Assembly: GCF_022846255.1 (NCBI RefSeq)
Contig: NZ_AP025682.1
DNA: 64,000 nucleotides
Source of the DNA: Escherichia coli
GTDB taxonomy: Bacteria > Pseudomonadota > Gammaproteobacteria > Enterobacterales > Enterobacteriaceae
Reading direction: 5' to 3' (one strand)
Shown: positions 1 through 64,000 of the stretch, in pieces
Position numbering within the stretch: position 1 is the first letter of the stretch
How the letters are laid out: the number at the start of each line of letters is the position of its first letter
The notes under the pieces: generated by a model
Databases searched by the model: none
Told to the model about the DNA's origin: nothing
Seen by the model: the letters and a program-made list of their open reading frames with translations, nothing else
Translations under genes and position numbers: made by a program

Positions 1-14639: not shown

Positions 14640-15062
14640 TTACCGGTTCTGGTGCAGAAGCTGCAGGTGACGAAGAGTACGGACATCCTCCCGGGCCTGT
14701 TCGATACAGGGCAACAGTGCTGCCGAATCCGTTTTATCCTCATCGTTGTCAAAGATAATTCCCGATTCGCAGTCGATATTGTCCTGCAGCCACGCAATGA
14801 GGATATCCAGCGCTGTTTCAGTGGTTAATGGCATCACGCTCTGTATCACTGTATTGTCTTCCGGCAACTGATGAGGACTGGCAGAAGTCGCCGGTGTTTC
14901 GGTAGCGTCACGTTCATCCACCACGCGGAGTGAATAACCGTTTTCAGCGACCTTGTTAATCAGTTCAATGAGATTAACACCATCGACGTCAACGACAATT
15001 CGCCCCATGTTCAGCGCCTGCACGTTAACGCTGTCGGCTTCCAGCGTCAGGGCCAGTTTCAT
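14640..15062 (-). CDS. YeeW/YkfH-like hypothetical protein downstream of the toxin gene
   Basis: 140-aa ORF whose start overlaps the toxin gene stop; position matches the gene after yeeV in CP4-44-type modules. Confidence 0.45.
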   Translation of the reverse strand: MKLALTLEADSVNVQALNMGRIVVDVDGVNLIELINKVAENGYSLRVVDERDATETPATSASPHQLPEDNTVIQSVMPLTTETALDILIAWLQDNIDCESGIIFDNDEDKTDSAALLPCIEQAREDVRTLRHLQLLHQNR

Positions 15063-15436
15063 TGTTTCGCCTCCGGATGCTTACCCAGAGTAATGTTATT
15101 TACTGTTCGGTAATTGTCGCGGGTCATCAGGCCGGTCGCCCTGCGAGCCCGGAGGATATCGATGCTGTTTATTAACTGAGAGCGGGTACAGGCGCTGAAT
15201 CCCGGCTGGTCGGTACGCACCAGCGCGTATTTTTCCACGAGAAAGTTCACCGCATCACACAGTGAAATGCCTGCCTCAATATGCTGCTCAATCACACGTT
15301 CATCAGCGAACGGTGTGTCATTCAGTGTGAGGCCGTAATGCTGGTCCAGCAGTCGGGTGAGCAGTGTATGCCAGATGGTGACGGGAGACGGGCAGCACGA
15401 TGCCTCCCGTACGTGTGTGTCAGGTAATGTTTTCAT
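15059..15436 (-). CDS. cbtA: CbtA/YeeV-family type IV toxin (cytoskeleton-binding toxin)
   Basis: Start moved to MKTLPDTH (about 125 aa). C-terminal region ...LLDQHYGLTLNDTPFADERVIEQHIEAGISLCDAVNFLVEKYALVRTDQ... recalled as YeeV-like. Confidence 0.7.
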   Translation of the reverse strand: MKTLPDTHVREASCCPSPVTIWHTLLTRLLDQHYGLTLNDTPFADERVIEQHIEAGISLCDAVNFLVEKYALVRTDQPGFSACTRSQLINSIDILRARRATGLMTRDNYRTVNNITLGKHPEAKQ

Positions 15437-15482
15437 CTTAAGTTCTCTGTAACTGGTAGTGCTAAAGGTGAGATATTCGGGG

Positions 15483-15857
15483 TTATGAGGTGGTTGCGGG
15501 TGCCAGTGTCGGATAAACAGCCATATAAACGTAACCACAGGAGCCGAGGGTGTCGGCTTCACAGGCCAGCCCCTTCGCATACAGTGTCACGGTATGCTGA
15601 TGGCGGGGATTCAGTTCACCGCTGGTGAGCATGAGCTCCAGTTGTTTCATCAGCAGCGGAAAGGCCTGGTCCAGGTGGTACGCATCTGCATCGCTGAACA
15701 GGCCTCTGATACCGGCGCGGTCGGCAAGGTAATGCAACCGGTTACCCTCCTGCACCAGACGTGCCCCGAAACAGGGCGTCACGGTGCAGGGCAGCCCCCA
15801 CCAGGGGCGGTCGTGATTGTCGTCGGGAAGTGTTGTCCCGGGGAGTGTGTCTGACAC
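15483..15857 (-). CDS. cbeA: CbeA/YeeU-family antitoxin
   Basis: 124-aa ORF immediately upstream of the toxin; sequence MSDTLPGTTLPDDNHDRPWWGLPCTVTPCFGARLVQEGNRLHYLADRAGI... recalled as YeeU-like. Confidence 0.7.
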   Translation of the reverse strand: MSDTLPGTTLPDDNHDRPWWGLPCTVTPCFGARLVQEGNRLHYLADRAGIRGLFSDADAYHLDQAFPLLMKQLELMLTSGELNPRHQHTVTLYAKGLACEADTLGSCGYVYMAVYPTLAPATTS

Positions 15858-15932
15858 GATAAAATCCTCACAGAAAATCGGTTAAGAATGGTCCGGTAGT
15901 GGCGATAATTCTGCTCATCAGAATGCCCTGAC

Positions 15933-16154
15933 TCAGTTCAGGGTGACACTCATCAGGCGGACATACGGGCCAAAACTGTCCTTACGGCGTTCAGCAAACA
16001 CGGCAAGAACGCCGGGAATATCCTGCACTTCACGACCGGTATACGCTTCAGCGCTGCCGTGCCAGCGGTACTTACCGGTACAGAACGGAAAAAGACGGGA
16101 TGCAGGATGCTGTTGGTGAATACGCATGGCTTCACCACGGGTGATAATTTTCAT
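15933..16154 (-). CDS. yeeT: YeeT-like small protein (DUF987)
   Basis: 73-aa ORF MKIITRGEAMRIHQQHP... between the RadC-like and antitoxin genes, as in CP4-44. Confidence 0.6.
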   Translation of the reverse strand: MKIITRGEAMRIHQQHPASRLFPFCTGKYRWHGSAEAYTGREVQDIPGVLAVFAERRKDSFGPYVRLMSVTLN

Positions 16155-16216
16155 GATGGGATACCTCTGAAGACAGAAGATAAAAGTGAAAACAAGTGTG
16201 ATGTAGTTGTGACGGG

Positions 16217-16693
16217 TTAAAGCAGACCGTGTTCCGCAAAGGAGAAAACCTGGTTGCCACCGACTATCAGATGGTCCGGCACCCGGATATCCACCAGGGC
16301 CAGTGCCTGTACCAGACGTTCGGTGATAAGCCGGTCTGCCTTACTGGGTGTGACTTCACCGGACGGGTGATTGTGTGCCAGCACCACGGCAGCGGCATTG
16401 TGATACAGGGCGCGTTTAATCACTTCCCGGGGATGGACTTCCGTGCGGTTGATGGTGCCGGTGAAGAGGGTTTCACCGGCAATCAGCTGATTCTGGTTGT
16501 TCAGATACAGCACCCGGAATTCTTCACGCTCCAGTCCCGCCATGTTCAGAATCAGCCATTCCCGTGCCGCATGCGTGGAGGTGAAGGCCACGCCGGGTTC
16601 ATGAAGATGGCGGTCCAGGGTTTTCAGGGCCCGCTGAATGAGGCTGCGCTCACCGGGCGTCATTTCTCCGGGCAGAAAGGAAATCTGTTGCAT
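16217..16693 (-). CDS. RadC-like JAB-domain protein (YeeS/YfjY/YkfG family)
   Basis: 158-aa ORF with the JAB metalloprotease motif HNHPSG and the position expected for yeeS. Confidence 0.75.
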   Translation of the reverse strand: MQQISFLPGEMTPGERSLIQRALKTLDRHLHEPGVAFTSTHAAREWLILNMAGLEREEFRVLYLNNQNQLIAGETLFTGTINRTEVHPREVIKRALYHNAAAVVLAHNHPSGEVTPSKADRLITERLVQALALVDIRVPDHLIVGGNQVFSFAEHGLL

Positions 16694-16707
16694 TGTTCCG
16701 GCCCCTT

Positions 16708-17217
16708 TCAGTCAATGATGCGCATAATGGCGCTGCATTCCGGATGTTGCAGGGCGTAATCCCGCAGCCGGTAATAGTGGACCGTCATGGCATAACACTC
16801 CGTACGACAGGCATGATGGCTGTACGCCATCAGACAGGCGGCAATGCCGGCAGCTTCCGGGCTCATTTCAGCGCGGTTACCGTTCATGGCATTGAACAGT
16901 ATCCAGGTTTCTCCATCATCTTCATCCGGTTCAGGTGCTATAAATGCGCCACCGTTGTTCAGGGTGTACAGATTCCAGATACCCCCGCAGTAGTCTTCAC
17001 ACAGACGGTCCATCCAGCCGAAGACACGGGGCTCCAGGGTCACCCACTGTGGAATGAGGCCAAAGTGCTGCGGCCAGAAGCTGATGCGCTGTTCATCAGG
17101 GACGGGAGTGGCAACCAGCTGAGGTGGGTTATTCCCTGATGCAGTAGTTACGGAAACAGAAGATGTGGTGGAATTATGCGCAGAGGTTGTCATGAGATTA
17201 TTCCTTATAAAAAGCAA
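16708..17217 (-). CDS. Antirestriction protein (KlcA/ArdB-like, YfjX/YafX family)
   Basis: 169-aa ORF; position and acidic C-terminal region typical of the antirestriction genes of E. coli cryptic prophages. Confidence 0.6.
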   Translation of the reverse strand: MLFIRNNLMTTSAHNSTTSSVSVTTASGNNPPQLVATPVPDEQRISFWPQHFGLIPQWVTLEPRVFGWMDRLCEDYCGGIWNLYTLNNGGAFIAPEPDEDDGETWILFNAMNGNRAEMSPEAAGIAACLMAYSHHACRTECYAMTVHYYRLRDYALQHPECSAIMRIID

Positions 17218-17284
17218 ATGAATGGAAGAATGCCCGGGGGAAGGGACAGCCGTGAGTCAGAACTGCGCTTTCAGGGAAACGGCA

Positions 17285-18103
17285 TCAGCGCATACTCTCC
17301 AGCAGTGTTTCTGCCATCACCCACAACGCCCGGTTGAGCTTAATGTCGGTGTCGATGCTGTGAATGGCACGGGTATGGATACGTTTTCCTTTTGCACTGC
17401 GACCGGAAATCCCGCCTTTCAGCATATTCTCCTGGATGGTCTGATATGCGCTCCACAGGTCCTTACCGTAATCTTCCCGGCGTCGTGGTGTCAGAATGTC
17501 GGCAGTGGTGACGGGCTGATGTTCATCGCCATAACGGTAAGTCAGTGCCGCCTGTGCCAGCGCCTGACGTGCCGGTGGCGGCAGAACCAGAGACTGCATG
17601 GCATCACGCTTTTCCTCAATCCGGTCAAAAACGCCCACTACCTCGTAAGCCCCTTCAATAACTTTCTCCACCACGTCTCCCCGGTGTGGAACACGCACTT
17701 CCCCCAGAGACAGACCACAGACGCAGCCGTTCTGGCAGACGAACCTGAAGTAACCCGGCAGCATCTGGTAGCTGGAGGTACCGTCATGGGAGTTCAGCAG
17801 GATGATTTCAGGGACATGTTGTCCGTTTCTCTCCCCGTCACGGCGCAGACGCAGCATGTGTTTGGTGTATCCCCGGCGGCTCTGGTCGCGCACGCGGGTC
17901 TGGCAGGCGAAGAATGGCTGAAAACCTTCCCGCTGCAGGCTTTCCAGTACGGTGATGGTGGGAATGTACGCATACCGTTCACTGCGGGAGGTATGCCGGT
18001 CTTCCCCAAAAATACTGGGTACATAGTGCATCAGTTCTTCATGTGTCAGCGGACGGTCACGGCGTATCTGGTTTACATGACCAAAACGACTTGCTAATCG
18101 CAT
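17285..18103 (-). CDS. DUF932-family protein (YfjQ/YafZ-like)
   Basis: 272-aa ORF upstream of the antirestriction gene in the same orientation; assigned by recalled similarity and gene order. Confidence 0.55.
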   Translation of the reverse strand: MRLASRFGHVNQIRRDRPLTHEELMHYVPSIFGEDRHTSRSERYAYIPTITVLESLQREGFQPFFACQTRVRDQSRRGYTKHMLRLRRDGERNGQHVPEIILLNSHDGTSSYQMLPGYFRFVCQNGCVCGLSLGEVRVPHRGDVVEKVIEGAYEVVGVFDRIEEKRDAMQSLVLPPPARQALAQAALTYRYGDEHQPVTTADILTPRRREDYGKDLWSAYQTIQENMLKGGISGRSAKGKRIHTRAIHSIDTDIKLNRALWVMAETLLESMR

Positions 18104-18384
18104 GATTTGCTCCTTATGAATGAGTTAGCGGTATAAATGAAAAAGCTGCGTCTCCCGGAGAAGACGCGGCCTGACAAATGAAATGAATGACGTTTATTGT
18201 CTGAGAAGCCCTTCACTGGCGAGCTGCGTATTTTTATGGAAGGAGATCACCCAATAACCCCATCGGGATCCGGTAATAACCGGCCAGACTGTGATCGATT
18301 CAGATGCCATTTGGCAGCAAAAGGGCCTTCGGGCAATAAACGTGATGTACAACCCGGCATATCTGTTACTCCCTGAAAGTAAAA

Positions 18385-18409
18385 GGCCCCGGTCATAATG
18401 ACCGGGGCC
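18385..18409 (-). terminator. Rho-independent terminator-like hairpin 3' of the Ag43 gene
   Basis: Perfect 10-bp inverted repeat GGCCCCGGTC/GACCGGGGCC with a 5-nt loop, followed by TTTTA on the - strand, about 20 bp after the stop codon. Confidence 0.5.
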
Positions 18410-18430
18410 TGAAGGGGAGTGACCTGATTA

Positions 18431-21277
18431 TCAGAAAGTCACGTTCAGTGTGGCCTGACCGTTATAACCTTCAGCGCTGCTGCCGCTGACGCTGTGGGCA
18501 TAACCGGCCTGAACGCCCAGGGTGATATTTTCCCGGACACGGGCTTCCAGTCCGGCCTGCAGGTCCAGTGACGTGCCATTCTGTGAGGGTGAGAACGTCA
18601 TGTTACTCCCGGCTGCGGCTGTTCCCATGCTCATGTCACCCCGTGAGCTGAAGGTGCGGATAACAGAAGGCTGTACCCACCAGTTCACCGGCAGTTCACG
18701 CACACTGTGTTTTGCACTGTCGCGCAGGGTGTCACGGGATGAGGTGCCTTTACCAAAGTTCATATCGTTGTGGCTGCCCAGACGGAAGCCGGCACGCACA
18801 TGTTGTGCACTGCCATGCCCGAACTTCACATAACCGGCGTTATCCTGGCCGTCATCCAGGGAGAGTCCCTGCCAGGTGTACTGCAGTTGTGGCTCCAGCA
18901 TCAGATTGTCAGTGATACTGAAGGGCAGACCTGTTTCCAGTGAGCCCAGCCAGCCCCAGCCCCGGGCGCGGAAGTCGTTATTGTCCGATGACGCTTTCAT
19001 GCTGTGGCGGGTTCCCTGTGCCACAATGTCAGCCCACAGGCCGGAGGACGTGTGTACCAGATTCAGGTATCCGCCCAGACTGCCGGCATCATCCCGGACC
19101 GTGCCGGCACGGGAGCCGTCATCATCCTTAACATCAACGGAAGAATGGCCTGCAGCACCATACACTCCTGTCGTCAGTGACATACCGGCAACCTCTGTTC
19201 TCAACAGGTCACCCTCCAGACGGACGAGGCCATAGCTGCCGCTGCTTTCCGGCGTGGCCCCACGGGCAATACCGCCGTTGTTATCGTGACCGAGATGACC
19301 GCCCTGAATGCTGAGACGGATGCTGTTATTTTCACCGTTTACACCGGTCTGATGGCTGCGGGAGCCTGCCAGAATCCGGTCATAGTCCATTGCCTGTGTC
19401 AGCATGGAGGCATACAGGGGGACTTCTGCACGATAAGCATTTTCACTGCGCAGGTACCAGTCTTCATCGCTGTCACGGTTCAGGGTGTAGTTAAAGGCGC
19501 CGGCCTGAAGCGGGCGACTCAGGGCAAACGCACCTTCTTCTGTGGTGGCACCATTCTGTGCATCCACAACCCGGATACCCTGTCCGGAGGTTGCCACCCC
19601 GAGGTTACTGTTTCCGACATTTGTAAATGCAAGCCAGGTTTTGCCGGTTGCCTGACCACCATTAATCACCAGCTGGTCAGAGGCATTGCTGCCATCAAGG
19701 CGAACACGCATATTGATGGTGCCACCCTGACCGGTGAGGTTACTGGTGGTCAGTTTATGGAACGTTACCGGGGAGGCGCCTTTTGCAACAGCACGGCTCA
19801 GTACGGCATCCTGTGTCATCTGAGTATCAAAGTGAATCTCCCCTGCGTTAACAATATCGCCGGTACTGACCACATCGCCATTCAGTACCATGCTGGCGCC
19901 TTTACTGAGCTGTGTTCTGCCACTCAGACTTCCCCCGGCAGCCAGCGTCAGTGTTCCGCGATGTCCGACAGTGGTGTTGCCTGCCTGTCCCCCGGCATTA
20001 ACCGTAAAGCTGCCGCCATTTTCCAGCAGCAGGCCGCTGGCCTGACCAGATATGCCATCAATACTGAACCTACCGCTGGCATTGGTCCCCTCAACAGTGG
20101 CACCACTGTCTGCAATCAGGGCACCACCGGATGTCATGGTGACACCGGTTGCCTTACCGCCGGCAGACACTGCCAGGGTACCGCCGTCATCCACCCGTGT
20201 TTTCTGCGCTGAATGGCCCTCCAGTACATCCAGGCGACCGCCGGACTCCAGAACAACGCCGTCAGCCTTACCGTTTTCCACCGTGAAATTGCCCAGACGG
20301 TTGCTGCCGGTGACGGTTGCCGCCGTACTGGTGACCAGTGCGCCGCCCTGCTTCAGGGTGACATTCGTGGCTGTACCACCGGCGTTCACCTGCAGTTTAC
20401 CTTTCTGGTTAACGGTGGTGAAATCCGCCAGACCACCTTCCTTGATAATCTGCCAGCCGTCACTGTTAACAACAGTGTCAGATGCTGTACCTCCGTTGTG
20501 CACATACTGGTACCCCCCATTCAGCGTGGTATCCAGTGCGTGACCATGTACAGTCTGGTCGCCGCCGGCATAAACCACAGTGGTATTTGCCGTTCCTTCA
20601 GCAGCCACAATCTGACGACCATTTTTATTGATGGTGGTGCGTACGGCATCTCCGTAGACGGTCTGCCCGGTATCACCATTTTCCGCATCCGGTCCTCCTT
20701 CCGCGCCAGTATTCACAACCGTGTCGGTTGCCATTGCGCCGGATTTGACGGCCTGCCAGCCCTTCTCATTAATGACGGTACCCGTTGCAATCCCGCCTTC
20801 ATGTACCCACTGCTCACCGCCGTTCAGAGTGGTGTTCACTGCCTGCCCCTGAAGGCTCTGTCCGCCTCCGGCCCTGATAACCGTGTCTGAAACGCTTCCT
20901 CCGGCATTCACTCTCTGAAGACCACCACCGGTGACAGTAGTGTTGTTGGCGATACCGCCATTTTGTATCCATTGCCCGCCGGTATTGGCCTCGTTATCTG
21001 GCCCATACTCCAGACCGGTACTGATGGTCATTCCGTTGGCTGTACCGAAGACAATCTGGTTGTCATGATTTTCCAGTGCTCCGCCGCTCACGGTTTCTCC
21101 CGCCTGTACAACCGTGTCAGCAGCCAGTACCGGGAGTGATGTGACAGCAGCAAGAGACAGCGCAACCGCCACACCGGCGCGTTTTCCCCGTGAGCGGGCC
21201 AGTTCGGAGGCCACCACCAGGGTGCCCGTAATGTGATTCCATACCAGCCTGTAGCTGGTGTTCAGATGTCGTTTCAT
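18431..21277 (-). CDS. flu: Antigen 43-like self-associating autotransporter adhesin
   Basis: Start moved to MKRHLNTSYRLVWNHITGTLVVASELAR (extended autotransporter signal peptide) with an AAGGA RBS. Gly/Thr-rich beta-helical passenger repeats; C-terminal beta-barrel ending in Phe. Confidence 0.8.
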   Translation of the reverse strand: MKRHLNTSYRLVWNHITGTLVVASELARSRGKRAGVAVALSLAAVTSLPVLAADTVVQAGETVSGGALENHDNQIVFGTANGMTISTGLEYGPDNEANTGGQWIQNGGIANNTTVTGGGLQRVNAGGSVSDTVIRAGGGQSLQGQAVNTTLNGGEQWVHEGGIATGTVINEKGWQAVKSGAMATDTVVNTGAEGGPDAENGDTGQTVYGDAVRTTINKNGRQIVAAEGTANTTVVYAGGDQTVHGHALDTTLNGGYQYVHNGGTASDTVVNSDGWQIIKEGGLADFTTVNQKGKLQVNAGGTATNVTLKQGGALVTSTAATVTGSNRLGNFTVENGKADGVVLESGGRLDVLEGHSAQKTRVDDGGTLAVSAGGKATGVTMTSGGALIADSGATVEGTNASGRFSIDGISGQASGLLLENGGSFTVNAGGQAGNTTVGHRGTLTLAAGGSLSGRTQLSKGASMVLNGDVVSTGDIVNAGEIHFDTQMTQDAVLSRAVAKGASPVTFHKLTTSNLTGQGGTINMRVRLDGSNASDQLVINGGQATGKTWLAFTNVGNSNLGVATSGQGIRVVDAQNGATTEEGAFALSRPLQAGAFNYTLNRDSDEDWYLRSENAYRAEVPLYASMLTQAMDYDRILAGSRSHQTGVNGENNSIRLSIQGGHLGHDNNGGIARGATPESSGSYGLVRLEGDLLRTEVAGMSLTTGVYGAAGHSSVDVKDDDGSRAGTVRDDAGSLGGYLNLVHTSSGLWADIVAQGTRHSMKASSDNNDFRARGWGWLGSLETGLPFSITDNLMLEPQLQYTWQGLSLDDGQDNAGYVKFGHGSAQHVRAGFRLGSHNDMNFGKGTSSRDTLRDSAKHSVRELPVNWWVQPSVIRTFSSRGDMSMGTAAAGSNMTFSPSQNGTSLDLQAGLEARVRENITLGVQAGYAHSVSGSSAEGYNGQATLNVTF

Positions 21278-21489
21278 CAGCTTTTCCTTACAGAGGGTGA
21301 ATAAAAAAGCCGGTACCCACAAATGTGGATACCGGCAGGTACAAAACAGCATGGTCAGATAAAGTGGTTTTTCCCGGACATAAATGCTTCCCCTCTCTCA
21401 TCCGCCTGAGAAGTATCAGTCCGTTGTGTGCAATTCCGTTCTGCATGATGAAGAGATTCAGCTGCCTTTTCGCAGGCCATTAACCACTA

Positions 21490-21545
21490 TAAACGATCGA
21501 TGGTGACGATCGATACCTGTTTTATCGATCGTTTTATTCTATTAA
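21490..21545 (-). promoter_or_regulatory. Ag43 phase-variation switch: three clustered GATC (Dam) sites in the flu regulatory region (OxyR/Dam epigenetic switch)
   Basis: GATC at 21495-21498, 21508-21511 and 21537-21540 within about 45 bp, roughly 220-260 bp upstream of the flu start codon; matches the known architecture of the agn43 regulatory region. Confidence 0.6.
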
Positions 21546-21649
21546 TAACAAGGCAGCCACGCAAGAGAAACAGGAGGAGTATGAGGGGTTTGTGTCATGT
21601 TTTCAGTTGGTTAACGCAATGTAATCAGGCATTTCCTCTGGCAGAGTGT

Positions 21650-22522
21650 TCAGAAGAAAATCCAGTTCCATACCGCGCGGGCAACAGAGACCACGGTGTC
21701 ACGGACGGCACGCAGAACCGTACGAGCCACAGAGGCAACACAGACGCTCTCCGCCGTGTCAAATATCCGGTCCACCGCACCGGTAAACTGTTCACGGGCC
21801 TGCCCCCGGACAGATTCCGTGCACAGCTCGTCCTGCAGGCGGGTCATCAGGGGACTGGCGGCATGGTCGGGAAGTGCTGTCATGAGCGCACTGACCAGCG
21901 TATCCAGTTCCCAGCCGGTGCGGGCCGATACGGCCACAACCGGATGTACGGGCCGGAACAGCCGGAATACCGCATCTGTTTTCTCACGAATGTTCTGTTC
22001 CTGTGCGGGAGAAGGCTGAATACCTGCCATATCCCATTCATGGCAGGGCTCCGTTTTGTCGGCCTGCGTCACCACAAACAGCACCTGCTGATGTCCCCGG
22101 TGCAGGATGTGTCGCCAGAAATAGTCATCCACAGACAGGGCCCGGTCATCGGCTTTAATCAGCCACAGTACCAGGTCAAGTTCAGGCAGAATGTCACGGT
22201 ACAGGGCTTCATACTCTGCATCCCTGTCCCGGCTCTCGCCCACCCCGGGCAGGTCAGTGATAACCATGCTGTGACCATGGCCACTCAGACGGAAGCGCTG
22301 CACTTCCCGGGTGCCGGCGTGAACATCACTGACCGGGGTGACCTCCCCCTGAAACAGTGCATTACAGAGTGAGGATTTACCGGCCCCGCTTTTTCCCATA
22401 ATGCCAATCACGGGTTCGTGGCTGGTGAGTTTGCGCAGATGTTCCAGGATGTGACGGGAAAGTGAGTAAGGCAGGGAGGAGAGCGGTTTTTCAATTGCCT
22501 CAATGGCATCAGACGGATTCAT
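21650..22522 (-). CDS. YeeP/YkfA/YfjP-family GTPase (cryptic-prophage GTP-binding protein)
   Basis: P-loop GKSGAGKSS and G3 motif DLPG; located upstream of flu as yeeP is in CP4-44. Start placed at MNPSDAIEA. Confidence 0.65.
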   Translation of the reverse strand: MNPSDAIEAIEKPLSSLPYSLSRHILEHLRKLTSHEPVIGIMGKSGAGKSSLCNALFQGEVTPVSDVHAGTREVQRFRLSGHGHSMVITDLPGVGESRDRDAEYEALYRDILPELDLVLWLIKADDRALSVDDYFWRHILHRGHQQVLFVVTQADKTEPCHEWDMAGIQPSPAQEQNIREKTDAVFRLFRPVHPVVAVSARTGWELDTLVSALMTALPDHAASPLMTRLQDELCTESVRGQAREQFTGAVDRIFDTAESVCVASVARTVLRAVRDTVVSVARAVWNWIFF

Positions 22523-22751
22523 ACATGTATTCCCGGTGAAAAAAGACAAAACCCCGCGCACCGGAAAGGTGGCGGGGGGATTCACGGAGATAATATCTGC
22601 CTGAAATTATTTGGAATGCAGGTATATGTGGCTGATTTGTATCAGCTAATGAGTACAGGTCTGAATCTAATCTGACAGTCCGCTCTGTGCCAGGAGCGGA
22701 CATTGTTTTCCAACTATTACCTAAGCCTGCGAACCATCTCATCTTCACCCC

Positions 22752-23639
22752 TTAAATTCTCAATGTATCGATAACCGCTCGTAGGGCGGGTGACACATTG
22801 CGGTGCGGATAATAGATATATGAACCCTCCAGGCGTTGGCTGTAGCATTGCAAAACTCTGATTAGCGCCCCCTGTTCTATATCATCAGACACTAATTCCT
22901 CCGGAACATAAGCCAGCCCCAGACCTAGCCTTGCGGCTTTGGCTTCCATATAACTGTCAGCAAAGGCCCATTGTCCCTGAGGCTGATGGGTGATCTTTTT
23001 ACCGTCCTGATTGAGTTCCCAGGCATACAGACTGCCGTCGCCGAACTGGTAAGCGATGCAGGGATGACCTACTAAATCGGTGGGGGTTTGTGGAAATCCG
23101 TAGCGCTGAAAGTGCCCGGGCGTGCCGACAACAGCCATCTCCATATCGGGCGAAATGCGCACCGCAACCATACCGCTATCCACTTCCGAGCCCAGACGTA
23201 TACCGGCATCGAAGCGCTCAGTAATAATATCGACAAACCGGCTTTCGCTGATGAGCTCCAGCCGAATATCCGGGTATCGTTGTTTAAACACCGCCAGCTT
23301 CGGCAGCAGCACTTTATCAATGGCGTGCTGGCTCGCATTAATTCGGACCGTACCCGATGGTGTATGGCGATAATGGGCCAGCGTGGCAAGCCCCATATCT
23401 AAGGCGTCAAATCCAGATTCGACGTTTCGATATAGTAACTCGCCGGCATGGGTGAGCGATAACTTGCGCGTGGTGCGTACCAGAAGCTGCACGCCCAGTC
23501 GCTCTTCCAGCTCGCGCACTGCACGGCTAATTCCTGACTGCGCCAGGCCAAGCCTCTGCGCGGCGGCGGTAAAACTCCCTTCTCGCACGACCTGCATAAA
23601 CAGATAGAGATCGTTATAGTTTTCCCGTTTCGCCATCAT
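22752..23639 (-). CDS. LysR-family transcriptional regulator
   Basis: N-terminal HTH (FTAAAQRLGLAQSGISRAVRELEERLGVQLL) followed by a LysR substrate-binding domain; divergent from the hydrolase gene. Confidence 0.8.
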   Translation of the reverse strand: MMAKRENYNDLYLFMQVVREGSFTAAAQRLGLAQSGISRAVRELEERLGVQLLVRTTRKLSLTHAGELLYRNVESGFDALDMGLATLAHYRHTPSGTVRINASQHAIDKVLLPKLAVFKQRYPDIRLELISESRFVDIITERFDAGIRLGSEVDSGMVAVRISPDMEMAVVGTPGHFQRYGFPQTPTDLVGHPCIAYQFGDGSLYAWELNQDGKKITHQPQGQWAFADSYMEAKAARLGLGLAYVPEELVSDDIEQGALIRVLQCYSQRLEGSYIYYPHRNVSPALRAVIDTLRI

Positions 23640-23806
23640 CCTTCCCCTGCTGCATCACAATTCAGAACAATATGTTATTAATCTTAGCATTTTTTACCCT
23701 CTAATTAGCACTATTAATGCTAACTATAATGTGCGCGTTGCAACAAAGCACAGCAGTGTTATCCGTATGAAACCAGTATCTGGCACATTTTATGAGGGGG
23801 ATTTTG

Positions 23807-24943
23807 ATGACTGCTTTCACCCAAAAATTGACAGCCGCGATATCCACCATGCTGTTATGCGTATCATTAAGTGGAGTCACAAATATGAGTTACGCTGATA
23901 CAACCAATCCGAACGCGCCCGTTTCGCAGGTCGAGAAATGGGATAAAACTTTTGCTGAGAGCACGAAAGTTGATCACCGTAAGGTGACCTTTCCGAACCG
24001 GTACGGGATCACCTTAGTCGGGGATCTCTATATACCGAAGGATCGTGGCGATCGCAAGATGGCAGCAATTGCTGTTAGTGGCCCCTTCGGGGCGGTGAAA
24101 GAGCAATCCAGTGGCCTGTATGCGCAGACGCTGGCTGAACGGGGGTTTGTCACTCTGGCTTTTGACCCTTCATACACGGGTGAAAGCGGCGGCTACCCGC
24201 GAAACGTCGCATCTCCGGATATCAACACCGAGGATTTCAGCGCGGCGGTTGATTTCTTAGGCCTGCAAAAAGAGGTGGATCGCAACCGTATCGGGTTGCT
24301 CGGCATCTGCGGATGGGGTGGCATGGCCTTAAACGACGCCGCGATGGACACACGTGTCAAGGCGGTGGCGAGCAGCGTGATGTATGACATGAGCCGTGCA
24401 ATGGGGCATGGCGTGGGCGATGGCAAAGACCGCTATACCACTGCCGATCGTCGTGCCGTATTGCAGTATTTGAACATGCAGCGCTGGAAGGATGCTGAAA
24501 ATGGCGCTTTCGCGCCAGGCGGGCATGATATTTACGTTGATGAGAAGGGCAACGTCACCGCTTCCGATCGTATTTTACCGGAAACTTTGCCAGCGAATTC
24601 TAATCCGGTATTGAAAGAGTTCTTTGATTATTACCGCATGCCGCGTGGTTTCCATGCGCGTTCGGTCAACTCAACCAGTGCCTGGAATGCAACCATGCCG
24701 CTGTCATTTATGAATATGCCGCTGCTGAGTTACGCTAATGAAGTTACTATCCCTACACTCATCGTGACCGGTGAAAAAGCCCATTCACGCTATTTTGCTG
24801 AAGATGCCTTTAAGGCAATCGGCAGCAAAGAGAAAGAGTTAGTGATTGTCCCCGAGGCAAACCATGTTGATCTGTACGACAACGTTGCGGGTAAGATCCC
24901 ATTTGCCAAATTTGAGCAATTTTTCAAGGCAAACTTAAGATAA
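23807..24943 (+). CDS. Secreted alpha/beta hydrolase, dienelactone-hydrolase-like (Cys nucleophile elbow)
   Basis: Start moved to MTAFTQKL with a GAGGGGG RBS; signal-peptide-like N-terminus; G-I-C-G-W-G nucleophile elbow. Confidence 0.6.
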   Translation: MTAFTQKLTAAISTMLLCVSLSGVTNMSYADTTNPNAPVSQVEKWDKTFAESTKVDHRKVTFPNRYGITLVGDLYIPKDRGDRKMAAIAVSGPFGAVKEQSSGLYAQTLAERGFVTLAFDPSYTGESGGYPRNVASPDINTEDFSAAVDFLGLQKEVDRNRIGLLGICGWGGMALNDAAMDTRVKAVASSVMYDMSRAMGHGVGDGKDRYTTADRRAVLQYLNMQRWKDAENGAFAPGGHDIYVDEKGNVTASDRILPETLPANSNPVLKEFFDYYRMPRGFHARSVNSTSAWNATMPLSFMNMPLLSYANEVTIPTLIVTGEKAHSRYFAEDAFKAIGSKEKELVIVPEANHVDLYDNVAGKIPFAKFEQFFKANLR

Positions 24944-25119
24944 CCCGAAAGGTTTACCAGGCCACCTGTCGTAAACGGGTGGCTTTTAACTGCCTAGTGT
25001 GATGCAGAATATGCCGCATCTCCCTATATTCTCACCCAACTATTATGTCGTTATTCCCTGAATAACTTCTGACCCGATTGCGCTTGAATCTGGCTGGTTC
25101 GATATTAAGGGGGCTAATA

Positions 25120-26313
25120 ATGTCCACTGTAAGTCTCAAACAATTATACGGAAAAACGCATGCATACTGGAGCGGCGTATTCGCCATGACGCTTTGCGTG
25201 TTTGTGCTGATCGCTTCTGAGTTTATGCCAGTCAGCCTGCTTACGCTCATTGCCCATGATTTGCACGTTACCGAAGGGCTGGCAGGGCAAGGAATTGCTG
25301 TCTCTGGTGCGCTGGCGGTGCTTACCAGTCTGACTATCTCCCGTATTACCGGAGACCTGAATCGAAAATATCTTCTGCTGGGGCTGACGGCCTTAATGGC
25401 CATATCGGGAATAGTTATCACCATAGCACCTGACTATCCGGTTTATATGCTGGGGAGGGCCCTGATTGGTATCGTCATTGGAGGGTTCTGGTCAATGTCG
25501 GCTGCAACCGCCATTCGGCTCGTGCCGAAGCAGCATGTCCCCCGCGCACTGGCAATTTTTAACGGCGGAAACGCACTGGCCACCGTTGTGGCAGCGCCAC
25601 TTGGTAGCTATCTGGGGACAACCATCGGCTGGCGTGGGGCCTTTTTATGTCTGGTCCCCCTTGCGATAGCTGCGTTCATCTGGCAATGGGTCAGTCTGCC
25701 TCCGATGGAAAGTGATAAAACACAAAAGCCACAGAGATCTGTGCTTCGCCTGTTCAGCGTTGCCATCGTACCAACGGGACTGCTGGCCTGCGGACTCTTC
25801 TTTATGGGACAGTTTGCTTTATTTACCTACGTGCGCCCCTTTCTGGAGAGCGTCACCAGAGTGGGACCTTCTGATCTTTCTCTGATTTTGCTCGCAATAG
25901 GTGTAGCAGGTTTTGTCGGCACAATGATCGTCTCAACATTCCTGAACACCATATTTTATAAGACCTTAATAATGATCCCGTTGCTTATGGCAGCGATTAC
26001 CGGTGCGTTACTGCTGGTCGGACACCATATCTGGGCTGTTGCCGTTTTACTCAGCCTGTGGGGGCTACTTGCGACAGCTGCGCCAACGGGGTGGTGGACA
26101 TGGATAGCACGCGCGTTACCCGAAGATGCAGAGACGGGGGGAGGCCTCATGGTTGCAGTGATTCAGTTATCTATTGCACTTGGTTCAACGGCTGGAGGTC
26201 TGGTATTCGACAGTCTGGGATGGAGAAGTGCTTTTGGTTTAAGTGGTTTGTTACTTCTGGGAGCGGTAGCGATGACATGTGCCACATCCCGTCAAAACAG
26301 GAAGGCGCAGTAG
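25120..26313 (+). CDS. MFS transporter (12 predicted TM segments)
   Basis: Start moved to MSTVSLKQ with an AAGGGGG RBS; hydrophobic throughout with MFS-like loop motifs. Confidence 0.75.
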   Translation: MSTVSLKQLYGKTHAYWSGVFAMTLCVFVLIASEFMPVSLLTLIAHDLHVTEGLAGQGIAVSGALAVLTSLTISRITGDLNRKYLLLGLTALMAISGIVITIAPDYPVYMLGRALIGIVIGGFWSMSAATAIRLVPKQHVPRALAIFNGGNALATVVAAPLGSYLGTTIGWRGAFLCLVPLAIAAFIWQWVSLPPMESDKTQKPQRSVLRLFSVAIVPTGLLACGLFFMGQFALFTYVRPFLESVTRVGPSDLSLILLAIGVAGFVGTMIVSTFLNTIFYKTLIMIPLLMAAITGALLLVGHHIWAVAVLLSLWGLLATAAPTGWWTWIARALPEDAETGGGLMVAVIQLSIALGSTAGGLVFDSLGWRSAFGLSGLLLLGAVAMTCATSRQNRKAQ

Positions 26314-27427
26314 CGCAATCCTTTTATTTCTGGCGTACGCTCTTTAAGGCATCCGGCTGAGAGGCTAATGATCACTCCTCGCTCACAACGGACCTTCAGC
26401 TCAGCTGCTCCGGCCGCTTCATGCCATGAATGTACGCAGCCAGCCAGAATATTAAGGTGCGGATTTCAGTTCACTTGCCAGCCCAGTGATACAGGACAGT
26501 AATGACCAACAATTTTGTATTGACACAACAAGTTGCGGCCCCGGTTCGTGGAGGAGATTAAACGACTGTAGCCGGGGCCACTGAAATGAAGAATTCAGAG
26601 AGACTGAATGATATGTCGCACCTTCAGTGAATAGTGTAAAAACCGGGATATTCTCATCCGGGATTACCCACTCATACTCAATGCGTAACTTTAGTGCGGC
26701 CCCACAGGTAAGAGCCGGACACATTTGTTGAGTACGCTGCAGAATTGGTAACCGGGGCCCTGCAGTCTTTAACTCTGTGTCTTGTGTTGCTCATTTGCCA
26801 CAAAATCCTGGTACGCCTGCTCAATCATTTCATTCAGCAGTTTTTTTGAGGGGACACCACGACTTTGGGTAATACTTTCAGGCTGTTTGTGGATTTTTCC
26901 GGACAGTTTCAGCGGACGGAACCATCAGCATGTTCATCACGCCTTTTTTGTTGCTCCCGGGCACTTTTTCAGCTCATCCACAATATAGCTGCTCTTCTCG
27001 CATTTTTGCCGATTTTAAAAATGCGAACAAAACATCCGTACATGATGTACAGATTAAACTGCCAGGGACTGGTGTCAGAAAGCCTCCGGTTAGCCTGCTC
27101 TTTCCGGAATGTGCCGGTTATGAAAAACCGGAAATTCAGTCTCTGTTGTAAGATGTACCCTCTGATACTACGTTTTCGTTTTCTCTGTGTATTTAACTCA
27201 CTGTATTTATTGTCTTTTTAAGCCTGACTGATATTCTCCGGTCATAGTGTGCCGGATAGACATCCCGTAACCTTCTCATTTTTATATAAAAATACCTGCA
27301 CTGTCTTCAGCGCATCTGTCTCCTTTAAGTAAAAAATGTTTTCACGTATTGCTGTAAATTCATTTTAAATCAGTATGTTATCCTGATATTGCTGTCTCCT
27401 GGTTTGATGCGTAATCGTTCTGCCTTT

Positions 27428-27461
27428 CTGGATGATTCTGGATGATTCTGGATGATTCTGG
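27428..27461. repeat. 10-bp tandem repeat (CTGGATGATT)x3 in a non-coding decayed stretch
   Basis: Direct reading. Confidence 0.9.
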
Positions 27462-28797
27462 TGCTTCCGGGTGCATTCTCCTCTGCACATGCAACAGTTC
27501 GTCATCGCCACGTGCCCAAAAAGCATATAAAAACGAATCGAATCTGATCGTTTTTTCAATCGTTTTTCACAGGAATTTCGTAGGGTGTTCTCCGCTATAG
27601 CCTCCATATTTGCTGTCTTTTTCTTCATAAATCGTATGCAATATAACCAGTCTGTCAAGACATCTTCCCTGCTGTTGAGGTGACGATCTCATTTCTGGTC
27701 TTTTCCGGGAGAGAGACGGTCAGATGAGCGAGCCGGATTTACTGCCAGAGGTACTCCCCGCGGCAGAAAATAGTGCTCCTGTTTCCGCAATCCGGGATCG
27801 GTAACGTCCCATGGTTAATGCCACTTGCAGCGTCAGGCACTGCAGGTTTACGTCGTGATCTGATTTCTTCTGCACTTATCCCGATCACGGAAGCTCCCCC
27901 TGCGCAGACATCGGTTCCTGCCGACATCTCACAATACCGCCAGGCTGTCATGCAGTAACACCCGCAATGCGGTCTGCGGTTTTAAGCGCACTCTCCTGTT
28001 TTCAGTGCACCGATAAGCGTTATAGAAAGTCTGGGGTGAGTTACTGAATGTCTGTTAAGTGGTGCCGTGGGTGGAGACTGCTTACTTTTCCACAGCAACT
28101 GCAGTCATTCAGGATGCTCAGGAGAGAATATGTCAACGCCACGAGCCGGGCCATTTTCATGCCAGCCAGTATATTTTCTACACTGATGCAGTCTGATTTT
28201 CACCATTCCATCCTCACTGATTGTCGTGTTGTTTTGGGTCATCACCACAGCTTTCCGTTTCTCTTTTAATCGGTAACGCTCTCCTTTGATATTCAGCGTG
28301 GTTGAGTGATGCAGCAGTCAATCCAGGAGCGCTGTTGTCCGGCAACCACCATATCAACTTCTTCCCGGCGTGCCGGCGCTGGTATCCAGGCCGGGTTTCG
28401 AAGCGAAGCGTTCCTGACGGACTCATTGACATCCGGGCCGGATGTAGTCATGCAGCATGGAACGTCCGCCCGTATACACTGACGGCGTCCGGCCGTGTAC
28501 AGAGATCGGTAAAATTCGTTACTACAACTGTTCCTGAATATCTGACGAAGAAACATTCAGCAATAACATCCGGCCGTGTACATCTCTTTTGCGGTGCAGG
28601 GAGCACTGTCGCCATGTACTTATTGTCACCAGGGTGAGGCATGTACCGCAGCATGCCAGCTCAGCAATGACAGGATGCCCTTAAGACATCCGTCATGGCT
28701 CAGTATGATGACGACGAACACGCTCTGCAGGTGAGCATGCAGGACCGGGGGTATCATCATTTCCGTATTTTGCCGCAGCTTCCGGAAACAACCGGCA

Positions 28798-29400
28798 TCA
28801 GTTACGGTTACCGTCAACCGTTGTGCGGTATGCCAGGAGCACGTACTGATCCATCAGATCCGTCAGTGCTGCGTTCTGCTTCTGACGGTCGATGATCCAT
28901 TCCCCCAGCTCTTTTTCTGATTTCCGTTTCAGGTTCTCCGTCCAGTCGTCAAGGCTGTTTCCGGTCATTAAATCAAGCCAGCAAAGCCAGACCAGTTTGA
29001 GGCGCAACTCCGTGCCACCAAACTGACGGAAGAGGCTGATCAGTTTATTTGCCAGAGAACGCTGCCTCAGACGTTCACATTCAGACAGCAGAATCCCTTC
29101 CAGCATCGGATGATGAACCAGCAGATGTTCGCTGGTGCATAAGTTCACCACCAGATCATCATCCAGGGGCGGCGTGGCCCGTTTGTCAGAGCCATAAATC
29201 AGCCGGTGCAGACTCCGGGGTACGATGGCAATCTTCGGTTTTTCACCATTGAATGACACCCACCCGGGCGTCAGATTATGGAAGTAGTGGATATTCGGAT
29301 GACACACGCCCCAGGATACGGCGTGCCGGGTGAAGCCGGTCAGCCATTTCTGGTAGCTTTCGTGGAGCAGCTCGTAACGGGTCTGATACTGTGGTTTCAT
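28798..29400 (-). CDS. Hypothetical protein immediately downstream of alpA (P4-like/satellite-type cargo)
   Basis: About 200-aa ORF; start placed at MKPQYQ because GAGGAA lies 7 nt upstream; co-oriented with alpA. Confidence 0.4.
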   Translation of the reverse strand: MKPQYQTRYELLHESYQKWLTGFTRHAVSWGVCHPNIHYFHNLTPGWVSFNGEKPKIAIVPRSLHRLIYGSDKRATPPLDDDLVVNLCTSEHLLVHHPMLEGILLSECERLRQRSLANKLISLFRQFGGTELRLKLVWLCWLDLMTGNSLDDWTENLKRKSEKELGEWIIDRQKQNAALTDLMDQYVLLAYRTTVDGNRN

Positions 29401-29493
29401 TTTCATATTCCTCACGGGGGATAACAGGCAGCAGAGTGCCGCCGGCAGGCCGGAGATTGCGTCTGCTGTGGGCGAAGGGCCAGTGGTTAAAAA

Positions 29494-29700
29494 TTACGGA
29501 CGGGACTGTGCAATACGCGCCTGCAGCCAGGCTTCCACTTCACTTTTCAGCCAGCGGGAGCTGCGGCCGAGTTTGATGGGAGCCGGAAAGGCCCCATCCT
29601 TGATGAGCTTGTAAAACCACTTATCGGTCAGGCCGGTCAGCTGAGTGATAAACGTCATATCGACCATCTGGTCATCCATCAGCGAAACTGGGGTGGTCAT
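29494..29700 (-). CDS. alpA: AlpA-family phage transcriptional regulator (prophage regulatory protein)
   Basis: 68-aa ORF with the AlpA signature ...ITQLTGLTDKWFYKLIKDGAFPAPIKLGRSSRWLKSEVEAWL... Confidence 0.7.
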   Translation of the reverse strand: MTTPVSLMDDQMVDMTFITQLTGLTDKWFYKLIKDGAFPAPIKLGRSSRWLKSEVEAWLQARIAQSRP

Positions 29701-30083
29701 AAAAATCTTCTCCGGATGTTGTTAATCTCAGCCGGCGTTGATGATGAAAACAACGCACCACCTTCACCGGCATAACAACCGGGGAGAAACGTAAAAAATC
29801 AGTAGGGGAATATTCCTGCCAGGAGAGAAACTGTTGTGTACAGGCAATACAGGTTGTCTGTTTTGTCAGTGAAGCCGGTATAAACGGAAGATGATTTTGT
29901 GTTGCCGGAATATGGGATGGCGTTTTGCCGTGACAGGATCAGTATTTTCAGTGATGATTATTACTGTGCAGGGGAGTACCGGAGAGAAACCACGCCCTGT
30001 ACCTGCCAGAGCGGTGGTTTGTATTGACTGAACGGAAGATAAAGCGAGGTAAACACTGTTGTGGTGAGCGGAGAAGACTGAGA

Positions 30084-30875
30084 TTATTCTCTGTAATTAC
30101 AAACAACAGTGATCTTATCCGGTTTTTTTACCGTTACGGGTTTCAGGGGATCAATTTTATAGACCGGGGTAATGACCACGCCGGAATTTATGGAGAAAAG
30201 CGGGATCCAGCAATAAACGTCAGGATATTTCTGTGTCTCCGGAATACCTTTTGTGCCAGAGGCCATCAGATCTTTAACGCTCACGAAAAATGACTTCCTA
30301 AGATCAAAAAAGTACTCGTTATATATCACATCCTTTGCCAGCAGGATGACTGCATTACCAACAGCCGATTTTACAGGTGTTTCATCAGGTGGATTATCGT
30401 GATTGTATATTGTTCTTTCTATATAAATAAAGCAGGCATATTTCGTCTTCTCCCCGGACAGTTGCATCTGGTATTCGCAAATGTCTTTGATACGCCGGCT
30501 TTCAACCCGTCCAATCATCTTATCCCGGCGATAGTGTCTTTTATGTTTCAGCGCGTACAGAACACCATTTGAACTGTCAAACTCCAGGATTTTTTTGGTG
30601 AAAAGTTTGTTTTCCCAGATTTCCAGACAATACTTCTCTGCGCTGACGACATTGCGTTTGTGGGGAAGATCCCGTTGATACACTCCATTTAATAAGCGTG
30701 ACTGCAGTTCGCCTGCAAGTTGATAGTAACAGTTAATGTCATTAAGGACAGGTGCTGTGGCGTTGAGTAATGTGTTGATTACCTTAGAGCGCGAAAGTTT
30801 GTGGATATGACAGTACTCATCCACAATTCGCAGCGTCTCATCACTGGTCATATTGAAAGTTATACGTGTTGTCAT
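30084..30875 (-). CDS. Hypothetical protein, possible N-terminal ribbon-helix-helix DNA-binding domain plus about 220-aa domain of unknown function
   Basis: 263-aa AT-rich ORF; N-terminus RITFNMTSDETLRIVDEYCHIHKLSRSKVINTLLNA is RHH-like by pattern; no strong RBS seen. Confidence 0.4.
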   Translation of the reverse strand: MTTRITFNMTSDETLRIVDEYCHIHKLSRSKVINTLLNATAPVLNDINCYYQLAGELQSRLLNGVYQRDLPHKRNVVSAEKYCLEIWENKLFTKKILEFDSSNGVLYALKHKRHYRRDKMIGRVESRRIKDICEYQMQLSGEKTKYACFIYIERTIYNHDNPPDETPVKSAVGNAVILLAKDVIYNEYFFDLRKSFFVSVKDLMASGTKGIPETQKYPDVYCWIPLFSINSGVVITPVYKIDPLKPVTVKKPDKITVVCNYRE

Positions 30876-31207
30876 GATGAAGTTTTCTGTTAATCATACT
30901 GGTTGATATGCATAACATTTCATAAAAAATGCTTTTAATTCATATAATTGATTTTTTGACTGGTTTTATCCTCGTGTGGTGGAAAGCAGTATTACTGCCA
31001 CTGTAGTCAGCATAACGCTATCACACAGAACCACCGAAAATGAAGCATTGCTCAGGGGGAAGCTGCCACTCGTATGAGTTCTCTGAACCATGATAACCAG
31101 TATTTTTCGTTTTGGGTGATTTGTTTATCGTTACAGCCATAAGCAGTTCATGTACCATTAAAAAATAATTAAGGTTAATTAGTATTATTTATAGAAGTAT
31201 GTTTATG

Positions 31208-31345
31208 TAACTCTACCTTGTAACTCTACCGTGTAAATGAACCCTGTAATTCTACCTTGTAAATGAACTCTGTCATTGTACCCTGTAATTCTACCTCTAC
31301 CTCTACCTCTACCTCTACCTCTACCTCTACCTCGTAAATACACCT
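31208..31345. repeat. Iteron-like repeat block: seven imperfect 12-13 bp direct repeats (TGTAA[C/T]TCTACC type) followed by (CTACCT)x7
   Basis: Direct reading; the hexamer array spans 31291-31332; about 0.9 kb upstream of a Rep-like gene. Confidence 0.8.
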
Positions 31346-32227
31346 TGTAACCAAGTCCTGTAGAAGTCTGTCTCATAGAAATATGTTCCTGTGCAGTGAT
31401 ACTCTCTGTAGTAGTACTTGTAACTCTGTCCTTAACTCTCTCTTCAGTAATGTAGTCCCGCAACACCTGAATATAAATCTGTAATGTACACACACTGACT
31501 GTAACGTGCTTTGTTAAGTAATACCTGTTATTTCTTCTGTTATTTTTCCTGTTGTTTTCTGTATTTTGTTGTATGGAGTAATAACTCTTCTGAACCCGTC
31601 ATCACCTTTATAGCTAAGAGTATGACTTCGCCAGTGTTGATACTGTGGATAACGGTGATTAAGGAATTACTGTTAATGATCTGTTCCTGCAGCTCACCTG
31701 ATGAGTTTTGGTAGTAATACGTAAAAGAGTATGCCTTATGCCATTAAACAGCCTTACGGAATGTTGTTTAACCCTGTACCTCTGTTACTCATGTAGTACG
31801 TTGCGGAAAGCTACGTTAATTGTAATATCTGGTTATGGCGTTATGCCTTCAGTATTAAAAACATCTTTTACCGGAGAAACAGGGAAGTGGGGAAAGGCTT
31901 TCGGGATAACGTCAGGCCATTCTGACGGTATTACGTTAATCACAGTACAGGATAACGGGAGGGTAATGGAATTTTAAACCAGAGTAGTTCCACTGTTGTT
32001 CACTGGAAAAAGTGATTTCCCACGCGCGTTATAAACGCCTTTCCGCTTCAGTCTGGTTACCAGAGCTTCAGGCGTTATATGCGCTGTAACTGGCTGTTAC
32101 GTATGCTGTTCTCTGTCTGCTTCTGATACCCCTGGACGTCGTTACCGGAGGTCACCCTGCCTGATAACGTTTTCTTCAAAAATTACGCCAGCGCTTCTTC
32201 CTGTGTTACAGAACACGAGGAAGAAAC

Positions 32228-32827
32228 ATGAAGACTTACAACACCAATCCCGGTTACGAAATGGATCCCCAGCTCCTGACACACTTTAACCAGCATCTGG
32301 ATTCATTATTCGGGGTATATTCGAAACTGTTACCGTTCAGAATGGATTTTGCTTACCGAAAAAACACCCTCAGCTACAGGTGTGCCTGCAGGTACGCCAT
32401 GTGCGCGGAGATACTGCGACTGATTAACGAAGTGGGAGAGAAACTGGTCGGGTATGCCTGGGTAATGGAATATACGGAACGTAAAGGGCTTCACATTCAT
32501 TTTGTGGGCTATCTGAACGGTCAGAGCCACAGGAGTTCGTATCTGGTATCCAGATTGATGGGAGATATCTGGAGGCGGGTTACCGAGGGTGATGGTTACT
32601 ACCACTGGTGCCGGTTTAATAAAAATTATCCGGTAAACATTAACCACGTCATTCACTATTCAGATCACAAAGCGGTGAATGCCTTACGCTATGCCCTCAG
32701 CTACCTGGCCAAACGAGAACAGAAAGAATGTGGCATCATCCTGAAATGCAGCGGGCTTCCTGAAAAAAGTAACCGGGGTCGACCGCGACTGGGCAGCACC
32801 CTGCCGGAGACTTATTCTCTGGTGTAA
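32228..32827 (+). CDS. Putative HUH-type replication initiator-like protein (YagK/YfjJ, inovirus Gp2-like family)
   Basis: 199-aa ORF with a GAGGAAG RBS; HUH-like motif LHIHFVGY and downstream Tyr-containing motif YALSYLAKRE; family assignment from memory. Confidence 0.45.
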   Translation: MKTYNTNPGYEMDPQLLTHFNQHLDSLFGVYSKLLPFRMDFAYRKNTLSYRCACRYAMCAEILRLINEVGEKLVGYAWVMEYTERKGLHIHFVGYLNGQSHRSSYLVSRLMGDIWRRVTEGDGYYHWCRFNKNYPVNINHVIHYSDHKAVNALRYALSYLAKREQKECGIILKCSGLPEKSNRGRPRLGSTLPETYSLV

Positions 32828-33192
32828 GACCCTGAACGACAACTACGGGCTGGCGCTAATTGTTACGGTCGGTTCCGGAGGCCACTTCAGGGACTCTGCG
32901 CATTTTTTACGACATGGCTATTCCGTATGAACCATACGGAGATTTAACCATGGCACATTCTTTACCATTCCTTCCGGCAACCGATACAGCGCATCCCCCG
33001 ATGTCCATCCCTGCCTGCTGACAGTTTTTTACGCCGGTGGGCCATTGTGTGACAACCACAGTGCTGTAACAGCAACCAGCCTGCTTTACCCAAACTCCAG
33101 TCCAGATTTTAACTGAACCGCCATTCACCCCCTGACCACACTGCCCGTACCGGGACAGCTGTTGCCTGCGTGTCGTCTGGCGGCTGAGGAAT

Positions 33193-33582
33193 ATGACGAT
33201 GTACGCAAAATCCTTTATTGCATTTGATGGCAACGGGCGTCTGACGGGTGCCCGTACCGCACAGACTGCACCTTACGATCGCTACACTTACCACCTTTGC
33301 GGCAGTGCGCTCAGATACCACCCGCAATACGACACTGAGCGTCCCTGGTTTGAACACACTGACGACGGGCTGACGGAGCACGGTCAGCAGTGCCCTTATG
33401 TCAGACCGGAACGCAGGGAGATACAACTGATTAAGCGTCTGCAGCAATTCGTACCGGATGCCTTACCCGTGGTGCGTAAAGCCAGCCGGCACTGCAGACA
33501 ATGTCATCACGATTATTATGGGGAGCGGTACTGCACGCACTGCCATACCGGGCACTTCAGTGAGGAGGGGGTGGCAGAATGA
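33193..33582 (+). CDS. Cys-rich hypothetical protein (zinc-ribbon-like), paralog 1
   Basis: 129-aa ORF with a TGAGGAA RBS; motifs C-x2-C ... WFEH ... C-x2-C-x8-C-x2-C-H-TG. Confidence 0.45.
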   Translation: MTMYAKSFIAFDGNGRLTGARTAQTAPYDRYTYHLCGSALRYHPQYDTERPWFEHTDDGLTEHGQQCPYVRPERREIQLIKRLQQFVPDALPVVRKASRHCRQCHHDYYGERYCTHCHTGHFSEEGVAE

Positions 33583-34004
33583 ACGGTATAAAAACGGGGC
33601 TGGGGATCACGCCGGGTGAACACATAATCAGTGCTGATTCTGCACTCAGCAGAAATATCCGGCAGTGTTTCTGCCTTTCCTGTCATGGCCGGTTGATTTT
33701 GCAGACAGATGCTCAGGGGGCATGGTTTGAGCATGATTTATATGCCCTGAGCGAGCAACAGAAGGCAGCCTGCGTGGTGCTGAATCCGGAGAAGTCCCAC
33801 CCTTACATTGAGGATATGGCGATGTTTTTATCGCCATTACCGGTCGTGCTGGAGTGGCATTGTATGATGTGCGAGGGGCTTTTTCATGGGAAGAAGTTCT
33901 GTGAGGCCTGTGGTACGGGGATTTATTGCAGAGCAACATGTACGAAGTATGTTTACAGGTACCAGCCAGATTTGTACCAGGACTGCGGAGGTGCACTCAC
34001 TTAA
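33579..34004 (+). CDS. Cys-rich hypothetical protein (zinc-ribbon-like), paralog 2, translationally coupled to paralog 1
   Basis: 141-aa ORF; ATGA start/stop overlap at 33579-33582 with a GAGGAGGGGG SD; same C-x2-C ... WFEH ... C-x2-C ... C-x2-C-G-TG pattern as paralog 1. Confidence 0.45.
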   Translation: MNGIKTGLGITPGEHIISADSALSRNIRQCFCLSCHGRLILQTDAQGAWFEHDLYALSEQQKAACVVLNPEKSHPYIEDMAMFLSPLPVVLEWHCMMCEGLFHGKKFCEACGTGIYCRATCTKYVYRYQPDLYQDCGGALT

Positions 34005-34706
34005 TCCGAAATGCCCGCTCTGCTCAGGGCGTTCAGGCTGACTATCAATGGCATACATTTTATCCGGTGTTTCGCACCCACACCGTGCAACGACTCGACA
34101 CCGGATATCCGCAGTCCCGCTTACCTGAATAAAACCCGGGGGATTGATTGTGTACTGTGGTGTGAAATCGCACCGTGATCGCTGATTCGCCGAATCCGCA
34201 CTGTGGTGTCAATCAACCACACGCGAGAGTCGTCTCAGGCTTCGCCTGCCTCAGGACGATTTCTGCATAGCTAATTCCCGGGGCAACATTTATAGAGGCG
34301 CTGTGCGCTCTGATGGTCGCCACTTCTGACCCGGACCATGCTCCTGATATGTCGGAATATAATGTGATGTTAGGCATCAGAGAGGAATATTTCGATGCCC
34401 CTAATCTGGGGCGTTTGATTCTGGATGTCTGGAGCAATCCGGGCTTTGTGTCACCGGACGAATCAAAGCAGTACCACCCGGGATGTGGCGCTGGATCGTC
34501 ATTCACCGGACTGTGAAGACATACTTAAAGAGCTGATATGGGCGTTCAGTGATTTCGCCCGCGATCATCGTGGTGTGTGTGATCCGGAAGCCCGTTACCT
34601 CGCCGGTAATCCTTGGTATCCGTAGCAGGCCAGCTCTGAAAGCACAGCTCAGCAGATTCCCCGCATTCGCACAACCTTCATAAATCTCACAGAGGACATT
34701 GTGGCC

Positions 34707-34916
34707 ATGTTGACCACAACAAGCCACGACAGCGTATTGCTGCGTTCCGATGATCCCCTGCTCGACATGAACTACATCACCAGTTTCACCGGCATGACCG
34801 ACAAATAGTTTTATAAACTGATCAGTGAAGGCTATTTTCAAACTGGGCGGTACAAAAGCGAAGTGGAGCAGTGGATGCAGCAGCGAATAGAGGGAGCGTG
34901 GGGGCAGCAGGATGAA
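34707..34916 (+). pseudogene. alpA-like regulator pseudogene (in-frame amber at codon 34 replacing the conserved Trp; normal stop lost)
   Basis: Translation MLTTTSHDSVLLRSDDPLLDMNYITSFTGMTDK-stop-FYKLISEGYFQTGRYKSEVEQWMQQRIE parallels the intact AlpA at 29494-29700; TAG at 34806-34808. Confidence 0.5.
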
Positions 34917-35816
34917 ATGTGTTGTGATGCCGGTACGCTGGCATTGTGCAAAATGCCGGCGCTACTATTGTGGAAATCAGCCCTGTCCCTGGTGCTGGCG
35001 ATACTCCCTGCAGACATTCTCCGGTCAGCCAATAGGTTGTTGCTCTTTCCTGATCGATTCGTCATTCCATTCTTTTTGTTTATAATGGGCATTACACTGG
35101 TGTTGGCGTGTTTACCTGCGTGTCTGCACCGGTTCAGTAAAATTAGAAAAGTTCAGAGTCGGGGGAAATCCGGCGTTTTGTTCAGCAGGCGGTGGATCAC
35201 TGGCCAAATCTGTTGGCATTTCACTTCACGTTCCATTCGACAGAAGGAAACATCTACGGGCAACAGATTCATGCATTCTGCACTTCCTTTTACCAACAGA
35301 TACACAAACGTATTACTGCACGTACTCACACGACCAGTCCATCATCGCCGTTGGTGTTACACTGGCTGCTGGAACAACATGGAGGAGCAGTAATACGATG
35401 CGTATTGCTCCTCAGCCAGACGAGTATTTGTCATCCGCGAGCCAGCGTCACGGTTGATGAAGAATGTTCGAAACTGGTGGATTTATTGCAACAGATCTGG
35501 CCAGTGATAAGCACTGGCGGACAATGCCAAGTGGAAAGGTGTTTTCAGGTTGCCCGGGGTGATACATCAGAGCAATACGTTGCGTTAAAAACAGATGCGT
35601 TGTCGTTTGCTGTGTCGGATCACAAATCATCCGGTGCAGAGTAGTATTCTGGCTGTATTCTGGTAAATCAGCGTATTATCGATATATTATCGTACTATCA
35701 GAAACCGTATCGTCTGTTGATGGCTAGACTGGCCCCCCTGAATCTTCAGACAACCAATATCACTTATTTAAGTGATAGTCTTACTACTAGTTTTTAGACT
35801 AGTCATTGGAGAACAG

Positions 35817-36182
35817 ATGATTGATGTCTTAGGACCGGAGAAACGCAGACGGTGTACCACTCAGAAAAAATCGATATTGTTCAGCAGAGCCTTGAACCGG
35901 GGATGACAGTCTCTCTCGTTGCACGGCAACACGGTGTGGCAGCCAGTTATATCTCTGGCGCAAGCAATACCAGGAAGGAAGTCTCACTGCTGTGGCTGCC
36001 GGAGAGCAGGTTGTTCCGGCCTCTGAGCTTGCTGCCGCCATGAAGCAAATTAAAGAACTCCAGCGCCTGCTCGGCAAGAAAACGATGGAAATGAACTCCT
36101 TAAAGAGGCCGTCGAATATGGACGGGCAAAAAAGTGGATAGCGCACGCCCCTTATTGCCCGGGGATGAGGAGTAAACGTCGT
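35817..36182 (+). pseudogene. insC: IS2 orfA (insC) disrupted by frameshifts
   Basis: The frame from ATG 35817 stops after 29 codons; the conserved InsC segments ([53 protein letters not shown]) appear in three different frames. Confidence 0.5.
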
Positions 36183-36198
36183 CAGTCGTTGTCGCCGG

Positions 36199-37038
36199 GT
36201 GTCGCATGAGCAGTTGCACATCATTCTCAGACGAAGTGATGACTGGAAGGATGGCCGCCGCAGTCTTCACACTGATGATACGGATGTGCTTCTCCGGATA
36301 CATCATATCATCGGAGAGTTGCCCACGTATGGTTATCGTCGGGTATGGGCGCTGCTTCGCAGACAGGCAGAACTTGATGGTATGTCTGCGATCAATGCCA
36401 AACGTGTTTACCGGAACATGCGCCAGAATGCGCTGTTGCTTGAGCGAAAACCCGCTGTACCGCCATCGAAACAGGCACATACCGGCAGAGTGGCCGTGAA
36501 AGAAAGTAATCAGCGATGGTGCTCTGACGGGGTCGAGTTCCGCTGTGATAACGGAGAGAGACTGCGTGTCACATTCGCGCTGGACTGCTGTGATCGTGAG
36601 GCACTGCACTGGGCGGTGACCACCGGCGGCTTCAACAGTGAAACAGTACAGGACGTCATGCTGGGAGCGGTGGAACGCCGCTTCGGCAACGATCTTCCGT
36701 CGTCTCCAGTGGAGTCGCTGACGGATAATGGTTCATGCTACCGGGCTAATGAAACACGCCAGTTCGCCCGGATGTTGGGACTTGAACCGAAGAACACGGC
36801 GGTGCGGAGTCCGGAGAGTAACGGAATAGCAGAGAGCTTCGTGAAAACGATAAAGCGTGACTACATCAGTATCATGCCTAAACCAGACGGGTTAACGGCA
36901 GCAAAGAACCTTGCAGAGGCGTTCGAGCATTATAACGAATGGCATCCGCATAGTGCGCTGGGTTATCGCTCGCCACGGGAATATCTGCGGCAGCGGGCTT
37001 GTAATGGGTTAAGTGATAACAGATGTCTGGAAATATAG
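36199..37038 (+). CDS. insD: IS2 transposase orfB (InsD, DDE integrase-fold catalytic domain)
   Basis: 279-aa ORF recalled as InsD-like (...[13 protein letters not shown]...NQRWCSDG...[10 protein letters not shown]...[14 protein letters not shown]...). Confidence 0.8.
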
Positions 37039-37049
37039 GGGCAAATCCA

Positions 37050-37508
37050 AACATAGGTTGAGGTGTTTTGTCCATGCAGACGAATGCAATTAGCGACGTT
37101 GACTCCGGCCTGACGAGTTTGCTCTAGTAATGTTTCTCCATAAAAATCATTGCCTACAGCAGATATCAGATGTACATCCCGGCCCAGCAAAGCGAGATTA
37201 TGAGCGATATTGCGACCTACCCCACCAGCAGAGCAATAAATTCTGCCTGGATTAGAGGAGGTCTGTGGATAACTTATATCCGCTACACCACGAATATCCA
37301 TGTTAATCGCACCCAATGCGACACAATATTTTTGTTGAGTCAAGATGTAACCTTTACCTTTGATAGCCCCTTTACGCATTAGATCCATTATGTGCGCAGC
37401 GACACGCGAACGACTGATCTGCAAAATATCAGCAATTTCACTCTGTTGAATCAGTGGATTACGTCGCAGGATGCTGAGTATTTCTTTTTCTCTGTGATCC
37501 ATCGGCAT
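37050..37508 (-). pseudogene. HTH-containing PfkB-family sugar kinase (YeiI-like) gene truncated by the IS2 insertion
   Basis: N-terminal HTH (EKEILSILRRNPLIQQSEIADILQISRSRVAAHIMDLMRKG) followed by a ribokinase-type motif (GGVGRNIAHNLALLG). The reading frame runs straight into the IS2 right end at 37049. Confidence 0.5.
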
Positions 37509-38491
37509 GCTCCTGTCTGTTTATTTAATGTTCATAAAAATGATATTCAATGTCCTCTCATGAGTATTACTCAGGAAATAATATCGTCGAATTTTTTTCT
37601 GAGTAATAAGATATAATATATCAGTTTTTCTTAACAAATTGTAGGCTGATTTGAGTTGAATCCAGATGATTGAACTCATTCAGTCAAGCCAAATGATTGA
37701 GAAATTTCGTTTTCCGATATGTGATTGTTGCGTTGTGGTTGGGATAATGTAATCTATTTTCCATGTGGGAGAAAAAACCTTCACTATCGTGTAATCGTGG
37801 ATTCAATCTGGAACGACAACGTCCAACCATTGTTCTGCAACATGATGTGAGTGTCAGTTGGTGGTTCCGGATAAAGGAATAAAAGAAGATAGATTATTAA
37901 TCCCCTGATATATAACGCGATTTGTAATTAAATAGTCTTATTTGATGTTGAACGTTAAATAGCTTCTCTATTGTGATGTAACAATATACAGTGATTAATG
38001 ACAAGCATCTTGCAATGCATCTTACAATGTTATACTTTGATATTTTTGGCTGTGTTGGTCAGAGGCTGACTTCGCGGAATATTTATTTCGTAATTCAAAA
38101 AAATATTGATGTCTTTTTTATAAACCCAAAAATCGAATGAAAGAATCAGATTGTATATCTGATACAGATCATGGAAAAATGAATGTTCACTCGTATAGAC
38201 TCCTGATAAGTCAATAGTGAGTATAGTAAATATGATCATTTATTGTTTCGTTTTATCAATCTTATTGATTATTCTTCTGTTTTTCTTCTATTCTAAGAGA
38301 TGGGTGTCTGCTTTTTATAGATATCGTCAAAAGCGCTATCATCAGAAAGTCAGGGACAAAGCGTTTAATGCTTATGCAGAGGAAATGAAGAAAAAGAACA
38401 AAGATATAAAAAAATATAAACATTTCTGGCTTCCTCCACTCTGATTCATTAGTGTGTGTAGTTCCGATATCTTGTTTTACAGGAGAATATC

Positions 38492-38722
38492 ATGATCAAA
38501 GATTCAAAATCATCGAATAATGGCGAATATTTAACGACGAATGAAATTGTTAAGATGCAGTGGCTAATGAGTAAAGCTCGTGTTAATGCTGGCAAGTTAA
38601 AGAAACAAAACACCTCTGCATCTTCACAATCAGGAAAGAATGCCTCATATTTTCTAGAAGAATTAGTATCTAATAATCCAAAAAAATTAAAATCAGGTTG
38701 TGATAGCACAAGAGAAGAGTAA
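38492..38722 (+). CDS. Small hypothetical hydrophilic protein (76 aa) in an AT-rich region
   Basis: Good SD (AGGAGAA, 6-nt spacer) before the ATG; otherwise unsupported. Confidence 0.25.
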   Translation: MIKDSKSSNNGEYLTTNEIVKMQWLMSKARVNAGKLKKQNTSASSQSGKNASYFLEELVSNNPKKLKSGCDSTREE

Positions 38723-40732
38723 TACACCGATAAACTGCTCAGCAGGAATGTTCTCGGTCACGAGTCGCTCAACTGTTGTAAATATGGCATCGGGAACTAT
38801 ATATTTGAGTTTAGTTTATCTAATGACAGGAATCCTTGTGGTCGTCTTTTTCTTGAACGATGTAGGGGCTGCGCAAAGTGATTTTCCTGCTTCTGCATGC
38901 AGTCCTTCTAAGATCGTGAGAGAGAAAACATGGACATTGGGGAAAGCTGAGAGCATCAAATTATTTAACCACGACGATTTATCCCTGCTTTGTTGTACTG
39001 CCGTAATGCTTGAGCTGGATAGTCCTGAATCACGGGGAAATCTACGGCTCCCGATTTTTAATAGTTGCGACCTGATAAAACAGCACCGTATATCCTCGCA
39101 CTGAAGGGCCGGGTTTTACAGCGTACTGGATAATTGACTATGCGTTGAAGTACAAATTGATAATGCCAGCCTGAAAACAGAATTCTCTGATCTATTTACA
39201 AGACTATATACTTGACAACGACTCTCTTGTCAAGATATATTATTTGAGAGTACCCCTGTGCCACCCTGTTATGGCTATGACTCGTGTTGGTGGTATAGGG
39301 TACGCTCTGATACTTTTAATTAGGTGAATATAGCGGTTCATTTTGGAGTTTTAACGGGTAATGTGGTTGGATTGTAATCGTCCTCTGTATTATAAAGTCT
39401 GGAGGTTGCTTTTGTAGCAATATTCTGATCTGACTCCTGCAATTGGTTTCCAATGTTTACATCATAAAATCCATTTATAATGAGGATCAATTTGTAAACT
39501 ACCGAGATCCTTATTTGGGCTTTATACCAAACTTACCTACGGTTCACTCTAAATTAAGTCATTCTGTTAGTAGCTGGATTTGCTGCGAGCTGATATTTTT
39601 CATATTTTTATATCGTGATTACCTGTTATGGACTGTTCTGCAGCTTAGATCTTAGTCAAAGCTGTGTATATTCATTACTATCGTTATCTTTTACTCGTAG
39701 GATGATTATATTGCTACCTGTACCGTTTAGTCATCGTAAGTGTAGTGGTGGCCGAGGAACACCGGATCGGTATAAGGTGAAAAAGTGCTTTTTCAGGTAT
39801 CCGCGTCAATGTTATCGTAATTTTTAGTATGACGATAACCTGCCGTGACCAGCATTTTGGTTAATAATTTCAGTATAGTATCCAGTTGTAGGTCCTGGCG
39901 TGAATAGGACAAACGTATTATCTGCAAAAACAATGCTCGTTCGGAGTGTCAGTCAGTTATTCTGGTTGTATTGGATCGAGCCCTGATTGCGTGTGATATG
40001 GAAATACTCAGTTTCATAATTGGCGATATCCCGGGAAGAACTAACAAGCTGCGTTGTAGTTTTAACTTTTGCCACAATTTCGTCATATGCTGAATTACGG
40101 TTGCAGTTCCCGCCAGAATAATCGACAAAATCGTAGCCAGCGCTAATGAAATTTAATCAGTCATAAATGAAGAGTACGCTAAAGGTTTCTGGTACTAACA
40201 AAATTCGTTTTGCCATTTCAATCCTCTGTGCAGATAATTTATTGTTGGAATGAACAGATTCCGGTTAGAAAATCACATGTTGCAATCACGAGTGGGGCAG
40301 GTTGCTTGTTCGGGGAAATAATTTACCTTGATAAAATATTAAAATTGTATATCAAGTTCTAAATACATCTCAATAAAATAAACTAATTTATTTTATTCGT
40401 TAATAATAGTTTATTCTGGAGAGGTACAGACGCGGGCAGTTCACCCAGAATATGATTACTGATACGTACCTGGTTAAACAGCCCCGATGTTGATATTCAG
40501 TAATACGAAGTTTACGACTATTTATCTGATTTCATTGTTGGGGATTTTTAATCTCGACTTAATGCTAAATACGGGCCACTTTGATGTCAGCCTTATCTGA
40601 AGGTACCGATAATGAACGGACATTCTACTATATAAATAGTTCACGATTAGAACTAATTTGTAGTACTATTATGAGTAATAGTGAATCTGGGGAAAATCAG
40701 GACATGGAGCATGGCATCATCATTTTCACGCT

Positions 40733-41800
40733 TTGCAAAGCATGCAGCTGTTAATTTTACTGATACAGCAAATGAAAGATAAATTACGATTTGAAGTGAA
40801 TGATACTCAGGGCCGTTTCATCTTTCCGGAAACATGGTTCAATACACTTATAGATGAATTTGAGGAACTGGTTGAGGCATATGATGCGGAAAAAATATGT
40901 GGGAAAAACTATATAAGTGAACTCCAGCGTCTTACCGAGCAGGTGCCTGATTTTATCGATGCGTACGCTCATTTGGCATACGTGTTTCTGGAACAGAATG
41001 CGCCATATCAAGCCCTGGATATGGCGCTTAAAGGTTTAGCTGTAGGTAACCGTTTAATAACAGAAGGGTTCAATGGAGAAATTCTCTGGATATATCCAGA
41101 GAATCAACCCTACCTGCGGGCCCTTTATGCTACAATCCTTGCCAATATACATCTTCAACATCATCAGGATGCCGTCATACTTACGGATAAAATATTGACG
41201 TATAACCCAGAAGATAATCAGGCTGCACGATGGTTACTGGGACAAGAACTGTTACGTGCAGGCGAGCGTGATCGGGCGCTGACCCGGTATTCTGATGAAT
41301 TTTCACCTTATTGGTATGAACTTGGATTTCTGCTCTTTCTTAACGGAGAGTTCGTGACGGCAGCAACTGCTTTTCGCCACGGTTTTGCCACTAATATCTA
41401 TATTGCAGATATTTTATGTGGAAATCTACATCCCTTTCCACTTCCTCTGTGGCATAGTTTCTTGGGAGGACCAGACATCGCTGAAGATTATTATGCAACA
41501 TATGGTCTGTTCTGGGGGCAATATCCGGAAGCATTACTTTTCGTAAATTGGCTCTACAATCAGTCATCTGTGTTGAATGAAAGAGCAACAATAATTAAGT
41601 GTGCAGAAGCATTGTTGCGAGAAGATGATTACGAGGCATGCGAGAAGATTCTTAAAGAACAGAAGAGATTACAGGATAATATTGACGACAGGATTTCTGA
41701 GAAAATAGTTAGGAAATACCGAACATTGCAAGGGGATGAGATTTGGCCATGGATGTTACCGTCTTCAATTGATAAGGAGCTGTCCCCTTTTGATGAATAA
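40733..41800 (+). CDS. Hypothetical helical-repeat (TPR-like) protein
   Basis: 355-aa ORF of moderate GC inside an AT-rich region; repeated amphipathic helix pairs; true start may be the internal MKDKLRF. Confidence 0.5.
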   Translation: MQSMQLLILLIQQMKDKLRFEVNDTQGRFIFPETWFNTLIDEFEELVEAYDAEKICGKNYISELQRLTEQVPDFIDAYAHLAYVFLEQNAPYQALDMALKGLAVGNRLITEGFNGEILWIYPENQPYLRALYATILANIHLQHHQDAVILTDKILTYNPEDNQAARWLLGQELLRAGERDRALTRYSDEFSPYWYELGFLLFLNGEFVTAATAFRHGFATNIYIADILCGNLHPFPLPLWHSFLGGPDIAEDYYATYGLFWGQYPEALLFVNWLYNQSSVLNERATIIKCAEALLREDDYEACEKILKEQKRLQDNIDDRISEKIVRKYRTLQGDEIWPWMLPSSIDKELSPFDE

Positions 41801-42428
41801 ATATGTGTTGCACGTTTAATATATTAATCATGGCTGGGCGTATAAATCATCATGAAGAGGTATAAATTATAATTATACCATGATTATGAACACGCCCTTC
41901 ATTCTACATCTGTAGGGCGTGATCTTCTACTGAATTTGATTGTAATTATAGCAGTATCTGTATAATGGCTTTATCAGTGAGTTAATATTATGTCGTATGT
42001 AATATAGTAACAGAACAATAATATAAAAATTAAGCTGAGTGTGGATATAAAAGAAAGTTTGTTATAGATTAAATGAAATACCCTCAGAAATATTCTGATG
42101 TAAGGTTATACATAATTGTCGACTATAATCGTATGATATTACATGAGTTTTTAGTGAGTGTGCGATTTCATGTCAGAAATGGATTGTAATGTTTTGTACA
42201 TAAGCATATTTGAGTGCTAAGTGCCTGATGGATATATGTTAAAATATATAACCCTTTGAGTACATTGTCCAAATGGATATAAGAGATAATTTATTATATC
42301 AAAAAATCTGATAACTGAAAACCTCTTGTGTCCCAATAAATAAGCTTAGTTTTAGAAAAATGAGATGAATTTATACAGTGATGCCCTATGAAGCTATTAT
42401 CATGATAGTCATGACACATAATTCTCGT

Positions 42429-43739
42429 TTATTTTAATGGACTAATATCACTATTATTATCGCTATCTGTGATTTTTTCCCCATTCACGGAGATCATTCC
42501 CTGGATATATGAATCCCATAGATGTACGTCACCTTTATGAAAAATAATGCATGACATTGCGATTTTTTGTACTTTATATATCTGTTTATAGTATTCTTCT
42601 GAGTTTAATGGTGTATCTTTCAAGCTTTCATTCCTTGCTGGAAGAATCTTGACGGGACAGATAAAATCTGTATCCCCGAGTGAAAAGACATTAACTCCGG
42701 TTATAAAAAAGATACCCGGAATGTCTTGATGCAATCTCGTATTCCAGACTTGAGGATTAAACAGTTTATATGAATATTTATTTACATCTATATAATATTG
42801 ATGAGGACGCCAATCACTGATACCCGACATACTCATCGTCATATTGATAATTATATCAGGAATAGGTTTGAATAATACACTTAGAATGAACAATATGGCA
42901 GGAGGGAGTATTGCGATAGATAGCAAAGAGTTCAACCCTTCTTCTTGTTTTTCTTCTTGCTCATTTATCACTATCACACCTGGCAACATTCCTAAAAAGA
43001 TAAAAGCTAATGCAATGCAAGAAAATGATAGAAACTGTGATAAGATATCTGCACTCTCTTCAAGTCTGATCTTATTTGTCAAAAATAGCAGGGGGATAAT
43101 CTGAACAAGCCCGGGTAGAATTAAACATAAAGGAAGAGTGTATCTTATCCTGTTCCTGGGACGATATTGTTCGTGATTCTCGTGATTCTCGTGATTCTCG
43201 TGATTCTCGTGATTCTCGTGATTCTCAATGTTCTGTTCCCGAGGGGTATTTTTAGTGAATATTAATTTTTCTGAGAGGAAATATGAGACGAAATAATTAA
43301 ATAATACTATTAGTATTACTTCTGATATGGATGGATATAGAGTATTTTCTTCTGAAAAGGTAGACAGAACTGACTTTAGCACTAATGAAAAATAGAAAAC
43401 AACACTGTTCATATAGCAAATTATAGCAATTCTGTGCGCGATTCCTTTGTGATTTTTATAATAGTCTTTATGCCATGTATATGTATACACCAATACATGA
43501 GAAGATATAAAAATCAGTGAGGTTAGAGCCATTAGAGATAAAAGGATAAATATAAAGATAACACTTAAATAAAACTTTATGTCTATTGAGTCGAAAAACA
43601 AATCAAGTCTACCGAGTCCTTGCAGATAGAACCATATTGCAGATATGGCGCATCCTGTACTAAATACAGAAGACGTTAACATGGCGAGAAAAGCTTTATT
43701 ATTTAAATGTGAAAAGATAGATCTATTCATTATAAGCAC
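42429..43739 (-). CDS. Hypothetical polytopic membrane protein with an (ENH)6 His-rich repeat loop and a C-terminal soluble domain
   Basis: 436-aa very AT-rich ORF with multiple hydrophobic segments; 9-bp tandem repeat encodes ENHENHENHENHENHENH. Confidence 0.5.
   Translation of the reverse strand: MLIMNRSIFSHLNNKAFLAMLTSSVFSTGCAISAIWFYLQGLGRLDLFFDSIDIKFYLSVIFIFILLSLMALTSLIFISSHVLVYTYTWHKDYYKNHKGIAHRIAIICYMNSVVFYFSLVLKSVLSTFSEENTLYPSISEVILIVLFNYFVSYFLSEKLIFTKNTPREQNIENHENHENHENHENHENHEQYRPRNRIRYTLPLCLILPGLVQIIPLLFLTNKIRLEESADILSQFLSFSCIALAFIFLGMLPGVIVINEQEEKQEEGLNSLLSIAILPPAILFILSVLFKPIPDIIINMTMSMSGISDWRPHQYYIDVNKYSYKLFNPQVWNTRLHQDIPGIFFITGVNVFSLGDTDFICPVKILPARNESLKDTPLNSEEYYKQIYKVQKIAMSCIIFHKGDVHLWDSYIQGMISVNGEKITDSDNNSDISPLK
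43172..43225. repeat. 9-bp tandem repeat (CGTGATTCT)x6 inside the membrane-protein CDS (in-frame, encodes (ENH)6 on the - strand)
   Basis: Direct reading. Confidence 0.9.
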
Positions 43740-43945
43740 ATCATATTCTGTTGAGTATATGTCGATTTTATAATGTCATGTTCATGCAGATAATATCATA
43801 AGTAACATTAGTTGAACAAGAACAGAGTTGTAACAGATAAAGATCTCGTTGTTAGTTACATGATCTGATAAATGTTAGCATGAAATAGTAACTATATGAA
43901 GGATATAAGAACCTGTATCATAATGTCATATGCGTTATATCTGAT

Positions 43946-44707
43946 TCAGATATATTTTAATTTTGCTGATAGTTCTCGACATGCTTCAAGAACCAAAGTG
44001 GAATAATATTCTACTTTTTCTTTTGGCATTTGAATTTCCACACCACTAATGCTGATAGCAGCAATTGCTTCTCGAGCCTGATTAAACACCGGGGCGGCAA
44101 TGCAATAAATTCCTGGTGAATCTTCTGCGTTATCAAAAGCCCATCCTCGCTCACGAATACGTGCAAACTCTAGTATTAGATCAGATTTCCGAGTGATTGT
44201 CGTTTGCGTAAATCGAGGCAATGCCTCCTCAGGTAGTAAAGTGTCAATGACGTCTTGAGGTAACCATGCGCATAACGCTTTCCCCACCCCTGAGCTATGG
44301 AGTGGCAGCTTCTTACCTACCCACGTTCTGATACCAATTGGTTGAGTGCTTTCGAGTTTTAAGATATAGATTGGAGCGACTTCCTCAAGAATGCCTAAAT
44401 GGCAGATAAGATCAGTACTATCTCTCAGTTTTTCCAGCACCGGTCTCGCTACCTTACTTATGTCAAACTGTTCTAGCGAGCGATTTCCCCATTCATATAA
44501 TTTCAGTCCAAGGAAAAAACGCCCCCTTTCCTGACGTAACAAATGGTGTTCGACCAGAGCATTCAGTAAAGATGATGTGCTGCTTTTAGGCAGAGCCAGA
44601 TCTTGCTGGATTTGACTGAATGTGGCACCAGGAGAGTTGAAAAGATAATTGCAGATTCTGACTGTTTTATCGAGTGCTGGTACTGGTGTTCTTGTTTGAT
44701 TATTCAT
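43946..44707 (-). CDS. IclR-family transcriptional regulator
   Basis: 253-aa ORF with N-terminal HTH and C-terminal IclR effector domain; divergent from the catabolic operon. Confidence 0.8.
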   Translation of the reverse strand: MNNQTRTPVPALDKTVRICNYLFNSPGATFSQIQQDLALPKSSTSSLLNALVEHHLLRQERGRFFLGLKLYEWGNRSLEQFDISKVARPVLEKLRDSTDLICHLGILEEVAPIYILKLESTQPIGIRTWVGKKLPLHSSGVGKALCAWLPQDVIDTLLPEEALPRFTQTTITRKSDLILEFARIRERGWAFDNAEDSPGIYCIAAPVFNQAREAIAAISISGVEIQMPKEKVEYYSTLVLEACRELSAKLKYI

Positions 44708-45204
44708 AAAAAAATAACATATGATTTCTTACCAATGCTAAATAGTATACCCCAATCTTTATTAATGCATAGTGATGCTTAATCATTATGTTGCAGTTGA
44801 TCGACACAGGGGGACAAGAGTAGTTGTGTCACTGCCACATCACCCGGCATGCGATTTCACATCGGGATGTTCGAGAAGCATCAATGCTGCGCCCAAGATC
44901 CACCGAAAAGAAACGTGGGAATCACCGGCGGTGGGATTCATTGTCTATGCCCGTGTAGATTAGTGTGGATTTGCTGCACAGATGGTTCCGGTCTGAGAAA
45001 TGGGTAAATTCGTCGTTTACGACGGGAAGCTGCCTACACATGTTATACATCGTCTTCGTGTATCAACATGCTCCTATAAACTCGACTCAACTCACATTTT
45101 TCATTTCACATTGTAAAAACCTTTGACATGCAGAACCTTATTCTGATTCATTATATTCAACATGAAGAACTTTTGTTCCATATACAGAACTTAGTGAGAG
45201 CGAT

Positions 45205-46104
45205 ATGTTGACAGCGTTTAGAGGTATTTTTCCGCCGGTTCCTACTATTGTTGACGCACAGGGGAAACTGGATAAGACGGGTATGGCCCGAATGATTGAC
45301 CATGTAATAGAGAATGGTGCAAACGGAATGCTGATCCTAGGCAGTGGGGGCGAATTCTCACAATTTTCTTCCCAACAACGAAAAGAGATAGCAGCATTTT
45401 GTTTAAATCATGTAGATGGAAGAGTGCCTGTACTGGTGGGGGTTGCTTGTGCCGGGACAGCAGAAACTATTGAGCTGGGACGCCATGCTTATGAGCACGG
45501 AGCTGATGGTGTGCTGGTTGTTAATCCGTATTATGCAAAACTCAGCGATGATGCCCGGTTTATGCATTATAAATCTATTGCTGATACACTTGAAATCCCG
45601 GTGTTTCTCTATAACTTTCCTGATTTAACCGGCCAGGATATTGGACTTGAAGTCATTACCCGGCTGGCCCGGGAAGTTCCTAATATCGTGGGTATCAAAG
45701 ATACAATCGATAACATCAGTCATACCCGAGAAATTATCAACCGTGTACATTCATTTCGTCCGGATTTCATTATATTCAGTGGTTATGACGAATATATGCT
45801 GGACACTCTGTTACTGGGTGGTCATGGCGGTATTCCGGCAACATTCAATTTTGCTCCGGAAATCACACGGGGTATTTATCAGGCTGTTATGGAAAATGAT
45901 CTTGATAAGGCGCGTTATTTCCAACAACAACTGGCAAAATTGTCTCCGTTGTATGCGCTTGAGCAACCTTTCTTTGGGGTGATAAAGACCGCCATCAAAC
46001 TGAGTGGACTGGACATATCTACTGCAGTTATGGCACCGGCTCTTCCGCTCAGTGATGAGAAAATATCCAGAGTAAAATCCATTCTGGAACAAATTCATCA
46101 GTAA
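45205..46104 (+). CDS. DapA/NanA-family class I aldolase/lyase (dihydrodipicolinate synthase-like)
   Basis: 299-aa ORF with family motifs (GSGGEF, NPYY, Schiff-base lysine context IVGIKDT). Confidence 0.8.
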   Translation: MLTAFRGIFPPVPTIVDAQGKLDKTGMARMIDHVIENGANGMLILGSGGEFSQFSSQQRKEIAAFCLNHVDGRVPVLVGVACAGTAETIELGRHAYEHGADGVLVVNPYYAKLSDDARFMHYKSIADTLEIPVFLYNFPDLTGQDIGLEVITRLAREVPNIVGIKDTIDNISHTREIINRVHSFRPDFIIFSGYDEYMLDTLLLGGHGGIPATFNFAPEITRGIYQAVMENDLDKARYFQQQLAKLSPLYALEQPFFGVIKTAIKLSGLDISTAVMAPALPLSDEKISRVKSILEQIHQ

Positions 46105-46120
46105 TCACGAGGGACGCAGG

Positions 46121-47638
46121 ATGAATAACTCTCAGGTACTCAAACTCAATAATCTGGATGATGTTGTGATTGCCATAACAGAGCTTCCTGCCGGAAGCTG
46201 GTTGAAGGCAGAAAATATCGAAACGCGTGACCTTATTCCGGCCGGACACAAAATTGCTCTTCGTGATATTCCTGCTGGTAGTGCGGTTAAGCGCTATGGA
46301 CAAATTATCGGCTTTGCCACTCGTGATATCCGCCAGGGGGAACATATTCATGTTCATAATCTCGGTATGGGAAATTTTGAACGTGATTATGCCTGGGGAA
46401 TAGACAGCCATCTTCCTGAGCGGGATGTCCATCAGGATACTTTTATGGGGATCAGAAGAAAAGACGGGCGAGTGGCAACCCGTAATTTTATCGGTGTGCT
46501 GAGTTCGGTGAACTGTAGCGCAACCGTGGTCAGAGCCATTGAGGATCATTTCCGTACCCGAGGCCTGAGCGATTACCCGAATGTTGATGGTATTGTCGCA
46601 TTGCCTCAGAGCTTCGGCTGCGCCTTTGGCTCTAATACTGAAATGATGAAAGTCATGCGGAGAACGATAGCAGGCTATGCCACTCACGTAAACTTTGCCG
46701 GGATTGTGATAGTGGGACTGGGATGTGAATCATTCCAGATTAAGGACATGATGAATGCCCATGGACTACATGAAAACCCGATGTTTCATACACTGACAAT
46801 TCAGGAAAGTGGCGGAACACGCAACGCTATCGAAAAGGGTATTTCGTTTATTCTTGATATGCTGCCGGAAGCCAACAATGTTAAACGTGAACCTGTTCCA
46901 GTGTCAGAAATTATCCTGGCCCTTGAGTGTGGTGGCTCAGACAGTTACTCAGGAATTTCTGCCAACCCGGCACTCGGTTATGCAGTTGATCGTCTGGTCC
47001 GTCAGGGAGGGACGGCCATTCTGTCCGAAACATCAGAAATCTACGGAGCTGAGCATCTTCTGACACGCCGTGCTATTAATCGTGAAGTGGGAGAAAAGCT
47101 AATCCGCAGGATTAAGTGGTGGGAGGAGTACTGTAAACGTACGGGTAGTGAAATGAATAACAATCCCTCCGCAGGTAATAAAGCGGGAGGGCTGACTACT
47201 GTTCTGGAGAAATCACTGGGTGGAATCGCTAAAGCCGGGACAACCAGCTTAATGGATGTGTATGAATATGCTGAACCTGTAACAGCAAAAGGGCTTGTCT
47301 TTATGGATACCCCCGGGTACGACCCGATGGCGGTAACTGGGCAAATTGCCGGAGGCGCTAATCTACTGTGTTTTACCACGGGTAGGGGATCTGCCTTTGG
47401 AGCAAAACCCACGCCTTGTCTGAAACTGGCGACCAATAATGCATTATGGCAACGACAGCGTGATGACATGGATTTAAACTGTGGCACGATCGTTGATGGT
47501 GAAGAAACGATTGAACAGGTAGGGGAACGTATTTATCAGAGAATTATTGAGCTGGCTTCAGGTAACCGTAGCCGAAGTGAAGAACTTGGGTATGGGAGTC
47601 TGGAATTTGTTCCTTGGATAATGAACTCAATAATGTAA
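46121..47638 (+). CDS. UxaA/GarD-family sugar-acid dehydratase (altronate/galactarate dehydratase-like)
   Basis: 505-aa ORF with a GAGGGA RBS; N-terminal SAF-like domain and C-terminal dehydratase domain by recalled similarity. Confidence 0.7.
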   Translation: MNNSQVLKLNNLDDVVIAITELPAGSWLKAENIETRDLIPAGHKIALRDIPAGSAVKRYGQIIGFATRDIRQGEHIHVHNLGMGNFERDYAWGIDSHLPERDVHQDTFMGIRRKDGRVATRNFIGVLSSVNCSATVVRAIEDHFRTRGLSDYPNVDGIVALPQSFGCAFGSNTEMMKVMRRTIAGYATHVNFAGIVIVGLGCESFQIKDMMNAHGLHENPMFHTLTIQESGGTRNAIEKGISFILDMLPEANNVKREPVPVSEIILALECGGSDSYSGISANPALGYAVDRLVRQGGTAILSETSEIYGAEHLLTRRAINREVGEKLIRRIKWWEEYCKRTGSEMNNNPSAGNKAGGLTTVLEKSLGGIAKAGTTSLMDVYEYAEPVTAKGLVFMDTPGYDPMAVTGQIAGGANLLCFTTGRGSAFGAKPTPCLKLATNNALWQRQRDDMDLNCGTIVDGEETIEQVGERIYQRIIELASGNRSRSEELGYGSLEFVPWIMNSIM

Positions 47639-47705
47639 TAACACAGGGCAGAGTTTATCCTGCCCTGTTGAAGTAAACACCGTTTTAGATAATTAGAGGT
47701 GAATA

Positions 47706-48713
47706 ATGGAACAGAAACCTGTGTTGGGAATTTTTTTAGGTGAAGCTGCCGGTATCGGACCAGAATTGATTGCTAAGGTTGTTGCTGATGGTACTGTCTA
47801 TAAATATTGCAGACCCGTTCTGATTGGTGATGCCCGTGTTCTTGCTCTTGGACAAAAGATTGCGGGTGTTCATTTTCAATGGGATGTAATAAGTGACCCA
47901 TCAGAGGCAGACTGGAGCACAGGAAATGTACCATTACTTGATTTAAAAAATTTCAACCCCGAAAAACTAACTATGGGGACCATTGATACCGATTCAGGTT
48001 ATGCAACCGGGGAATCATTGGTAACCTGTATGTCATTACTCAAATCAGGAAAGATTGATGGTTTTGTTTTTGCTCCATTGAATAAAGAGGCGTTCAAGAA
48101 AGGGGGCTGGGATATTGAAGACGAACATTATCTGTTTGCAGAGCAGTTAGGATGCCTGGATAGACCTCGCGGCCTGTTGAATGTCCTGGATGATCTCTGG
48201 GTTTTCCGTGTGACCGGACATATTCCGTTCAAAGATATTGCCAGCCATATTACTCCAGAAAATGTTAGCCGTTCGATTCAGTTATGCTATGACACACTAC
48301 GTATGGCAGCTATTGAAAATCCGCGAATTGCAGTTGCTGCACTTAATCCCCACGCCGGGGATGGTGGAACCTGCGGCACCGAAGAAATAGACGTGCTCAT
48401 TCCAGTAATTGAAAGTTTTCGAAAGAAAGGAATGGACATGTATGGGCCAGTTCCAGGTGACACCATTTTTATTCATGCGTTTAATCATGAATATGATGCG
48501 GTTGTTACCCTGTTCCATGACCAGGGACAAATTGCTACTAAACTGCATTCCTTTGACGTGGGAATAACTGTTGCCGCAGGACTTCCGTTCGCTATTACAA
48601 CACCAGAACATGGCACTGCATTTGATATTGCAGGTAAGGGGATCGCAAAAACAATGGCTACAGAGAGGGCTATTGCCGTGGCGGCCAGAATGGCTTCTAC
48701 AACACATAAATAA
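47706..48713 (+). CDS. PdxA-family NAD-dependent dehydrogenase/decarboxylase (4-hydroxythreonine-4-phosphate dehydrogenase-like)
   Basis: 335-aa ORF; PdxA-like motifs (NPHAGDGG, HDQG). Confidence 0.7.
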   Translation: MEQKPVLGIFLGEAAGIGPELIAKVVADGTVYKYCRPVLIGDARVLALGQKIAGVHFQWDVISDPSEADWSTGNVPLLDLKNFNPEKLTMGTIDTDSGYATGESLVTCMSLLKSGKIDGFVFAPLNKEAFKKGGWDIEDEHYLFAEQLGCLDRPRGLLNVLDDLWVFRVTGHIPFKDIASHITPENVSRSIQLCYDTLRMAAIENPRIAVAALNPHAGDGGTCGTEEIDVLIPVIESFRKKGMDMYGPVPGDTIFIHAFNHEYDAVVTLFHDQGQIATKLHSFDVGITVAAGLPFAITTPEHGTAFDIAGKGIAKTMATERAIAVAARMASTTHK

Positions 48714-48983
48714 AAATTCATAATAGCAGATAATATAATGTCTAATCTATACAGATAGATGTGAATATTATCTGCGTTATAATAAACTGTATAAGGCTAT
48801 TATAAATAACAGTCGGTGTTTTGATAAGTTGCTGGTTGTTATATCTTTAAAACGAGTTGATGATATTTATTTACTAGATATTCAGTGCGATTATAGCAGT
48901 ACTGTATCGCAAGAAAATAGCAGTGCTGGGGAAGTAGAAAGAATAAATTGCGATTTGCATGCTCATAGATAAGGATAGATCTC

Positions 48984-50342
48984 ATGTATTCAGAATCATT
49001 TGTGATGATAAGTGGGCTTGTTGCAATAGTTATACTTATCATCTTGATCACCCGATTTAAGCTTCATCCTTTTTTTTCATTGCTTATATCGTCTGTATTT
49101 TTGGGAATTGTGAACAATATTGGAGTGGCGAAAAGTGTAGATATATTTACGCACGGGTTTGGTAGTCAACTGTCTGTCACGGGGGTAGTTATCGGCTTAG
49201 GCGCAATGTTGGGGGGGCTATTGGTACAGTCTGGAGGAGGGGACAAAATAGCCGATATTATTATTGGGTCTAGAAAAATTGTTTGGATGCCTCTGTGTAT
49301 TGGTATAGTTTCGTTAATCATCGGTCTACCTAACTTGTTTGAAGTTACTTTTGTACTGATGGTACCCCTTGTGTTCTCTATTACCAAACGTTTGGGGTTA
49401 CCTGTTCTCAGAGTTGCACTCCCAATGTCTGCAGGATTAATGACAGCTCATGCGTTATTACCGCCTGGTCCGGCAACTATTATCGCTGCTACGGCTTATG
49501 GTGCCAGCATCGGAGAAACTACGCTTTATGGGGTGATTATTAGTATACCTGTTCTACTCTCAGGAGCTTATCTTTTCCCAAAAATAATGCACAAACATCT
49601 TAACGTGGGAGAACCTTTGGCACTGAATGAAACTGAACATAGACGGGGAAATAACGAACGTCAATTATATCGCCAACCATCGCTGACTGTCGCTTTGATA
49701 ACAGTTATGATCGCCCCTTGTCTGATGATTGTTGGGACTATTGGACTTGACTTTTTGCCAAAAACAGGTGTGGTCACAGAGGTATTCCAGGCACTAGGCA
49801 ATCCAGTAATAACTCTTGGACTTGCTCTGGTTTATGCCATGATATTTCTGGGACGGGGAGTGGGTTTTAGTAATGAAGAAATCCTGTCTATCAGTAAGAA
49901 AAGTATTGTGCCTATTGTTGGTTTGTTGCTAATTATCGGTGGAGGCGGTGGATTAAAAAACATACTAACAGCAATTGGTCTAAGTGATATTATCAGTAAC
50001 TTTGCTACGGATTGGTCTATTCCTCCGCTATTATTTGCATGGCTGGTGGCAGCTATTTTCCGCATTGCGCTTGGCTCTGGAACGGTGGCGGTCTCAGCTT
50101 CAGGAGGAATCGTTGCCGCGTTACTTACAGCACATCCAGAAACTAACGCAGCTCTATTGGTACTTTCAACTACGACTGGGGCAATGATTTTTTCACATGT
50201 CAGTGATGGGGCATTTTGGTTATTCAAAGAATACTTTGGACTTAGCGTACCACAAACTATTCGCACATGGAGTTATTTAGTCACGATACAGTCCATTGTC
50301 GGGCTTATAGGTGTATTGGTTCTAGGCGCTATTCTCAGTTAG
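48984..50342 (+). CDS. GntP-family sugar-acid permease
   Basis: 452-aa hydrophobic ORF with GntP-like topology and motifs. Confidence 0.7.
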   Translation: MYSESFVMISGLVAIVILIILITRFKLHPFFSLLISSVFLGIVNNIGVAKSVDIFTHGFGSQLSVTGVVIGLGAMLGGLLVQSGGGDKIADIIIGSRKIVWMPLCIGIVSLIIGLPNLFEVTFVLMVPLVFSITKRLGLPVLRVALPMSAGLMTAHALLPPGPATIIAATAYGASIGETTLYGVIISIPVLLSGAYLFPKIMHKHLNVGEPLALNETEHRRGNNERQLYRQPSLTVALITVMIAPCLMIVGTIGLDFLPKTGVVTEVFQALGNPVITLGLALVYAMIFLGRGVGFSNEEILSISKKSIVPIVGLLLIIGGGGGLKNILTAIGLSDIISNFATDWSIPPLLFAWLVAAIFRIALGSGTVAVSASGGIVAALLTAHPETNAALLVLSTTTGAMIFSHVSDGAFWLFKEYFGLSVPQTIRTWSYLVTIQSIVGLIGVLVLGAILS

Positions 50343-50427
50343 TGGTTCTGTATTCAATATATAAGAAAGCAATATCAAGTTTTAACATCTTTAATTTAAT
50401 AGATATAGTATTAAAGGAGAGTAATTT

Positions 50428-51693
50428 ATGTCCTCCAATGAGAAAGCAACAAATATAAGATGGAGAATATTTTTTGTACTTTTTCTTCTTGTTGTTGTCA
50501 GTATGATTGATCGAGCCTCAATATCTATAGCTATGCCTACTATCGCTAAAGATTTGGGATTAAGCGATACGATGCAGGGATTAATACTAAGCGGTTTTTT
50601 CTGGACTTATGCTTGTATGCAAATACCCGGTGGGTTTCTGGCCGATAAATTTGGGGCAAGAATTGTACTGACATGTTCTGCCATTATTTGGGGAACTGCA
50701 GAAGCCTTATTAGGATTATGCCCAACAGGTTTCGCTTTACTTGCTGCTAATCTATTGCTTGGTGCAAGTGAAGCACCTGTGTTTCCCTCAGGCGCTAGAC
50801 TTAATGCAATTTGGTTAAATAAAAATGAAAGAGCTCGTGGAGCAACATTAATGGATGCCGGAGGTCCATTTGGGGCTGCAATTGGTGGAATATTAGTAGC
50901 TGAAATGATGCTTTATTTTGCATCGTGGCGGGTTACATTCATTATCTGTGGTGTTGCGGCTATCACTCTGGGGTTAATAGCTTACTGGATTATTCGCGAC
51001 AAACCTGAAGATTCACCAAATGTAAATGATAAAGAATTAAGTATTATTAATCTCGATCGTGTTGAGCAACATATAGTAGCAGAAAACAATGAGCCATTAT
51101 TAAAGGTTATTCCTCTACGTTCTTTTATTGGTATGCTTTTAGGTCGTTGTTCATGGGCAATGTGTTTCTTTGGTTTATTAACCTGGGGACCAGGATATCT
51201 TACACGAGCATTAAATCTGGATTTAAAAGCTGTTGGTTTTGCCACAATGATTATATTTTGCGCAGGTGGTTGTGGTAGTCTTTGTGGCGGATGGCTGGCA
51301 GATAAACTCGCAAGTAAAGGATTTGGGCGAGCTAGAACGTGTAAATTTCTATTAACTGTATCAGGTATCTGTACACTAATATCATTTGCTTTATTACCAA
51401 GCATACCAGATGTAAAAACATCAATTATTCTGCTGTCCTGCGCCGCGTTTGTTTTGATGTGGGGTAGTATGTACTGGACGTTTCCTCCTTTATTAGCTCC
51501 CCGTTCCCGTGTAGCTACTGTCGGGGGCATGATGAATATGGCTGGAAGTGTTGGAGGTATTTGCATTCCACTATTGGTAGGACTTATTTTGGATGTGACG
51601 AACTCATTCAATCCTGTACTCTACTTTTTTGCTGGTTGTGCTGTAATATTTATTTTAATGACTAATATTATCGATTTACGACACGTGCGATAG
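50428..51693 (+). CDS. MFS transporter (anionic sugar/sugar-acid type)
   Basis: 421-aa ORF with an AAGGAGAG RBS; 12 TM segments. Confidence 0.75.
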   Translation: MSSNEKATNIRWRIFFVLFLLVVVSMIDRASISIAMPTIAKDLGLSDTMQGLILSGFFWTYACMQIPGGFLADKFGARIVLTCSAIIWGTAEALLGLCPTGFALLAANLLLGASEAPVFPSGARLNAIWLNKNERARGATLMDAGGPFGAAIGGILVAEMMLYFASWRVTFIICGVAAITLGLIAYWIIRDKPEDSPNVNDKELSIINLDRVEQHIVAENNEPLLKVIPLRSFIGMLLGRCSWAMCFFGLLTWGPGYLTRALNLDLKAVGFATMIIFCAGGCGSLCGGWLADKLASKGFGRARTCKFLLTVSGICTLISFALLPSIPDVKTSIILLSCAAFVLMWGSMYWTFPPLLAPRSRVATVGGMMNMAGSVGGICIPLLVGLILDVTNSFNPVLYFFAGCAVIFILMTNIIDLRHVR

Positions 51694-51702
51694 GAGATAA
51701 AC

Positions 51703-52653
51703 ATGAACATCAAGCCACTAAATTTATATGATGGCCCTGTAATTGATGCGCATCATCACTTCTGGGATCCGATAGAAAATGATCATCCTTGGCTAAAGCC
51801 GGATGTTTTAATTCCTTTTAGATATGGTGATTATACGGCGATTAAGAAAAAATATTATCCTGAAGATTATTTTGCAGATGTAGGTGATATTAATGTCGTT
51901 GAAACCTGTTATATGGAGACTGAATGGAATCCAGCGGATCCATGTGGTGAAAGCGATTTCATTACATCAGTAGCAAAAATGACAGGTTATCCAAATGCTG
52001 TTGTCGGACAGGCTTGGTTAAATCATGATGATATAGATTCTGTGTTGAAGATGCAGAGTTCATATGAGTTGATGCGAAGCATCAGGCATAAGCCAGAGGG
52101 GCCTGATAAACCAGAGGATGTTGGATCGTATACAACTCTGATGAGTGATGAAAGATGGCGATATGGGTATTCATTACTTTCAAAATACAATCTAATGTTT
52201 GATCTGCAAACCCAGTGGTGGAATTTGCATGAAGCTGTAAAACTGGCAAATGATTTCCCAGACACAGTAATAATCCTTAATCATACAGGGCTCCCTGCAC
52301 AACGTTCTGTTGAAGGGTTGGCCGGGTGGCATTCAGCAATGGCTTCTTTGGCTGAATGTGAAAATGTGATGGTTAAAATATCGGGTATAGGTTTAAAAGG
52401 GATTCCATGGACAGTGGAGAATAATCTATGGATAATATCTGAAACGTTATCAATGTTTGGTCCTGACAGGGTCATGTTTGCAAGTAATTTCCCCGTGGAC
52501 AGTCTTTGTGGCAGTTTCAGTGATATATTTCATGGCTTTATGACTGTTTGCGAGATGAAAGGGTATTCACATGCGGCTCAGCGGAAAATGTTTCATGACA
52601 ATTGTAAGAGAATCTATCGAACAATCCCACCAAGTGAATTGAAGGAAGTATAG
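51703..52653 (+). CDS. Amidohydrolase-2 family metal-dependent hydrolase (lactonase/decarboxylase-like TIM barrel)
   Basis: 316-aa ORF with an AGGAGA RBS; N-terminal HHHFWD metal-binding motif. Confidence 0.65.
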   Translation: MNIKPLNLYDGPVIDAHHHFWDPIENDHPWLKPDVLIPFRYGDYTAIKKKYYPEDYFADVGDINVVETCYMETEWNPADPCGESDFITSVAKMTGYPNAVVGQAWLNHDDIDSVLKMQSSYELMRSIRHKPEGPDKPEDVGSYTTLMSDERWRYGYSLLSKYNLMFDLQTQWWNLHEAVKLANDFPDTVIILNHTGLPAQRSVEGLAGWHSAMASLAECENVMVKISGIGLKGIPWTVENNLWIISETLSMFGPDRVMFASNFPVDSLCGSFSDIFHGFMTVCEMKGYSHAAQRKMFHDNCKRIYRTIPPSELKEV

Positions 52654-52805
52654 CTGATAATCATATTTAATGATATCTGAGGTTTATTATTGTATAACTC
52701 ATGGAAATTCATGATTCGTAAATGTGAGTTATATCTATATGCTGTTGAATAGTGATACGCAAGAAGCACATAAAAATATAACATAATAATACTCCGTAAA
52801 CATTT

Positions 52806-52832
52806 CCCCCTTTTAAAAGAGGGGGAGTTTTT
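52806..52832 (+). terminator. Rho-independent terminator after the sugar-acid operon
   Basis: Hairpin CCCCCTTTT/AAAGAGGGGG followed by TTTTT, about 150 bp after the amidohydrolase stop. Confidence 0.5.
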
Positions 52833-52972
52833 ATTGTCATTGCTATACCATAGCTTGGAGAGGATTATTGGAATGGTAGAAGAGTCATTATGAGATAATA
52901 TTATTATCTGAGCTGGCCCCCTGAAATACCAGACAGTAGATGTATCTTAAAATAAGAGATAGGCTTGGATAT

Positions 52973-53368
52973 ATGTCTAACACTAGTTCTAATTTTGAGA
53001 TGGCTGGCGTTTTGTTAGGAAAAGAGGTGCGTAAACGTAAAACACCTCAGGAAAAAATCGCAATTATTCAACAGACTATGGAGCCGGGCATGATGGTGTC
53101 CCACGTGGCGCGTTTGCATGGAATTCAGCCCAGTCTGTTGTTTAAGTGGAAGAAACAATACCAGGAAGGAAGCCTCACTGCTGTGGCTGCCGGTGAAGAC
53201 GTTGTTCCTGCTTCTGAACTGACCGCTGCAATAAAGCAGATTAATCAGCTTCAGCGTTTACTGGGTAAGAAAACCATGGAAGTTGAGATCCTCAAAGAAG
53301 CGGTGGAGTATGCACAATCGCGAAAATGGATAGCGCATGTGCCCTTGTTACCTTCGGACAAGGAATAG
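52973..53368 (+). CDS. IS2-group transposase orfA (InsC-like HTH protein)
   Basis: [50 protein letters not shown]... parallels IS2 InsC. Confidence 0.7.
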
Positions 53369-54207
53369 CCCCGGTAAGCCGTGTTCTGGGCGTGTCACGT
53401 GCGCAGTTAACATTACGGATGAAGGCATCTGATAACAAGCCAGATAAACGGCGCCAGAGGCGCGATGAGGCTGCGGATGCAGAAGTCTTATCGCGCATCC
53501 TGGATATCATTGGCGATATGCCAGCATACGGGTATCGCCGTGTCTGGGCGATACTCAGGCGGCAGTCCCGAAATGAAGGACTACCGTTCGTGAATGCAAA
53601 GCGTGTTTACCGGATAATGAGCGAAAATAGTCTGTTGTTGTTACATGACAAACCATCACGACGGCAGCGGGAACATAAAGGCCGAATATCGGTGAAGGAA
53701 AGCGACCAGCGTTGGTGTTCCGATGGCTTTGAGTTCGGTTGCGATGATGGCGAAAAACTGCGTGTTACGTTCGTCCTGGACTGTTGCGATCGTGAAGCCA
53801 TAGACTGGGTCGCAAGCACGGGAGGTTACGATAAAGCGACAGTGCAGGATGTGATGTTAGGAGCGATAGAAAAACGCTTTGGCGATAAAGTACCGGAACA
53901 GTCCATCCAGTGGCTGACAGATAACGGTTCAGCGTACAGAGCGCATGAAACACGGCAGTTCGCCAGAGAGCTGAATCTGAAGCCCTGCACAACAGCAATC
54001 AGTAGCCCTCAGAGTAATGGAATGGCAGAACGGTTCGTGAAAACGATGAAGGAAGACTACATCGCGTTCATGCCGAAACCGAATGTAAGAACGGCATTGC
54101 ATAACCTTGCAGTGGCGATCGAGCATTACAATGAAAACCATCCGCATAGTGCGTTGGGTTATCGCTCTCCGCGAGAATATCGACGTCAGCGGGTAATGTT
54201 AACTTAA
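53326..54207 (+). CDS. IS2-group transposase orfB (InsD-like DDE domain)
   Basis: 293-aa ORF overlapping orfA in the -1 frame, as in IS3-family programmed frameshifting. Confidence 0.75.
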
Positions 54208-54311
54208 GATACAACCCCTGTCTGGAAATAAGGGGGCAAGAACACCGTCTCAGATCTGTTTTCAATGAAAACAGATCATTCTGGAACTACTCGTCCCAGT
54301 TACTTGAAGCG

Positions 54312-55397
54312 ATGTCCATTCTTCGTCCGAACGAAAATCTTGCAGCAGCTCTCAGCGATGATTCAGAGTTCAGCAATAGCATGCAGTTCAGGTTAATCCT
54401 GGCAAAGACTGTTGATGCAGGAGCCCCGGTTCCAGCGGATCTGGCTCTGACGTGGGTGACAAACCATATTGAATACTCATTACGAACCCCCGCCCGCCGC
54501 TGTGCGAAAGAATTTGCTGCACTATTTAAACGGCGTTACACCCTTAAATACGGTGAAGGGATGGTAGTGAAGCCGAATAAAGCGCGTCTGCGTTTAGATT
54601 ACACGCCTGCAAGTCCCAGTTTGAGAGGTATTCGGCTTCCTGTTCCTGACTTGCCTGATCCAAGTGCATTGAAAGGCCCTGTTCAGAAGCTTATGACTCT
54701 TGCTGATATATGCACAGATGAACTGGATGCTTACAGTCGTTACCTTGGTAGAAAAGGCACTTCAGCAAATGATACCGCTGCAATTTTGTTGCTGCCTTCA
54801 GAAATCGTTAACGAAAGCGCAGATAAATTATTAAGTGCATTCAAACGCTGGGCTGATGACGCGATCCTCAGTAAGGGGGGAGTAGTTTCAGTTGCTGACT
54901 TCTGGTCACACATGAATGCTACCTGTCCGGCAAAGATCAACAAAAAAGAGGCCGACTTGATGCAGGCCTTTGCACAGAAAATGGGGTACTGCCTGGCTCC
55001 TGACCCCTATTACCACCACGTAAAAGCAAATGTCGATGGTGTTCTTGTTTTATTCCCTGCTGGTGAAAGTGGCCGCTTCTCTCCTTCTCCTGAATTTATC
55101 ACAGCTGTATTGACGCTCCGATTAGGTTCGGTAGTCGCCTTGATTGACAATTCTTTCGATCAAGCCGAACAGAAAGTGCTTGAGAATGCCATCAACAACA
55201 ATGTCAGCTTCAGCGATGATGAAAAGCGCTCTCTGCACGCATATTTAACGTGGCAGCTTCATACCCCGGCGAATATGACGGGAATGAAAAGCCGGATTGA
55301 ATTACTCGGTGCAGCGGAAAAATCAGCTGTGGGTAAGGTTATCGTTAGTGTCGCTTGCTCTGACGGCAGAATTACGCCTGCCGAAATCAAACTGTAG
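54312..55397 (+). pseudogene. IS-flanked gene fragment, possibly a TerB-like domain protein, 3'-truncated by the IS911 insertion
   Basis: 361-aa ORF lying exactly between the IS2-group right end and the IS911 left end. Its stop codon TAG lies within the first bases of the IS911 terminus. The TerB-like call rests only on the weak pattern DNSFDQAEQKVLENAINNN...DDEKRSL. Confidence 0.35.
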
Positions 55398-55464
55398 TGG
55401 CACACTGAATTTGGCCACCTGAACAGAGGTGATATGCTCACCTCAGAACAACACAGGTGCTCCA

Positions 55465-56633
<1,169 letters not shown>

Positions 56634-57056
56634 CCACTACAAATATCATTATATTGGAATAATTATAAAACTGAACAAAATGGTCAATGTAATCTGGTTA
56701 ATTTATAAATATTTACATTGCGTGATGATATTTAATTCCAGTGTTAAGTAATGTCACATGCCTATTATTGGTTACTACTTTGTAGGTGTTTTGGTTCGGC
56801 GTTAATATCATTGGTCATAATCACCTGTGAAAGTTTATTCTTGAAATGTTATAGGTATATTACTTGCAATTAAAAATGAGAAATTTATTATTATTGTGTT
56901 TTGCAAATATAATAATTAAAAATTTATTATAAATTATGATTAGAACTGACAATATAAAAGAATAATAAAACTCAATATGAAAATAATTATCATCTGGTAT
57001 GATACTTTTGCTGTTGATTACAGGAATAAAGTGTCAGAATAATATTGTTATTGGGT

Positions 57057-57084
57057 AAAAAAAGCCTCCACTATATGTGGAGGC
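57057..57084 (-). terminator. Strong Rho-independent terminator-like hairpin on the - strand in AT-rich DNA downstream of the integrase gene
   Basis: Perfect 8-bp inverted repeat GCCTCCAC/GTGGAGGC with loop TATAT, followed by a 7-T tract on the - strand. Confidence 0.45.
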
Positions 57085-57758
57085 AAACCCTTAGATAGTT
57101 CTATTGAGGCAAGTATGTTATAAATCTGCCTTATCTTTTATAGCATATAAAGATATGTATGCTATATTGTTTTTTGAAGAAATTTTTCCAGAAATTACAG
57201 TAATACAAGAAATATTAACCGGTGTGATTTTTGGATGTTTAATAAGTACAGTGTAGTGTACTTATATTTTTGTAATAAAGATGAACGCGTCCTTTAGATA
57301 AACTGAAAAATATTAAGCATGTCTCATGTGGTTTTCTGAATCAAAACTCTTTTCAGTCTTTGGTTTTTTGTTAAAAACAGGTTTATTGCAAGGGTGTTGT
57401 TGTGAAATGTGTTTTGGTGTCGTTGTGATTTTATGGTGATAATGTGAATTTTTATCCTTTCAAGATGGCTCCCTGGACGTTAAATACAGTGGAAATTTAT
57501 ATTAAGATATAAATATAACTATTGCGTTATTTAAATTATTGTCTATTACAGCTCCAGTTAATAGAGCCTGAAGTAATTTCTTAGTATTTCATCATAAGCG
57601 TTTATCTATCGTCTCTTTCTAAATTAACCGGTCGTATTACAAGGTGCTGAATCTGATTAAGGAATGATACTTAGGGGATTATGGCTGACTTAATAATTAG
57701 ATAACTGATAAATGACTATCAGGGGGATATCGTTAAGTCAGCCTTTAAAATCAAGCGA

Positions 57759-58949
57759 TTATATAGCTGGTGACTCTTTTCGAAGAGCATCAAGGTAGTC
57801 AGCGTACCATTGCATCATTTCTCGTCTTCCTTCAAGGTAACGAGCATGGTTGTATGTACCACGAATGCTGTTTTTGTCCGTATGTGCAAGTTGCATTTCA
57901 ATCCATGCACTATTGAATCCTTGCTCGTGTAGAACAGTACTCATTGTATGACGAAATCCATGCCCGGTAGCTTTTTTGTCATAGCCAATCTTCTTCAAAA
58001 CCATATTGACGCTTGCATCGCTGATAGGCCTGTTAACATCATTTCTTCCGGCAAAGATGTATCTGTATCTTCCAGTCAGTTCTTTGAGGATTTGCAGAGA
58101 CTGGATTGCCTGATCTGACAGAGGGACGATATGCTCCTTCCTCATTTTCATCCGGGTCGGAGGAACTTCCCATATCTTTTGGGTAAAATCGATCTCACAC
58201 CATTCCCCCATACGTAATTCTACTGTTCTCAGCCCTGTGAGCATCAACAATTTTGTAGCTTCACGGGTTACAATACTGCCGGTGTAGTTTTCGAGTTTGT
58301 ATAAAAACTCTGGTAGTTCAGGAGGAAGCAGGAAAGGGTAATGTGTTCGCTTATAGCTTTTCATTGCTATAACCAGATCAGAAGCTGGATTGTATCGTGC
58401 CCGACCTGTAACAATGGCATACCGAAACACTTCACCACATCGTTGGCGAACTTTATTAGCTAGCTCGCAGGCTCCTCGGCTTTCGATACGCTGAAGAACT
58501 GCGAGAAGTTCAAGAGGTTCGATTTCACTAATGGGTCTGTTTCCAATGTAGGGAAACACATTATTTTTGAATGCTCTGTCGACATAATCAGCGTAGCTGG
58601 CAGACCAGCCTGAAACTTTTGCGTTGTACCACTCGGTGGCGATTGCGGCAAAAGTTCTTCCTTCGGAAAGGTTTTTCTCAAGATTTTCAGCTTTCTTGAC
58701 TTCACCGGGATCTTTACCATCGGCATGTATTTTCTTGGCTTCATCCCGACGTTTGCGAGCTTCAGCCAATGTAATAGTTGGATAGGTGCCAAATGATAGT
58801 TTCTTTTCCTTCCCCGCATAGTGGTACTTCATTCGCCAGTACTTTGAGCCGTTAGGATTGACCTGAAGGTAGAGCCCACCACCATCGGCAATCTTATAAA
58901 TTTTATCTTTGGGTTTGGCTGTTTCAACTTGTCGAGCTGTCAGTGGCAT
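57759..58949 (-). CDS. P4-type tyrosine integrase
   Basis: Start placed at MPLTARQVETAKPKDKIYKIADGGGLYLQV (typical P4-Int N-terminus); C-terminal catalytic motifs HGFRHT...Y. Confidence 0.8.
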   Translation of the reverse strand: MPLTARQVETAKPKDKIYKIADGGGLYLQVNPNGSKYWRMKYHYAGKEKKLSFGTYPTITLAEARKRRDEAKKIHADGKDPGEVKKAENLEKNLSEGRTFAAIATEWYNAKVSGWSASYADYVDRAFKNNVFPYIGNRPISEIEPLELLAVLQRIESRGACELANKVRQRCGEVFRYAIVTGRARYNPASDLVIAMKSYKRTHYPFLLPPELPEFLYKLENYTGSIVTREATKLLMLTGLRTVELRMGEWCEIDFTQKIWEVPPTRMKMRKEHIVPLSDQAIQSLQILKELTGRYRYIFAGRNDVNRPISDASVNMVLKKIGYDKKATGHGFRHTMSTVLHEQGFNSAWIEMQLAHTDKNSIRGTYNHARYLEGRREMMQWYADYLDALRKESPAI

Positions 58950-59076
58950 CTGGGGGCCTCGCAATAGATTGACCAAGATGTGCCCCTAAATAGGCCCCCA
59001 AATGTGACTTGATTTACGTTCCCCTGAGGAGAATTAAGGCGACTATTTGAGTAACATAAGTAAGGGTATGTGCTGA

Positions 59077-59640
59077 TTATAAAGGCTTTTTGTGGGGTAT
59101 GGTAGATTTCAGGAGAGGTGTGCATGGTGTCCCCTGCAGAATGATGTAAACACCTGCTGCGAAGGTAATAGATTGCATGATGGAGAACATGAACCAGTTT
59201 TTACCACCACTAAGCTCTTTCACCACATCTGCACGCGCAAACAGGCACGTCACCAGGAAAATTATGCTCATGGTAAAAGAGATAGCAACCGGCGTGTCGC
59301 GCAAGAACAGCAGACTTTTCGGCACATTCATGTCTTCAGTCGAGTGGTCTTTATTACCAAACTTGCTGCCGATGAAACCGGCCAATACATAATATAATGT
59401 TGAGAAGTGGCCGATGGCAACGTCATCAGAACCGGTCACTTTCTTCATGTACGGATGCGCAATAGCCGGGAAAAAGACCATTGCCACGCCAACAACCAAA
59501 GAGCCAACGGCTATAAGCGTAATGCCGGTCATGCCTGCTGTTGCCAGAATTACCGCTACCATCATCGACATAAACAACGTGTGATGACCGGTCAGGAAGA
59601 TAAATTTCCACGGTGTGAAACGGGCAATCAGAATGTTGAT
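59077..59640 (-). pseudogene. Internal fragment of a PTS ascorbate-family (SgaT/UlaA-like) EIIC gene
   Basis: Minus-strand translation ...FLTGHHTLF...IGH...STEDMNVPKSLLFLRDTPVAISFTMSIIFLV...ILQG parallels the central region of UlaA-type IIC proteins; no N-terminus, and it diverges before the C-terminal half. Confidence 0.4.
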
Positions 59641-59642
59641 AA

Positions 59643-60014
59643 CCATCAGAACCGCTGGACTATCCCTCGGAAACGTTAGCTGAGATCCGCCATACCGGCG
59701 CACGAGCCGGGCTGGCATTTAATCCGGCGACCCCAATCGACGCCTGGCAATATCTAGCGTCTGAGCTGGACGGCGTGATGGTGATGACCTGTGAGCCCGA
59801 TGGGCACGGACAGCGGTTTATTCCCTCTATGTGCGAGAAAATCCAAAAAGTACGCACGGCTTTTCCTCAGACCGAGTGCTGGGCCGACGGTGGAATTACG
59901 CTGGCGGCAGCACAGCAACTGGCTGCAGCCGGGGGGCAGCATATGGTGATTGGGCGCGTCTTGTTCTTTTCATCTGACTATCGCGCGACCTTAGCTCAAT
60001 TCGCCACCCTGTAA
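59643..60014 (+). pseudogene. 3' fragment of a ribulose-phosphate 3-epimerase-family gene (SgcE/Rpe-like)
   Basis: In-frame translation ...TLAEIRHTGARAGLAFNPATPIDAWQYLASELDGVMVMTCEPDGHGQRFIPSMCEKIQKVR...ECWADGGITLAAAQQLAAAGGQHMVIGRVLF matches the C-terminal half of Rpe (GLVFNPATP ... GFGGQSFIP ... VDGG ... AAGAD). A TAA at 59640-59642 closes the frame upstream. Confidence 0.55.
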
Positions 60015-60030
60015 GAGGAGATTGTTTCTG

Positions 60031-60813
60031 ATGAGCCAACAGAGACCTGACCGTATCAAACAGATGCTGCACTACCTGTGGCAACATCGTCACCTCTCCA
60101 CACAGCAGGCCATGGAGCTTTTTGGCTATGCGGAGGCGACTGTCCGTCGTGATTTTCAGTATATTGCCAACCAGTACCCAGGAATGATCCGCGGTCACGG
60201 TTGTCTCGACTTCGACGACAGTACTGACGACAAAGAGTACGTTTTCGATGTGAAACGTACATTGCAATCTGTGGCGAAGAGAGAAATAGCCGCCCTTGCC
60301 CGAACGATGATCAAAGATGGCGACTGCTTTTTTCTCGACTCCGGCTCAACCTGCCTCGAACTGGCGAAATGCCTGGCCGATGCACGGGTGAAGGTCTCCT
60401 GCAACGACATTAAAATCGCCAATGAGCTGGGCTGTTTTCCCCATGTGGAAAGCTATATTATCGGTGGACTGATTCGCCCGGGTTATTTTTCGGTAGGAGA
60501 GAGTCTGGCGCTGGAGATGATCAATGCCTTTTCCGTAGAACGTGCGTTTATCTCCTGCGATGCGCTGTCGCTGGAGACGGGGATCACCAATGCCACCATG
60601 TTTGAGGTCCGGGTGAAAACACGGATTATTCAACGCTCGCGTGAAGTTATTCTCATGGCCGAACACTCAAAATTTGATGCCGTTGAGCCGCATGCTGTAG
60701 CAACACTCTCATGTATTAAAACGATCATTAGTGACAGCGGGTTACCTGAGACTATTGCACAGCGTTATCAGCGAGCCGGATGTCAGTTGTTTTTACCTCA
60801 TTCAATAAAGTGA
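60031..60813 (+). CDS. DeoR-family transcriptional regulator (SgcR-like)
   Basis: GAGGAG RBS before ATG 60031; N-terminal HTH and C-terminal DeoR sugar-binding domain; sits between the epimerase fragment and the yjhI-like gene as sgcR does in KpLE2. Confidence 0.7.
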   Translation: MSQQRPDRIKQMLHYLWQHRHLSTQQAMELFGYAEATVRRDFQYIANQYPGMIRGHGCLDFDDSTDDKEYVFDVKRTLQSVAKREIAALARTMIKDGDCFFLDSGSTCLELAKCLADARVKVSCNDIKIANELGCFPHVESYIIGGLIRPGYFSVGESLALEMINAFSVERAFISCDALSLETGITNATMFEVRVKTRIIQRSREVILMAEHSKFDAVEPHAVATLSCIKTIISDSGLPETIAQRYQRAGCQLFLPHSIK

Positions 60814-61115
60814 TAGGTAAGTTCGTTCGAGAGGGATTTCAAGCAAAAACAATCAATGGCACCCAATAGAAAATATTGGCGATGCGCTCGAACGAATAAA
60901 GAAGCCCTATGCGCAATCCACACGCTACGATGTTGCAACAACACTCCATCTACTTTTTATTCTCATTCACTAAATGTGGCTGTTCTGGATTCATTATTCA
61001 AAGTGTGTACAAGATCACATTTAATCACTTCATTACGGTTCAGCATGCTGAACAAAGCATATTTTCCACTATGTAATGCCGATACCATTTATTCCATGAG
61101 CAAGGAGGAGCCATT

Positions 61116-61904
61116 ATGGTTCGCAAAGGGTGTAATTCATTAGTCCGTGCTGAAAAAATATTAACCCACATTGCATGGGTTGGTATGGCAAGTTATATGG
61201 AGTTATTAAATAAATTTCAGTACCCAAAAAGCAGCCTGCTTAATTTATTGAATGTAATGGTGGAGTGTGGTTTCTTAATTAAAAACAAAAACGGCTACTA
61301 TTCACTGGGAATAAAAAACTACGAATTGGGTTGTCAGGCGTTACACCGCCAAAATATATTTGAGGTGACTAAGCGGCCAATGCAGGAGTTGTCGCTGAAA
61401 AGTGGACTGGTTTGTCATCTTGGGGCGATGGAGAGCATTTCGGCTATTTATCTCGACAAGATCGAAAGTCCGGACTCTGTACCGACGAGCAAAAGCTGGA
61501 TTGGCAAAAAACTTGAGTTGCATATTACCGCGTTGGGTAAGGCATTATTAGCCTGGAAGACACGAGAAGAATTAGATTATTTTTTAGAAGCACTCACGTT
61601 AACTCCGCATACGCGCAATACATTTACCGATAAAAAATCATTTCTGGAAGAATTACAAAAAACACGCCTTCGGGGATGGGCCATAGACAACGAAGAATCA
61701 ACCTATGGTGCGGTATGTTTAAGTATGCCGGTATTCAATATGTATAACAGAGTTAACTATGCAATCTCACTTTCTGGCGATCCGGTAATTTATTCAGGAA
61801 ATAAGATAGACAGCTATCTGGAGTTGCTCCGGAAATGCACAGGGCAAATATCATATGGGCTGGGATACAGAAACGAAAATGAGCATTTACGAAAAGGAAA
61901 CTGA
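61116..61904 (+). CDS. yjhI: IclR-family regulator (YjhI/XynR-like)
   Basis: 262-aa ORF with an AAGGAGGAG RBS, directly upstream of yjhH/yjhG-like genes. Confidence 0.65.
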
Positions 61905-61908
61905 GGTA

Positions 61909-62814
61909 ATGAAAAAATTCAGCGGCATTATTCCACCGGTATCCAGCACGTTTCATCGTGACGGAACCCTTGATAAAAAGGCAATGCGCGAAGTTGCCGA
62001 CTTCCTGATTAATAAAGGGGTTGACGGGCTGTTTTATCTGGGTACCGGTGGTGAATTTAGCCAAATGAATACAGCCCAGCGCATGGCGCTCGCCGAAGAA
62101 GCTGTAACCATTGTCGACGGGCGAGTGCCGGTATTGATTGGCATCGGTTCCCCTTCCACTGACGAAGCGGTCAAACTGGCGCAGCATGCGCAAGCCTGCG
62201 GCGCTGATGGTATCGTCGCCATCAACCCCTACTACTGGAAAGTCGCCCCACGAAATCTTGACGACTATTACCAGCAGATCGCCCGTAGTGTCACCCTACC
62301 GGTGATCCTGTACAACTTTCCGGATCTGACGGGTCAGGACTTAACCCCGGAAATCGTGACGCGTCTGGCTCTGCAAAACGAGAATATCGTTGGCATCAAA
62401 GACACCATCGACAGCGTTGGTCACTTGCGTACGATGATCAACACAGTTAAGTCAGTACGCCCGTCGTTTTCGGTATTCTGCGGTTACGATGATCATTTGC
62501 TGAATACGATGCTGCTGGGCGGCGACGGTGCGATAACCGCCAGCGCTAATTTTGCTCCGGAACTCTCCGTCGGCATCTACCGCGCCTGGCGTGAAGGCGA
62601 TCTGGCGACTGCCGCGACGCTGAATAAAAAACTACTACAACTGCCCGCTATTTACGCCCTCGAAACACCGTTTGTCTCACTGATCAAATACAGCATGCAG
62701 TGTGTCGGGCTGCCTGTAGAGACATATTGCTTACCACCGATTCTTGAAGTTTCAGAAGAAGCCAAAGAAAAAGTCCGCGCACTGCTGTCCGCGCAAGGTA
62801 TTTTATCGGACTGA
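61909..62814 (+). CDS. yjhH: DapA-family 2-dehydro-3-deoxy-D-pentonate aldolase (YjhH-like)
   Basis: Start at [50 protein letters not shown], recalled as near-identical to K-12 YjhH. Confidence 0.8.
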
Positions 62815-62824
62815 GGAGAGGATC

Positions 62825-64000
62825 ATGTCTGTTCGCCATATTTTTGCTGACGAAAGTCGCGATATCTACACCGTCAGAACCCACGCAGATGGCCCTGACG
62901 GAGAACTGCCTCTGACGGCGGAAATGCTCATCAACCGCCCGAGTGGGGATCTGTTCGGGATGACCATGAATGCCGGAATGGGCTGGTCTCCGGACGAGCT
63001 GGATCGGGACTGTATTCTACTGCTCAGCACACTGGGAGGGGTACGCGGGGCAGACGGTAAGCCCATCGCGCTGGCGTTGCATCAGGGCCACTACGAGCTG
63101 GATATCCAGATGAAAGCGGCTGCGGAGGTAATCAAAGCGAACCGTGTCCTGCCCTATGCCGTCTATGTTTCCGATCCGTGCGACGGACGAACTCAGGGTA
63201 CGACGGGTATGTTTGACTCGCTACCGTACCGTAATGACGCCGCCATGGTGATGCGTCGTCTTATCCGCTCTCTGCCCGATGCAAAAGCCGTCATAGGCGT
63301 GGCGAGCTGCGACAAGGGACTTCCGGCCACCATGATGGCGCTTGCCGCGCAGCATAACAAAGCGACGGTGCTGGTGCCCGGTGGCGCGACTCTACCCGCA
63401 GGGGATGGGGAAGATAACGGCAAGGTGCAGACCATCGGTGCCCGCTTCGCCAATGGCGAGTTATCACTACATGATGCCCGCCGTGCGGGTTGTAAAGCCT
63501 GTGCCTCCTCCGGCGGCGGCTGCCAATTTCTGGGCACCGCCGGGACATCACAGGTAGTAGCTGAAGGATTAGGACTGGCTATCCCGCACTCAGCACTGGC
63601 CCCATCCGGCGAACCGGTGTGGCAGGAGATAGCCAGAGCCTCCGCGAAGGCGGCGTTGAACTTATGTAAACAAGGCATCACCACCCGGGAAATACTTACC
63701 GATAAAGCGATTGAGAATGCGATGACGGTCCATGCGGCGTTCGGTGGTTCAACAAATCTGTTGCTGCATATTCCGGCGATTGCCCATCAGGCCGGCTGCC
63801 ATATTCCAACCGTTGACGACTGGATCCGCATCAACAAGCGGGTGCCCCGACTGGTAAGCGTACTCCCCAATGGTCCGGTTTATCACCCGACAGTGAATGC
63901 CTTCATGGCGGGAGGTGTGCCGGAGGTGATGCTGCATCTTCGTAGTCTGGGATTGCTGCATGAAGACGTGATGACGGTCACCGGCAGCACGCTGAAAGAA
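62825..64000 (+). CDS. yjhG: D-xylonate dehydratase (IlvD/EDD family, YjhG-like); partial, 3' end beyond the window
   Basis: ATG at 62825 with open frame to the window end (392 codons). N-terminus [61 protein letters not shown] recalled as YjhG. Confidence 0.75.

Follow-up and report, generated by a model that had tools for sequence, protein, structure and literature searches.

A Cah-type regulatory region with a probable Dam/OxyR phase switch upstream of a short-subfamily Ag43 gene of Escherichia coli

The window, by which we mean the whole 64-kb (64,000 nucleotides) stretch of Escherichia coli DNA that was analyzed, carries an Ag43/Cah-family autotransporter adhesin gene on the minus strand (18431..21277; PGAP WP_089539362.1), which encodes a protein of 948 amino acids and opens with an ATG at position 21277 and the residues MKRHLN. 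A terminator scan revealed a terminator-like hairpin just past the stop codon of this gene (18384..18410, minus strand), with 12 pairs, 9 of them G-C, and a T-rich tail. On its other side, the adhesin gene is separated by a 372-bp intergenic region (21278..21649) from a second minus-strand gene (21650..22522), which, based on the annotation and a match to Pfam MMR_HSR1, encodes a YeeP-like GTPase of 290 amino acids. This is the conserved left neighbor of agn43 alleles, and a GTPase gene, either intact or truncated, was found directly upstream of agn43 at every locus that we fetched. The intergenic region between the 2 genes contains 3 closely spaced GATC sites and is the subject of this analysis. 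The chromosome of the probiotic strain E. coli A0 34/86 is 100% identical to the window, and there the autotransporter gene bears the annotation Ag43/Cah family autotransporter adhesin. The surroundings in the window form a genomic island with a CP4-44-like module (genes for DUF932, antirestriction, RadC and CbeA/CbtA proteins and related genes), and the same island also holds a cluster of kps capsule genes and a cdiBAI locus, along with numerous IS remnants. Neither dam nor oxyR lies within the 64-kb window; both Dam and OxyR are encoded by core genes of E. coli.

The product of the adhesin gene matches 4 Pfam families, all above the respective cut-offs, namely PF13018 (ESPR), PF16168 (AIDA repeats, in 6 stretches), PF18883 (AC_1) and PF03797 (Autotransporter beta-domain). 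Judged from these domain matches, the protein has the full Ag43 architecture, with an ESPR signal peptide, a passenger folded as an AIDA-repeat beta-helix, an AC_1 autochaperone and a beta-barrel translocator. Over its whole length, it is 71% identical to Ag43 of K-12, 89% to Cah and 96% to Ag43c of Nissle 1917, and its passenger is approximately 97% identical to the crystallized alpha-domain of UTI89 (PDB 7KO9). The first-pass annotation of this DNA had recognized the MKRHLN start correctly and had proposed that the allele, compared with the K-12 protein of about 1039 residues, is a shorter and distinct passenger variant; its figure of 949 residues for the protein included the stop codon and has to be reduced to 948. 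K-12 Ag43 does have 1039 residues, and alignment of the passengers bears out the proposal: the shortfall of 91 residues falls in the middle of the passenger, and the allele has the EJ2-BL2 subdomains of the short subfamily. The similarity to the 2 reference proteins is unevenly distributed. The stem (SL) subdomain, residues 53–345, is 87% identical to that of K-12 and 73% to that of Cah, and Cah is matched almost perfectly by the signal peptide and from approximately residue 340 onward. By these alignments, the protein is a mosaic, in which the stem subdomain resembles that of K-12 and the backbone that of Cah. Under the published subdomain definitions (PMC10058404), its combination is SL1-EJ2-BL2, which places it in the short subfamily SF-II and in class C4 or C6, the class label being scheme-dependent, with UTI89 assigned to C4 (PMC8993888) and Nissle Ag43c to C6 (PMC11056357). 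The passenger variant as such is already known and structurally characterized.

The GATC sites occupy positions 21495–21498, 21508–21511 and 21527–21530 of the plus strand, 218–253 bp upstream of the adhesin gene, and following the direction of transcription we refer to them as GATC-I (21527..21530), GATC-II (21508..21511, 19 nt after GATC-I on the minus strand) and GATC-III (21495..21498, 13 nt after GATC-II). They had been described as 3 sites within 45 bp, starting at 21495, 21508 and 21537; the first 2 positions and the clustering stand, with an actual span of 36 bp, and the third position was wrong by 10, the site being at 21527. Whether such a cluster could be a mere coincidence can be judged from the window itself, in which GATC is under-represented (197 occurrences versus 255 expected) and in which triples within 36 bp occur 3 times versus 0.85 expected by random placement. 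With p of approximately 0.06, this excess leaves room for chance, and the clustering by itself is weak, marginal evidence, for which reason the statistic was dropped as an argument. The 2 remaining triples are located inside coding sequences, of a KpsF-like gene and of an alpha/beta hydrolase gene, so that the triple upstream of the adhesin gene is the sole intergenic one in the window and also the sole one with the 13/19 spacing. It is the comparative evidence that carries the case, and it refutes the reading of the triple as a chance cluster: in multi-allele alignments, the 3 sites are homologous, position for position, with GATC-I, GATC-II and GATC-III of K-12 across 14 alleles, which leaves coincidence with a negligible probability.

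These alignments included first 11 and then 14 intergenic regions, the latter set consisting of the region from the window and of those at 13 agn43 loci of completely sequenced E. coli strains, with K-12 flu, O157:H7 cah and Nissle 1917 fluC among them. In all 14 alleles, the sites are in register with those of K-12 and lie at the same intervals of 19 and 13 nt. GATC-I and GATC-III are invariant (14/14), and GATC-II is present in 13 of the 14, the exception being FORC_042, a natural allele that has TATC at this position. Accordingly, 11 of the 12 GATC columns are invariant compared with 9 of the 24 spacer columns (Fisher p = 0.0035). Between the window and K-12, just 12 of the 24 spacer bases are shared, so the GATC sites have been conserved amid a diverged background. 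A pairwise MAFFT alignment with K-12 gave a different register, with a 13-nt gap and GATC-III of the window placed on GATC-II of K-12; this shift can be traced to a repeat of GATCGTTTAT, which stands behind GATC-II in K-12 and behind GATC-III in the window, and the shifted register was rejected in view of the multi-allele alignments and the equal 19/13 spacing. The proposal of the first-pass annotation that the region carries the three-GATC switch arrangement of Ag43 is thereby upheld: the sites correspond column for column to those of K-12 flu/agn43, they fall into the OxyR-binding region of the characterized alleles, and they are accompanied by the same −10 box and fall at the start of an IS102/IsrC leader.

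The aligned regions fall into 2 sequence types, the Cah type, to which the window belongs, and the K-12 type. At a coverage of at least 80%, the Cah type was detected in 3,446 and the K-12 type in 1,782 of 5,426 complete E. coli genomes, which makes the former, with about two thirds of the genomes, the majority type. The regulatory type goes together with the length of the protein, Cah-type regions preceding Ag43 proteins of 948–949 amino acids and K-12-type regions preceding those of 1039–1040 amino acids in the sampled loci, and this association was kept in 14 of the 14. Our literature search found neither a dissection of the Cah-type regulatory region nor methylome data on a Cah-type allele; the methylome papers on ST131 and O111 name Ag43 as background only, and a survey of Ag43 diversity (PMC10058404) contains nothing on regulatory regions.

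Upstream of the GATC sites, the alignments delimit a promoter. The −10 hexamer TAGAAT (21536..21541, minus strand), 5 nt upstream of GATC-I, is identical to that of K-12 and nearly invariant across the 14 alleles of both types, the exceptions being NT1N34 and EA7, with TAGAAC, and JJ2434, which carries a base change just upstream (AAAGAAT). The stretch AAAACGATC, which joins the −10 box to GATC-I, is likewise invariant bar single-base changes in the same 3 alleles. A putative −35 hexamer, TTGCGT (21559..21564, minus strand), is located 17 nt upstream of the −10 box and aligns, at the same 17-nt spacing, with TTGTCC of K-12; the TCTCTTG of this region is invariant in the 14 alleles. Agreement of the −35 hexamer with the consensus is limited to 3 of 6 positions; for this reason, a consensus promoter scan called no promoter at this region, and the promoter was assigned by homology with characterized alleles and not by the scan. 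It would be a sigma-70-type promoter, TTGCGT-17 nt-TAGAAT, overlapped at the −10 box and the transcription start by a putative OxyR site, which is described below.

The transcript expected from this promoter has a leader that can be recognized as a known RNA family. The minus strand of 21296..21532 matches the IS102/IsrC RNA (Rfam RF00124) over all model positions (1–206 of 206) with a score of 70.7 bits (gathering score, 46; E = 1.7e-11), and this full-length covariance match above the gathering score covers the 3′ terminator stem as well. The match begins with ACGAUC, 2 bases ahead of GATC-I. If the 5′ end of the Rfam model is taken as a guide, transcription would start at about 21532–21528; given that 21532 is only 4 nt past the −10 box, transcription may in truth begin a few bases further downstream. 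In a leader of approximately 250 nt, the GATC triple takes up about the first 37 nt. Toward its 3′ end, the leader contains a hairpin resembling an intrinsic terminator (21303..21336, minus strand; terminator scan), whose 12-bp stem encloses a 4-nt loop and is followed by 6 T; this hairpin is present in both the minimum-energy and the centroid fold. Its sequence hardly varies among the alleles of both regulatory types; the sole change in the stem is G to A, which turns a G-U into an A-U pair. A scan of genome contigs with the invariant 17-mer of this terminator returned 42 matches, about as many as chance would give; all were in unrelated taxa, and Escherichia was not among them. The hairpin is followed by a Shine-Dalgarno sequence, AAGGA (21285..21289, minus strand; read from the sequence), 7 nt before the ATG and invariant in 11 alleles.

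The overlap between leader and GATC sites raises the question of whether these palindromes serve mainly the structure of the RNA or DNA, for instance as a 5′ stem-loop that stabilizes the leader, or form a SeqA-binding cluster, rather than being a site of competition between OxyR and Dam. In the predicted fold, the first 27 nt of the leader do form a 10-bp hairpin from the palindromes of GATC-I and GATC-II, and the Rfam model of IS102 has a 5′ stem as well, built from GATC-II and GATC-III. However, the partners differ between the two, I with II in the fold of the window and II with III in the model, while the GATC tetranucleotides stay, a pattern suggesting that the tetranucleotide, and not any one stem, has been under selection. 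The fold of the whole leader, moreover, is only modestly better than that of shuffled sequence (z = −2.3), and in K-12 the switch has been ascribed to Dam and OxyR, with maintenance of the OFF state attributed to OxyR and not to sequestration by SeqA (PMC13337833). We therefore regard a primarily structural or SeqA-related role of the triple as very improbable and favor the Dam/OxyR competition site.

To describe the putative OxyR site, we scored half-sites out of 10 against the consensus ATAGnTnnnAnCTAT, as quoted in PMC2909390. Two candidate half-sites were found around the GATC sites. The first, half-site A (ATAGAATAAAACGAT; 21528..21542, minus strand), begins 12 nt before GATC-I and overlaps both this site and the −10 box, which lies inside it; it scores 8/10 here, as in the Cah type generally, and 7–8/10 in the K-12 type and hence in all 14 alleles. 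The second, half-site C (ATCGTCACCATCGAT; 21496..21510, minus strand), begins 20 nt after GATC-I and 32 nt after half-site A and covers GATC-II and GATC-III, with a score of 7/10 in the window and of 7–8/10 in both types and all 14 alleles. The conventional upstream partner, half-site B, which begins 2 nt before GATC-I, behaves differently: it scores 5–6/10 in the K-12 type (6/10 in K-12) but 2/10 in the window and 1–2/10 in all 9 Cah-type alleles. As a result, the register that scores best for K-12, B with C at a distance of 22 nt, scores 14/20 in K-12 versus 9/20 in the window and 9–10/20 in Cah-type alleles. By contrast, the pair of A and C, a 47-bp site (21496..21542) with a 32-nt spacing, scores 15/20 here and 15–16/20 in all 14 alleles. 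The window contains 2 sites at this level, that of A and C included, and since 15/20 arises by chance approximately once per 64 kb, the motif match alone proves little. A spacing of 32 bp between half-sites has been described as canonical for reduced OxyR in the papers on gtr and opvAB. An OxyR site covering roughly −10 to +37 is a plausible reading of this arrangement.

The weakness of half-site B admits 2 further readings. One is that the GATC triplet of Cah-type regions is an inherited relic, in which the upstream half-site has decayed and OxyR is no longer usefully bound, with expression of the allele being constitutive or depending chiefly on the leader terminator or on other factors. Scores of 1–2/10 in 9 Cah-type alleles against 5–6/10 in the K-12 type, full-site matches of just 9–10/20 in the K-12 register and the natural loss of GATC-II in FORC_042 all would fit this. 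Yet 13 of the 14 alleles have kept the GATC sites and their exact spacing, even though the 2 types differ at half of the spacer bases; no allele has lost half-site A or C, which keep the spacing of reduced OxyR throughout; and the near-identical Nissle allele is expressed in a switch-like manner (see below). Taken jointly, loss of OxyR control and the regulation that would replace it appear improbable to us. The other reading retains OxyR as the regulator and supposes that the Cah-type region engages it unlike the K-12 allele, perhaps being bound only in the extended mode of reduced OxyR. We put this forward tentatively, as something rather unlikely though less so than the loss of OxyR control; if true, Cah-type alleles would switch at different rates, or oxidized OxyR would no longer repress them, in which case oxidative stress could bias a Cah-type allele to ON while leaving a K-12 allele indifferent.

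Collectively, the alignments, the promoter and the leader make it very probable that the region is an agn43/cah regulatory region with an epigenetic phase switch of the classical Dam/OxyR kind; for this locus, the binding of OxyR and the differential methylation are inferred by homology. In K-12, the OFF state is the one in which OxyR occupies the unmethylated GATC region, where it represses transcription and keeps Dam away from the GATC sites; in the ON state, the GATC sites are methylated, which stops OxyR from binding (PMC3764049, PMC4872104, PMC13337833). Transferred to the window, the model would run as follows. The promoter would start transcription at approximately 21532–21528, at or just before GATC-I. 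As long as the GATC sites are unmethylated, a tetramer of OxyR would bind the approximately 47-bp site (21542..21496) and cover the −10 box, the transcription start and the 3 GATC sites, excluding both RNA polymerase and Dam and producing a heritable OFF state. When, following replication, Dam methylates the GATC sites first, OxyR would be excluded and the gene would be ON. Transcripts initiated in this state would still have to pass the leader terminator, just before the ribosome-binding site, for Ag43 to be expressed, and the product under this control would be the 948-residue, short-subfamily Ag43, which would mediate cell–cell aggregation.

Indirect support for switching of a Cah-type allele may come from published data on Nissle 1917. 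In a plasmid-cured, single-colony derivative of this strain, fluC and the downstream gene yfjQ displayed a massive, selective rise in an all-or-none manner (PMC11056357). We read this derivative as an ON-phase clone, an interpretation that is ours and not that of the authors (PMC11056357); such a single-colony ON-phase pitfall has been described (PMC3764049).

The locus is a textbook system in a sequenced strain and, as such, already known, and its importance beyond correct annotation is small. What seems mildly new is that the majority, Cah-type region, as read here from its motifs, lacks the conventional upstream OxyR half-site and keeps a pair of half-sites at the spacing of reduced OxyR. 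For users of the strain, the practical meaning is that expression of Ag43, and with it aggregation and biofilm formation, should vary from colony to colony, and that single-colony derivatives may differ sharply for epigenetic reasons. Because the upstream half of the candidate OxyR site of the majority type departs from the K-12 model, the switching rates measured for K-12 and the indifference of its switch to whether OxyR is oxidized or reduced may not carry over unchanged to most agn43 alleles of E. coli.

Compared with the characterized systems, the region shares with K-12 flu/agn43 the 3 GATC sites at 19/13 spacing immediately downstream of an identical TAGAAT box, the type of the candidate downstream OxyR half-site (ATCGnnnnnATCGAT), the leader-terminator hairpin and the ribosome-binding site, as well as the setting between an upstream gene for a YeeP-like GTPase and a downstream gene of the Ag43 family. 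It differs from K-12 in belonging to the other regulatory sequence type, such that Megablast aligns just 27% of a 420-bp query from the window, and in the length of the intergenic region (372 bp versus 327 bp in K-12) and the length and internal sequence of the leader. The spacer between GATC-I and GATC-II is GATAAAACAGGTATC in the window and AATATCTATTTTATC in K-12; the former is devoid of the CTAT element of the upstream OxyR half-site, which accounts for the drop of the half-site B score from 6/10 in K-12 to 2/10. The cah gene of O157:H7, which encodes a calcium-binding Ag43 homologue, is closer, with the same regulatory type (90% identity over 420 bp) and a protein with 89% overall identity and hardly any differences from residue 340 onward. 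Unlike in the window, however, the half-site over GATC-II and GATC-III of cah is ATCGTTTATATCGAT, the same as in K-12, rather than ATCGTCACCATCGAT, and in the passenger stem (SL, residues 53–345) the identity to Cah is 73%, compared with 87% to K-12. Ag43c of Nissle 1917 (fluC) shares the length of 948 residues (96% identity), a Cah-type regulatory region and a DUF932 gene further downstream; what sets it, and the UTI89 protein of PDB 7KO9, apart from the adhesin described here is a few dozen substitutions. The gtr and opvAB systems of Salmonella also have GATC pairs 13 nt apart within OxyR half-sites, and half-sites 32 bp apart. There, alternative OxyR sites are located upstream of the promoter and OxyR can also activate (PMC2909390), whereas the agn43 region of the window would have a single site over the −10 box and the transcription start, with OxyR acting only as a repressor.

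The length of the Ag43 protein tracks the type of the agn43 regulatory region in all 14 loci compared, namely the window and 13 loci from complete E. coli genomes (L002-L011 and L054-L056). Cah-type regulatory regions are found with alleles of 948-949 aa, whereas K-12-type regions are found with alleles of 1039-1040 aa. Despite its Cah-type regulatory region, the window allele carries a K-12-like SL, the stem subdomain of the passenger, which implies recombination breakpoints within the gene. One natural Cah-type allele, that of E. coli FORC_042 (NZ_CP025318.1, L005:3415-3535), has TATC in place of GATC-II, the second of the three Dam targets of the phase switch, leaving 2 Dam targets in the FORC_042 switch; the remainder of its regulatory region is intact.

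Clusters of GATC sites also occur elsewhere in the window. Two tight ones lie inside coding sequences, with 3 sites in 36 bp (12066-12101) in a KpsF-like gene and 4 sites in 47 bp (24007-24053) in an alpha/beta hydrolase gene. A second, loose triple (18245, 18267, and 18293; span of 52 bp, 18245-18296) is located in the spacer of 327 bp that separates the terminator hairpin of Ag43 (18410..18384) from the DUF932 gene, where other loci contain a frameshifted DUF905 gene. Against the canonical OxyR consensus with half-sites spaced by 22 nt, the site that scores highest anywhere in the window (532-568; 16 of 20 consensus positions, with approximately 0.06 such sites expected by chance) falls within the coding sequence of a TPR protein (400..1557) in the capsule region and is probably an AT-rich coincidence. 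The island also holds a complete annotated contact-dependent inhibition locus (approximately 37900-50000 of the window; 1104630-1116652 of the record), comprising, according to the annotation, a cdiB-like gene of the ShlB/FhaC family and a 9.9-kb cdiA described as a tRNA-nuclease effector, followed downstream by a small ORF which is probably the immunity gene.

The 420-bp regulatory query from the window matches a second place in the A0 34/86 chromosome (NZ_CP120567.1), outside the window; this strain probably has another agn43-type locus, which would switch independently. A search of species-representative genomes with a 17-mer invariant in 11 of 11 E. coli agn43 leaders yielded no match in Escherichia or Shigella, and all 42 matches, found in unrelated taxa, resemble chance occurrences. 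Either the representatives are devoid of agn43 or some property of the collection blocks a match.

The regulatory type of the window is shared by Ag43c of E. coli Nissle 1917 (fluC, L054), a protein of 948 aa. A "massive increase in Ag43c" has been reported in Nissle following the curing of its plasmids, with the downstream DUF932 gene, yfjQ, also being upregulated (PMC11056357). The joint rise of Ag43c and yfjQ does not look like a plasmid effect, but like the outcome of an ON-phase colony combined with read-through.

Follow-up and report, generated by a model that had tools for sequence, protein, structure and literature searches.

What occupies the 2.5 kb between an MFS transporter gene and a yfjI-like gene in this Escherichia coli genomic island: a hidden gene or RNA, or the remains of genes? 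The gap covers positions 26314–28797 of the window (the whole 64-kb stretch of DNA that was analysed) and is set between the MFS gene (25078–26313, plus strand) and a 205-aa yfjI-like gene (28798–29415, minus strand). In the mechanical ORF list, its reading frames are short and overlap on both strands, the longest being 118, 111, 97 and 90 aa, and a six-frame Pfam search of the whole gap returned no protein-family match other than one fragment, IstB. Both results bear out the original prediction that the gap lacks credible ORFs. A translated search for an intact conserved gene that the ORF list might have missed likewise found none, with the IstB tail as the only Pfam match and fragments as the only tblastn matches. 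In the homologous stretch of other genomes, PGAP calls fragments and no intact gene, and alignments of paralogous islands show frame-breaking indels in every non-coding part of the gap. Two small corrections come from the PGAP annotation of the near-identical strain 82.0311. It calls one pseudogene fragment of a "hypothetical protein" and another of an "AAA family ATPase" within the gap, and one intact 66-aa ORF at the right edge. We conclude that the 2.5 kb are very probably non-functional debris at the join between the island backbone and an inserted LysR/hydrolase/MFS cargo.

The surrounding DNA points to a CP4-like pathogenicity island. Of 5,426 complete E. coli genomes searched by megablast, 1,132 contain 80% or more of the stretch; the closest match is the urine isolate 82.0311, at 99.4% identity, and Nissle 1917 matches window positions 26379–28797 at 96.8%. 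The gene content of window positions 1–50000 was read from the RefSeq annotation of this strain. In that annotation, the kps capsule cluster lies in the same island, and a "yee" block runs in the order DUF4942, CbtA/CbeA, JAB, antirestriction and DUF932. The MFS side of the gap carries Ag43 and a GTPase, then LysR, alpha/beta hydrolase and MFS transporter genes; beyond the gap come the yfjI-like gene, an AlpA-type regulator, Gp2/YfjJ-like genes and zinc-ribbon genes. The backbone set of a CP4-like or GI-pheV-type island is thereby present: AlpA, YfjI/YfjJ-like proteins, the GTPase, Ag43 and CbtA/CbeA.

GI-pheV has been described as a mosaic of modules with insertion sequences between them, related to CP4-44 and reshaped via recombination, insertion and deletion (PMC11537424), and the gene content of the present island fits this published picture. 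Shared with GI-pheV and CP4-44-like islands are AlpA, the YfjJ/Gp2-like genes, the GTPase, Ag43/flu, the yee genes with CbtA/CbeA and an adjoining kps cluster, as well as a modular organization in which IS remnants mark the module limits and recombination has rearranged the modules. The island differs from CP4-44 of K-12, which lacks the studied stretch, and the K-12 element was dropped as a reference for that reason. Because no tRNA gene lies within the 64-kb window, we infer attachment at pheV only from gene content. Read via L013, window positions 1–21000 and 30000–50000 contain a group-2 kps cluster, the CbtA/CbeA toxin–antitoxin pair, Ag43, several YfjJ/Gp2-like and zinc-ribbon genes, and a pectin/oligogalacturonide utilisation cluster, a cargo typical for an ExPEC island.

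At the MFS end of the gap, the first 65 bp (26314–26378) are the 3′ tail of the LysR/alpha-beta hydrolase/MFS cargo module. This limit is read directly from homology, as matches to paralogous islands begin at query positions 62–66, corresponding to window positions 26375–26379. In alignment A3, ...GGTCCGTTGTGAGCGA is common to every island copy, and beyond it the copies differ. The breakpoint at 26378/26379 is equally a matter of observation: depending on the genome, the backbone sequence is joined there to one of five sets of cargo, comprising TonB/ABC transporter, DUF2971/GNAT genes, dynamin, ParA, or LysR/hydrolase/MFS. Since the island copies have a common end point and carry different cargo in each genome, 26378/26379 is a recurrent recombination breakpoint.

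On its other side begins the 390-bp non-coding 3′ flank of an orphan gene (26379–26768, minus strand), which is 82–96% identical to the copies L003, L004 and L005. The flank has no Pfam match, and island copies differ in it by frame-breaking 1-nt and 34-nt indels. Within it, tblastn aligns 26487–26639 (minus strand) with residues 17–65 of the island GTPase, at 36% over 53 residues and with a stop inside. The match is weak (22.7 bits), a score equalled or beaten by 6 of 2,000 shuffles, and it is not reproduced in the paralogous flanks. Its spacing from the orphan gene is the same as that of the real GTPase in strain 20 (L012). These observations give a weak hint that the segment may be the very decayed 5′ end of a GTPase gene.

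In paralogous islands, the orphan gene itself is intact: a 383–391-aa "hypothetical protein" gene, encoded on the minus strand, fills precisely the place at which DNA is missing from the window (in L003, at L003:5394–6566, minus strand). The window retains both of its ends. Codons ~321–390 and the stop form a 3′ remnant (26769–26978, minus strand; tblastn and PGAP) that is frameshifted near 26915: residues 343–390 of the L003 protein align at 88% identity and residues 318–342 at 80% in another frame with a stop, for a joint E value of 4e-24 by tblastn. PGAP annotates a frameshifted partial pseudogene at this position. The start codon and ~8 diverged codons form a 25-nt 5′ stub (26979–27003, minus strand), identified by three-way comparison. 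Between stub and remnant, pairwise BLAST indicates a gap of ~940–950 bp at 26978/26989, and the three-way comparison with L003 and L005 shows ~940 bp missing, with the deletion junction at 26979/26978 and 1 nt of microhomology. About 267 records that are colinear at 95% identity or more have this deletion in common. Frameshifts in the gene occur elsewhere too, in NCTC 86 and one further strain. The gene is located directly upstream of the island GTPase in some islands.

Relatives of the orphan protein are E. coli sequences only among 5.8 billion clustered proteins. A protein scan of representative genomes of 100,044 species returned none outside E. coli, and a conserved 22-mer was likewise absent outside E. 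coli from the 100,044 species-representative genomes. Phage records gave no match and plasmid records gave five, three of which fall in records of 1.0–1.4 Mb, a size more typical of chromosomal sequence. The protein has no significant match in Pfam, NCBIfam, PHROGs or PDB sequences, and a literature search by protein accession found nothing. Among 70%-identical homologues, the C-terminal half is well conserved, and the N-terminal half is variable and proline-rich. The AlphaFold model of the protein is poor (mean pLDDT 39); only residues ~341–385, which form two helices, reach 56–78, and this modelled terminal unit is reminiscent of a ribbon-helix-helix.

Toward the yfjI-like gene, the gap contains an IS21-family relic in two directly joined pieces. 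Its right end (28131–28338, minus strand; BLAST and Pfam) comprises the terminus ...CGTGGCGTTGACA, which ends at 28131 and is the same as the end of an intact IS21 copy, followed by IstB residues 214–265. Positions 28150–28337 match the IS21 right end at 84.6% nucleotide identity over 188 nt, and the IstB residues are 73% identical to IS21 IstB (tblastn, E = 4e-19). The Pfam IstB_IS21 profile scores 26.6 bits against a cut-off of 24.1 and is covered at positions 209–238 of 238, that is, by an IstB fragment only. Joined to this tail is a fragment of IstA, residues ~85–133 (28334–28476, minus strand; BLAST and tblastn), which matches internal istA of IS21 at 81.8% nucleotide identity over 148 nt (E = 6e-35); tblastn recovers residues ~85–121 at E = 3e-4. 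No left end of the relic was found, and the DNA beyond 28476 is the flank of the yfjI-like gene.

Like elements of the IS21/IS100 type, the relic has its IstB and IstA segments and right terminus in canonical order and orientation. Unlike them, it has ~345 bp left of a ~2.1-kb element, with ~1.4 kb deleted internally and the 5′ part gone, and it contains no intact reading frame in the window; it is an immobile, dead element. The same internal-deletion junction between IstA and IstB is found in L003, L004 and L012, and L009 has a different one. As several islands share the same internal deletion, the insertion is old and has decayed in parallel across the island family.

The relic is bordered on the right by the non-coding 3′ flank of the yfjI-like gene (28477–28797; alignment A2 with L002, L005 and L009), which has lineage-specific indels and holds TCCGGCCGTGTACA repeats. 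Three direct copies of this 14-nt motif (TGTACACGGCCGGA on the minus strand) lie at 28465–28582, beside the IstA fragment, and one of them is specific to the window lineage. At a finer scale, 26379–28476 is itself a mosaic. The orphan-gene remnant and its 3′ flank are nearest to L003 (95.7%), the upstream DNA is nearest to L005 (90.6%), and L002, 97% identical overall, changes affinity inside the 3′ flank. Such mosaicism implies frequent recombination between paralogous islands.

The upstream DNA of the orphan gene makes up the remainder of the gap and falls into two parts. The proximal part (27004–27750, minus strand; alignment A1 and composition) is non-coding and AT-rich, at 35–44% GC. The second (27751–28130), between the orphan-gene module and the IS relic, is an older, more divergent non-coding segment with a divergence of 0.12–0.16, a 43-bp indel between lineages, no recognisable gene and no Pfam match. 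Of the 5,426 complete genomes, ~2,087 retain the whole ~1.1-kb upstream stretch at essentially its full length, and in most of these carriers it is free of PGAP annotation. Divergence levels were observed directly: in an eight-copy alignment, mean pairwise divergence is 0.124 in the distal part, 0.043 in the proximal upstream part and 0.026 in the coding sequence, with a step near window position 27750. A "super-conserved" non-coding block seen in a six-sequence alignment was rejected on the basis of this profile and of dS in the neighbouring genes. dS of the orphan gene is only 0.03–0.07; that of the yfjI-like gene and alpA is ~0.27–0.34 between more distant copies. Because dS of the adjoining orphan gene is this low and upstream divergence exceeds that of the coding sequence, the "conserved core" is just the upstream part of a young module, evolving faster than its coding sequence.

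Within the proximal part lies a tandem repeat. The original prediction had described it as three 10-bp copies at 27428–27461, and Tandem Repeats Finder, with which a second repeat search agrees, recovers the same array in another register: TTCTGGATGA ×3.6 at 27426–27461, with a period of 10 and 100% matches. A perfect 36-nt periodic tract within 2.5 kb is not chance. Five other aligned copies, including the 97%-identical L002, have 1.6 copies, that is, two TTCTGG hexamers 10 bp apart, and strains 82.0311 and 82.0312, both urine isolates, have 2.6 copies (the 161-bp form). A 171-nt query around the array matches 2,090 genomes, 2 with the 161-bp form and the rest (~2,088) at ~151 bp, with 1.6 copies; the 3.6-copy form was found elsewhere in none of the 2,090 (at least 95% identity to the window form). 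Copy numbers distributed in this way show that an ancestral 1.6-copy motif was expanded recently and in steps, probably by slippage, within a single small lineage. We infer the mechanism and the order of events. Slipped-strand mispairing between the two hexamers would have generated the repeat, which would have passed from 1.6 copies through 2.6 to 3.6 after the downstream gene had already died in this lineage, since the deletion in that gene is common to the ~267 colinear records.

Could the repeat instead be functional, as a phase-variation (contingency) tract or as a set of protein-binding sites one helical turn apart? Its 10-bp period does equal one turn of the DNA helix and its copy number differs among the closest relatives, and like contingency loci it is a short tandem repeat whose variation among close relatives is consistent with slipped-strand mispairing. 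Unlike contingency loci, however, it lies outside the promoter spacer and the reading frame of any intact gene, and its expanded form is confined to a single small lineage, consisting of 2 of the 2,090 genomes and the window itself, with no attachable phenotype. It sits ~165–200 nt downstream of the sole promoter-like site and upstream of a gene that is destroyed in the lineage, no replication gene or cognate regulator adjoins it, and its ancestral state is only 1.6 copies. Of the alternatives considered here, a functional repeat is the least probable. An overlooked small protein gene is extremely unlikely as well. One candidate is the 66-aa ORF WP_011076196.1 (28695–28895, plus strand; PGAP), which is annotated in many genomes and survives in several paralogues, with an in-frame 3-nt indel. 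It runs antisense to the 3′ end of the yfjI-like gene, though, stops interrupt it in L003 and L004, and its changes outside the overlap are mostly amino-acid replacements, so that this ORF is probably spurious. The other is a 97-aa ORF (27365–27658, minus strand), annotated in L004 in a 79-aa version, but 1–2-nt indels and the expanded repeat shift the 97/79-aa frame from copy to copy. No protein family matches either ORF.

The original prediction had further suggested that the gap could hide ncRNAs or degraded genes. Degraded genes it does contain, in the orphan-gene remnant and the IS21 relic; for an ncRNA, Rfam, folding and divergence give no support, and a hidden ncRNA was rejected as a candidate. 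One form of this idea would place at about 27004–27660 (minus strand) a small RNA that annotation has missed, or else a long 5′ leader with a regulatory role, functional even where the gene is deleted. In its favour are a candidate sigma-70-like promoter, TTGACA-16-TACGAT (27631–27658, minus strand; 10 of 12 positions), conserved in all A1 copies, terminator-like hairpins on the same strand at 27314–27297 and 27054–27034, the full-length retention of the stretch in ~2,087 genomes, and the folding of 27000–27300 (minus strand), which is somewhat better than that of shuffles (z = -2.2). Yet the region has 2 promoter-like sites against a shuffle expectation of 3.2, the hairpin count is not above that in shuffles, and the candidate promoter-to-terminator transcript folds like shuffled sequence (z = -0.35 for the minus and -0.38 for the plus strand). 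No Rfam 15 family reaches its gathering score in 25500–30500; the only match at E ≤ 1, to CRISPR-DR13, falls within the istB fragment at 28174–28203 (minus strand), scores 27.9 bits where the gathering score is 37 (E = 0.28), and is judged to be due to chance. The proximal DNA also diverges more than the adjacent coding sequence and tolerates 1–2-nt and 6-nt indels and a 20-bp repeat expansion. The copies diverge by only 3–5%, so covariation tests are powerless here. A functional RNA or leader is thus highly unlikely, and the promoter-like site is plausibly that of the orphan gene. As Rfam, folding, site counts, divergence and ORF frame shifts all speak against them, a hidden gene or ncRNA in the gap has no support.

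The gap is best read as debris, in line with the original suggestion of gene remains at a module junction, for which the truncated orphan gene, the IS21-family relic and the breakpoint with its five cargo sets all argue. The backbone would comprise AlpA, the yfjI-like gene, the orphan gene, the GTPase and Ag43, and the other side of the join would be inserted cargo. Followed along the minus strand from the yfjI-like gene, the proposed order is its 3′ flank, the IS21 relic (~345 bp), ~380 bp of old spacer, the ~750-bp AT-rich upstream region of the orphan, the gutted orphan gene, its 390-bp 3′ flank and the breakpoint at 26378/26379. The orphan gene, ~391 aa when complete, would have suffered an illegitimate deletion of ~940 bp first and a frameshift afterwards. 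The 2.5 kb as a whole would be devoid of function.

Most of the gap is already flagged as pseudogene fragments in RefSeq, and it represents an ordinary decayed junction of a mosaic pathogenicity island. The leftover leader upstream of the dead gene may still be transcribed, given its conserved promoter-like site, and retention of the full ~1.1 kb in so many genomes could reflect function and not mere linkage. There is a very small chance that this ~650-nt AT-rich leader is transcribed as an unannotated island RNA in ~38% of complete E. coli genomes; if so, the 10-bp repeat expansion would alter that RNA. The finding matters mainly for annotation, in that 2.5 kb that look empty are fully accounted for by an orphan-gene remnant, a dead IS21-type element and junction scraps. 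In addition, a small lineage of urinary isolates can be told apart at fine scale by the copy number of the repeat (1.6, 2.6 or 3.6), and the breakpoint at 26378/26379 marks the point at which cargo modules are swapped in this island family.

Follow-up and report, generated by a model that had tools for sequence, protein, structure and literature searches.

The three-gene block at 28798-30875 is conserved island backbone; its reading as variable cargo or as an anti-phage system is not supported. With a probability of roughly 0.55, it represents a regulatory and maintenance module of Enterobacterales islands with a P4-type integrase, rearranged and decayed in the window (the whole 64,000-nt stretch of Escherichia coli DNA that was analysed), and not cargo. 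The mobile-element setting put forward in the preliminary description was supported. The window is E. coli island DNA.

Three co-oriented open reading frames (ORFs) were present in this interval on the minus strand, as described earlier. Their order is yagM, alpA and a 200-aa gene (F200), which agrees with the earlier placing of the 263-aa gene upstream of alpA and of the 200-aa gene after it. The block had also been called AlpA-headed; this label is wrong, as yagM precedes alpA. The features of the block are:

30084..30875, minus strand: YagM-family protein, 263 aa, made up of an N-terminal ribbon-helix-helix (RHH) domain, one long helix and a C-terminal α/β domain particular to the family
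29987..30020, minus strand: terminator-like hairpin, candidate end of the yagM transcript (consensus scan and RNA fold)
29701..29797, minus strand: conserved alpA leader/promoter region, TTTTTTAC ... CCGGnTnGTATGCCGGAG ... TCCGGCTTACCTT ... ACCGGAG ... ATG (multi-genus alignment)
29494..29700, minus strand: AlpA-family winged-HTH protein, 68 aa, excisionase-like transcription regulator (Pfam and PHROG matches)
28798..29400, minus strand: F200, 200 aa, unnamed family (alternative starts 29406 and 29415; synteny in 28 species loci)

Read from its GTG, the F200 ORF spans 28798-29415 (205 aa), the RefSeq annotation gives 202 aa and the ATG at 29400 gives 200 aa; the latter start was favoured because of the family consensus and the Shine-Dalgarno spacing. 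The candidate hairpin lies 64-97 nt past the yagM stop codon and has a 13-bp stem (-18.6 kcal/mol, z -1.56). The block was found in 607 of 5426 complete E. coli genomes, with E. coli copies at least 98% identical. Full-length homologues of yagM and F200 at 45-65% identity were found in other genera, so these are not chance ORFs. A sharp GC shift had been reported for the entire block. Against a window mean of 45.6% GC, AT-richness is confined to the 263-aa gene (41.8%) and its upstream spacer (39.6%) and does not extend to alpA (55.6%) or the 200-aa gene (52.8%).

The 263-aa protein was assigned to the YagM family (PF27701/UCP007319) by homology searches. It is 25% identical to K-12 YagM (BLASTP E 5e-15 over residues 5-257, i.e. 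full length), PF27701 was precomputed on 26 of 26 homologues, and a near-identical orthologue is labelled 'YagM family protein' in RefSeq. A search of 1.84 billion proteins gave only 43 clusters at 50% identity, and UniProt names some family members 'CopG family'. Using an alignment of 26 sequences, AlphaFold returned a confident model (pLDDT 82.5; an alignment of nine sequences gave 37.6), which upholds the RHH-like N-terminus proposed earlier: the predicted N-terminal strand-helix-helix is superimposable on known RHH domains. Of the RHH sequence profiles, only NCBIfam aCcr1 matched, and weakly (E 0.005, 16.7 bits vs. a cut-off of 60); the match of a Providencia homologue was similarly weak, and the Pfam-A library used contained no RHH match. 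Searches of the 263-aa protein against Pfam-A, NCBIfam, PHROGs and PADLOC returned nothing usable, and PDB sequence searches with the family profiles of the two unknown proteins had no match. The earlier statement that no domain could be assigned has thus been superseded as to the family and stands for the modelled C-terminal α/β domain (~200 residues), which matched no characterised fold. Functional studies of yagM were not found in the literature, and papers citing the gene merely list it.

In other genomes, the gene following yagM is G2P, YagL or a GTPase gene, and a Providencia plasmid of 4.1 kb has just three genes, among them a YagM-like gene adjoining a serine recombinase. An RHH antitoxin of a type II toxin-antitoxin pair was considered and rejected, as the protein is 263 aa long and the next gene downstream is alpA; F200 was rejected as the corresponding toxin, as domain libraries detected no toxin family in it.

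The identity of the middle gene as alpA was borne out. Its 68-aa product matches Pfam PF05930 (Phage_AlpA; E 3.7e-9, residues 11-59), HTH_17, and PHROGs 66 and 2790 ('excisionase and transcriptional regulator', E 9.6e-10), and is only 25% identical to K-12 AlpA. Comparison with PADLOC-DB v2 gave weak HTH-type matches only; the resemblance to the MADS1 HTH protein is weak (E 0.003, 17.7 bits vs. a cut-off of 80). About 100 nt 5′ of alpA are conserved whichever gene precedes it (alignment of 28-29 loci from many genera), which implies an independent alpA-F200 unit. RNAalifold yielded a weak 4-bp stem with minimal covariation in this leader and an RNA element is therefore not claimed; Rfam gave no match across 26-36 kb at E up to 0.1. 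No tyrosine integrase lies beside alpA. A single integrase was detected in the window; it occupies 57759-58976, 28 kb off, so that local excision control of the classical type is impossible here. Relatives elsewhere do carry int near alpA, and the Klebsiella (CP025629) and Salmonella (LS483489) islands have an adjacent integrase.

F200 has so far been seen only in Enterobacterales. Its homologues form 263 clusters, the best 120 of which are at least 49% identical, belong to Enterobacterales wherever an organism is named and show no precomputed Pfam domain within the F200 part. F200 itself had no match in Pfam, NCBIfam, PHROGs, PADLOC or PDB. A check of its neighbourhood, suggested in the preliminary description, showed that a co-oriented alpA gene precedes F200 in 27 of 28 species loci (at least 14 genera); the two genes are directly adjacent in 25 loci and separated by a zinc-ribbon gene in two, and a contig end cuts the remaining one. 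F200 is an almost invariant downstream partner of this AlpA subfamily. A G2P-like gene is located directly 3′ of F200 or directly 5′ of alpA in the species loci. Some strains, e.g. SLK172, carry an internal stop codon in F200. At 45-65% identity across genera, the YagM and F200 families keep their lengths intact, which argues for purifying selection on both. No homology between F200 and YagM was found, and homology of either to characterised structural or replication proteins, which the preliminary description had named as evidence against its own reading, was looked for and not found.

Backbone and cargo could be told apart by comparing the surroundings of the block, which include:

31206..31351, no strand: tandem-repeat array of 13-nt GGTAGAATTACAG-type units and (GGTAGA)x7 (TRF, repeat finder)
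32228..32827, plus strand: YagK/YfjJ ('inovirus Gp2-type') protein, divergent from yagM (RefSeq annotation; homologues PF23343/PF11726)
33193..34004, plus strand: two overlapping zinc-ribbon genes, 129 and 141 aa, after the Gp2-like gene (ORFs; RefSeq 'putative zinc ribbon protein')
21650..22585, minus strand: YeeP-like GTPase (phmmer E 6e-116 to a Salmonella orthologue; annotation)

The YagK/YfjJ-type gene is a backbone neighbour of the alpA-F200 pair in the species loci, and in Salmonella the same zinc-ribbon pair (domains DUF7828/Zn_ribbon_11) follows alpA-F200-G2P. The YeeP-like GTPase gene is the first of a conserved DUF932/antirestriction/RadC/CbeA-CbtA backbone operon. The same core was found in contigs of Klebsiella, Yersinia, Salmonella and Citrobacter, and the genes beyond it differ: BREX, Dnd/Dpt, fimbriae or a system with a weak HATPase_c-domain protein. 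In E. coli L023, BREX sits past the zinc-ribbon genes. YagM-family genes also have fixed backbone places: directly after alpA (int-X-alpA-yagM-G2P; more distant YagM relatives, next to the integrase), within intF-yagN-ykgV-yagM-yagL-yagK in K-12, or at the head of the GTPase operon, which runs divergently from G2P-alpA-F200. The suggestion that the block fills an AlpA-controlled cargo or defence slot is not supported by these arrangements: alpA accompanies the 200-aa gene in all but one of the species loci while the genes beyond change, and the 263-aa gene belongs to a family with fixed backbone positions.

Two pseudogene fragments are annotated just 3′ of F200, one from an AAA ATPase gene and the other a frameshifted hypothetical. 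A search there for leftovers of the Citrobacter cargo genes was negative. In the window, most of the hha-like gene that separates yagM from G2P has been deleted, and no tRNA gene was found. The 258-380-aa 'X304' proteins encoded divergently from alpA were compared with YagM for homology, with a negative outcome.

Neither the 263-aa nor the 200-aa protein matched known anti-phage systems in PADLOC-DB v2 or any entry in PHROGs. YagM was absent from 50,697 phage records (tblastn). The sole F200 match in phage records was a 3.6-kb 'Salmonella phage' contig, which is unverified and of low coverage and was discounted. The satellite genes psu, delta, sid, epsilon, alpha-primase and pri-rep and capsid-redirection genes were neither annotated (colinear strain, 42 kb) nor detected. 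Searching the literature for AlpA in combination with these backbone genes gave nothing specific, and a survey of E. coli defence islands does not mention AlpA or CP4 elements.

The repeat array lies 330-480 nt upstream of the yagM ATG, and sigma-70-like hexamers inside it face yagM (consensus scan). Among 10 E. coli strains, both the copy number (2 to 18) and the unit type differ, with three types of 6, 8 or 13 nt. No array of this kind precedes yagM in the Citrobacter, K-12 or metagenomic loci; being specific to E. coli, the array may not be the YagM operator.

Two K-12 elements resemble the block. CP4-6 (intF-yagN-ykgV-yagM-yagL-yagK) shares YagM, of which it holds the founding member, and the Gp2-like YagK; the small AlpA-like gene ykgV adjoining yagM is weakly similar to the window AlpA (E 0.018). 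In CP4-6, yagM follows the AlpA-like gene and precedes the resolvase-like YagL gene, with the integrase adjacent, whereas in the window yagM precedes alpA, F200 is present, YagL is lacking and the integrase is distant. The AlpA of CP4-57 is the paradigm of its family and turns on intA and excision. CP4-57 (intA-yfjH-alpA-yfjI-yfjJ) likewise has an alpA-family gene, one uncharacterised gene and then the Gp2-like YfjJ gene, but YfjI, a DUF3987 protein, takes the place that F200 has after alpA, and the two AlpA proteins share just 25% identity. F200 was rejected as a relative of YfjI (hhalign probability 0.1%), as was YagM as a relative of YfjH (negative homology comparison). P4-like satellites and PICIs, in which AlpA serves as a marker or master regulator (PMC10085698; bioRxiv 10.1101/2021.03.30.437493), likewise combine an AlpA-family regulator with a P4-type integrase on an integrative element, which can carry defence hotspots; the window island differs in its GTPase/DUF932/antirestriction/RadC/CbtA-type backbone and lacks satellite hallmark genes. 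YagM is set apart from the RHH proteins CopG, omega, ParG/ParR, TraM/MobC and ParD/TacA by its C-terminal domain. No partner ATPase, relaxase or toxin adjoins yagM, and its RHH profile matches are sub-cut-off.

In the proposed backbone module, the island would belong to the CP4-6/CP4-57-like 'cryptic prophage' islands with YeeP-GTPase, DUF932, antirestriction, RadC and CbeA/CbtA genes. AlpA would be its excisionase-like winged-HTH regulator, equipped with its own conserved leader, an activity presumed from the family. F200 most likely works with AlpA in excision, episomal replication or regulation, a role set beside the gene for the Gp2-like (rolling-circle Rep-like) YagK/YfjJ protein. YagM would be a dimeric RHH DNA-binding protein, most likely a repressor or organiser that acts sequence-specifically on regulatory DNA of the island; putative targets are its own promoter region and possibly the upstream repeat array. 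In the E. coli arrangement, YagM would also affect read-through into alpA-F200. The shift of yagM to a position upstream of alpA, the pseudogene fragments 3′ of F200 and the distance to the nearest integrase would then reflect rearrangement and decay of the island.

Alternatively, YagM could serve DNA maintenance as an RHH protein that binds iterons or centromeres, in the manner of ParG, ParR, omega, CopG or TraM, with the tandem repeats as its sites. It would then assist the excised island in putative replication control, in partition or in resolving multimers, partnered by the Gp2-like Rep and sometimes a serine recombinase, with F200 as a replication or mobilisation accessory factor. The neighbouring serine recombinase on the 4.1-kb plasmid and resolvase-like YagL in K-12, the constant link of the module to a Gp2/Rep-like gene, and the AT-rich spacer with its direct-repeat array between yagM and the Gp2-like gene are consistent with such a role. 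We consider it rather unlikely, however, as no ParA/ParM-type ATPase or recognisable relaxase is adjacent, the array is not kept outside E. coli, and its 6-, 8- and 13-nt units are unlike functional iterons. That the block is an idle relic of a decayed island, conserved through recent common descent in E. coli and not through selection, appears improbable. The pseudogene fragments, the mostly deleted hha-like gene, the absence of an adjacent integrase and of a tRNA, the internal stop in F200 of SLK172 and the near-identity of the E. coli copies speak for it, yet the window and hundreds of genomes carry all three ORFs intact, and the cross-genus conservation at intact lengths indicates purifying selection.

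Least credible is that AlpA controls one or both uncharacterised proteins as accessory or anti-phage cargo of the kind found in P4-like satellite hotspots. Islands of the same family do carry BREX and Dnd near the module, both proteins are uncharacterised, and AlpA weakly resembles the MADS1 protein. The negative PADLOC searches, the missing P4/PICI hallmark genes, the invariance of both genes while the adjoining cargo varies, their absence from verified phage records and the presence of a YagM-like gene on a minimal plasmid nevertheless make this very unlikely. A bolder proposal, which we regard as doubtful, is that the alpA-F200-Gp2-like core defines an undescribed class of Enterobacterales mobile islands with a fixed cargo slot, in which F200 is a new factor and the array a phase-variable switch. 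If so, the class would be neither prophage, satellite nor conjugative element, with BREX, Dnd or fimbriae in its slot; F200 would work with AlpA as a new factor for excision, replication or regulation; and slipped-strand changes in the array would set expression of the RHH regulator and hence, in E. coli, of alpA-F200.

E. coli, Klebsiella, Salmonella and Yersinia very commonly harbour islands of the backbone type, on which capsule-adjacent virulence genes, fimbriae, BREX and Dnd are carried. To our knowledge, the genes that control their excision and maintenance are poorly defined. For the window, the analysis mainly clarifies matters: the block belongs to an ordinary island backbone and is no new defence system, and the true variable slot follows the Gp2-like and zinc-ribbon genes, outside the alpA block. 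The YagM and alpA-linked 200-aa families emerge as two uncharacterised backbone families that are candidates for the control of island mobility.

Three consecutive minus-strand open reading frames (ORFs), as claimed in the preliminary description, were found in the following order:

30084-30875, minus strand: yagM-family ORF, 263 aa
29494-29700, minus strand: alpA ORF, 68 aa
28798-29415, minus strand: F200 ORF (F200 denoting the protein and its unnamed family), 205 aa from GTG

Spacers of 383 nt and about 93 nt separate yagM from alpA and alpA from F200, respectively. The block had been called AlpA-headed; alpA is in fact the middle gene. For F200, RefSeq annotates 202 aa versus 205 aa from the GTG; family alignment and Shine-Dalgarno spacing point to the ATG at 29400 as the start, resulting in a 200-aa protein. 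The sharp GC difference also claimed holds for the 263-aa gene (41.8%) and its upstream 1.35-kb spacer (39.6%), but not for alpA (55.6%) or F200 (52.8%), the window as a whole having 45.6%.

The 263-aa protein had no match in the Pfam-A library used, PHROGs or PADLOC. Its homologues form a small family (43 clusters at 50% identity, 1.84 billion proteins searched) bearing the newer Pfam entry PF27701 (UCP007319). One near-identical orthologue is named YagM family protein by RefSeq, and BLASTP aligned the protein with K-12 YagM across nearly all of its length at 25% identity (E = 5e-15). AlphaFold modelling from nine close sequences alone yielded a pLDDT of 37.6. Using A3, an alignment of 26 YagM sequences with identity down to 19%, a confident model was obtained (pLDDT 82.5, pTM 0.63), which supports the RHH-like N-terminus read from the sequence. 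For this protein, the earlier statement that no domain could be assigned now applies to the C-terminal domain only, the family being PF27701/YagM and the RHH part supported. YagM was absent from all 50,697 phage records searched.

The middle gene matched Pfam Phage_AlpA (E = 3.7e-9), HTH_17 and PHROG families labelled 'excisionase and transcriptional regulator'. Because its product is only 25% identical to K-12 AlpA, it is considered an AlpA-family member and not the K-12 orthologue; from family knowledge, we take it to be an excisionase-like activator. Approximately 100 nt preceding the start codon (window 29701-29797; alpA upstream regions in comparison loci L004, L010, L013 and L025-L051) are conserved in 28-29 loci from at least 14 genera, irrespective of the upstream gene. 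The conserved pattern consists of TTTTTTAC, CCGGnTnGTATGCCGGAG, TCCGGCTTACCTT and ACCGGAG; it includes two CCGG...CCGGAG motifs, of which the second overlaps with the Shine-Dalgarno sequence. Rfam gave no match. RNAalifold returned a weak 4-bp stem and nothing more, so we regard the region as a promoter, operator or leader that has been conserved.

F200 had no match in Pfam, NCBIfam, PHROGs, PADLOC or PDB, and precomputed Pfam domains were absent from the F200 part of its homologues, bar the transposase domains of two F200-transposase fusion entries. Profile searches retrieved 263 clusters; of the 120 best listed, all those with a name were from Enterobacterales. Together with 28 species loci, these searches covered genera including Escherichia, Salmonella, Klebsiella, Citrobacter, Enterobacter, Yersinia, Serratia, Hafnia, Pantoea, Cronobacter, Photorhabdus, Providencia, Pectobacterium and Brenneria. 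Full-length matches were nearly all 191-208 aa long, with at least 48% identity in the species loci. In distant paralogues (33-36% identity), just two motifs are kept, L-x-G-[IV]-L-L-S-E-C and L-C-W-x-[DE]-L. A His-His pair, invariant in close members, is lost in these paralogues, which argues against an obvious metal-dependent active site. Second, divergent paralogues (about 33-36% identity) occur inside the same islands (L031, 12962-13624; L042, 16683-17111). In E. coli CP061233.1, a paralogue (753412-753972) lies approximately 0.7 kb downstream of yagM, showing that the block has variant forms. Among the 50,697 phage records, the sole F200 match was an UNVERIFIED_ORG low-coverage 3.6-kb contig.

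Synteny provides the main evidence of this analysis. One genome per species was scanned, resulting in the 28 F200 loci, and their ORFs were labelled by means of family profiles and seed proteins. In 27 of the 28 loci, F200 is preceded on its own strand by an AlpA gene. The two genes are directly adjacent in 25 loci and separated by a zinc-ribbon gene in two; one locus ends at a contig edge. The Gp2-like gene (YagK/YfjJ) stands either straight after F200 or straight before alpA, and on the opposite strand a gene for a 258-380-aa protein, X304, heads the GTPase-to-DUF932 backbone operon. The same core recurs in contigs from four genera, and the genes beyond it vary:

Klebsiella: BREX
Yersinia: DndBCDE and Dpt-like genes
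Salmonella: K88-type fimbrial operon
Citrobacter: three genes, one of whose products weakly matches HATPase_c

In E. coli HCP17S3_I4, the BREX gene brxL is found on the Gp2 side, past the zinc-ribbon genes and outside the alpA block. With a constant alpA-F200 core and changing genes beyond, F200 shows the behaviour of a backbone gene, and the variable slot is located past it. The full module (DUF932, GTPase, alpA, F200, Gp2-like gene) was also seen in two metagenome bins labelled Clostridiales and Bacillota (L033, L040; F200 identity about 62-63%), which most likely reflects wrong binning of contigs and not transfer across phyla.

In more distant YagM members, yagM comes directly after alpA; the genes there run int, X, alpA, yagM, Gp2-like gene. 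In K-12 CP4-6 the genes run in one direction as intF, yagN, ykgV, yagM, yagL, yagK, ykgV being a small AlpA-like gene. In closer relatives (Citrobacter, Hafnia, Pectobacterium), yagM takes the place of X304 upstream of the GTPase operon, as the first gene divergent from Gp2-alpA-F200. From these positions, the arrangement in the window, with yagM, alpA and F200 in that order and in one orientation, represents an E. coli-specific reshuffling of a conserved core; it is stable over hundreds of E. coli genomes. A circular 4136-bp Providencia plasmid (L054, NZ_CP114799.1) has three annotated genes only. They encode a 30%-identical YagM-like RHH protein, a small serine recombinase, and a 381-aa protein without Pfam or NCBIfam match, which may be a new Rep. 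The plasmid's yagM-like gene stands directly before the recombinase gene, as yagM in K-12 stands directly before the resolvase-like yagL.

A hairpin with a 13-bp stem followed by a U-rich tract is located 64-97 nt past the yagM stop codon, which suggests that yagM is transcribed separately from alpA-F200. Upstream of yagM lies a repeat array:

31206-31351: direct-repeat array, 330-480 nt upstream of the yagM ATG; also in L023 (3336-3480), L060, L022, L024 and L057-L061

In the window, it comprises 13-nt units of GGTAGAATTACAG or GGTTCATTTACAC type and a perfect (GGTAGA)x7, and several sigma-70-like hexamer pairs within it point toward yagM. The site is hypervariable, with 2 to about 7 copies of the 13-nt units in ten E. 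coli strains and, in another lineage, two versus 18 perfect copies of AGAATTAC. In other genera, the region upstream of yagM had no comparable array. The array may represent either a contingency locus of the slipped-strand type or a set of protein-binding repeats.

The 2.7 kb spanning the block is 99.9% identical to the E. coli 82.0311 and 82.0312 chromosomes, and this 2.7-kb stretch is found, with at least 80% of it covered, in 607 of the 5426 complete E. coli genomes. Colinearity with 82.0311 is limited to 8485-34283, the match being lost right of 34.3 kb; for 44-64 kb, the best complete E. coli genome covers at most 39% of the query. In the colinear strain, the block resides in a mosaic genomic island adjoining kps capsule genes. 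Backbone genes flank it on one side (YeeP-like GTPase, Ag43, DUF932, antirestriction, RadC/JAB, DUF987, CbeA/CbtA, DUF4942), 'inovirus-type Gp2' (YagK/YfjJ) genes and paired zinc-ribbon genes on the other, and pseudogene fragments directly follow the 200-aa gene. Further features were:

57759-58976, minus strand: P4-type integrase (E = 1.6e-83 to IntA), the sole integrase detected in the window
about 32003-32161: Hha/YmoA region (L023, 4084-4296; L002, 9414-9563)
33193-34004: zinc-ribbon pair (L013, 11541-12337)

Despite the integrase at 57.8-59.0 kb, an ARAGORN scan of the whole window found neither a tRNA nor a tmRNA. In other E. coli strains, a gene of the Hha/YmoA family separates yagM from the Gp2-like gene (an intact 70-aa hha in L023); in the window it is apparently mostly deleted, with approximately 30 nt of its start aligning. 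The overlapping zinc-ribbon genes (DUF7828/Zn_ribbon_11) follow the Gp2-like gene and precede variable cargo in E. coli and Salmonella islands.

The nearest known systems are the int-proximal modules of K-12 CP4-6 and CP4-57. Both share an AlpA-family and a Gp2-like gene with the window, and CP4-6 also YagM; the window differs in gene order, in having F200 where YfjI or YagL stands, and in lacking an adjacent integrase. As these are defined, the block corresponded neither to a P4-like satellite or PICI, nor to a type II toxin-antitoxin pair or any defence system in PADLOC. With regard to partition cassettes, a repeat array does lie upstream of yagM, but no ParA/ParM-type gene was found nearby.

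We consider it somewhat more probable than its negation (roughly 55%) that the block is island backbone, its three proteins serving excision, episomal maintenance or expression control. What the analysis shows is anatomy, homology, synteny and fold; that YagM binds DNA, at which targets, and that F200 has any activity is inferred. AlpA would be the AlpA-type regulator of the island and F200 the constant partner of AlpA. YagM would bind DNA through its RHH fold, most plausibly as a repressor or organiser with island regulatory DNA as its target. Their partners in this would be the integrase and the Gp2-like Rep-type protein. A role for YagM in physical DNA maintenance, as an iteron, centromere or resolution accessory, is doubtful: the plasmid-borne YagM-like gene and the association with a recombinase speak for it, the missing partner NTPase and the non-conserved array against it.

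That the block is an inert relic within a decayed island seems improbable. AlpA-controlled cargo or defence, as initially proposed, is very improbable, the variable slot lying past F200. The sequences of the block are all already public, as hypothetical or YagM-family proteins; the points that may repay follow-up are the uncharacterised F200 family with its link to alpA, and the hypervariable array of repeats.

Follow-up and report, generated by a model that had tools for sequence, protein, structure and literature searches.

A length-polymorphic tandem repeat between divergent operons of an Escherichia coli integrative island, upstream of a gene for a candidate HUH-like nuclease

Promoter-proximal tandem repeats are known as contingency loci or variable-number tandem repeats (VNTRs), and include the 7-bp repeats upstream of the Haemophilus influenzae hmw genes as well as the MLVA loci of E. 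coli. Direct repeats are also a feature of iteron-type origins, such as those of pSC101, P1, and SaPI, where they are 17–22 bp in length and lie in helical phase. Rolling-circle double-strand origins and the Rep origins of parvoviruses and CRESS viruses combine tandem short Rep-binding repeats with a nick-site hairpin, and the origin-binding domains of parvovirus NS1/Rep bind tandem tetranucleotide repeats. In E. coli strain 042, the hha2 and hha3 regions are repressed by H-NS/Hha (PMC6480617, PMC4864382).

We analyzed a 64-kb stretch of E. coli DNA (the window) for which an initial annotation had proposed that a repeat array and a nearby gene form an origin and initiator pair of an integrated element. 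The array is located in a 1.35-kb AT-rich spacer between two divergent operons (Table 1), and the local GC content around it is 0.31–0.40. The minus-strand operon consists of a yagM-like gene, alpA, and the gene for p205, while the plus-strand operon carries a hha2-type gene, the YfjJ/YagK 'Gp2' gene, and two zinc-ribbon genes. Ag43 and yee-type genes are also present in the window, on the side where the alpA operon lies. The pairing of gp2 with alpA in integrative islands is deeply conserved, and the zinc-ribbon genes co-occur with both in many genera. This setting fits the backbone of a CP4-type integrative island of pathogenic E. coli, in agreement with the integrated element of the initial annotation. 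The window contains no tRNA genes, and therefore provides no att-site anchor.

Table 1. Positions, within the 64-kb window, of the repeat array, its surrounding signals, and the neighboring genes.
Feature	Position	Strand	Evidence or remark
205-aa hypothetical protein (p205)	28798–29415	-	accompanies alpA in other genera
AlpA-type excisionase/regulator gene	29494–29700	-	TIGR01764, PHROG excisionase families; Pfam Phage_AlpA on homologues
263-aa YagM-family protein (p263; PF27701 UCP007319), divergent from array	30084–30875	-	family match
Strongly AT-rich stretch adjoining array	31160–31205	n/a	local GC 0.31; kept in all aligned alleles
Left copy of direct repeat bracketing array, ATAGAAGTATGT	31191–31202	+	direct-repeat search
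13-bp minisatellite, nine in-register units TGTAA-N4-ACC-N	31206–31358	+	Tandem Repeats Finder period 13, in-register parsing, pattern enrichment
(CTACCT)7 microsatellite, expanded from the 3' end of unit 7	31291–31332	+	Tandem Repeats Finder, 100% matches
Right copy of array-bracketing direct repeat, ATAGAAATATGT	31375–31386		direct-repeat search
Single perfect DnaA-box 9-mer, TTATCCACA	31644–31652	-	conserved in five alleles; isolated
Remnant of hha2/hha3-type hha paralogue, early stop codon and internal deletions	~31966–32056	+	alignment
Leader of Gp2-like gene: motif AAAAATTACGCCAGC (32178–32192) and hairpin (32195–32225) pairing with Shine-Dalgarno GAGGAAG	32178–32225	+	
199-aa YagK/YfjJ ('inovirus-type Gp2') protein, candidate HUH-like nuclease, C-terminal RGRPR AT-hook-like motif	32228–32827	+	
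Two overlapping 'putative zinc ribbon protein' genes (33193–33582 and 33579–34004)	33193–34004	+	downstream of Gp2-like gene, same strand

The repeats and the seven-copy hexamer described in the initial annotation are real and exceed chance expectation. Tandem Repeats Finder reports a period-13 array at 31206–31351 (11.5 copies, 75% matches, score 89) and a period-6 array of TCTACC at 31290–31333 (7.3 copies). Where seven repeats had originally been counted, in-register parsing gives nine: units 1–7 occupy 31206–31296 and units 8–9 occupy 31333–31358, with six extra copies of CTACCT, for a total of seven, interrupting the series between units 7 and 8. The core TGTAANNNNACC occurs six times in the 64-kb window, five of them inside the array, and none of 100 shuffled sequences reached this count (mean 1.83). 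Positions 2, 3, and 5 of the 13-bp unit are invariant by per-position information content, with strong conservation also at positions 1, 7, 10, and 12. In the 16 distinct units compared, the core T-G-T-x-A ... A-x-C is kept while the remaining positions drift. Ten TGTAA motifs, all in the same orientation, lie within the array and the next 170 bp (31206–31500).

The AT-rich stretch beside the array contains the palindrome TAATTAA-GG-TTAATTA (31166–31181), found by inverted-repeat search, and the perfect DnaA box lies 290 bp from the array. No cluster of DnaA boxes is present in the window, where the number of DnaA-like sites is at chance (21 observed versus 18.8 expected). We found no inverted repeat or nick-site hairpin of note inside or beside the array, and the array strand, folded as single-stranded DNA, has no structure beyond that of shuffled sequences (z = 0.16). 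Promoter-like pairs occur within the array on the minus strand, where each pair of units yields a -35/-10-like combination (xTTACA-16-TAGAxT) aimed at the yagM-like operon. In addition, a sigma-70-like site with a 10-of-12 match (30919–30948) points into the array. An Rfam scan of positions 28000–36000 (E ≤ 1) returned only a chance CRISPR-DR13 match outside the region. PhoB, OmpR, CRP, and LexA-type sites appear unlikely as the identity of the array, as their spacing or half-sites do not match it.

Within E. coli, the module is present in 747 of 5426 genomes (approximately 14% of complete genomes) and is exclusively chromosomal, as are all 787 to 873 matches obtained, the number depending on the search. 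Array lengths in eleven alleles (67, 80, 93, 106, and 119(+36) nucleotides) differ by exact 13-bp steps and correspond to five to nine units. The hexamer also varies. Sister strain 82.0311 has eight copies versus the seven of the window, which is the sole difference over approximately 2 kb (30900–32900), and CFT073 and others have a single CTACCT. Strains A3 and F829 instead carry arrays of the octamer (TGTAATTC), with 5 and 15 copies. Sixty evenly sampled genomes fall into roughly 18 length classes (186–361 bp), and lengths are stable inside large clones, such as ST131-type genomes. In strain B2C the entire array has been deleted between the flanking direct repeats. The type of array is independent of the gp2, p263 (YagM-like), and alpA alleles; for example, the p263 proteins of CFT073 and F829 are 99.2% identical, yet these strains have 13-mer and 8-mer arrays, respectively. 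The array is thus a VNTR-type tandem repeat, consisting of head-to-tail units that are present in different numbers in closely related strains. A minus-strand (RG)n open reading frame was rejected as coding sequence because the 13-bp and 8-bp steps between alleles shift its frame.

Outside this E. coli module, 21 loci of other genera that contain a gp2 homologue have no array upstream of it, and the 387-bp spacer between the yagM-like gene and gp2 in Citrobacter likewise has none. A pattern search of viral contigs for two units side by side yielded 22 isolated chance matches, none of them homologous to this region. True plasmids also lack the array, except for one island-like circular record: CP088535.1, a 41-kb circular GenBank entry, is an island with an integrase and the array/gp2 module and without a recognized plasmid replicon. 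The array is therefore unique to this E. coli module and is not a companion of the gene family elsewhere. Nor are the repeats dispersed as a common intergenic element, an outcome that the initial annotation had considered.

The interval between the array and gp2 is occupied by an hha gene or pseudogene and, in many strains, also by IS3. The remnant in the window was called by aligning it with strain F829, in which hha is intact, and with CFT073, in which the copy is truncated; hha annotations exist at the matching position. The 0.9 kb initially given for this interval holds as a distance (approximately 870 bp from the array end to the start codon), but the spacer is not empty, as the hha pseudogene lies inside it. 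On the other side of the array, the N-terminus of YagM-like p263 has a weak ribbon-helix-helix-like match. The protein has no match in the Pfam-A version searched, and its AlphaFold2 model (pLDDT 41) is unusable for confirming the predicted domain. None of Gp2, p205, and the zinc-ribbon proteins was assigned to a family by NCBIfam.

The 199-aa reading frame, with the H-x-H motif and downstream tyrosine motif ascribed to it in the initial annotation, is present, and both motifs are invariant in the family. The protein contains L88-H-I-H-F-V-G-Y95, whose H89-I-H91 is placed in a predicted strand (E87–97), and Y159-L-A-K162, of which Y159 and K162 are placed in a predicted helix (H147–161). A comparison with Rep/HUH families and PF11726, which had been suggested for this protein, gave weak Pfam matches to PF23343 (REP_ORF2-G2P, E = 1.6e-4) and PF11726 (YagK_YfjJ_C, E = 1.9e-4), and the identical protein in RefSeq, WP_000860844.1, is named 'inovirus-type Gp2 protein'. 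With a profile made from close homologues we retrieved 2237 proteins at E ≤ 1e-3, and the homologues retrieved bear precomputed PF11726/PF23343 labels, while a sequence search of the PDB with a Gp2 profile produced nothing meaningful. The AlphaFold2 model (pLDDT 79.5) weakly resembles the structures of parvovirus NS1/Rep, SIRV Rep, and circovirus Rep. All 29 homologues compared, the most distant of which have 27% identity, keep E81, H89-x-H91, and Y159-x-x-K162, so that the protein is a reasonable candidate for a nuclease of the rolling-circle or HUH type. The RGRPR AT-hook-like tail is also invariant among homologues. The literature searched describes no demonstrated activity for any member of the YagK/YfjJ family.

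The leader of gp2 begins approximately 50 nucleotides upstream of the gene and is predicted to fold with a free energy of -19.3 kcal/mol (z = -3.3), which none of 200 shuffled sequences equaled. It is invariant in three E. coli alleles. The motif AAAAATTACGCCAGC is visible in an alignment of gp2 leaders, and hairpins are predicted at the equivalent position in most homologous loci of other genera. Support for the latter comes from per-sequence folds only, as RNAalifold found no consensus in these leaders and MAFFT had left the hairpins out of register. Since the loop is not conserved between genera, a role in translational control fits this hairpin better than a nick site. The Gp2-like gene would then be controlled from its own leader, through a hairpin that may occlude the ribosome-binding site.

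Our preferred interpretation, to which we assign a probability of approximately 0.55, is that the array is a slippage-generated, length-polymorphic minisatellite in a divergent island spacer and not the cognate origin of Gp2. The 13-bp units would arise by slippage, with secondary expansions of 6 bp or 8 bp. Any effect of the array is presumably on the transcription or silencing of the flanking operons: changes in unit number may alter spacing inside DNA of the kind silenced by H-NS/Hha, and the minus-strand -35/-10-like unit pairs could act on the yagM-like operon. Several observations count against this interpretation. The AT-rich palindrome and the DnaA box are loosely origin-like, the Gp2-like protein has its invariant AT-hook-like tail, and the core of the unit is kept while other positions drift, as expected of a reiterated protein-binding site. 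It is possible, though rather unlikely, that the TGTAA-N4-ACC units are such sites for an island-encoded DNA-binding protein, and that unit number heritably tunes the divergent excision/activation operons. Such a protein might be AlpA, one of the zinc-ribbon proteins, the YagM-like protein (binding by its ribbon-helix-helix-like N-terminus), or Gp2 (binding by its AT-hook); the flanking operons encode at least three putative DNA-binding proteins. Core conservation among the 16 distinct units, the shared orientation of the ten TGTAA sites, the weak family match of the YagM-like N-terminus, and the copy-number differences between near-identical strains, which resemble known contingency loci, are all consistent with an operator or contingency switch. 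However, array type and spacing (13 bp versus 8 bp) are independent of the p263, alpA, and gp2 alleles, the homologous Citrobacter spacer has no array, and complete loss is seen in at least one E. coli allele. Moreover, lengths are stable in large ST131-type clones, so that any switching must be slow, and the DNA-binding fold of the YagM-like protein is unconfirmed by its low-confidence model. A coding or RNA function appears extremely unlikely. A 96-aa minus-strand reading frame (31203–31493) with an (RG)7 tract does span the array, and the sigma-70-like site is directed into it and could give rise to a structured or sponge RNA; however, there is no Rfam match and the structure of the array strand equals that of shuffled sequences.

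An origin, in which the array would provide initiator-binding repeats active after excision of the island, the AT-rich palindrome would unwind, and Gp2 would initiate replication, is in our view improbable. The invariant catalytic residues of Gp2, its weak fold similarity to the origin-binding nuclease domains of parvovirus NS1/Rep, the palindrome adjoining the array, the one conserved DnaA box, and the deep conservation of the gp2-alpA pair are compatible with this function, and the circular record CP088535.1 provides a hint in the same direction. However, the 21 other gp2 loci have no repeats, and the array neither co-varies with Gp2 nor is conserved with it in related elements. It can be deleted, as in strain B2C, and is chromosomal in every E. 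coli match. The head-to-tail 13-bp units are shorter than classical 17–22-bp iterons and out of helical phase with them, and in other alleles are partly replaced by 6-bp or 8-bp units. No hairpin with a conserved nick sequence is found beside the repeats, no DnaA-box cluster accompanies them, and an hha pseudogene or IS3 intervenes between array and gene. The pairing of array and gene as origin and initiator is thus not supported, and does not hold up as a discovery; as an idea it is only weakened, because the Gp2 family match exists and the repeats are not dispersed. The YfjJ/YagK 'Gp2' proteins in general might be the replication initiators of CP4-type islands, with the TGTAA-N4-ACC array serving in this E. 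coli lineage as a Rep-binding element, comparable to the short tandem repeats recognized by parvovirus Rep/NS1, and with array slippage tuning amplification of the excised island. We consider this broader proposal quite improbable. If true, the backbone of a pathogenicity island would behave like a satellite, replicating conditionally from a hypermutable origin.

Lineages with the module include CFT073, Nissle-type, and ST131. The islands whose backbone contains it also bear capsule, Ag43, and toxin-antitoxin genes. If the minisatellite tunes the alpA or hha-yfjJ operons, it would represent a rare instance in E. coli of island control that varies heritably through repeats, and also a convenient typing marker. 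A side result with better support is that on the YfjJ/YagK family, whose members are core partners of AlpA in islands of Enterobacterales and outside this order. Because this family keeps the complete HUH/YxxK catalytic signature, the AT-hook-like tail, and a predicted conserved hairpin at the ribosome-binding site, its role in islands is directly testable.

Among known systems, the rolling-circle, parvovirus, and CRESS Rep origins share with this locus an HUH Rep-like protein, by weak NS1/Rep fold similarity, and short tandem repeats as a possible binding element. However, no hairpin or conserved nick motif lies by the repeats of the window, and the only strong hairpin is at the gp2 ribosome-binding site. 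Iteron-type origins (pSC101, P1, SaPI) are similar in that direct repeats adjoin an AT-rich segment, a single DnaA box is present, and an initiator-like gene is found no more than approximately 1 kb away. In contrast to these, the units of the window are 13 bp and contiguous, their copy number and type vary freely between strains with near-identical proteins, the array is absent from relatives, and the putative initiator is an HUH nuclease rather than an iteron binder of the Rep/helicase type.

The 199-aa protein resembles YagK/YfjJ of the E. coli cryptic prophages CP4-6 and CP4-57 in family (by Pfam and RefSeq name), in length (approximately 190–210 aa), in its island context next to alpA, and in the Rep-type order of HUH followed by YxxK. 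It differs in that its Pfam matches are weak (E ~1e-4), with no NCBIfam model. Gene order differs as well: here an hha paralogue or its remnant comes before gp2, which is separated from alpA, whereas most other genera have the order gp2-alpA-zinc ribbon-zinc ribbon. The hha2/hha3 regions represent the same kind of island module, with an hha paralogue near a flu-yeeR cluster, flanked by IS elements and reported to be repressed by H-NS/Hha (PMC4864382, PMC6480617). Those papers do not describe an upstream repeat array, and the hha copy of the window is a pseudogene. The array itself is most readily compared with contingency loci and VNTRs, as these too are tandem repeats in intergenic control regions whose copy number differs between otherwise identical strains. 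Unlike them, the array described here mixes 13-, 8-, and 6-bp units at one site, and varies slowly enough to become fixed within clones.

According to the annotation of the matching record, the repeat array and gp2, the gene for the 199-aa Gp2-like protein, lie inside a composite pathogenicity island adjoining the kps capsule genes. Uropathogenic E. coli strain 82.0312 carries on its chromosome a 100% identical copy of the 2-kb stretch 30900-32900. Among 5426 complete E. coli genomes, 776 contain this stretch, in every case on a chromosome. The strain is a mosaic relative, because the match between the two (99.06%) is limited to 10885-34283, and they diverge from window 34283 and position 23387 of the strain's locus (L001) onward. 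A second YagK/YfjJ-domain gene of 82.0312 (L001 23576-24142) is absent from the window. Coverage of 28000-52000 reaches 37% at most in any complete genome of the collection. Two other tandem repeats occur in the window. The 10-bp repeat TTCTGGATGA (3.6 copies, 100% matches, 27426-27479) sits among gene fragments to the left of the alpA operon. The perfect 9-bp repeat TCGTGATTC (6.2 copies, 43171-43226) is a candidate coding variable-number tandem repeat (VNTR), lying within a minus-strand ORF (42429-43739) and coding for (ENH)6; the ORF product is a predicted membrane protein of 436 aa that has no match in an NCBIfam search.

Features of the region around the repeat array
Feature	Position	Strand	Basis or remark
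alpA-type HTH gene	29494-29700	-	record annotation
205-aa hypothetical gene		-	same set as alpA; record annotation
263-aa hypothetical gene, YagM family	30084-30875	-	record annotation
YeeP-like GTPase, Ag43, DUF932, antirestriction, RadC/JAB, CbeA/CbtA and DUF4942 genes		-	further along; record annotation
Spacer between divergent gene sets	30876-32227		1352 bp, GC 31-40%
AT-rich palindrome TAATTAA-GG-TTAATTA	31166-31181
Perfect DnaA box TTATCCACA	31644-31652	-	conserved in five aligned alleles
hha2/hha3-type pseudogene	~31966-32056		early stop codon and two deletions
199-aa 'inovirus-type Gp2 protein' gene	32228-32827	+	record annotation
Two 'putative zinc ribbon' genes		+	with Gp2 gene; record annotation

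Tandem Repeats Finder (TRF) detects 11.5 copies of a period-13 repeat at 31206-31351 (75% matches) and a perfect TCTACC array of 7.3 copies at 31290-31333. Parsed in register, the array opens with seven 13-bp units (31206-31296), continues with six extra CTACCT copies and closes with two more units (31333-31358). Of six occurrences of the core TGTAANNNNACC in the 64 kb, five fall within the array, and none of 100 shuffles gets to six. The repeats described in the initial annotation are real by all of these measures; its count of seven units becomes nine. A comparison of 16 distinct units drawn from six alleles shows unit positions 2, 3, and 5 to be invariant and positions 1, 7, 10, and 12 strongly conserved, with positions 6, 8, 9, and 13 free.

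Within E. coli the sequences on either side of the array can be aligned well, but the array itself is different in each lineage examined. Alleles hold 5, 6, 7, 8, or 9 units (67, 80, 93, 106, or 119 nt), in exact 13-bp steps. The window and 82.0312 carry seven CTACCT copies versus eight in the sister strain 82.0311, which has no substitution over the 2-kb stretch. Strains A3 and F829 carry five and fifteen copies of TGTAATTC, respectively, and strain B2C has lost everything that the direct repeats ATAGAAGTATGT and ATAGAAATATGT enclose, the whole array included (window 31191-31386). Sixty genomes sampled evenly out of 747 fall into about 18 length classes (186-361 bp) for a stretch of 361 bp, the longest being the alleles of the window and its sister strain. 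The type of array is not in step with the alleles of neighboring proteins: the YagM-like protein is 99.2% identical between CFT073, which has 13-mers, and F829, which has 8-mers, and UPEC957C has an array of the window type, yet a Gp2 nearer to those of F829 and A3. A minus-strand (RG)n ORF was excluded as a gene because the array changes length by steps of 13 bp and 8 bp.

A scan of one genome per species yielded 24 homologous loci in Escherichia, Pectobacterium, Yersinia, Serratia, Trabulsiella, Citrobacter, Gilliamella, and other genera. The usual order, conserved across Enterobacterales (24 species), is gp2, alpA, two zinc ribbon genes and the 205-aa protein gene, all on a single strand; the arrangement in the window, with alpA and the 205-aa protein gene split onto the opposite strand, is derived. 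TRF found no array upstream of gp2 at the scanned loci, and at 21 loci the 1350 bp preceding gp2 contain no 8-mer repeated above shuffle expectation, compared with seven copies in the window. In Citrobacter the yagM-like gene is likewise divergent from gp2-alpA, and its 387-bp spacer lacks an array. Because the array is absent both upstream of gp2 at these loci and from the Citrobacter spacer, it is peculiar to the module as found in E. coli; at the other loci examined it accompanies neither gp2 nor the yagM-like gene. The 263-aa protein itself belongs to PF27701 (UCP007319), an uncharacterized family named 'YagM family protein' in RefSeq, and has a weak ribbon-helix-helix-like match at its N-terminus; its AlphaFold2 model (pLDDT 41) is unusable. 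The gene adjoins an integrase in another metagenomic contig.

Gp2 has weak Pfam matches to PF23343 (REP_ORF2-G2P, E=1.6e-4) and PF11726 (YagK_YfjJ_C, E=1.9e-4), the latter serving as a model for Microviridae/Inoviridae replication proteins (10.1101/555375). It also matches PHROG 7120 (function unknown) at 1.5e-6, and has no NCBIfam match. A profile of close homologues retrieved 2237 proteins at E<=1e-3 from 1.84 billion representatives, many of them ~360-aa forms with a C-terminal Gp2 domain; such long forms also adjoin alpA (L042-L044), in islands with type I RM or GmrSD defense genes. When 29 short-form homologues with identity down to 27% are aligned, R38, D40, G75, E81, H89, H91, W115, Y159, K162, G184, and R187 are invariant. 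These residues make up an RxD motif, an acidic residue upstream of HUH, and HUH followed by YxxK in Rep-type order. Together with the two Pfam matches, the invariant HUH and YxxK uphold the earlier family assignment, and at the motif level the HUH reading is well supported; at the fold level it is only consistent. The C-terminal tail, S-x-R-G-R-P-R (residues 182-188, including the invariant G184 and R187), resembles an AT-hook, which suggests minor-groove binding to AT-rich DNA. A literature search found no experimental work on the YagK/YfjJ family. Gp2-like proteins are listed among the likely core genes of Pseudomonas AlpA-type islands transduced by a jumbo phage (10.1101/2024.08.29.610337). 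Gp2 is probably an HUH enzyme acting on island DNA.

Directly 5' of the Gp2 start codon is an invariant segment (32178-32225) with the motif AAAAATTACGCCAGC and a hairpin (-19.3 kcal/mol, z = -3.3) in which the Shine-Dalgarno sequence is paired. Hairpins are predicted at the same position at most homologous loci of other genera (L008-L028), with differing stem sequences, and an AAAAAT(T/A)ACGCCAG-like leader motif is visible in the alignment of these loci. Given this motif and hairpin, gp2 seems to be served by a proximal control region of its own, and the hairpin may be a translational control element of YfjJ/YagK-family genes. An hha paralogue is annotated ~230 bp upstream of gp2 in CFT073, F829, and A3, intact (70 aa) in the latter two and truncated (49 aa) in CFT073. 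Many other genomes, many of them UPEC, share with UPEC957C an IS3 element between the array and gp2 (L003 4032-5260). Another IS3 has replaced most of the yagM-like gene in CP088535.1.

The initial annotation had paired the array, as a replication origin, with Gp2 as its initiator. This part of the interpretation does not stand: other gp2 loci have no array, and the array is hypervariable, deletable and without a hairpin. Folding of the array strand does not exceed that of its shuffled versions (z = 0.16), and the AT-rich palindrome is the only short-range inverted repeat in or beside the array. The DnaA box is isolated, and DnaA-like sites are at chance level across the window. The array region was not found in the phage-like contigs searched, and plasmid records containing it are mislabeled chromosomes, apart from CP088535.1. 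This record is a circular 'plasmid' of 41,067 bp from an E. coli strain isolated from blood. Its genes are those of an island backbone, with an integrase, yee-type genes and the hha-gp2-zinc ribbon module, and it also contains IS elements; neither a replicon nor a relaxase type was found in it, and its content resembles that of an excised island whose assembly closed into a circle. A single record, it is the sole hint of episomal existence, and the origin remains a minority possibility.

Most economically, the array would be a slippage-prone minisatellite in an AT-rich divergent control region. Its main rival is a sequence-specific operator, because the core of the unit is conserved. On the minus strand, units two apart make -35/-10-like pairs with 16-bp spacing that face the yagM-like/alpA operon, making an effect of the array on transcription plausible, if unproven. 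As to the control region that would harbor the minisatellite, it is probably silenced by H-NS/Hha. The hha copies upstream of gp2 are counterparts of the hha2/hha3 paralogues in pathogenic E. coli, which are linked to the flu-yeeR cluster and whose regions are reported to be H-NS/Hha-repressed in strain 042 (PMC4864382, PMC6480617). The array is a VNTR in an island control region.

Follow-up and report, generated by a model that had tools for sequence, protein, structure and literature searches.

The two overlapping genes described here, ZnR-A and ZnR-B (A and B), lie in a 64,000-nucleotide stretch of Escherichia coli DNA that is referred to below as the window (Table 1). We found that both encode full-length members of a catalogued protein family that combines the Pfam domains DUF7828 and Zn_ribbon_11, so that neither gene is new. 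Both belong to the core, not the cargo, of a very common class of islands in E. coli and other Enterobacterales, the tRNA-associated pathogenicity and defence islands with AlpA and YfjJ/Gp2-like genes, and they are the last conserved genes ahead of the variable cargo. We tentatively propose, rating the proposal somewhat below an even chance, that A and B may be paired zinc-finger proteins of island cores that serve as cofactors of an HUH-type protein in island DNA processing.

Table 1. Features of the window discussed in the text, with positions counted from its first nucleotide.
Feature	Position	Strand	Remarks
AlpA-family HTH gene, intact	29494..29700	-	AlpA profile E=1e-40; RefSeq "helix-turn-helix transcriptional regulator"
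YagK/YfjJ/"inovirus-type Gp2" protein	32228..32827	+	199 aa; REP_ORF2-G2P 1.6e-4, YagK_YfjJ_C 1.9e-4
Longest ORF of A	33193-33582	+	129 aa; opens at ATG 33193
ZnR-A gene	33199..33582	+	127 aa; DUF7828 then Zn_ribbon_11; A-type clade (MYAKSF...)
TAC codon in A	33289-33291	+	Tyr33 (129-aa numbering), at the first ligand Cys position
Predicted coupling junction	33562..33582	+	Shine-Dalgarno GAGGAGG 33562-33568 and ATGA 33579-33582
ZnR-B gene	33579..34004	+	141 aa; DUF7828 then Zn_ribbon_11; low-confidence Cys-rich tail
Hypothetical-gene remnant	34376-34621	+	tblastn, RefSeq pseudogene notes
AlpA-like gene, internal TAG stop	34707-34904	+	tblastn, sequence, RefSeq pseudogene notes
Degenerate Rep-like (YagK/YfjJ-type) ORF	35150..35644	+	profile E=1e-6; tblastn E=1e-10 to L020b

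An earlier note on this DNA, made from the sequence alone, had assigned the two proteins to no family that it could name. This part of the note has to be corrected. A matches DUF7828 (PF25165) at 5.7e-29 over model positions 1-87 of 87 and B at 2.8e-22 over positions 2-86 of 87, and the respective values for Zn_ribbon_11 (PF11682, formerly DUF3279) are 1.3e-6 and 1.4e-13. Both domains are matched by 39/39 aligned homologs. RefSeq names the products of A and B "putative zinc ribbon protein", and both proteins have exact matches in NCBI, RefSeq, UniRef and further collections. UniProt entries for family members carry the name "Ybl85" or the misleading "DNA-directed RNA polymerase, beta subunit/140 kD subunit". 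A literature search for DUF3279, DUF7828, PF11682 and PF25165 found no paper, and searches of NCBIfam, PADLOC and PHROGs with A and B returned nothing usable, with 0 PADLOC families at E≤0.1 and no PHROG match of note.

We next consider the arrangement of the two reading frames. The stop codon of A and the start codon of B share four bases (ATGA), and a GAGGAGG motif is located within A, 10 nt 5' of the ATG of B, which bears out the overlap of adjacent frames and the strong, embedded Shine-Dalgarno sequence described in the earlier note. The junction has the layout classically associated with translational coupling, and A and B are co-transcribed and probably co-translated. The most likely true start of A is ATG 33199, because it is found 9 nt past a GAGG motif at 33186-33189, corresponds to the RefSeq start and generates the N-terminus MYAKSF that is typical of the family; for the alternative ATG that opens the longest frame, the spacing to the GAGG motif is just 3 nt. 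An identical ATGA-type overlap is found in loci L001 and L002. The pairs of UTI89 and Klebsiella overlap by 13 nt and have AGGAGG/GAGGAAG sites, a 13-nt overlap is also present in Superficieibacter, Hafnia and Yokenella, and the pair of Serratia oryzae overlaps by 10 nt. Pairwise dN/dS values, taken from pairs with unsaturated dS, range from 0.10-0.34 for A and B, those for ZnR-A being 0.12-0.22; A and B are real genes under purifying selection. A promoter scan near A and B revealed no promoter-like site on the + strand, its total of hits being no more than expected by chance, and an Rfam search of positions 28000-38000 located no RNA family. Terminator-like hairpins were seen in excess inside the genes.

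We compared the two proteins to their homologs in a 39-sequence alignment of the family, in which many members are just ~20-30% identical. In B numbering, no sequence deviates at C35, F50, H52, C65, C95, C98, C108 or C111, and C32, W93, G104 and G114 are nearly invariant. The cysteines and the histidine outline two predicted sites with four ligands each. Site 1 reads C32-x2-C35 … (W)F(E)H52 … C65, and site 2 reads C95-x2-C98-x9-C108-x2-C111, followed by x-T/S-G. The cysteine/histidine pattern that the earlier note had seen in both proteins, and whose conservation in homologs it had proposed as a test, is indeed invariant across these 39 diverse sequences, but its first C-x2-C motif is missing in A of the window, which has Y-H-L-C instead. 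The spacing between the second pair of knuckles had been given as C-x8-C, where the proteins have C-x2-C-x9-C-x2-C, and the G-T-G that follows the C-terminal cysteine cluster is found only in B, A having H-T-G. The conserved clusters in A and B are consistent with zinc binding.

AF2 models of the two proteins are confident, with a mean pLDDT of 80.6 for A and 84.5 for B and with 93 residues of B at ≥90. In these models the N-terminal domain folds into short strands, a helix and a beta-hairpin that ends at WFEH, and it is connected by a linker helix to a three-stranded C-terminal ribbon (strands 88-95, 100-103 and 117-124 in B). The C-terminal module has the features of a zinc-ribbon fold, with two C-x2-C knuckles placed around a beta-hairpin and all four cysteines conserved. 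Pfam hits to Zn_ribbon_6 were seen in 17/39 family members. A nuclease-like fold, which had been raised as an option for A and B, is absent from both: they consist of two small zinc modules only, and the nuclease-like protein is encoded by the neighbouring gene. With a median pI of ~7 and a net charge of ~0, A and B are not basic, as proteins that bind DNA in general usually are.

The A protein of the window is the only one among the 39 aligned sequences that lacks the cysteine equivalent to C32. Its nearest E. coli relatives, L001 and L002, have a cysteine at A position 33, and the replacement by tyrosine leaves the ligand set of the DUF7828 CCHC site (C33, C36, H55, C67; 129-aa numbering) incomplete. 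The exact Tyr33 protein is found on only 8 contigs, and its cluster has 1631 members. Tyr33 is a rare allele that probably damages predicted zinc site 1 of A in the window strain. Downstream of B, the YagK/YfjJ gene that is present at this position in strain 82.0312 is missing, and the region is decayed. The degenerate Rep-like ORF found there most resembles the second Rep-like gene of a Klebsiella locus, which lacks the motifs, and an IS3-family element follows. Together, the Cys-to-Tyr replacement and the broken downstream AlpA-like and Rep-like genes suggest that the module is partly decayed in the window, with both ZnR frames intact. One could go further and regard the pair as a decaying relic that has no current function, as would suit the tyrosine at an otherwise universally conserved ligand position, the deletion of the YagK/YfjJ gene, the internal stop in the AlpA-like gene and the presence of the insertion element. 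We consider this quite unlikely, as B retains every conserved residue, neither the Gp2-like gene upstream nor the second AlpA gene is damaged, both ZnR frames are intact and the family overall is under purifying selection. A 57-aa ORF at 34912-35085 was examined as a third ribbon copy and rejected, since its match to the family HMM is weak (E=8e-4) and it finds no support in Pfam.

A and B are paralogs. Their pairwise alignment, the check proposed in the earlier note, is significant (BLASTP E=3e-10, 31% identity over 83 residues). The tandem duplication suggested there holds as far as the paralogy and the coupled arrangement are concerned, but it was neither recent nor local. Neighbour joining grouped the A-type proteins (MYAKSF…) into one clade and placed B of the window in the other, large group (MRILK… type); this B shares 17-29% identity with A-type proteins and 22-35% with distant B-type proteins of other genera. 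B of the window is a divergent member of the B-type clade. The two deep clades and these identities rule out a recent local tandem duplication, and any duplication that gave rise to A and B is ancient. The overlapping A-B pair is also found in a plasmid-borne island of Klebsiella and in Hafnia, Yokenella and Superficieibacter. Between the window and UTI89, A is 87% identical at the amino acid level, and the proteins at the B position (termed B' in UTI89) share 32%. The B position undergoes allele replacement within E. coli, with A being conserved, and there are apparent recombinants among the B alleles (P0052, P0053, P0057 and P0074). Natural in-frame fusions of A with B' occur in P0121 and P0195, and P0232 represents a protein with the order DUF7828-DUF7828-ribbon.

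DNA matching the pair is present in 3817/5426 complete E. coli genomes (~70%), where the median number of matching places is 2, and at least 80% of both genes is covered at one place in 1406 of these genomes. DNA matches that appear to contain A only, for example in UTI89, still have a divergent second zinc-ribbon gene after A, with a 13-nt overlap. At the protein level, a search of 1.84 billion cluster representatives recovered only 262 at E≤0.001, which indicates that the family is small. All named sources are Enterobacterales, except that P0195 and L025 come from MAG bins with the labels Veillonella and Collinsella; we take both to be misbinned enterobacterial contigs. The genera comprise Escherichia, Salmonella, Citrobacter, Klebsiella, Enterobacter, Leclercia, Buttiauxella, Budvicia, Yersinia, Pectobacterium, Serratia, Photorhabdus, Hafnia, Yokenella and Superficieibacter, and as far as sampled, the DUF7828/Zn_ribbon_11 family appears to be limited to Enterobacterales. 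A phage origin of A and B was ruled out, with no tblastn match among 50,697 phage records. A plasmid origin was rejected as well, with matches in only 33/72,556 plasmid records, several of which are megabase-sized; in the Klebsiella case, the matching region is an island-like block in a large plasmid.

We investigated the genomic context in ~20 distinct loci, using precomputed Pfam matches and HMMs built for the Rep-like, AlpA and zinc-ribbon genes. The loci come from E. coli, Klebsiella, Hafnia, Yokenella, Superficieibacter, a record named Citrobacter farmeri and unnamed metagenome contigs; a genome-wide locus scan with a narrower alignment returned 5 loci. Such a survey had been recommended in the earlier note, and it placed the ZnR genes consistently downstream of a YagK/YfjJ/Gp2-type (Rep-like) gene, which is found on the same strand and within ~1.5 kb of ZnR in every locus with enough flanking sequence. 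An AlpA gene is nearly always present. The commonest order is Rep-like – AlpA – ZnR, and a fuller order, that of the Klebsiella, Hafnia and Yokenella type of module, is Rep-like – AlpA – ZnR-A – ZnR-B – second Rep-like. The E. coli islands have Rep-like – ZnR-A – ZnR-B – (YagK/YfjJ – hypothetical – AlpA-like). ZnR and Rep-like genes are found in equal numbers, with one of each in L011, L014, L015, L016, L017 and L007, and two of each in L002, L003 and L020-L023. A-type genes without an adjacent B are present in L007 and L003. The AlpA and Gp2-like genes that mark an island core accompany the pair in the window; the Gp2-like gene does so in all loci with flanking sequence and AlpA in nearly all of them. 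The window itself is an E. coli pathogenicity-island backbone, in which we found kps capsule genes, CbtA/CbeA, RadC/JAB, antirestriction, DUF932, Ag43, GTPase, AlpA and Hha genes and IS elements.

The cargo downstream of ZnR frequently encodes defence functions, namely Dpd, a set of SNF2, AAA, S8 protease and methylase genes, SMEK/CTD10/MC6, or McrB, and in other islands, in E. coli, it is metabolic. In K-12 CP4-57, alpA-yfjI-yfjJ is followed directly by cargo (AbpAB), and the ZnR family is absent from CP4-57 and from the CP4-6 region examined. Given that this cargo is so often defensive, that the island core carries antirestriction genes and that B alleles are replaced and recombined (as in P0052 and P0053) in a manner often seen in arms-race genes, A and B might be part of a conflict machinery, either as an anti-defence factor of the island, comparable to its antirestriction and RadC genes, or by sensing or regulating the defence cargo next to them. 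This is, however, very unlikely in our view. ZnR is kept whatever cargo follows, including the metabolic cargo in E. coli, dN/dS is well below 1, and A and B have no PADLOC match, no PHROG match of note and no phage homolog.

The conserved partner bears on the proposed role in island DNA processing. In the window, the Gp2-like protein upstream of A has GLHIHF as an HUH-like motif as well as a Y-L-A-K motif, and it ends in an AT-hook-like RGRPR tail that is shared with two relatives. Among 11 aligned Rep-like neighbours, most have kept the H-x-H and Y-[LM]-A-K motifs, and the second Rep-like genes of the fuller modules (L020b, L002b) have neither. By eye, we read the two motifs as possible counterparts of motifs II and III of HUH rolling-circle endonucleases. 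The Pfam matches of the window protein are weak (E ~1e-4), and the HUH activity of the YagK/YfjJ proteins remains putative. A 13-nt repeat array upstream was considered as a set of iterons; the other genera checked lack it in the corresponding region, so the array could not be linked to the family, and we dropped the idea.

A second line of evidence comes from the competence nuclease CoiA. CoiA is a PD-(D/E)XK nuclease required for resolving the transformation D-loop, and it contains a small putative N-terminal zinc finger whose role is unknown (bioRxiv 10.1101/2024.02.06.579203); the nuclease domain had been predicted previously (PMC1189080). Sub-threshold Pfam matches to CoiA_N were present in 8/39 family members at E≤0.1, the best being 1.3e-3. 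A profile comparison of the family with CoiA_N (PF25164) by hhalign gave a probability of 93.7% and E=2e-7 over 50 columns. Besides the leading hairpin, the alignment takes in C-x2-C-G-x2-L and [W/H]F[E/A]H with a cysteine after it. For CoiA, we used the N-terminal 83 residues of Bacillus CoiA proteins carrying PF25164, PF06054 and PF25166; this alignment is shallow, with three close sequences, and the evidence is good but not overwhelming that the N-terminal CCHC finger of A and B would be homologous to the N-terminal finger of CoiA. No Pfam match to PF06054 or CoiA_C was found in A and B, whose 127-141 aa are wholly covered by the two zinc modules. As far as the literature was searched, the homology to the CoiA finger is new, and the strict pairing of ZnR with Rep-like genes is too.

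In our working model, A and B are two probably co-translated paralogs, each with two predicted zinc sites, an N-terminal CCHC finger and a C-terminal C4 ribbon that are joined by a helix. They would assist the HUH-type YagK/YfjJ/Gp2-like protein encoded next to them as zinc-finger cofactors and may bind either DNA or the nuclease itself, and so target or control how the excised island is nicked, replicated or mobilised. The finger of A and B would serve the nuclease in trans, as CoiA_N may do in cis, and in loci with both genes A and B would work together. That the two may function jointly is suggested by the overlapping frames, which are kept across genera, and weakly by the rare A-B' fusions and by P0232. 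An obligatory A-B heterodimer is not implied, given the A-type genes without an adjacent B, and since K-12 CP4-57 lacks ZnR, the family is not essential for YfjJ-type proteins. These points, the neutral pI of A and B and the weak Pfam matches of the Rep-like protein weigh against a DNA-processing role, for which gene neighbourhood is the sole functional evidence.

The same neutral charge suits contact with RNA polymerase as well as binding to DNA, and it is less probable, but still a sizeable minority reading, that A and B are small zinc-finger transcription factors acting with or downstream of AlpA, comparable to Ogr of phage P2 or Delta of P4, and that they control the expression of island or cargo genes and not DNA processing. 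Delta is a duplicated Ogr-like protein. In the commonest order, ZnR is located directly after AlpA and at the cargo border, and a PDB sequence-profile search returned a weak likeness, which is not significant (E=0.04), to the two-ribbon RNA polymerase subunit RPB9 (RPB9/TFS type). Against this reading, neither A nor B nor any of the 39 homologs matches Ogr_Delta or another transcription-factor family in Pfam. The one-to-one count with Rep-like genes and the homology of the finger to that of CoiA point to DNA processing, and it is on these grounds that we favour such a role over one in transcription.

The CoiA finger homology and the Rep-like pairing together make island DNA processing a concrete and testable idea. 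The ZnR family is a lead in this respect, being part of a conserved core with AlpA and an HUH-like YfjJ/Gp2 protein in the virulence and defence islands of Enterobacterales. A more specific version, which we rate as unlikely, is a split nuclease machine, in which DUF7828/Zn_ribbon_11 proteins would be the DNA-targeting subunits and would provide a CoiA-type finger in trans to the YfjJ/Gp2-like protein. If this were true, the machine would nick the commonest class of pathogenicity and defence islands in enterobacteria and drive their replication or mobilisation as ssDNA, the conserved A and the exchangeable B would set island-specific recognition, and islands that are supposedly immobile would have a dedicated DNA-processing apparatus.

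We finally compared A and B to known systems. Proteins of the RPB9/TFS type are likewise small and consist of two zinc modules joined by a linker. The Ogr/Delta activators of P2 and P4 are also small, and Delta shares with A and B the satellite or island setting and the pairing of paralogs. CoiA combines its finger with a PD-(D/E)XK domain and a C-terminal domain, whereas A and B combine theirs with a C4 zinc ribbon; in CoiA the nuclease is present in cis, whereas the nuclease-like, HUH-type partner of A and B is encoded separately, by the neighbouring gene. In Pseudomonas, a class of islands has been described with a core of intY, alpA, an inovirus Gp2-like gene and RadC, with defence cargo and no known transfer machinery, and these islands are transduced by a jumbo phage (PMC12595487). 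That study lists no zinc-ribbon genes among the core, and the word "zinc" occurs 0 times in it. The islands described here share with those of Pseudomonas (PMC12595487) and with E. coli CP4-57 the same end formed by AlpA and a Gp2/YfjJ-like gene, the RadC and antirestriction genes and the variable, often defensive cargo.

We analyzed the gene position that follows A, the first of the two overlapping paralogous zinc-ribbon genes, and found that E. coli islands carry very different alleles there. The protein encoded at the B position in the window shares only 32% amino acid identity with its counterpart in UTI89 (B'), and A is 87% identical despite the replaced neighbor. The sequences of several database proteins (P0052, P0053, P0057, P0074) suggest recombination between the two types of B allele. 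Three other proteins, the E. coli-like P0121 and P0195 and the distant P0232, combine two DUF7828 domains and one ribbon in a single chain. In P0121 and P0195, a deletion has fused A in frame to B', and P0232 is a divergent natural two-finger form. Each of the three forms a singleton cluster, and they may thus represent artefacts of assembly or mutation. Directly 3' of the zinc-ribbon gene, we found defence-type gene sets that differ by host in four compared loci, and this position thus behaves as a cargo hotspot.

Features of the window and of compared loci (coordinates refer to the window unless a locus is named)
Feature	Position	Strand	Characteristics
Intact AlpA gene	29494-29700	opposite to 34707-34904 copy	
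263-aa ORF	30084-30875	-	
13-nt repeat array	31206-31351		~11 copies, TGTAACTCTACCT-like
Perfect hexamer repeat	31290-31333		(TCTACC)x7
Inovirus-type Gp2 gene	32228-32827	+	GLHIHF (HUH-like), Y-L-A-K
B gene	33579-34004	+	
AlpA-family gene	34707-34904		TDK*FYKLI
57-aa ORF	34912-35085		W-H-C-x2-C-x9-C-x2-C (RWHCAKCRRYYCGNQPCPWC)
Degenerate Rep-like ORF	35150-35644		57-aa ORF directly 5'
Transposase pair	35772-37038		IS3-family (IS2-like), frameshifted
B', L019 (UTI89)	9390-9800		
Second Rep-like gene, L020	8900-9466		
Second Rep-like gene, L002	26466-27032		
Variable region, L003	9051-16302		DpdD/PLD/DEAD helicase
Variable region, L007 (Klebsiella)	8609-16387		SNF2 helicase/AAA/S8 protease/methylase
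Variable region, L011	8400-11320		SMEK_N-CTD10/MC6/DUF2326
Variable region, L017	14251-14489		McrB-like

In the window, the downstream AlpA-family gene is a pseudogene, because an in-frame TAG occupies the position of a Trp in its relatives. The 57-aa ribbon-like ORF matches the profile built from the zinc-ribbon protein alignment weakly (E=8e-4), and Pfam lends this ORF no support. Its order with the degenerate Rep-like ORF echoes the zinc-ribbon/Rep pairing. The transposase pair lies directly downstream of this decayed module, and the equivalent gene in strain DA33135 is labeled in RefSeq as a frameshifted IS3 family transposase.

At its C-terminus, the Gp2-like protein encoded upstream of the zinc-ribbon genes carries an AT-hook-like RGRPR tail, and this type of tail is common to two relatives (L014, L003a). 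In the fuller modules (L020, L002), the second Rep-like gene has lost both the HUH-like and the Y-L-A-K motif, and its product looks catalytically dead as judged by sequence. A divergent intergenic region of 1.35 kb separates the Gp2-like gene from the 263-aa ORF and contains both repeats, with the hexamer repeat continuing from the 13-nt array. Inspection of the corresponding region in three outside loci (L007, L011, L017) revealed no equivalent array; in Klebsiella (L007), short 12-nt repeats are present there. The 13-nt array in the window looks similar to iterons.

Follow-up and report, generated by a model that had tools for sequence, protein, structure and literature searches.

The interval from 34707 to 34915 of the 64-kb E. 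coli stretch analyzed here (hereafter, the window) is a true, fixed pseudogene of an AlpA/excisionase-family gene, and it is more broken than a first, sequence-only reading had it. We are highly confident that it is the genuine and fixed relic of a gene for a small (76 to 77 aa) winged-helix DNA-binding protein, dead four times over. From its start codon (ATG, 34707 to 34709), the frame reads MLTTTSHDSVLLRSDDPLLDMNYITSFTGMTDK, meets TAG at codon 34, as the sequence-only reading had reported, and then continues as FYKLISEGYFQTGRYKSEVEQWMQQRIEG..., giving the translation ...FTGMTDK(stop)FYKLISEG... around the amber codon. TGG (DKWFYKL) occupies codon 34 in every intact ortholog and in the second AlpA-type copy in the window (29494 to 29700, minus strand), which reads ...LTGLTDKWFYKLIKDG... 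around the tryptophan and whose product sequence is ...LTGLTDKWFYKLIKDGAFPAPIKLGRSSRWLKSEVEAWLQARIAQSRP; comparison with this copy bears out the proposed change from DKWFYKL to DK(stop)FYKL. A tblastn search of the window with a 77-aa E. coli ortholog returned two AlpA-type sequences only, the pseudogene (34707 to 34904, E = 2e-32) and the 29.5-kb copy (E = 1e-27), values that exclude a chance similarity to AlpA. The features discussed below are collected in Table 1.

Table 1. Coordinates of the pseudogene, its lesions, and the surrounding features (window coordinates unless another locus is named)
Feature	Position	Strand	Remarks
Intact AlpA-family paralog, 68 aa, same subfamily	29494..29700	-	PF05930, 37 bits
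YagK/YfjJ (inovirus Gp2-type) gene	32228..32827	+	Upstream part of the same plus-strand backbone
Two DUF7828+Zn_ribbon_11 genes	33193..33582; 33579..34004	+	Same plus-strand backbone (32228..34004)
Remnant of upstream 190-aa hypothetical gene	34280..34622	+	Residues 61-185, split over two frames; tblastn; PGAP "frameshifted; missing N-terminus"
GAGGA ribosome-binding site	34692..34696	+	10 nt 5' of the ATG; kept in most orthologous loci
AlpA/excisionase-family winged-helix pseudogene (76-77 aa when intact)	34707..34915	+	ATG to the now out-of-frame ancestral TGA
Amber TAG, codon 34, predicted helix 2	34806..34808	+	Replaces subfamily-conserved Trp34; G to A at 34807 (TGG to TAG)
11-bp deletion junction	34837/34838	+	Alignment with intact orthologs
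13-bp deletion junction	34847/34848	+	Alignment with intact orthologs
G5 run, G6 in orthologs (1-bp loss)	34900..34904	+	Shifts ancestral stop 34913-34915 (inside ATGA) out of frame
Read-through frame, 176 codons	34863..35393	+	From inside the pseudogene over the small ORF into the start of the next gene
Small Cys-rich ORF, 57 aa here	34912..35085	+	Extended by a downstream deletion; ATG overlaps the ancestral alpA-like stop (ATGA)
Homolog of downstream 182-aa gene	35153..35644	+	Residues 9-162, 77% identity; C-terminal part missing just before the IS
IS3-family insertion sequence, frameshifted transposase	35860..37044	+	FDAARGOS_536 homology ends at its right end
P4-type integrase, 405 aa	57759..58976	-	Arm-DNA-bind_3 + Phage_int_M + Phage_integrase; 44% identical to P4 Int
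Independently decayed orthologs	L007 9347..9514 (82.0312); L006 6018..6215; L010 8209..8406		

To map the lesions, the locus was aligned with seven orthologous loci, four of which carry intact genes of 76 to 77 aa (CLSC36, PER04-33, STE15, and CFT073, whose 77-aa product is WP_000958492.1). This alignment identifies four independent disabling changes, one nonsense mutation and three deletions, and, together with the pseudogene flag in PGAP annotation, upholds the original designation of an alpA-like pseudogene. The deletions of 11, 13, and 1 bp are absent from the sequence-only reading, which had seen only the effect of the last. The 11- and 13-bp deletions together remove 24 bp, or 8 codons net, with a short out-of-frame stretch in between, and convert PKPIKLGRSSRW, which spans the predicted beta2-beta3 wing and its invariant residues, into QTGR; in a wider view, HFPKPIKLGRSSRWYK becomes YFQTGRYK. 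Since the region from F44 to W56 holds the invariant residues of a 37-sequence subfamily alignment, these two deletions take out the best-conserved stretch of the protein, W56 being removed by the 13-bp deletion. They are arguably more destructive than either the amber codon or the loss of the stop. A megablast match of the left 25 kb of the window that ended at 34837 might be taken for a recombination breakpoint inside the gene; we rejected this, as the 11-bp deletion merely breaks the alignment.

The normal stop was reported as lost and indeed is, because of the 1-bp loss in the G run: the ancestral TGA is no longer read in frame, and the open frame extends as far as 35393. Stop loss by itself would not necessarily inactivate the gene, judging from database alleles with a 3' slip of this kind, which retain the whole domain and are just longer (P0013, 127 aa); other database alleles of 117 to 128 aa, otherwise intact, show comparable extensions. 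At most, the window copy would yield a 33-residue N-terminal peptide with little of helix 2 and no wing. Suppression of the amber codon, or some use of the short peptide, is conceivable at most, but the deletions would still destroy the domain.

We used a 90-mer (34770 to 34859) that spans the TAG and both deletion junctions for an exact search of 5,426 complete E. coli genomes. The TAG version is present in 148 of them and the TGG version in none (0 of 5,426). Three further carriers, all with A at 34807, came from metagenome contigs, which were searched with a degenerate exact pattern. The amber codon is a single-base change, of a kind that an assembly or sequencing error could produce in a gene that is intact in the organism. 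However, the identical 90-mer recurs in 148 independently assembled complete genomes, with the allele in three metagenome contigs and the TGG variant in none, and the deletions of 11, 13, and 1 bp are common to all carriers. We give such an error next to no credence; these population data make it very unlikely. The lesions are thus real, in 148 complete genomes and three metagenome contigs, and, as one nonsense mutation plus three deletions, they are disabling relative to orthologs under selection (pN/pS of 0 to 0.11 among intact alleles).

The pseudogene status of the allele is already known from public annotation. PGAP calls the identical locus a pseudogene ("internal stop; incomplete; missing C-terminus") in FDAARGOS_536 (EGX93_RS10830), P27_L1_05.20 (LH371_RS06970), and O111:H8 strain 8E (KP534_RS04070). 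These RefSeq loci carry the identical allele (100% over 241 bp); the annotation differs from ours in that the 11-, 13-, and 1-bp deletions are not itemized and the feature ends at the equivalent of 34874. No close intact version of the allele exists in the 5,426 genomes, where the next-best full-length match is about 86% identical; matches of 90 to 95% in this search are partial alignments that stop at the first deletion. Neither the 5,426 genomes nor the metagenome contigs contain intermediates, that is, TAG without the deletions or the deletions without TAG.

What the gene encoded when intact can be judged from its relatives. Against a PF05930 (Phage_AlpA) gathering score of 21 bits, the intact orthologs reach 40.8 bits and the 29.5-kb paralog 37 bits; both also match PHROG "excisionase and transcriptional regulator" families and, below its cutoff, TIGR01764 "excise." The window copy, even with Trp34 restored, has no match at E <= 0.01 in Pfam, NCBIfam, or PHROGs, and by profile score its product falls outside PF05930. 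Its descent from an AlpA family member is evident from the tblastn match (E = 2e-32), a nucleotide alignment that runs through the flanks, and neighboring genes that are alike; on these comparisons, the locus is best described as a degraded descendant of an AlpA family member and not as a functional one. A database search found 2,405 relatives in Escherichia, Citrobacter, Klebsiella, Serratia, Enterobacter, Yersinia, Providencia, and other genera, with PF05930 on almost all of those listed. The 37-sequence alignment of the subfamily shows no variation at F44, P45, P47, K49, G51, R52, S53, S54, or R55 and at least 90% conservation at each of W34 and W56.

We modeled an intact ortholog with AlphaFold from the 37-sequence alignment (mean pLDDT 77, about 88 over residues 20 to 70); this model replaced a single-sequence one (pLDDT 55.8). 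The predicted fold is beta-alpha-alpha-beta-beta-alpha (strand 18 to 20, helices 21 to 28 and 32 to 41, strands 48 to 50 and 53 to 57, and helix 58 to 74), with W34 within helix 32 to 41 and W56 within the beta hairpin (residues 48 to 57). The predicted intact protein thus combines the helix-turn-helix and beta-hairpin wing of a winged-helix fold; the window copy has no wing. The best PDB match of the model is the GIsul2 excisionase (8c3t; target-normalized TM 0.87, rmsd 0.9 A, 31% identity), which also gives a sequence match at E = 1e-3, followed by RdfS (8dgl) and TorI (1z4h). Position 56 is Trp in both 8c3t and TorI, and position 34 is Thr in the former and Phe in the latter. The description of Trp34 as conserved therefore holds within the Enterobacterales subfamily (at least 90%) but not for these two more distant solved relatives.

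Among the closest known systems is AlpA of the E. coli K-12 CP4-57 cryptic prophage (PF05930), with its relatives Hef of the Yersinia HPI and the GIsul2 AlpA (8c3t). Like these, the genes studied here are small and island borne, the intact orthologs and the paralog pass the family gathering score, and the predicted fold superposes on 8c3t at 0.9 A. In contrast, the window copy is a pseudogene that stays off-profile even with Trp restored, and this subfamily sits mid-island after a YagK/Gp2-type gene, not directly downstream of an integrase. TorI (the KplE1 prophage excisionase) and RdfS (an ICE excisionase) share the predicted intact fold, and TorI also shares the wing tryptophan (W56 here), but both are only 23 to 25% identical in sequence and belong to other element types, and Trp34 is Phe in TorI. 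No close relative turned up among phage records, the best match being 41%. AlpA-family proteins are integrase-dependent excision factors or island master regulators (PMC9376610, PMC11773190), and function differs within the family, some members being regulators and some excisionases (PMC11773190). By homology, the intact protein would bind DNA in its own island, where its candidate role is either that of a recombination directionality factor, directing integrase-mediated excision, or that of an activator of island genes; the assignment to excisionase or transcriptional regulator is an analogy with these relatives. Death of the gene would presumably entail a loss of mobility or of regulatory function.

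The 29.5-kb paralog is 60% identical to the 77-aa orthologs at the amino acid level and 44% identical to P4 ORF88/Vis over 48 aa (E = 4e-9). A recent duplication of this copy was considered and ruled out, as a self-blastn of the window gave no alpA-alpA match at E <= 1e-10. The two AlpA-type copies are thus old paralogs.

Intact alleles differ from one another almost only by synonymous changes (pN/pS 0 to 0.11), indicating that the intact orthologs are under purifying selection. Across the 56 codons retained in the pseudogene, comparison with intact alleles shows 8 synonymous and 3 nonsynonymous differences (pN/pS of about 0.09, on small counts); because the differences are mostly synonymous, most of the divergence of the pseudogene predates its inactivation. 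Inactivation is then recent relative to allele divergence, which is slightly awkward to reconcile with four accumulated lesions. Other lineages show decay of the same gene. O157-type strains and SSGw1/MP1 carry a 19-bp duplication after codon 62 of the orthologous gene, giving 65 aa, and strain 82.0312, which carries another allele than the window at this locus, combines the 19-bp duplication with a second amber (TGG to TAG at Trp56), giving 55 aa. Truncated forms are also common in databases. Decay of this AlpA-like gene is thus recurrent, with independent events in different lineages.

The pseudogene lies in a module that has itself decayed. In intact loci, the gene order is a YagK/YfjJ gene (inovirus Gp2-type), a 190-aa hypothetical gene, the AlpA-like gene, a small Cys-rich ORF, and a 182-aa hypothetical gene. 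This YagK/Gp2-hyp190-AlpA-like-Zn-ribbon-hyp182 module occurs inside many E. coli islands and lies directly upstream of the pap operon in CFT073. The YagK copy of the decayed module is absent from the window and is still present in SSGw1 and 82.0312. Because the upstream gene is truncated and frameshifted, YagK is absent, and the downstream gene is C-terminally cut with an IS just beyond, the whole module is a fossil of an island backbone, no longer able to provide this regulator. A literature search on YagK/YfjJ found nothing on the module.

The small Cys-rich ORF is 30 to 51 aa long in intact loci and occurs at orthologous positions in loci L004, L005, L006, L009, and L011, with a conserved core of MKRVVMPVRWQCAKC.RWYCG..PCPWCWR. 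Its differences are mostly synonymous, with pN/pS of about 0.1 to 0.2 (small counts), and PGAP annotates it in none of the loci inspected. We dropped its assignment to Zn_ribbon_11, as the Pfam match reached only E = 0.38; the corresponding place in Klebsiella and Citrobacter is taken by a full DUF7828/Zn_ribbon_11 gene.

Both the long open frame that follows the lesions and the at least 99% identity of the block in 148 genomes could be read as retention of the locus for a noncoding or alternative coding function, whether through the read-through frame, an antisense ORF (34503 to 34841), or a regulatory RNA. However, the read-through frame owes its existence to the 1-bp slip only, and recent common descent of the block (98.8% with FDAARGOS_536 over 32162 to 37046) accounts for the near-identity. 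Further, neither the antisense nor the read-through ORF has a match in Pfam, nor do the upstream fragments, and an Rfam scan of 28 to 38 kb found no family. Promoter-like sites at the locus are not above shuffled controls, and a terminator scan likewise returned nothing over background. We consider a retained function of this kind very improbable.

The sequence-only reading went further and took the locus to mark a second, decayed P4-like element in a mosaic of serial insertions. The mosaic is real, but serial insertion is not borne out. The block from 32162 to 37046 is 98.8% identical to FDAARGOS_536, the best-matching genome for it, and this homology breaks off at 37046, precisely where the IS3-family element ends; in other strains, divergence sets in directly after the pseudogene. 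The segment from 35 to 60 kb is covered by no complete E. coli genome among the 5,426, and for 37046 to 57700 the best match among them covers 33%. The stop at the IS end and the lack of a complete genome covering 35 to 60 kb indicate that the region is truly mosaic. As a separate observation, the segment from 37046 to 57700 carries a sugar-acid catabolic cluster about 87% identical to its E. coli counterparts, comprising a UxaA-family hydrolase, an MFS transporter, a PdxA-family dehydrogenase, an amidohydrolase, and a DapA-family gene.

A separate second P4-like satellite prophage, inserted serially beside a first and then decayed, would account for two AlpA-type genes in one island region, for two YagK/Gp2-type modules in tandem on the plus strand (the second YagK surviving in SSGw1 and 82.0312), for the IS elements and gene fragments at homology breaks, and for a P4-type integrase in the window. 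Indeed, P4 resembles the window in two respects: P4 ORF88 (Vis) is a homolog of the 29.5-kb copy (44%), and the integrase is 44% identical to P4 Int, which matches it over 57780 to 58955. In a tblastn search of the window with 13 P4 proteins, however, these two were the only ones to match. The 64-kb window has no homologs of alpha (replication), sid (capsid size), delta (transactivation), psu, or the immunity genes (alpha, sid, delta, psu, cI, cII, and epsilon, all without a tblastn match), and ORF88 matches the pseudogene at E = 0.11 only.

The integrase is, moreover, the sole full-length one among the window ORFs scanned and lies 23 kb from the pseudogene on the opposite strand. By ARAGORN, the window is devoid of tRNA genes, and the neighborhood of the pseudogene lacks an integrase, an att site, and a tRNA gene alike, its neighbors being YagK/Gp2-type, DUF7828/Zn-ribbon, and hypothetical genes. 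The integrase adjoins a truncated PTS EIIC gene (sgcC-like, 59077 to 59718), followed by sgcR-yjhI-yjhH-yjhG; because it abuts this truncated gene and no tRNA gene is present, the attachment-site end of the island is atypical or rearranged. The locus thus shows neither the P4-type integrase at a tRNA site beside vis/alpA of a P4-like satellite nor its replication and helper-exploitation genes. In Gram-negative PICIs, int-alpA occupies one end and genes for primase/replication and capsid redirection come next (PMC11773190), a layout likewise not found here. Intact orthologs, too, lie inside islands, away from integrases. A second P4-like prophage is therefore unlikely, and the claim that the pseudogene marks one is not upheld.

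Islands of Klebsiella variicola and Citrobacter freundii (L012 to L015) offer a different comparison. In these, the YagK/YfjJ, AlpA-subfamily, and DUF7828/Zn_ribbon_11 genes lie on one strand, and this YagK-AlpA-Zn-ribbon core stands head-to-head with a DUF932/antirestriction/RadC/DUF987/CbeA-CbtA module on the other strand, with defense or restriction-modification cargo beyond the two modules. The window has the same layout from 13.7 to 35.6 kb, and its occurrence as one backbone in Klebsiella and Citrobacter counts against a second prophage. The two alpA-type genes may therefore belong to a single island backbone, with the pseudogene as a normal part of it, or to two related cores that accreted in tandem.

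The window also carries a tandem array (31206 to 31351) of a 13-nt unit (TGTAACTCTACCT, 11.5 copies), with a perfect (TCTACC)x7.3 at 31290 to 31333, in the divergent intergenic region between a 263-aa gene (minus strand) and the Hha/YagK genes (plus strand). Homology to FDAARGOS_536 and SSGw1 breaks exactly at the array (31262 to 31314), which indicates that its copy number varies between strains. Its position beside Rep-like (inovirus Gp2/YagK) genes suggests that the array represents candidate iterons.

The same block is found in a different setting in O111:H8 strain 8E, where an identical four-lesion pseudogene block (L016, 14365 to 17545, corresponding to 34192 to 37046 of the window) is flanked by yghD/gsp and ler and precedes LEE1 by about 2.8 kb. 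It comprises a truncated Zn-ribbon gene, a frameshifted hypothetical gene, the alpA pseudogene, a hypothetical gene, and an IS3-family pseudogene. The presence of the identical block near LEE1 indicates that the same fossil backbone flanks different cargo in different pathotypes.

By itself, the pseudogene is ordinary: it adds another decayed gene to the backbone of an E. coli pathogenicity-type island, and RefSeq flags it already. Its four-lesion allele is nevertheless a marker of a 4.9-kb block (32162 to 37046) common to 148 complete genomes of very different pathotypes, including blood and urine isolates and O111:H8 EHEC, and the distribution of this block documents horizontal exchange of island segments. 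Loss of the AlpA-type factor is consistent with a module that can no longer provide for its own mobility or regulation. The YagK-AlpA-Zn-ribbon core and the unannotated small ORF are of greater interest than the pseudogene, as are the iteron-like array and the occurrence of this exact block just upstream of LEE1. A speculative proposal, to which we assign a low probability, is that the pseudogene is the decayed control gene of an uncharacterized and very widespread Enterobacterales island core that is recurrently inactivated, its islands being repeatedly immobilized. The proposed core would consist of a YagK/inovirus-Gp2-type Rep-like protein, an AlpA-subfamily regulator, and a Zn-ribbon protein, the last represented in E. 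coli by the translationally coupled, unannotated Cys-rich ORF of 30 to 51 aa, and it would be transcribed divergently from the DUF932/antirestriction/RadC/CbtA module, with the iteron-like array (31206 to 31351) between them. The inactivating events seen are the four-lesion allele, the 19-bp duplication allele, and the amber at Trp56 in 82.0312, and one affected island flanks the LEE (O111:H8). If the core is indeed a replication/excision control unit, this recurrent independent inactivation would record the repeated immobilization of islands.

Follow-up and report, generated by a model that had tools for sequence, protein, structure and literature searches.

A YeiI-like HTH-sugar-kinase gene, in the 64-kb stretch of Escherichia coli DNA that we analysed (hereafter the window; 64,000 nucleotides), runs directly into the right end of an IS2 copy with a broken orfA. 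A preliminary description of the locus took the insertion of this copy to be the event that inactivated the kinase. The locus raises the question of whether the element that now adjoins the kinase is the one that struck it, and, if not, how the two came together.

Results

An IS2 copy made of two unlike parts

The element, its two ends and the point at which its character changes are as follows.

35725-37049, plus strand: hybrid IS2, predicted to be non-autonomous, 1325 bp long (K-12 reference, 1331 bp)
35725-35765, plus strand: left terminal inverted repeat region, with an extra C (C6 against C5, 35733-35738) and substitutions at IS positions 21, 42 and 43
37020-37049, minus strand: right terminal repeat, canonical for IS2 (...GGGGCAAATCCA) and exact over the 30 bases tested
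36622-36640, no strand: putative crossover interval, the nearest type switching between 36621 and 36641

End-to-end alignment with IS2A of E. coli K-12 MG1655 (L002:1761-3091) confirmed that the reported IS2 copy is real, with 60 substitutions and 8 indel columns over its length. No second IS2 copy was found in the 64-kb window. The left end is still recognisable as IS2 (TAGACTGG...) despite the inserted C and a few substitutions, and both the ST131 and the O111 copy of the element have the same left-end changes. The window copy resembles IS2A of K-12 in its ends, length class, orfA/orfB layout, A6G slip motif and DDE core, but five indels and a nonsense codon lie within its first ~903 bp, the left-end catalytic domain is longer by one C, and the 5-bp target duplication is absent. 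Its overall nucleotide identity to the reference is ~95%, with ~95% or more taken as isoform-level membership in IS2, and this value is the average of two unlike parts. IS positions 1-903 are ~93.5% identical to the reference (~6.5% diverged), against 99.5% for positions 904-1331, and the right 427 bp hold only 2 differing sites. Judged from its layout and homology, the element is an IS2 (IS3 family, IS2 group) whose coding capacity is predicted to be gone.

The coding features of the element are the following.

35818-36148, plus strand: orfA remnant in four pieces, set against reference OrfA by three-frame translation
36127-36134, plus strand: conserved C-A6-G programmed -1 frameshift motif
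36166-36168, plus strand: TGA nonsense codon in the orfB frame, TGG in the reference (W12*)
36199-37038, plus strand: what is left of orfB, an ORF of 279 aa (301 in the reference)

In the alignment with IS2A orfA is not intact, so the multiple frameshifts reported for it stand. Three-frame translation placed its pieces in all three frames, with residues 1-16 at 35818-~35863, ~19-44 up to 35939, 45-93 up to 36088 and 94-114 up to 36148. The breaks had been described as single-base changes at A-runs, and this is right only in part. Alignment to IS2A revealed the deletion of a G beside an A-run after 35863 and of an A inside an A4 run after 36088, but the lesion after 35939 is a 4-nt deletion of one CAGC unit of a repeat, and not all of the changes lie at A-runs. 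In the same alignment a further 1-nt deletion, of a G, falls in the orfA/orfB overlap after 36148. Together with the W12* stop, which is common to the ST131 and TUM17543 IS2 copies, it destroys the orfB start, the first ~22 codons and any OrfAB fusion. Thus orfB, which had been called intact, survives only as the shortened remnant listed above. The rve/DDE core can still be read through in this remnant; 15 replacements fall in the old part, and W195S (36716) is a private change. Pfam recognized HTH_21, rve (2e-18) and rve_3 (1.4e-18) in the ORF, and the SDG, TDNG and ESNG motifs are kept in its translation. In IS2, -1 frameshifting at the A6G motif joins orfA and orfB into the OrfAB transposase (PMC3219604). 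In the window copy the motif can no longer serve, since neither frame beyond it is open. We predict from the reading frames that none of OrfA, OrfB and OrfAB can be made from this copy, and the element would therefore be unable to move autonomously.

A decayed relic shared with other E. coli

We found by alignment that all five indels of the left part are present in the orthologous ST131 copy, and that ~80 complete E. coli genomes match window positions 35600-36250 at 99% identity or above. The indels are therefore inherited, and sequencing or assembly error at homopolymers, which the preliminary description had considered as their source, was rejected. To the left of the element, window positions 32162-35724 share 99.66% identity with the ST131 island, and the junction of this flank with the IS is the same in both. 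The ST131 relic (NZ_CP103465.1, 1516882-1518199, annotated as 'IS3 family transposase, frameshifted') and that of O111:H8 have in common with the window copy the left junction, the extra C, the 1-, 4-, 1- and 1-nt deletions and the W12* stop. Unlike the window copy, the ST131 copy is diverged up to its right end, having 32 more substitutions and having lost the second catalytic Asp region to a deletion of 7 bp, whereas the window copy is canonical from IS position 923 or before. The DNA beyond the right end differs as well. The one left junction is paired with a LacI-family operon 3' of the ST131 copy, with the ler side of the LEE in O111:H8 and with the kinase fragment in the window.

In many E. 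coli the relic stands at the border of a conserved island backbone carrying YagK/YfjJ, zinc-ribbon and HTH genes; no tRNA gene that could anchor an island was found in the 64-kb window. When the flanks of the window IS2 were compared, no target duplication was seen (ATGGC before the element and AACAT after it), whereas 5-bp duplications enclose IS2A of K-12 (ATTAC/ATTAC) and the copy of TUM17543 (CCACT/CCACT). The ST131 copy itself has no clear target duplication (ATGGC/AGGCA), and a search of 5,426 genomes for an empty site of the ST131-type relic, in which the left flank would pass directly into the LacI flank, found none. For these two reasons the ST131 arrangement is not proven ancestral.

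The switch from relic to canonical sequence

Of 102 informative sites, 65 lie to the left of the switch and 37 to the right. The window copy has the base of the ST131 relic at 64 of the former and at none of the latter, at all 37 of which it has the base of the K-12 reference. The decayed-relic type extends over IS positions 1-903, and canonical IS2 over positions 923-1331 (Fisher p = 4.5e-27). Only 3 differences in ~900 bp separate the left part from the ST131 copy, and we used that copy as a proxy for the left parent in placing the crossover interval. With this proxy, both parents are identical over only 19 bp at the crossover. Such a stretch is short for RecA-type exchange, and the real parent of the lineage may match better there.

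Among the matching contigs, the hybrid configuration across the crossover is on no independent sequence. One contig, L048, agrees with the window at every base (100% identity) until it breaks off at 36635, and another, L046, passes through the crossover region with canonical sequence. Neither the same hybrid nor the same junction was found in 5,426 complete E. coli genomes, in which the best full-length IS match is 97.2%. Mosaic IS2 copies arise in nature and are found in finished genomes. The TUM17543 element has a relic-type patch at IS positions 145-468 with the CCACT target duplication on both sides, and the O111 copy is a mosaic of another pattern.

The kinase fragment, its intact allele and the right junction

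Two features on the kinase side of the element are needed here.

37050-37508, minus strand: truncated YeiI-like HTH-PfkB kinase gene, of which the 5' part remains (codons 1-153 of 366, the front 42%)
36963-37508, minus strand: chimeric ORF of 181 aa, comprising 153 kinase residues and 28 residues from the IS2 right end

The kinase frame does run into the right end of IS2, as had been noticed, and continues there for 28 codons. Pfam analysis of the fragment gave a complete winged HTH (PF13412, HTH_24, 3.7e-11, residues 3-50) and, of the PfkB profile, positions 2-93 of 302 only. Its 153 kinase residues are identical to the N-terminus of an intact 366-aa gene on metagenome contig L040, which matches window positions 37049-44955 at 98.6-99.8%. 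This contig holds the uninterrupted site, in which ...GATAGA is followed by AACATAGG... and leads into the intact kinase, with nupX-like and psuG genes preceding it. All 366 residues are present in the L040 kinase, including DSFGADDGF, which we take to be the PfkB nucleotide-binding motif. The window fragment is inactive because its PfkB fold lacks the last 213 residues, this motif among them.

The intact L040 allele is similar to K-12 YeiI (b2160), an HTH-PfkB sugar kinase that adjoins nupX and is related to the pseudouridine kinase PsuK, in its domain order (winged HTH and PfkB) and its nucleoside-transporter neighbour. The two kinases are 73% identical over 359 aa, and the neighbouring NupX-like transporter and PsuG are 83% and 90% identical to those of K-12. 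Unlike the chromosomal yeiI of K-12, the window kinase is an accessory paralogue. YeiI is an uncharacterised kinase (PMC9061257, PMC12506659). The closest E. coli island copy of the window kinase has 89% protein and 82% DNA identity, and the island paralogue of E. coli M217 has the gene layout seen on L040. Among one genome per species, the best match to the fragment was 87% (Citrobacter), and neither a source species nor a source allele was found in that set. Against the 5.8-billion protein set the best identity was 89% among the matches listed, which comprised short proteins only. An exact look-up found no record of the intact 366-aa kinase, the right flank had no match in plasmids, and the 3' part of the kinase, nupC and psuG are absent elsewhere in the 64-kb window.

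The exact 181-aa kinase/IS2 ORF was detected on 7 independent contigs from 6 sequencing runs, and all 7 align with the window across the IS2-kinase junction. The junction reads GGGGCAAATCCA followed immediately by AACATAGG, and it is the same base by base in contigs L043 and L046. The IS2 sequence of L046, a contig cut inside the element, is of canonical type from position 431 onward as far as the kinase junction. The contig is possibly the right parent; the assembler may also have threaded it through other copies of IS2. At IS position 998 L046 has a G and the window a C, and L048, which comes from the same run, is 100% identical to the window across that position. L043 holds only IS positions 995-1331. 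It was considered as a source for another flank of the IS and rejected, being a nest of IS ends and possibly a metagenome-assembly artefact, and we used it for the junction only. The right IS part and the kinase junction recur on contigs that do not have the left part, and the left part and left flank go with the ST131 relic.

Origin of the junction

The mosaic structure, the lack of a target duplication, the left junction shared among copies with differing right flanks, the empty site in the kinase, the recurrent right junction and the closed reading frames are all observed. They suggest that the window element is probably a dead recombinant IS2, derived from an old relic and a canonical copy, which fused two regions by homologous recombination. 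An old decayed IS2-like relic would have given the left two thirds and the island DNA to the left of the element. A canonical IS2 would have inserted after codon 153 of the YeiI-like kinase in a psuG / nupX-like / yeiI-like cluster, where its left junction would read ...GATAGAAACAT followed by TAGACTGG, and would have given the right third and the DNA to the right. A crossover between the two IS2 copies within 36622-36640 would have joined both regions, and in this recombination codons 154-366 of the kinase, psuG, the gene for the nucleoside transporter and any DNA in between would have been lost or relocated. We infer the order of these events, and a single crossover instead of gene conversion with a separate deletion. 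The left-parent type was observed (ST131), and the right parent was seen only as L046, which is cut inside the IS. Neither a reciprocal product nor the DNA that would have been deleted is visible in the 64 kb.

An account of simple insertion, in which the window IS2 itself transposed into the kinase and its orfA then decayed or was misread at homopolymers, would agree with the uninterrupted passage of the kinase frame into the IS2 right end and with the two deletions that touch A-runs. However, such an insertion would have to have left no target duplication, the left junction and left-part indels are common to ~80 complete E. coli genomes with other right flanks, and a left part ~6.5% diverged from IS2 sits beside a right part with almost none of that divergence. 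We rejected this account as highly improbable. The preliminary description was correct in that the kinase is truncated and inactive; its attribution of this to insertion of the present copy is contradicted by the absent target duplication, the mosaic element and the shared left junction. Two separate events are a less remote alternative, though an unlikely one: a canonical IS2 elsewhere would have overwritten the right third of the relic by gene conversion, and an independent IS-adjacent deletion, either illegitimate or promoted by IS-excision activity, would have extended from the IS right end to kinase codon 153. Gene-conversion patches with unchanged flanks do occur, as in TUM17543 (patch 145-468, CCACT kept), and the right flanks of the relic vary between lineages. 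Nevertheless, one crossover accounts for both the mosaic and the new flank, and the same junction is found where the rest of the IS differs (L043 with 995-1331 only, L046 canonical from 431). This recurrence with differing IS sequence therefore fits an insertion into the kinase that was earlier than, and independent of, the relic.

It is also conceivable that the genome holds both the relic and a canonical IS2 in the kinase, and that the assembler joined the two inside the repeat. IS copies are classic misjoin sites in assembly, and the hybrid form across 36621-36641 is on no independent contig. Against a chimera, the ~19 bases shared at the switch, with the relic taken as ST131-like, are fewer than usual assembler word sizes, the window is unbroken through two IS elements and 64 kb, and natural IS2 mosaics are present in finished genomes. 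Moreover, the end of L048 at 36635 is what would be expected at a true merge point of two IS2 lineages. We consider an assembly chimera very unlikely, and recombination between a relic and a canonical IS2 is the reading that we retain.

Discussion

Homologous recombination between IS copies, causing deletions and rearrangements, is well known in Shigella, Yersinia, Bordetella and experimental E. coli lines. The window case resembles such exchanges in its recombinant IS, its flanks from two places, the lack of a target duplication and the probable loss of intervening DNA. It is unlike the usual case in that the parents come from diverged IS2 lineages (~93% identical). The recombinant is therefore recognisable internally as a mosaic, whereas exchange between identical copies leaves no internal trace.

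The event itself is an ordinary IS-driven rearrangement in an Escherichia genomic island and belongs to an already known kind of biology. Most probably, it was a canonical IS2 that struck the kinase, and recombination between that copy and a dead relic of much greater age gave the element now present. In annotation, the label of a non-autonomous recombinant IS2 pseudogene suits the element and that of a 5' fragment the kinase, and the IS2-kinase junction should be read as a scar of IS-IS recombination, not as a primary insertion. Empty site, occupied sites and parental relic can all be compared, and the locus provides a worked example of how diverged IS copies make island rearrangements traceable.

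A single relic marks the boundary of island-module exchange in pathogenic and commensal Escherichia. More tentatively, the relic may be a recurrent homologous docking site for cargo modules, and it may pass its frameshifts to active IS2 by gene conversion. If it does act in docking, the sugar-acid operon of ST131, the LEE of O111 and the psu/yeiI-like module of the window would have been joined to one backbone. If it passes on its lesions, a dead copy would disable live IS2 copies, as in TUM17543.

Extent and lesions of the IS2 copy

A full-length alignment of the element with IS2A from E. coli K-12 MG1655 (L002:1761-3091), the check named in the preliminary description, gave 60 substitutions and eight indel columns between copies of 1325 and 1331 bp, with an exact match over the last 30 bases of the right end. 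The alignment, Pfam and the ORF list confirmed the coordinates and both objects described there, an IS2 copy and an adjoining kinase fragment.

Features of the IS2 copy and its neighbourhood (evidence in brackets)
35725-37049, +, IS2-type insertion sequence (right end and end-to-end alignment with IS2A)
35733, +, extra C in C-run of left terminal repeat (alignment to reference IS2A)
after 35863, +, G deletion, CAGGAAAAG to CAGAAAAAA (same alignment)
after 35939, +, 4-nt deletion, one CAGC unit (same alignment)
after 36088, +, A deletion in GGAAAATG (same alignment)
after 36148, +, G deletion in CACGCGCCC (same alignment)
36199-37038, +, orfB remnant, 279 aa against a 301-aa protein, internal GTG start (ORF list)
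37508 down to 37050, -, 5' part of a winged-HTH and PfkB kinase gene (Pfam)
36963-37508, -, chimeric ORF, 181 aa, kinase plus 28 codons of the IS2 end (ORF list)
~52909-54244, +, second IS2-group element (72-77% DNA identity to IS2)

The alignment showed orfA to be broken, and translation bore out its reported division into three frames, with residues 1-16, ~19-44, 45-93 and 94-114 falling in successive frames. The lesions had been put down to single-base changes at A-runs, which is right for two of them and wrong for the rest, such as the CAGC deletion. The C-A6-G slip motif, the site of OrfAB production (PMC3219604), is still present at 36127-36134; a G deletion 15 bases past it displaces the orfA/orfB overlap frame, and the orfB frame then reaches a stop, TGA at 36166-36168 in place of the reference TGG (W12*). 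Thus orfB is broken, contrary to what had been thought. Its internal remnant retains the rve/DDE core, with 15 amino-acid replacements in the older part and a private W195S two residues ahead of the second catalytic Asp. With its frames closed in this way, the element is incapable of producing OrfA, OrfB or OrfAB. The non-overlapping part of orfA differs from IS2 by 20 synonymous and 4 replacement changes, indicating that its lineage diverged under selection and died later.

The lesions are inherited and the element is a mosaic

Among E. coli sequences, window 35200-37056 was best matched by chromosomal copies from ST131 and other lineages, which carry the annotation 'IS3 family transposase, frameshifted'. 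The ST131 copy (L001:6526-7843), an old decayed relic, has a left junction identical to that of the window, ...gttgatggc/TAGACTGGCCCCCC, and carries all five of the window element's indels together with the W12* stop, while window 35600-36250 is matched at 99% or better in ~80 complete genomes. The lesions are therefore inherited, which disposes of the sequencing error at homopolymers that had been left open.

The K-12 reference and the ST131 relic can be told apart at 102 informative positions, and at these we compared the window with each. Over IS positions 1-903 it agrees with the relic at 64 of 65 sites, and over positions 923-1331 with the reference at 37 of 37, placing the switch between window 36621 and 36641 (Fisher p = 4.5e-27). 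The left part has three differences from the ST131 copy, and the flank before it (32162-35724) shares 99.66% identity with the ST131 island. The right 427 bp have two differences from canonical IS2, and in this stretch the ST131 copy has 32 further substitutions and a 7-bp deletion. The element is thus a mosaic of a relic-type left part and a canonical right part.

K-12 IS2A is flanked by ATTAC on both sides, whereas the window copy has ATGGC on the left and AACAT on the right and so lacks a target duplication. The same left junction leads to a LacI-family regulator and a sugar-acid operon in ST131, to the ler side of the LEE in E. coli O111:H8 and to the kinase fragment in the window. In O111:H8 the relic is additionally split by IS1203 and forms a different mosaic, an arrangement suggesting that a boundary between modules recurs at the relic. 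The O111:H8 junction (NZ_CP077588.1, L042:5301-7846), which adjoins the same island backbone as in the window, lies ~850 bp upstream of ler, and the relic there is without IS positions ~97-190. Neither the hybrid IS2 nor its right junction was found in any of 5,426 complete E. coli genomes. The backbone left of the IS (33579-35644) is itself decaying; it has a DUF7828/zinc-ribbon ORF at 33579-34004, and parts of it carry annotations as frameshifted or internally stopped pseudogenes in the ST131 orthologue (hypothetical protein, HTH regulator).

The kinase fragment and its IS-free site

The kinase fragment matched HTH_24 (3.7e-11) and PfkB (5.4e-21), the latter only over profile positions 2-93 of 302, and its frame does run straight into the IS2 right end, as previously stated. 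A search with the 30-base kinase word adjoining the junction returned one metagenome contig, OLHG01002208.1 (L040), 98.6-99.8% identical to window 37049-44955 and extending left without an IS (...GGTGATAGA/AACATAGG...). It encodes the full 366-aa kinase, whose residues 1-153 equal the window fragment; the window lacks codons 154-366, among them DSFGADDGF, which we take to be the nucleotide-binding motif of PfkB kinases. Upstream on L040 lie psuG and the gene for a 416-aa NupC/NupX-type transporter; no trace of these or of the lost kinase part was found elsewhere within the 64-kb window. The L040 products are 73, 83 and 90% identical to K-12 YeiI, NupX and PsuG, respectively. The function of YeiI is unknown (PMC9061257, PMC12506659).

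E. coli M217 has an island kinase paralogue (89% aa identity) in the same psuK-psuG-nupC-kinase layout. There too (L003:8753-9111) the cluster adjoins YagK/YfjJ backbone, and at the end of that backbone lies an inverted piece of an IS2 left end (353 bp, 90% identity to window 35724-36071), repeating the association of cluster, backbone and IS2 debris.

Seven contigs from six sequencing runs encode exactly the 181-aa chimeric product of the window, and all seven align to the window across the junction. Two, L043 and L046, were checked base by base and have the junction GGGGCAAATCCA/AACATAGG. This recurrence on independent contigs indicates that the IS2-kinase junction is real and has spread. 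L046 carries canonical-type IS2 from IS position 431 up to the kinase. L048 comes from the same run; it matches the window at 100% and ends at 36635, the edge of the crossover interval. The W195S change (G-to-C at window 36716 in the otherwise canonical right part, WLTDNG to SLTDNG) is also in L048 and is absent from L046. L043 has IS positions 995-1331 only, with other IS ends and nleE/nleB-type genes before them.

On L043 (ENA ERZ15610015, NODE_1402), the remaining IS2 part and upstream IS ends occupy reverse-complement coordinates 5688-6087; an inverted IS2 left-end fragment precedes the 995-1331 part and is joined to 26 bases that recur unchanged at the right end of the second IS2-group element in the window; nleE, nleB/SseK-type and Toxin_15 genes lie further out. 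Either IS scars are nested here or the metagenome was misassembled.

Origin of the hybrid

These data make it probable that a canonical IS2 in the kinase exchanged with the relic, giving a hybrid that joins backbone to the kinase 5' part. The canonical copy would have entered the kinase after codon 153, and the relic would have lain at the island backbone edge; in the exchange psuG, the transporter gene and the 3' part of the kinase, along with the DNA that once flanked the relic on its right, would have been lost or displaced. A single crossover accounts for the mosaic, for the lack of a duplication and for the way each flank goes with the IS part next to it. A two-step origin, with the right third altered by gene conversion and an adjacent deletion arising separately, is unlikely, even though conversion patches exist: the E. 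coli TUM17543 copy with a CCACT duplication has a relic-type patch at IS positions 145-468. That copy (NZ_CP135643.1, L039:4001-5325) is otherwise canonical, with CCACT a proper target duplication, and the patch includes the relic's deletions (4-nt, A and G) and W12*, as if a dead IS2 had disabled an active one by conversion.

An assembly chimera within the IS2 repeat seems still less likely. None of the seven junction contigs holds the hybrid form across the switch point, as a chimera would predict, yet the two parents have only ~19 identical bases in common there. The reading first raised, simple insertion of the present copy into the kinase or sequencing error, is hardly credible, contradicted as it is by the inherited indels, the mosaic, the absent duplication and the shared left junction.

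Island context

The window consists of accessory island DNA from an Escherichia strain. Genes for capsule and Ag43-type autotransporters lie at its left, with ~96% identity to E. coli, and the yjhG-yjhH-yjhI-sgcR region at its right end is 97.6% identical. The module between, from 37050 to ~52700, which L040 matches over the stretch from 37049 to 44955, reaches at most 82-87% identity to any of the 5,426 genomes. Part of it is AT-rich (37.5-40.7 kb), and two of its large ORFs, 40733-41800 (+) and 42429-43739 (-), gave no NCBIfam match; after these comes a sugar-acid cluster (IclR-type regulator, DapA-family aldolase, galactarate-dehydratase-like, PdxA-like and lactonase-like genes, GntP and MFS transporters). 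The second IS2-group element, with ends TGAGCTGGCCCCC... and ...GGGGGCAAGAACA, may bound this module, which starts at the kinase; its 293-aa orfB (53326-54207) matched NCBIfam 'IS2 transposase TnpB' at 4e-125, below the model cut-off. No tRNA genes were found within the 64-kb window, and no plasmid matched the right flank of the IS2 copy.

The feature is real but ordinary: recombination between IS copies probably left behind a dead hybrid IS2 together with part of a gene, all of known kinds. Its one mildly unusual aspect is that a single decayed relic recurs as the boundary between conserved backbone and differing cargo modules while also trading sequence with live IS2 copies.
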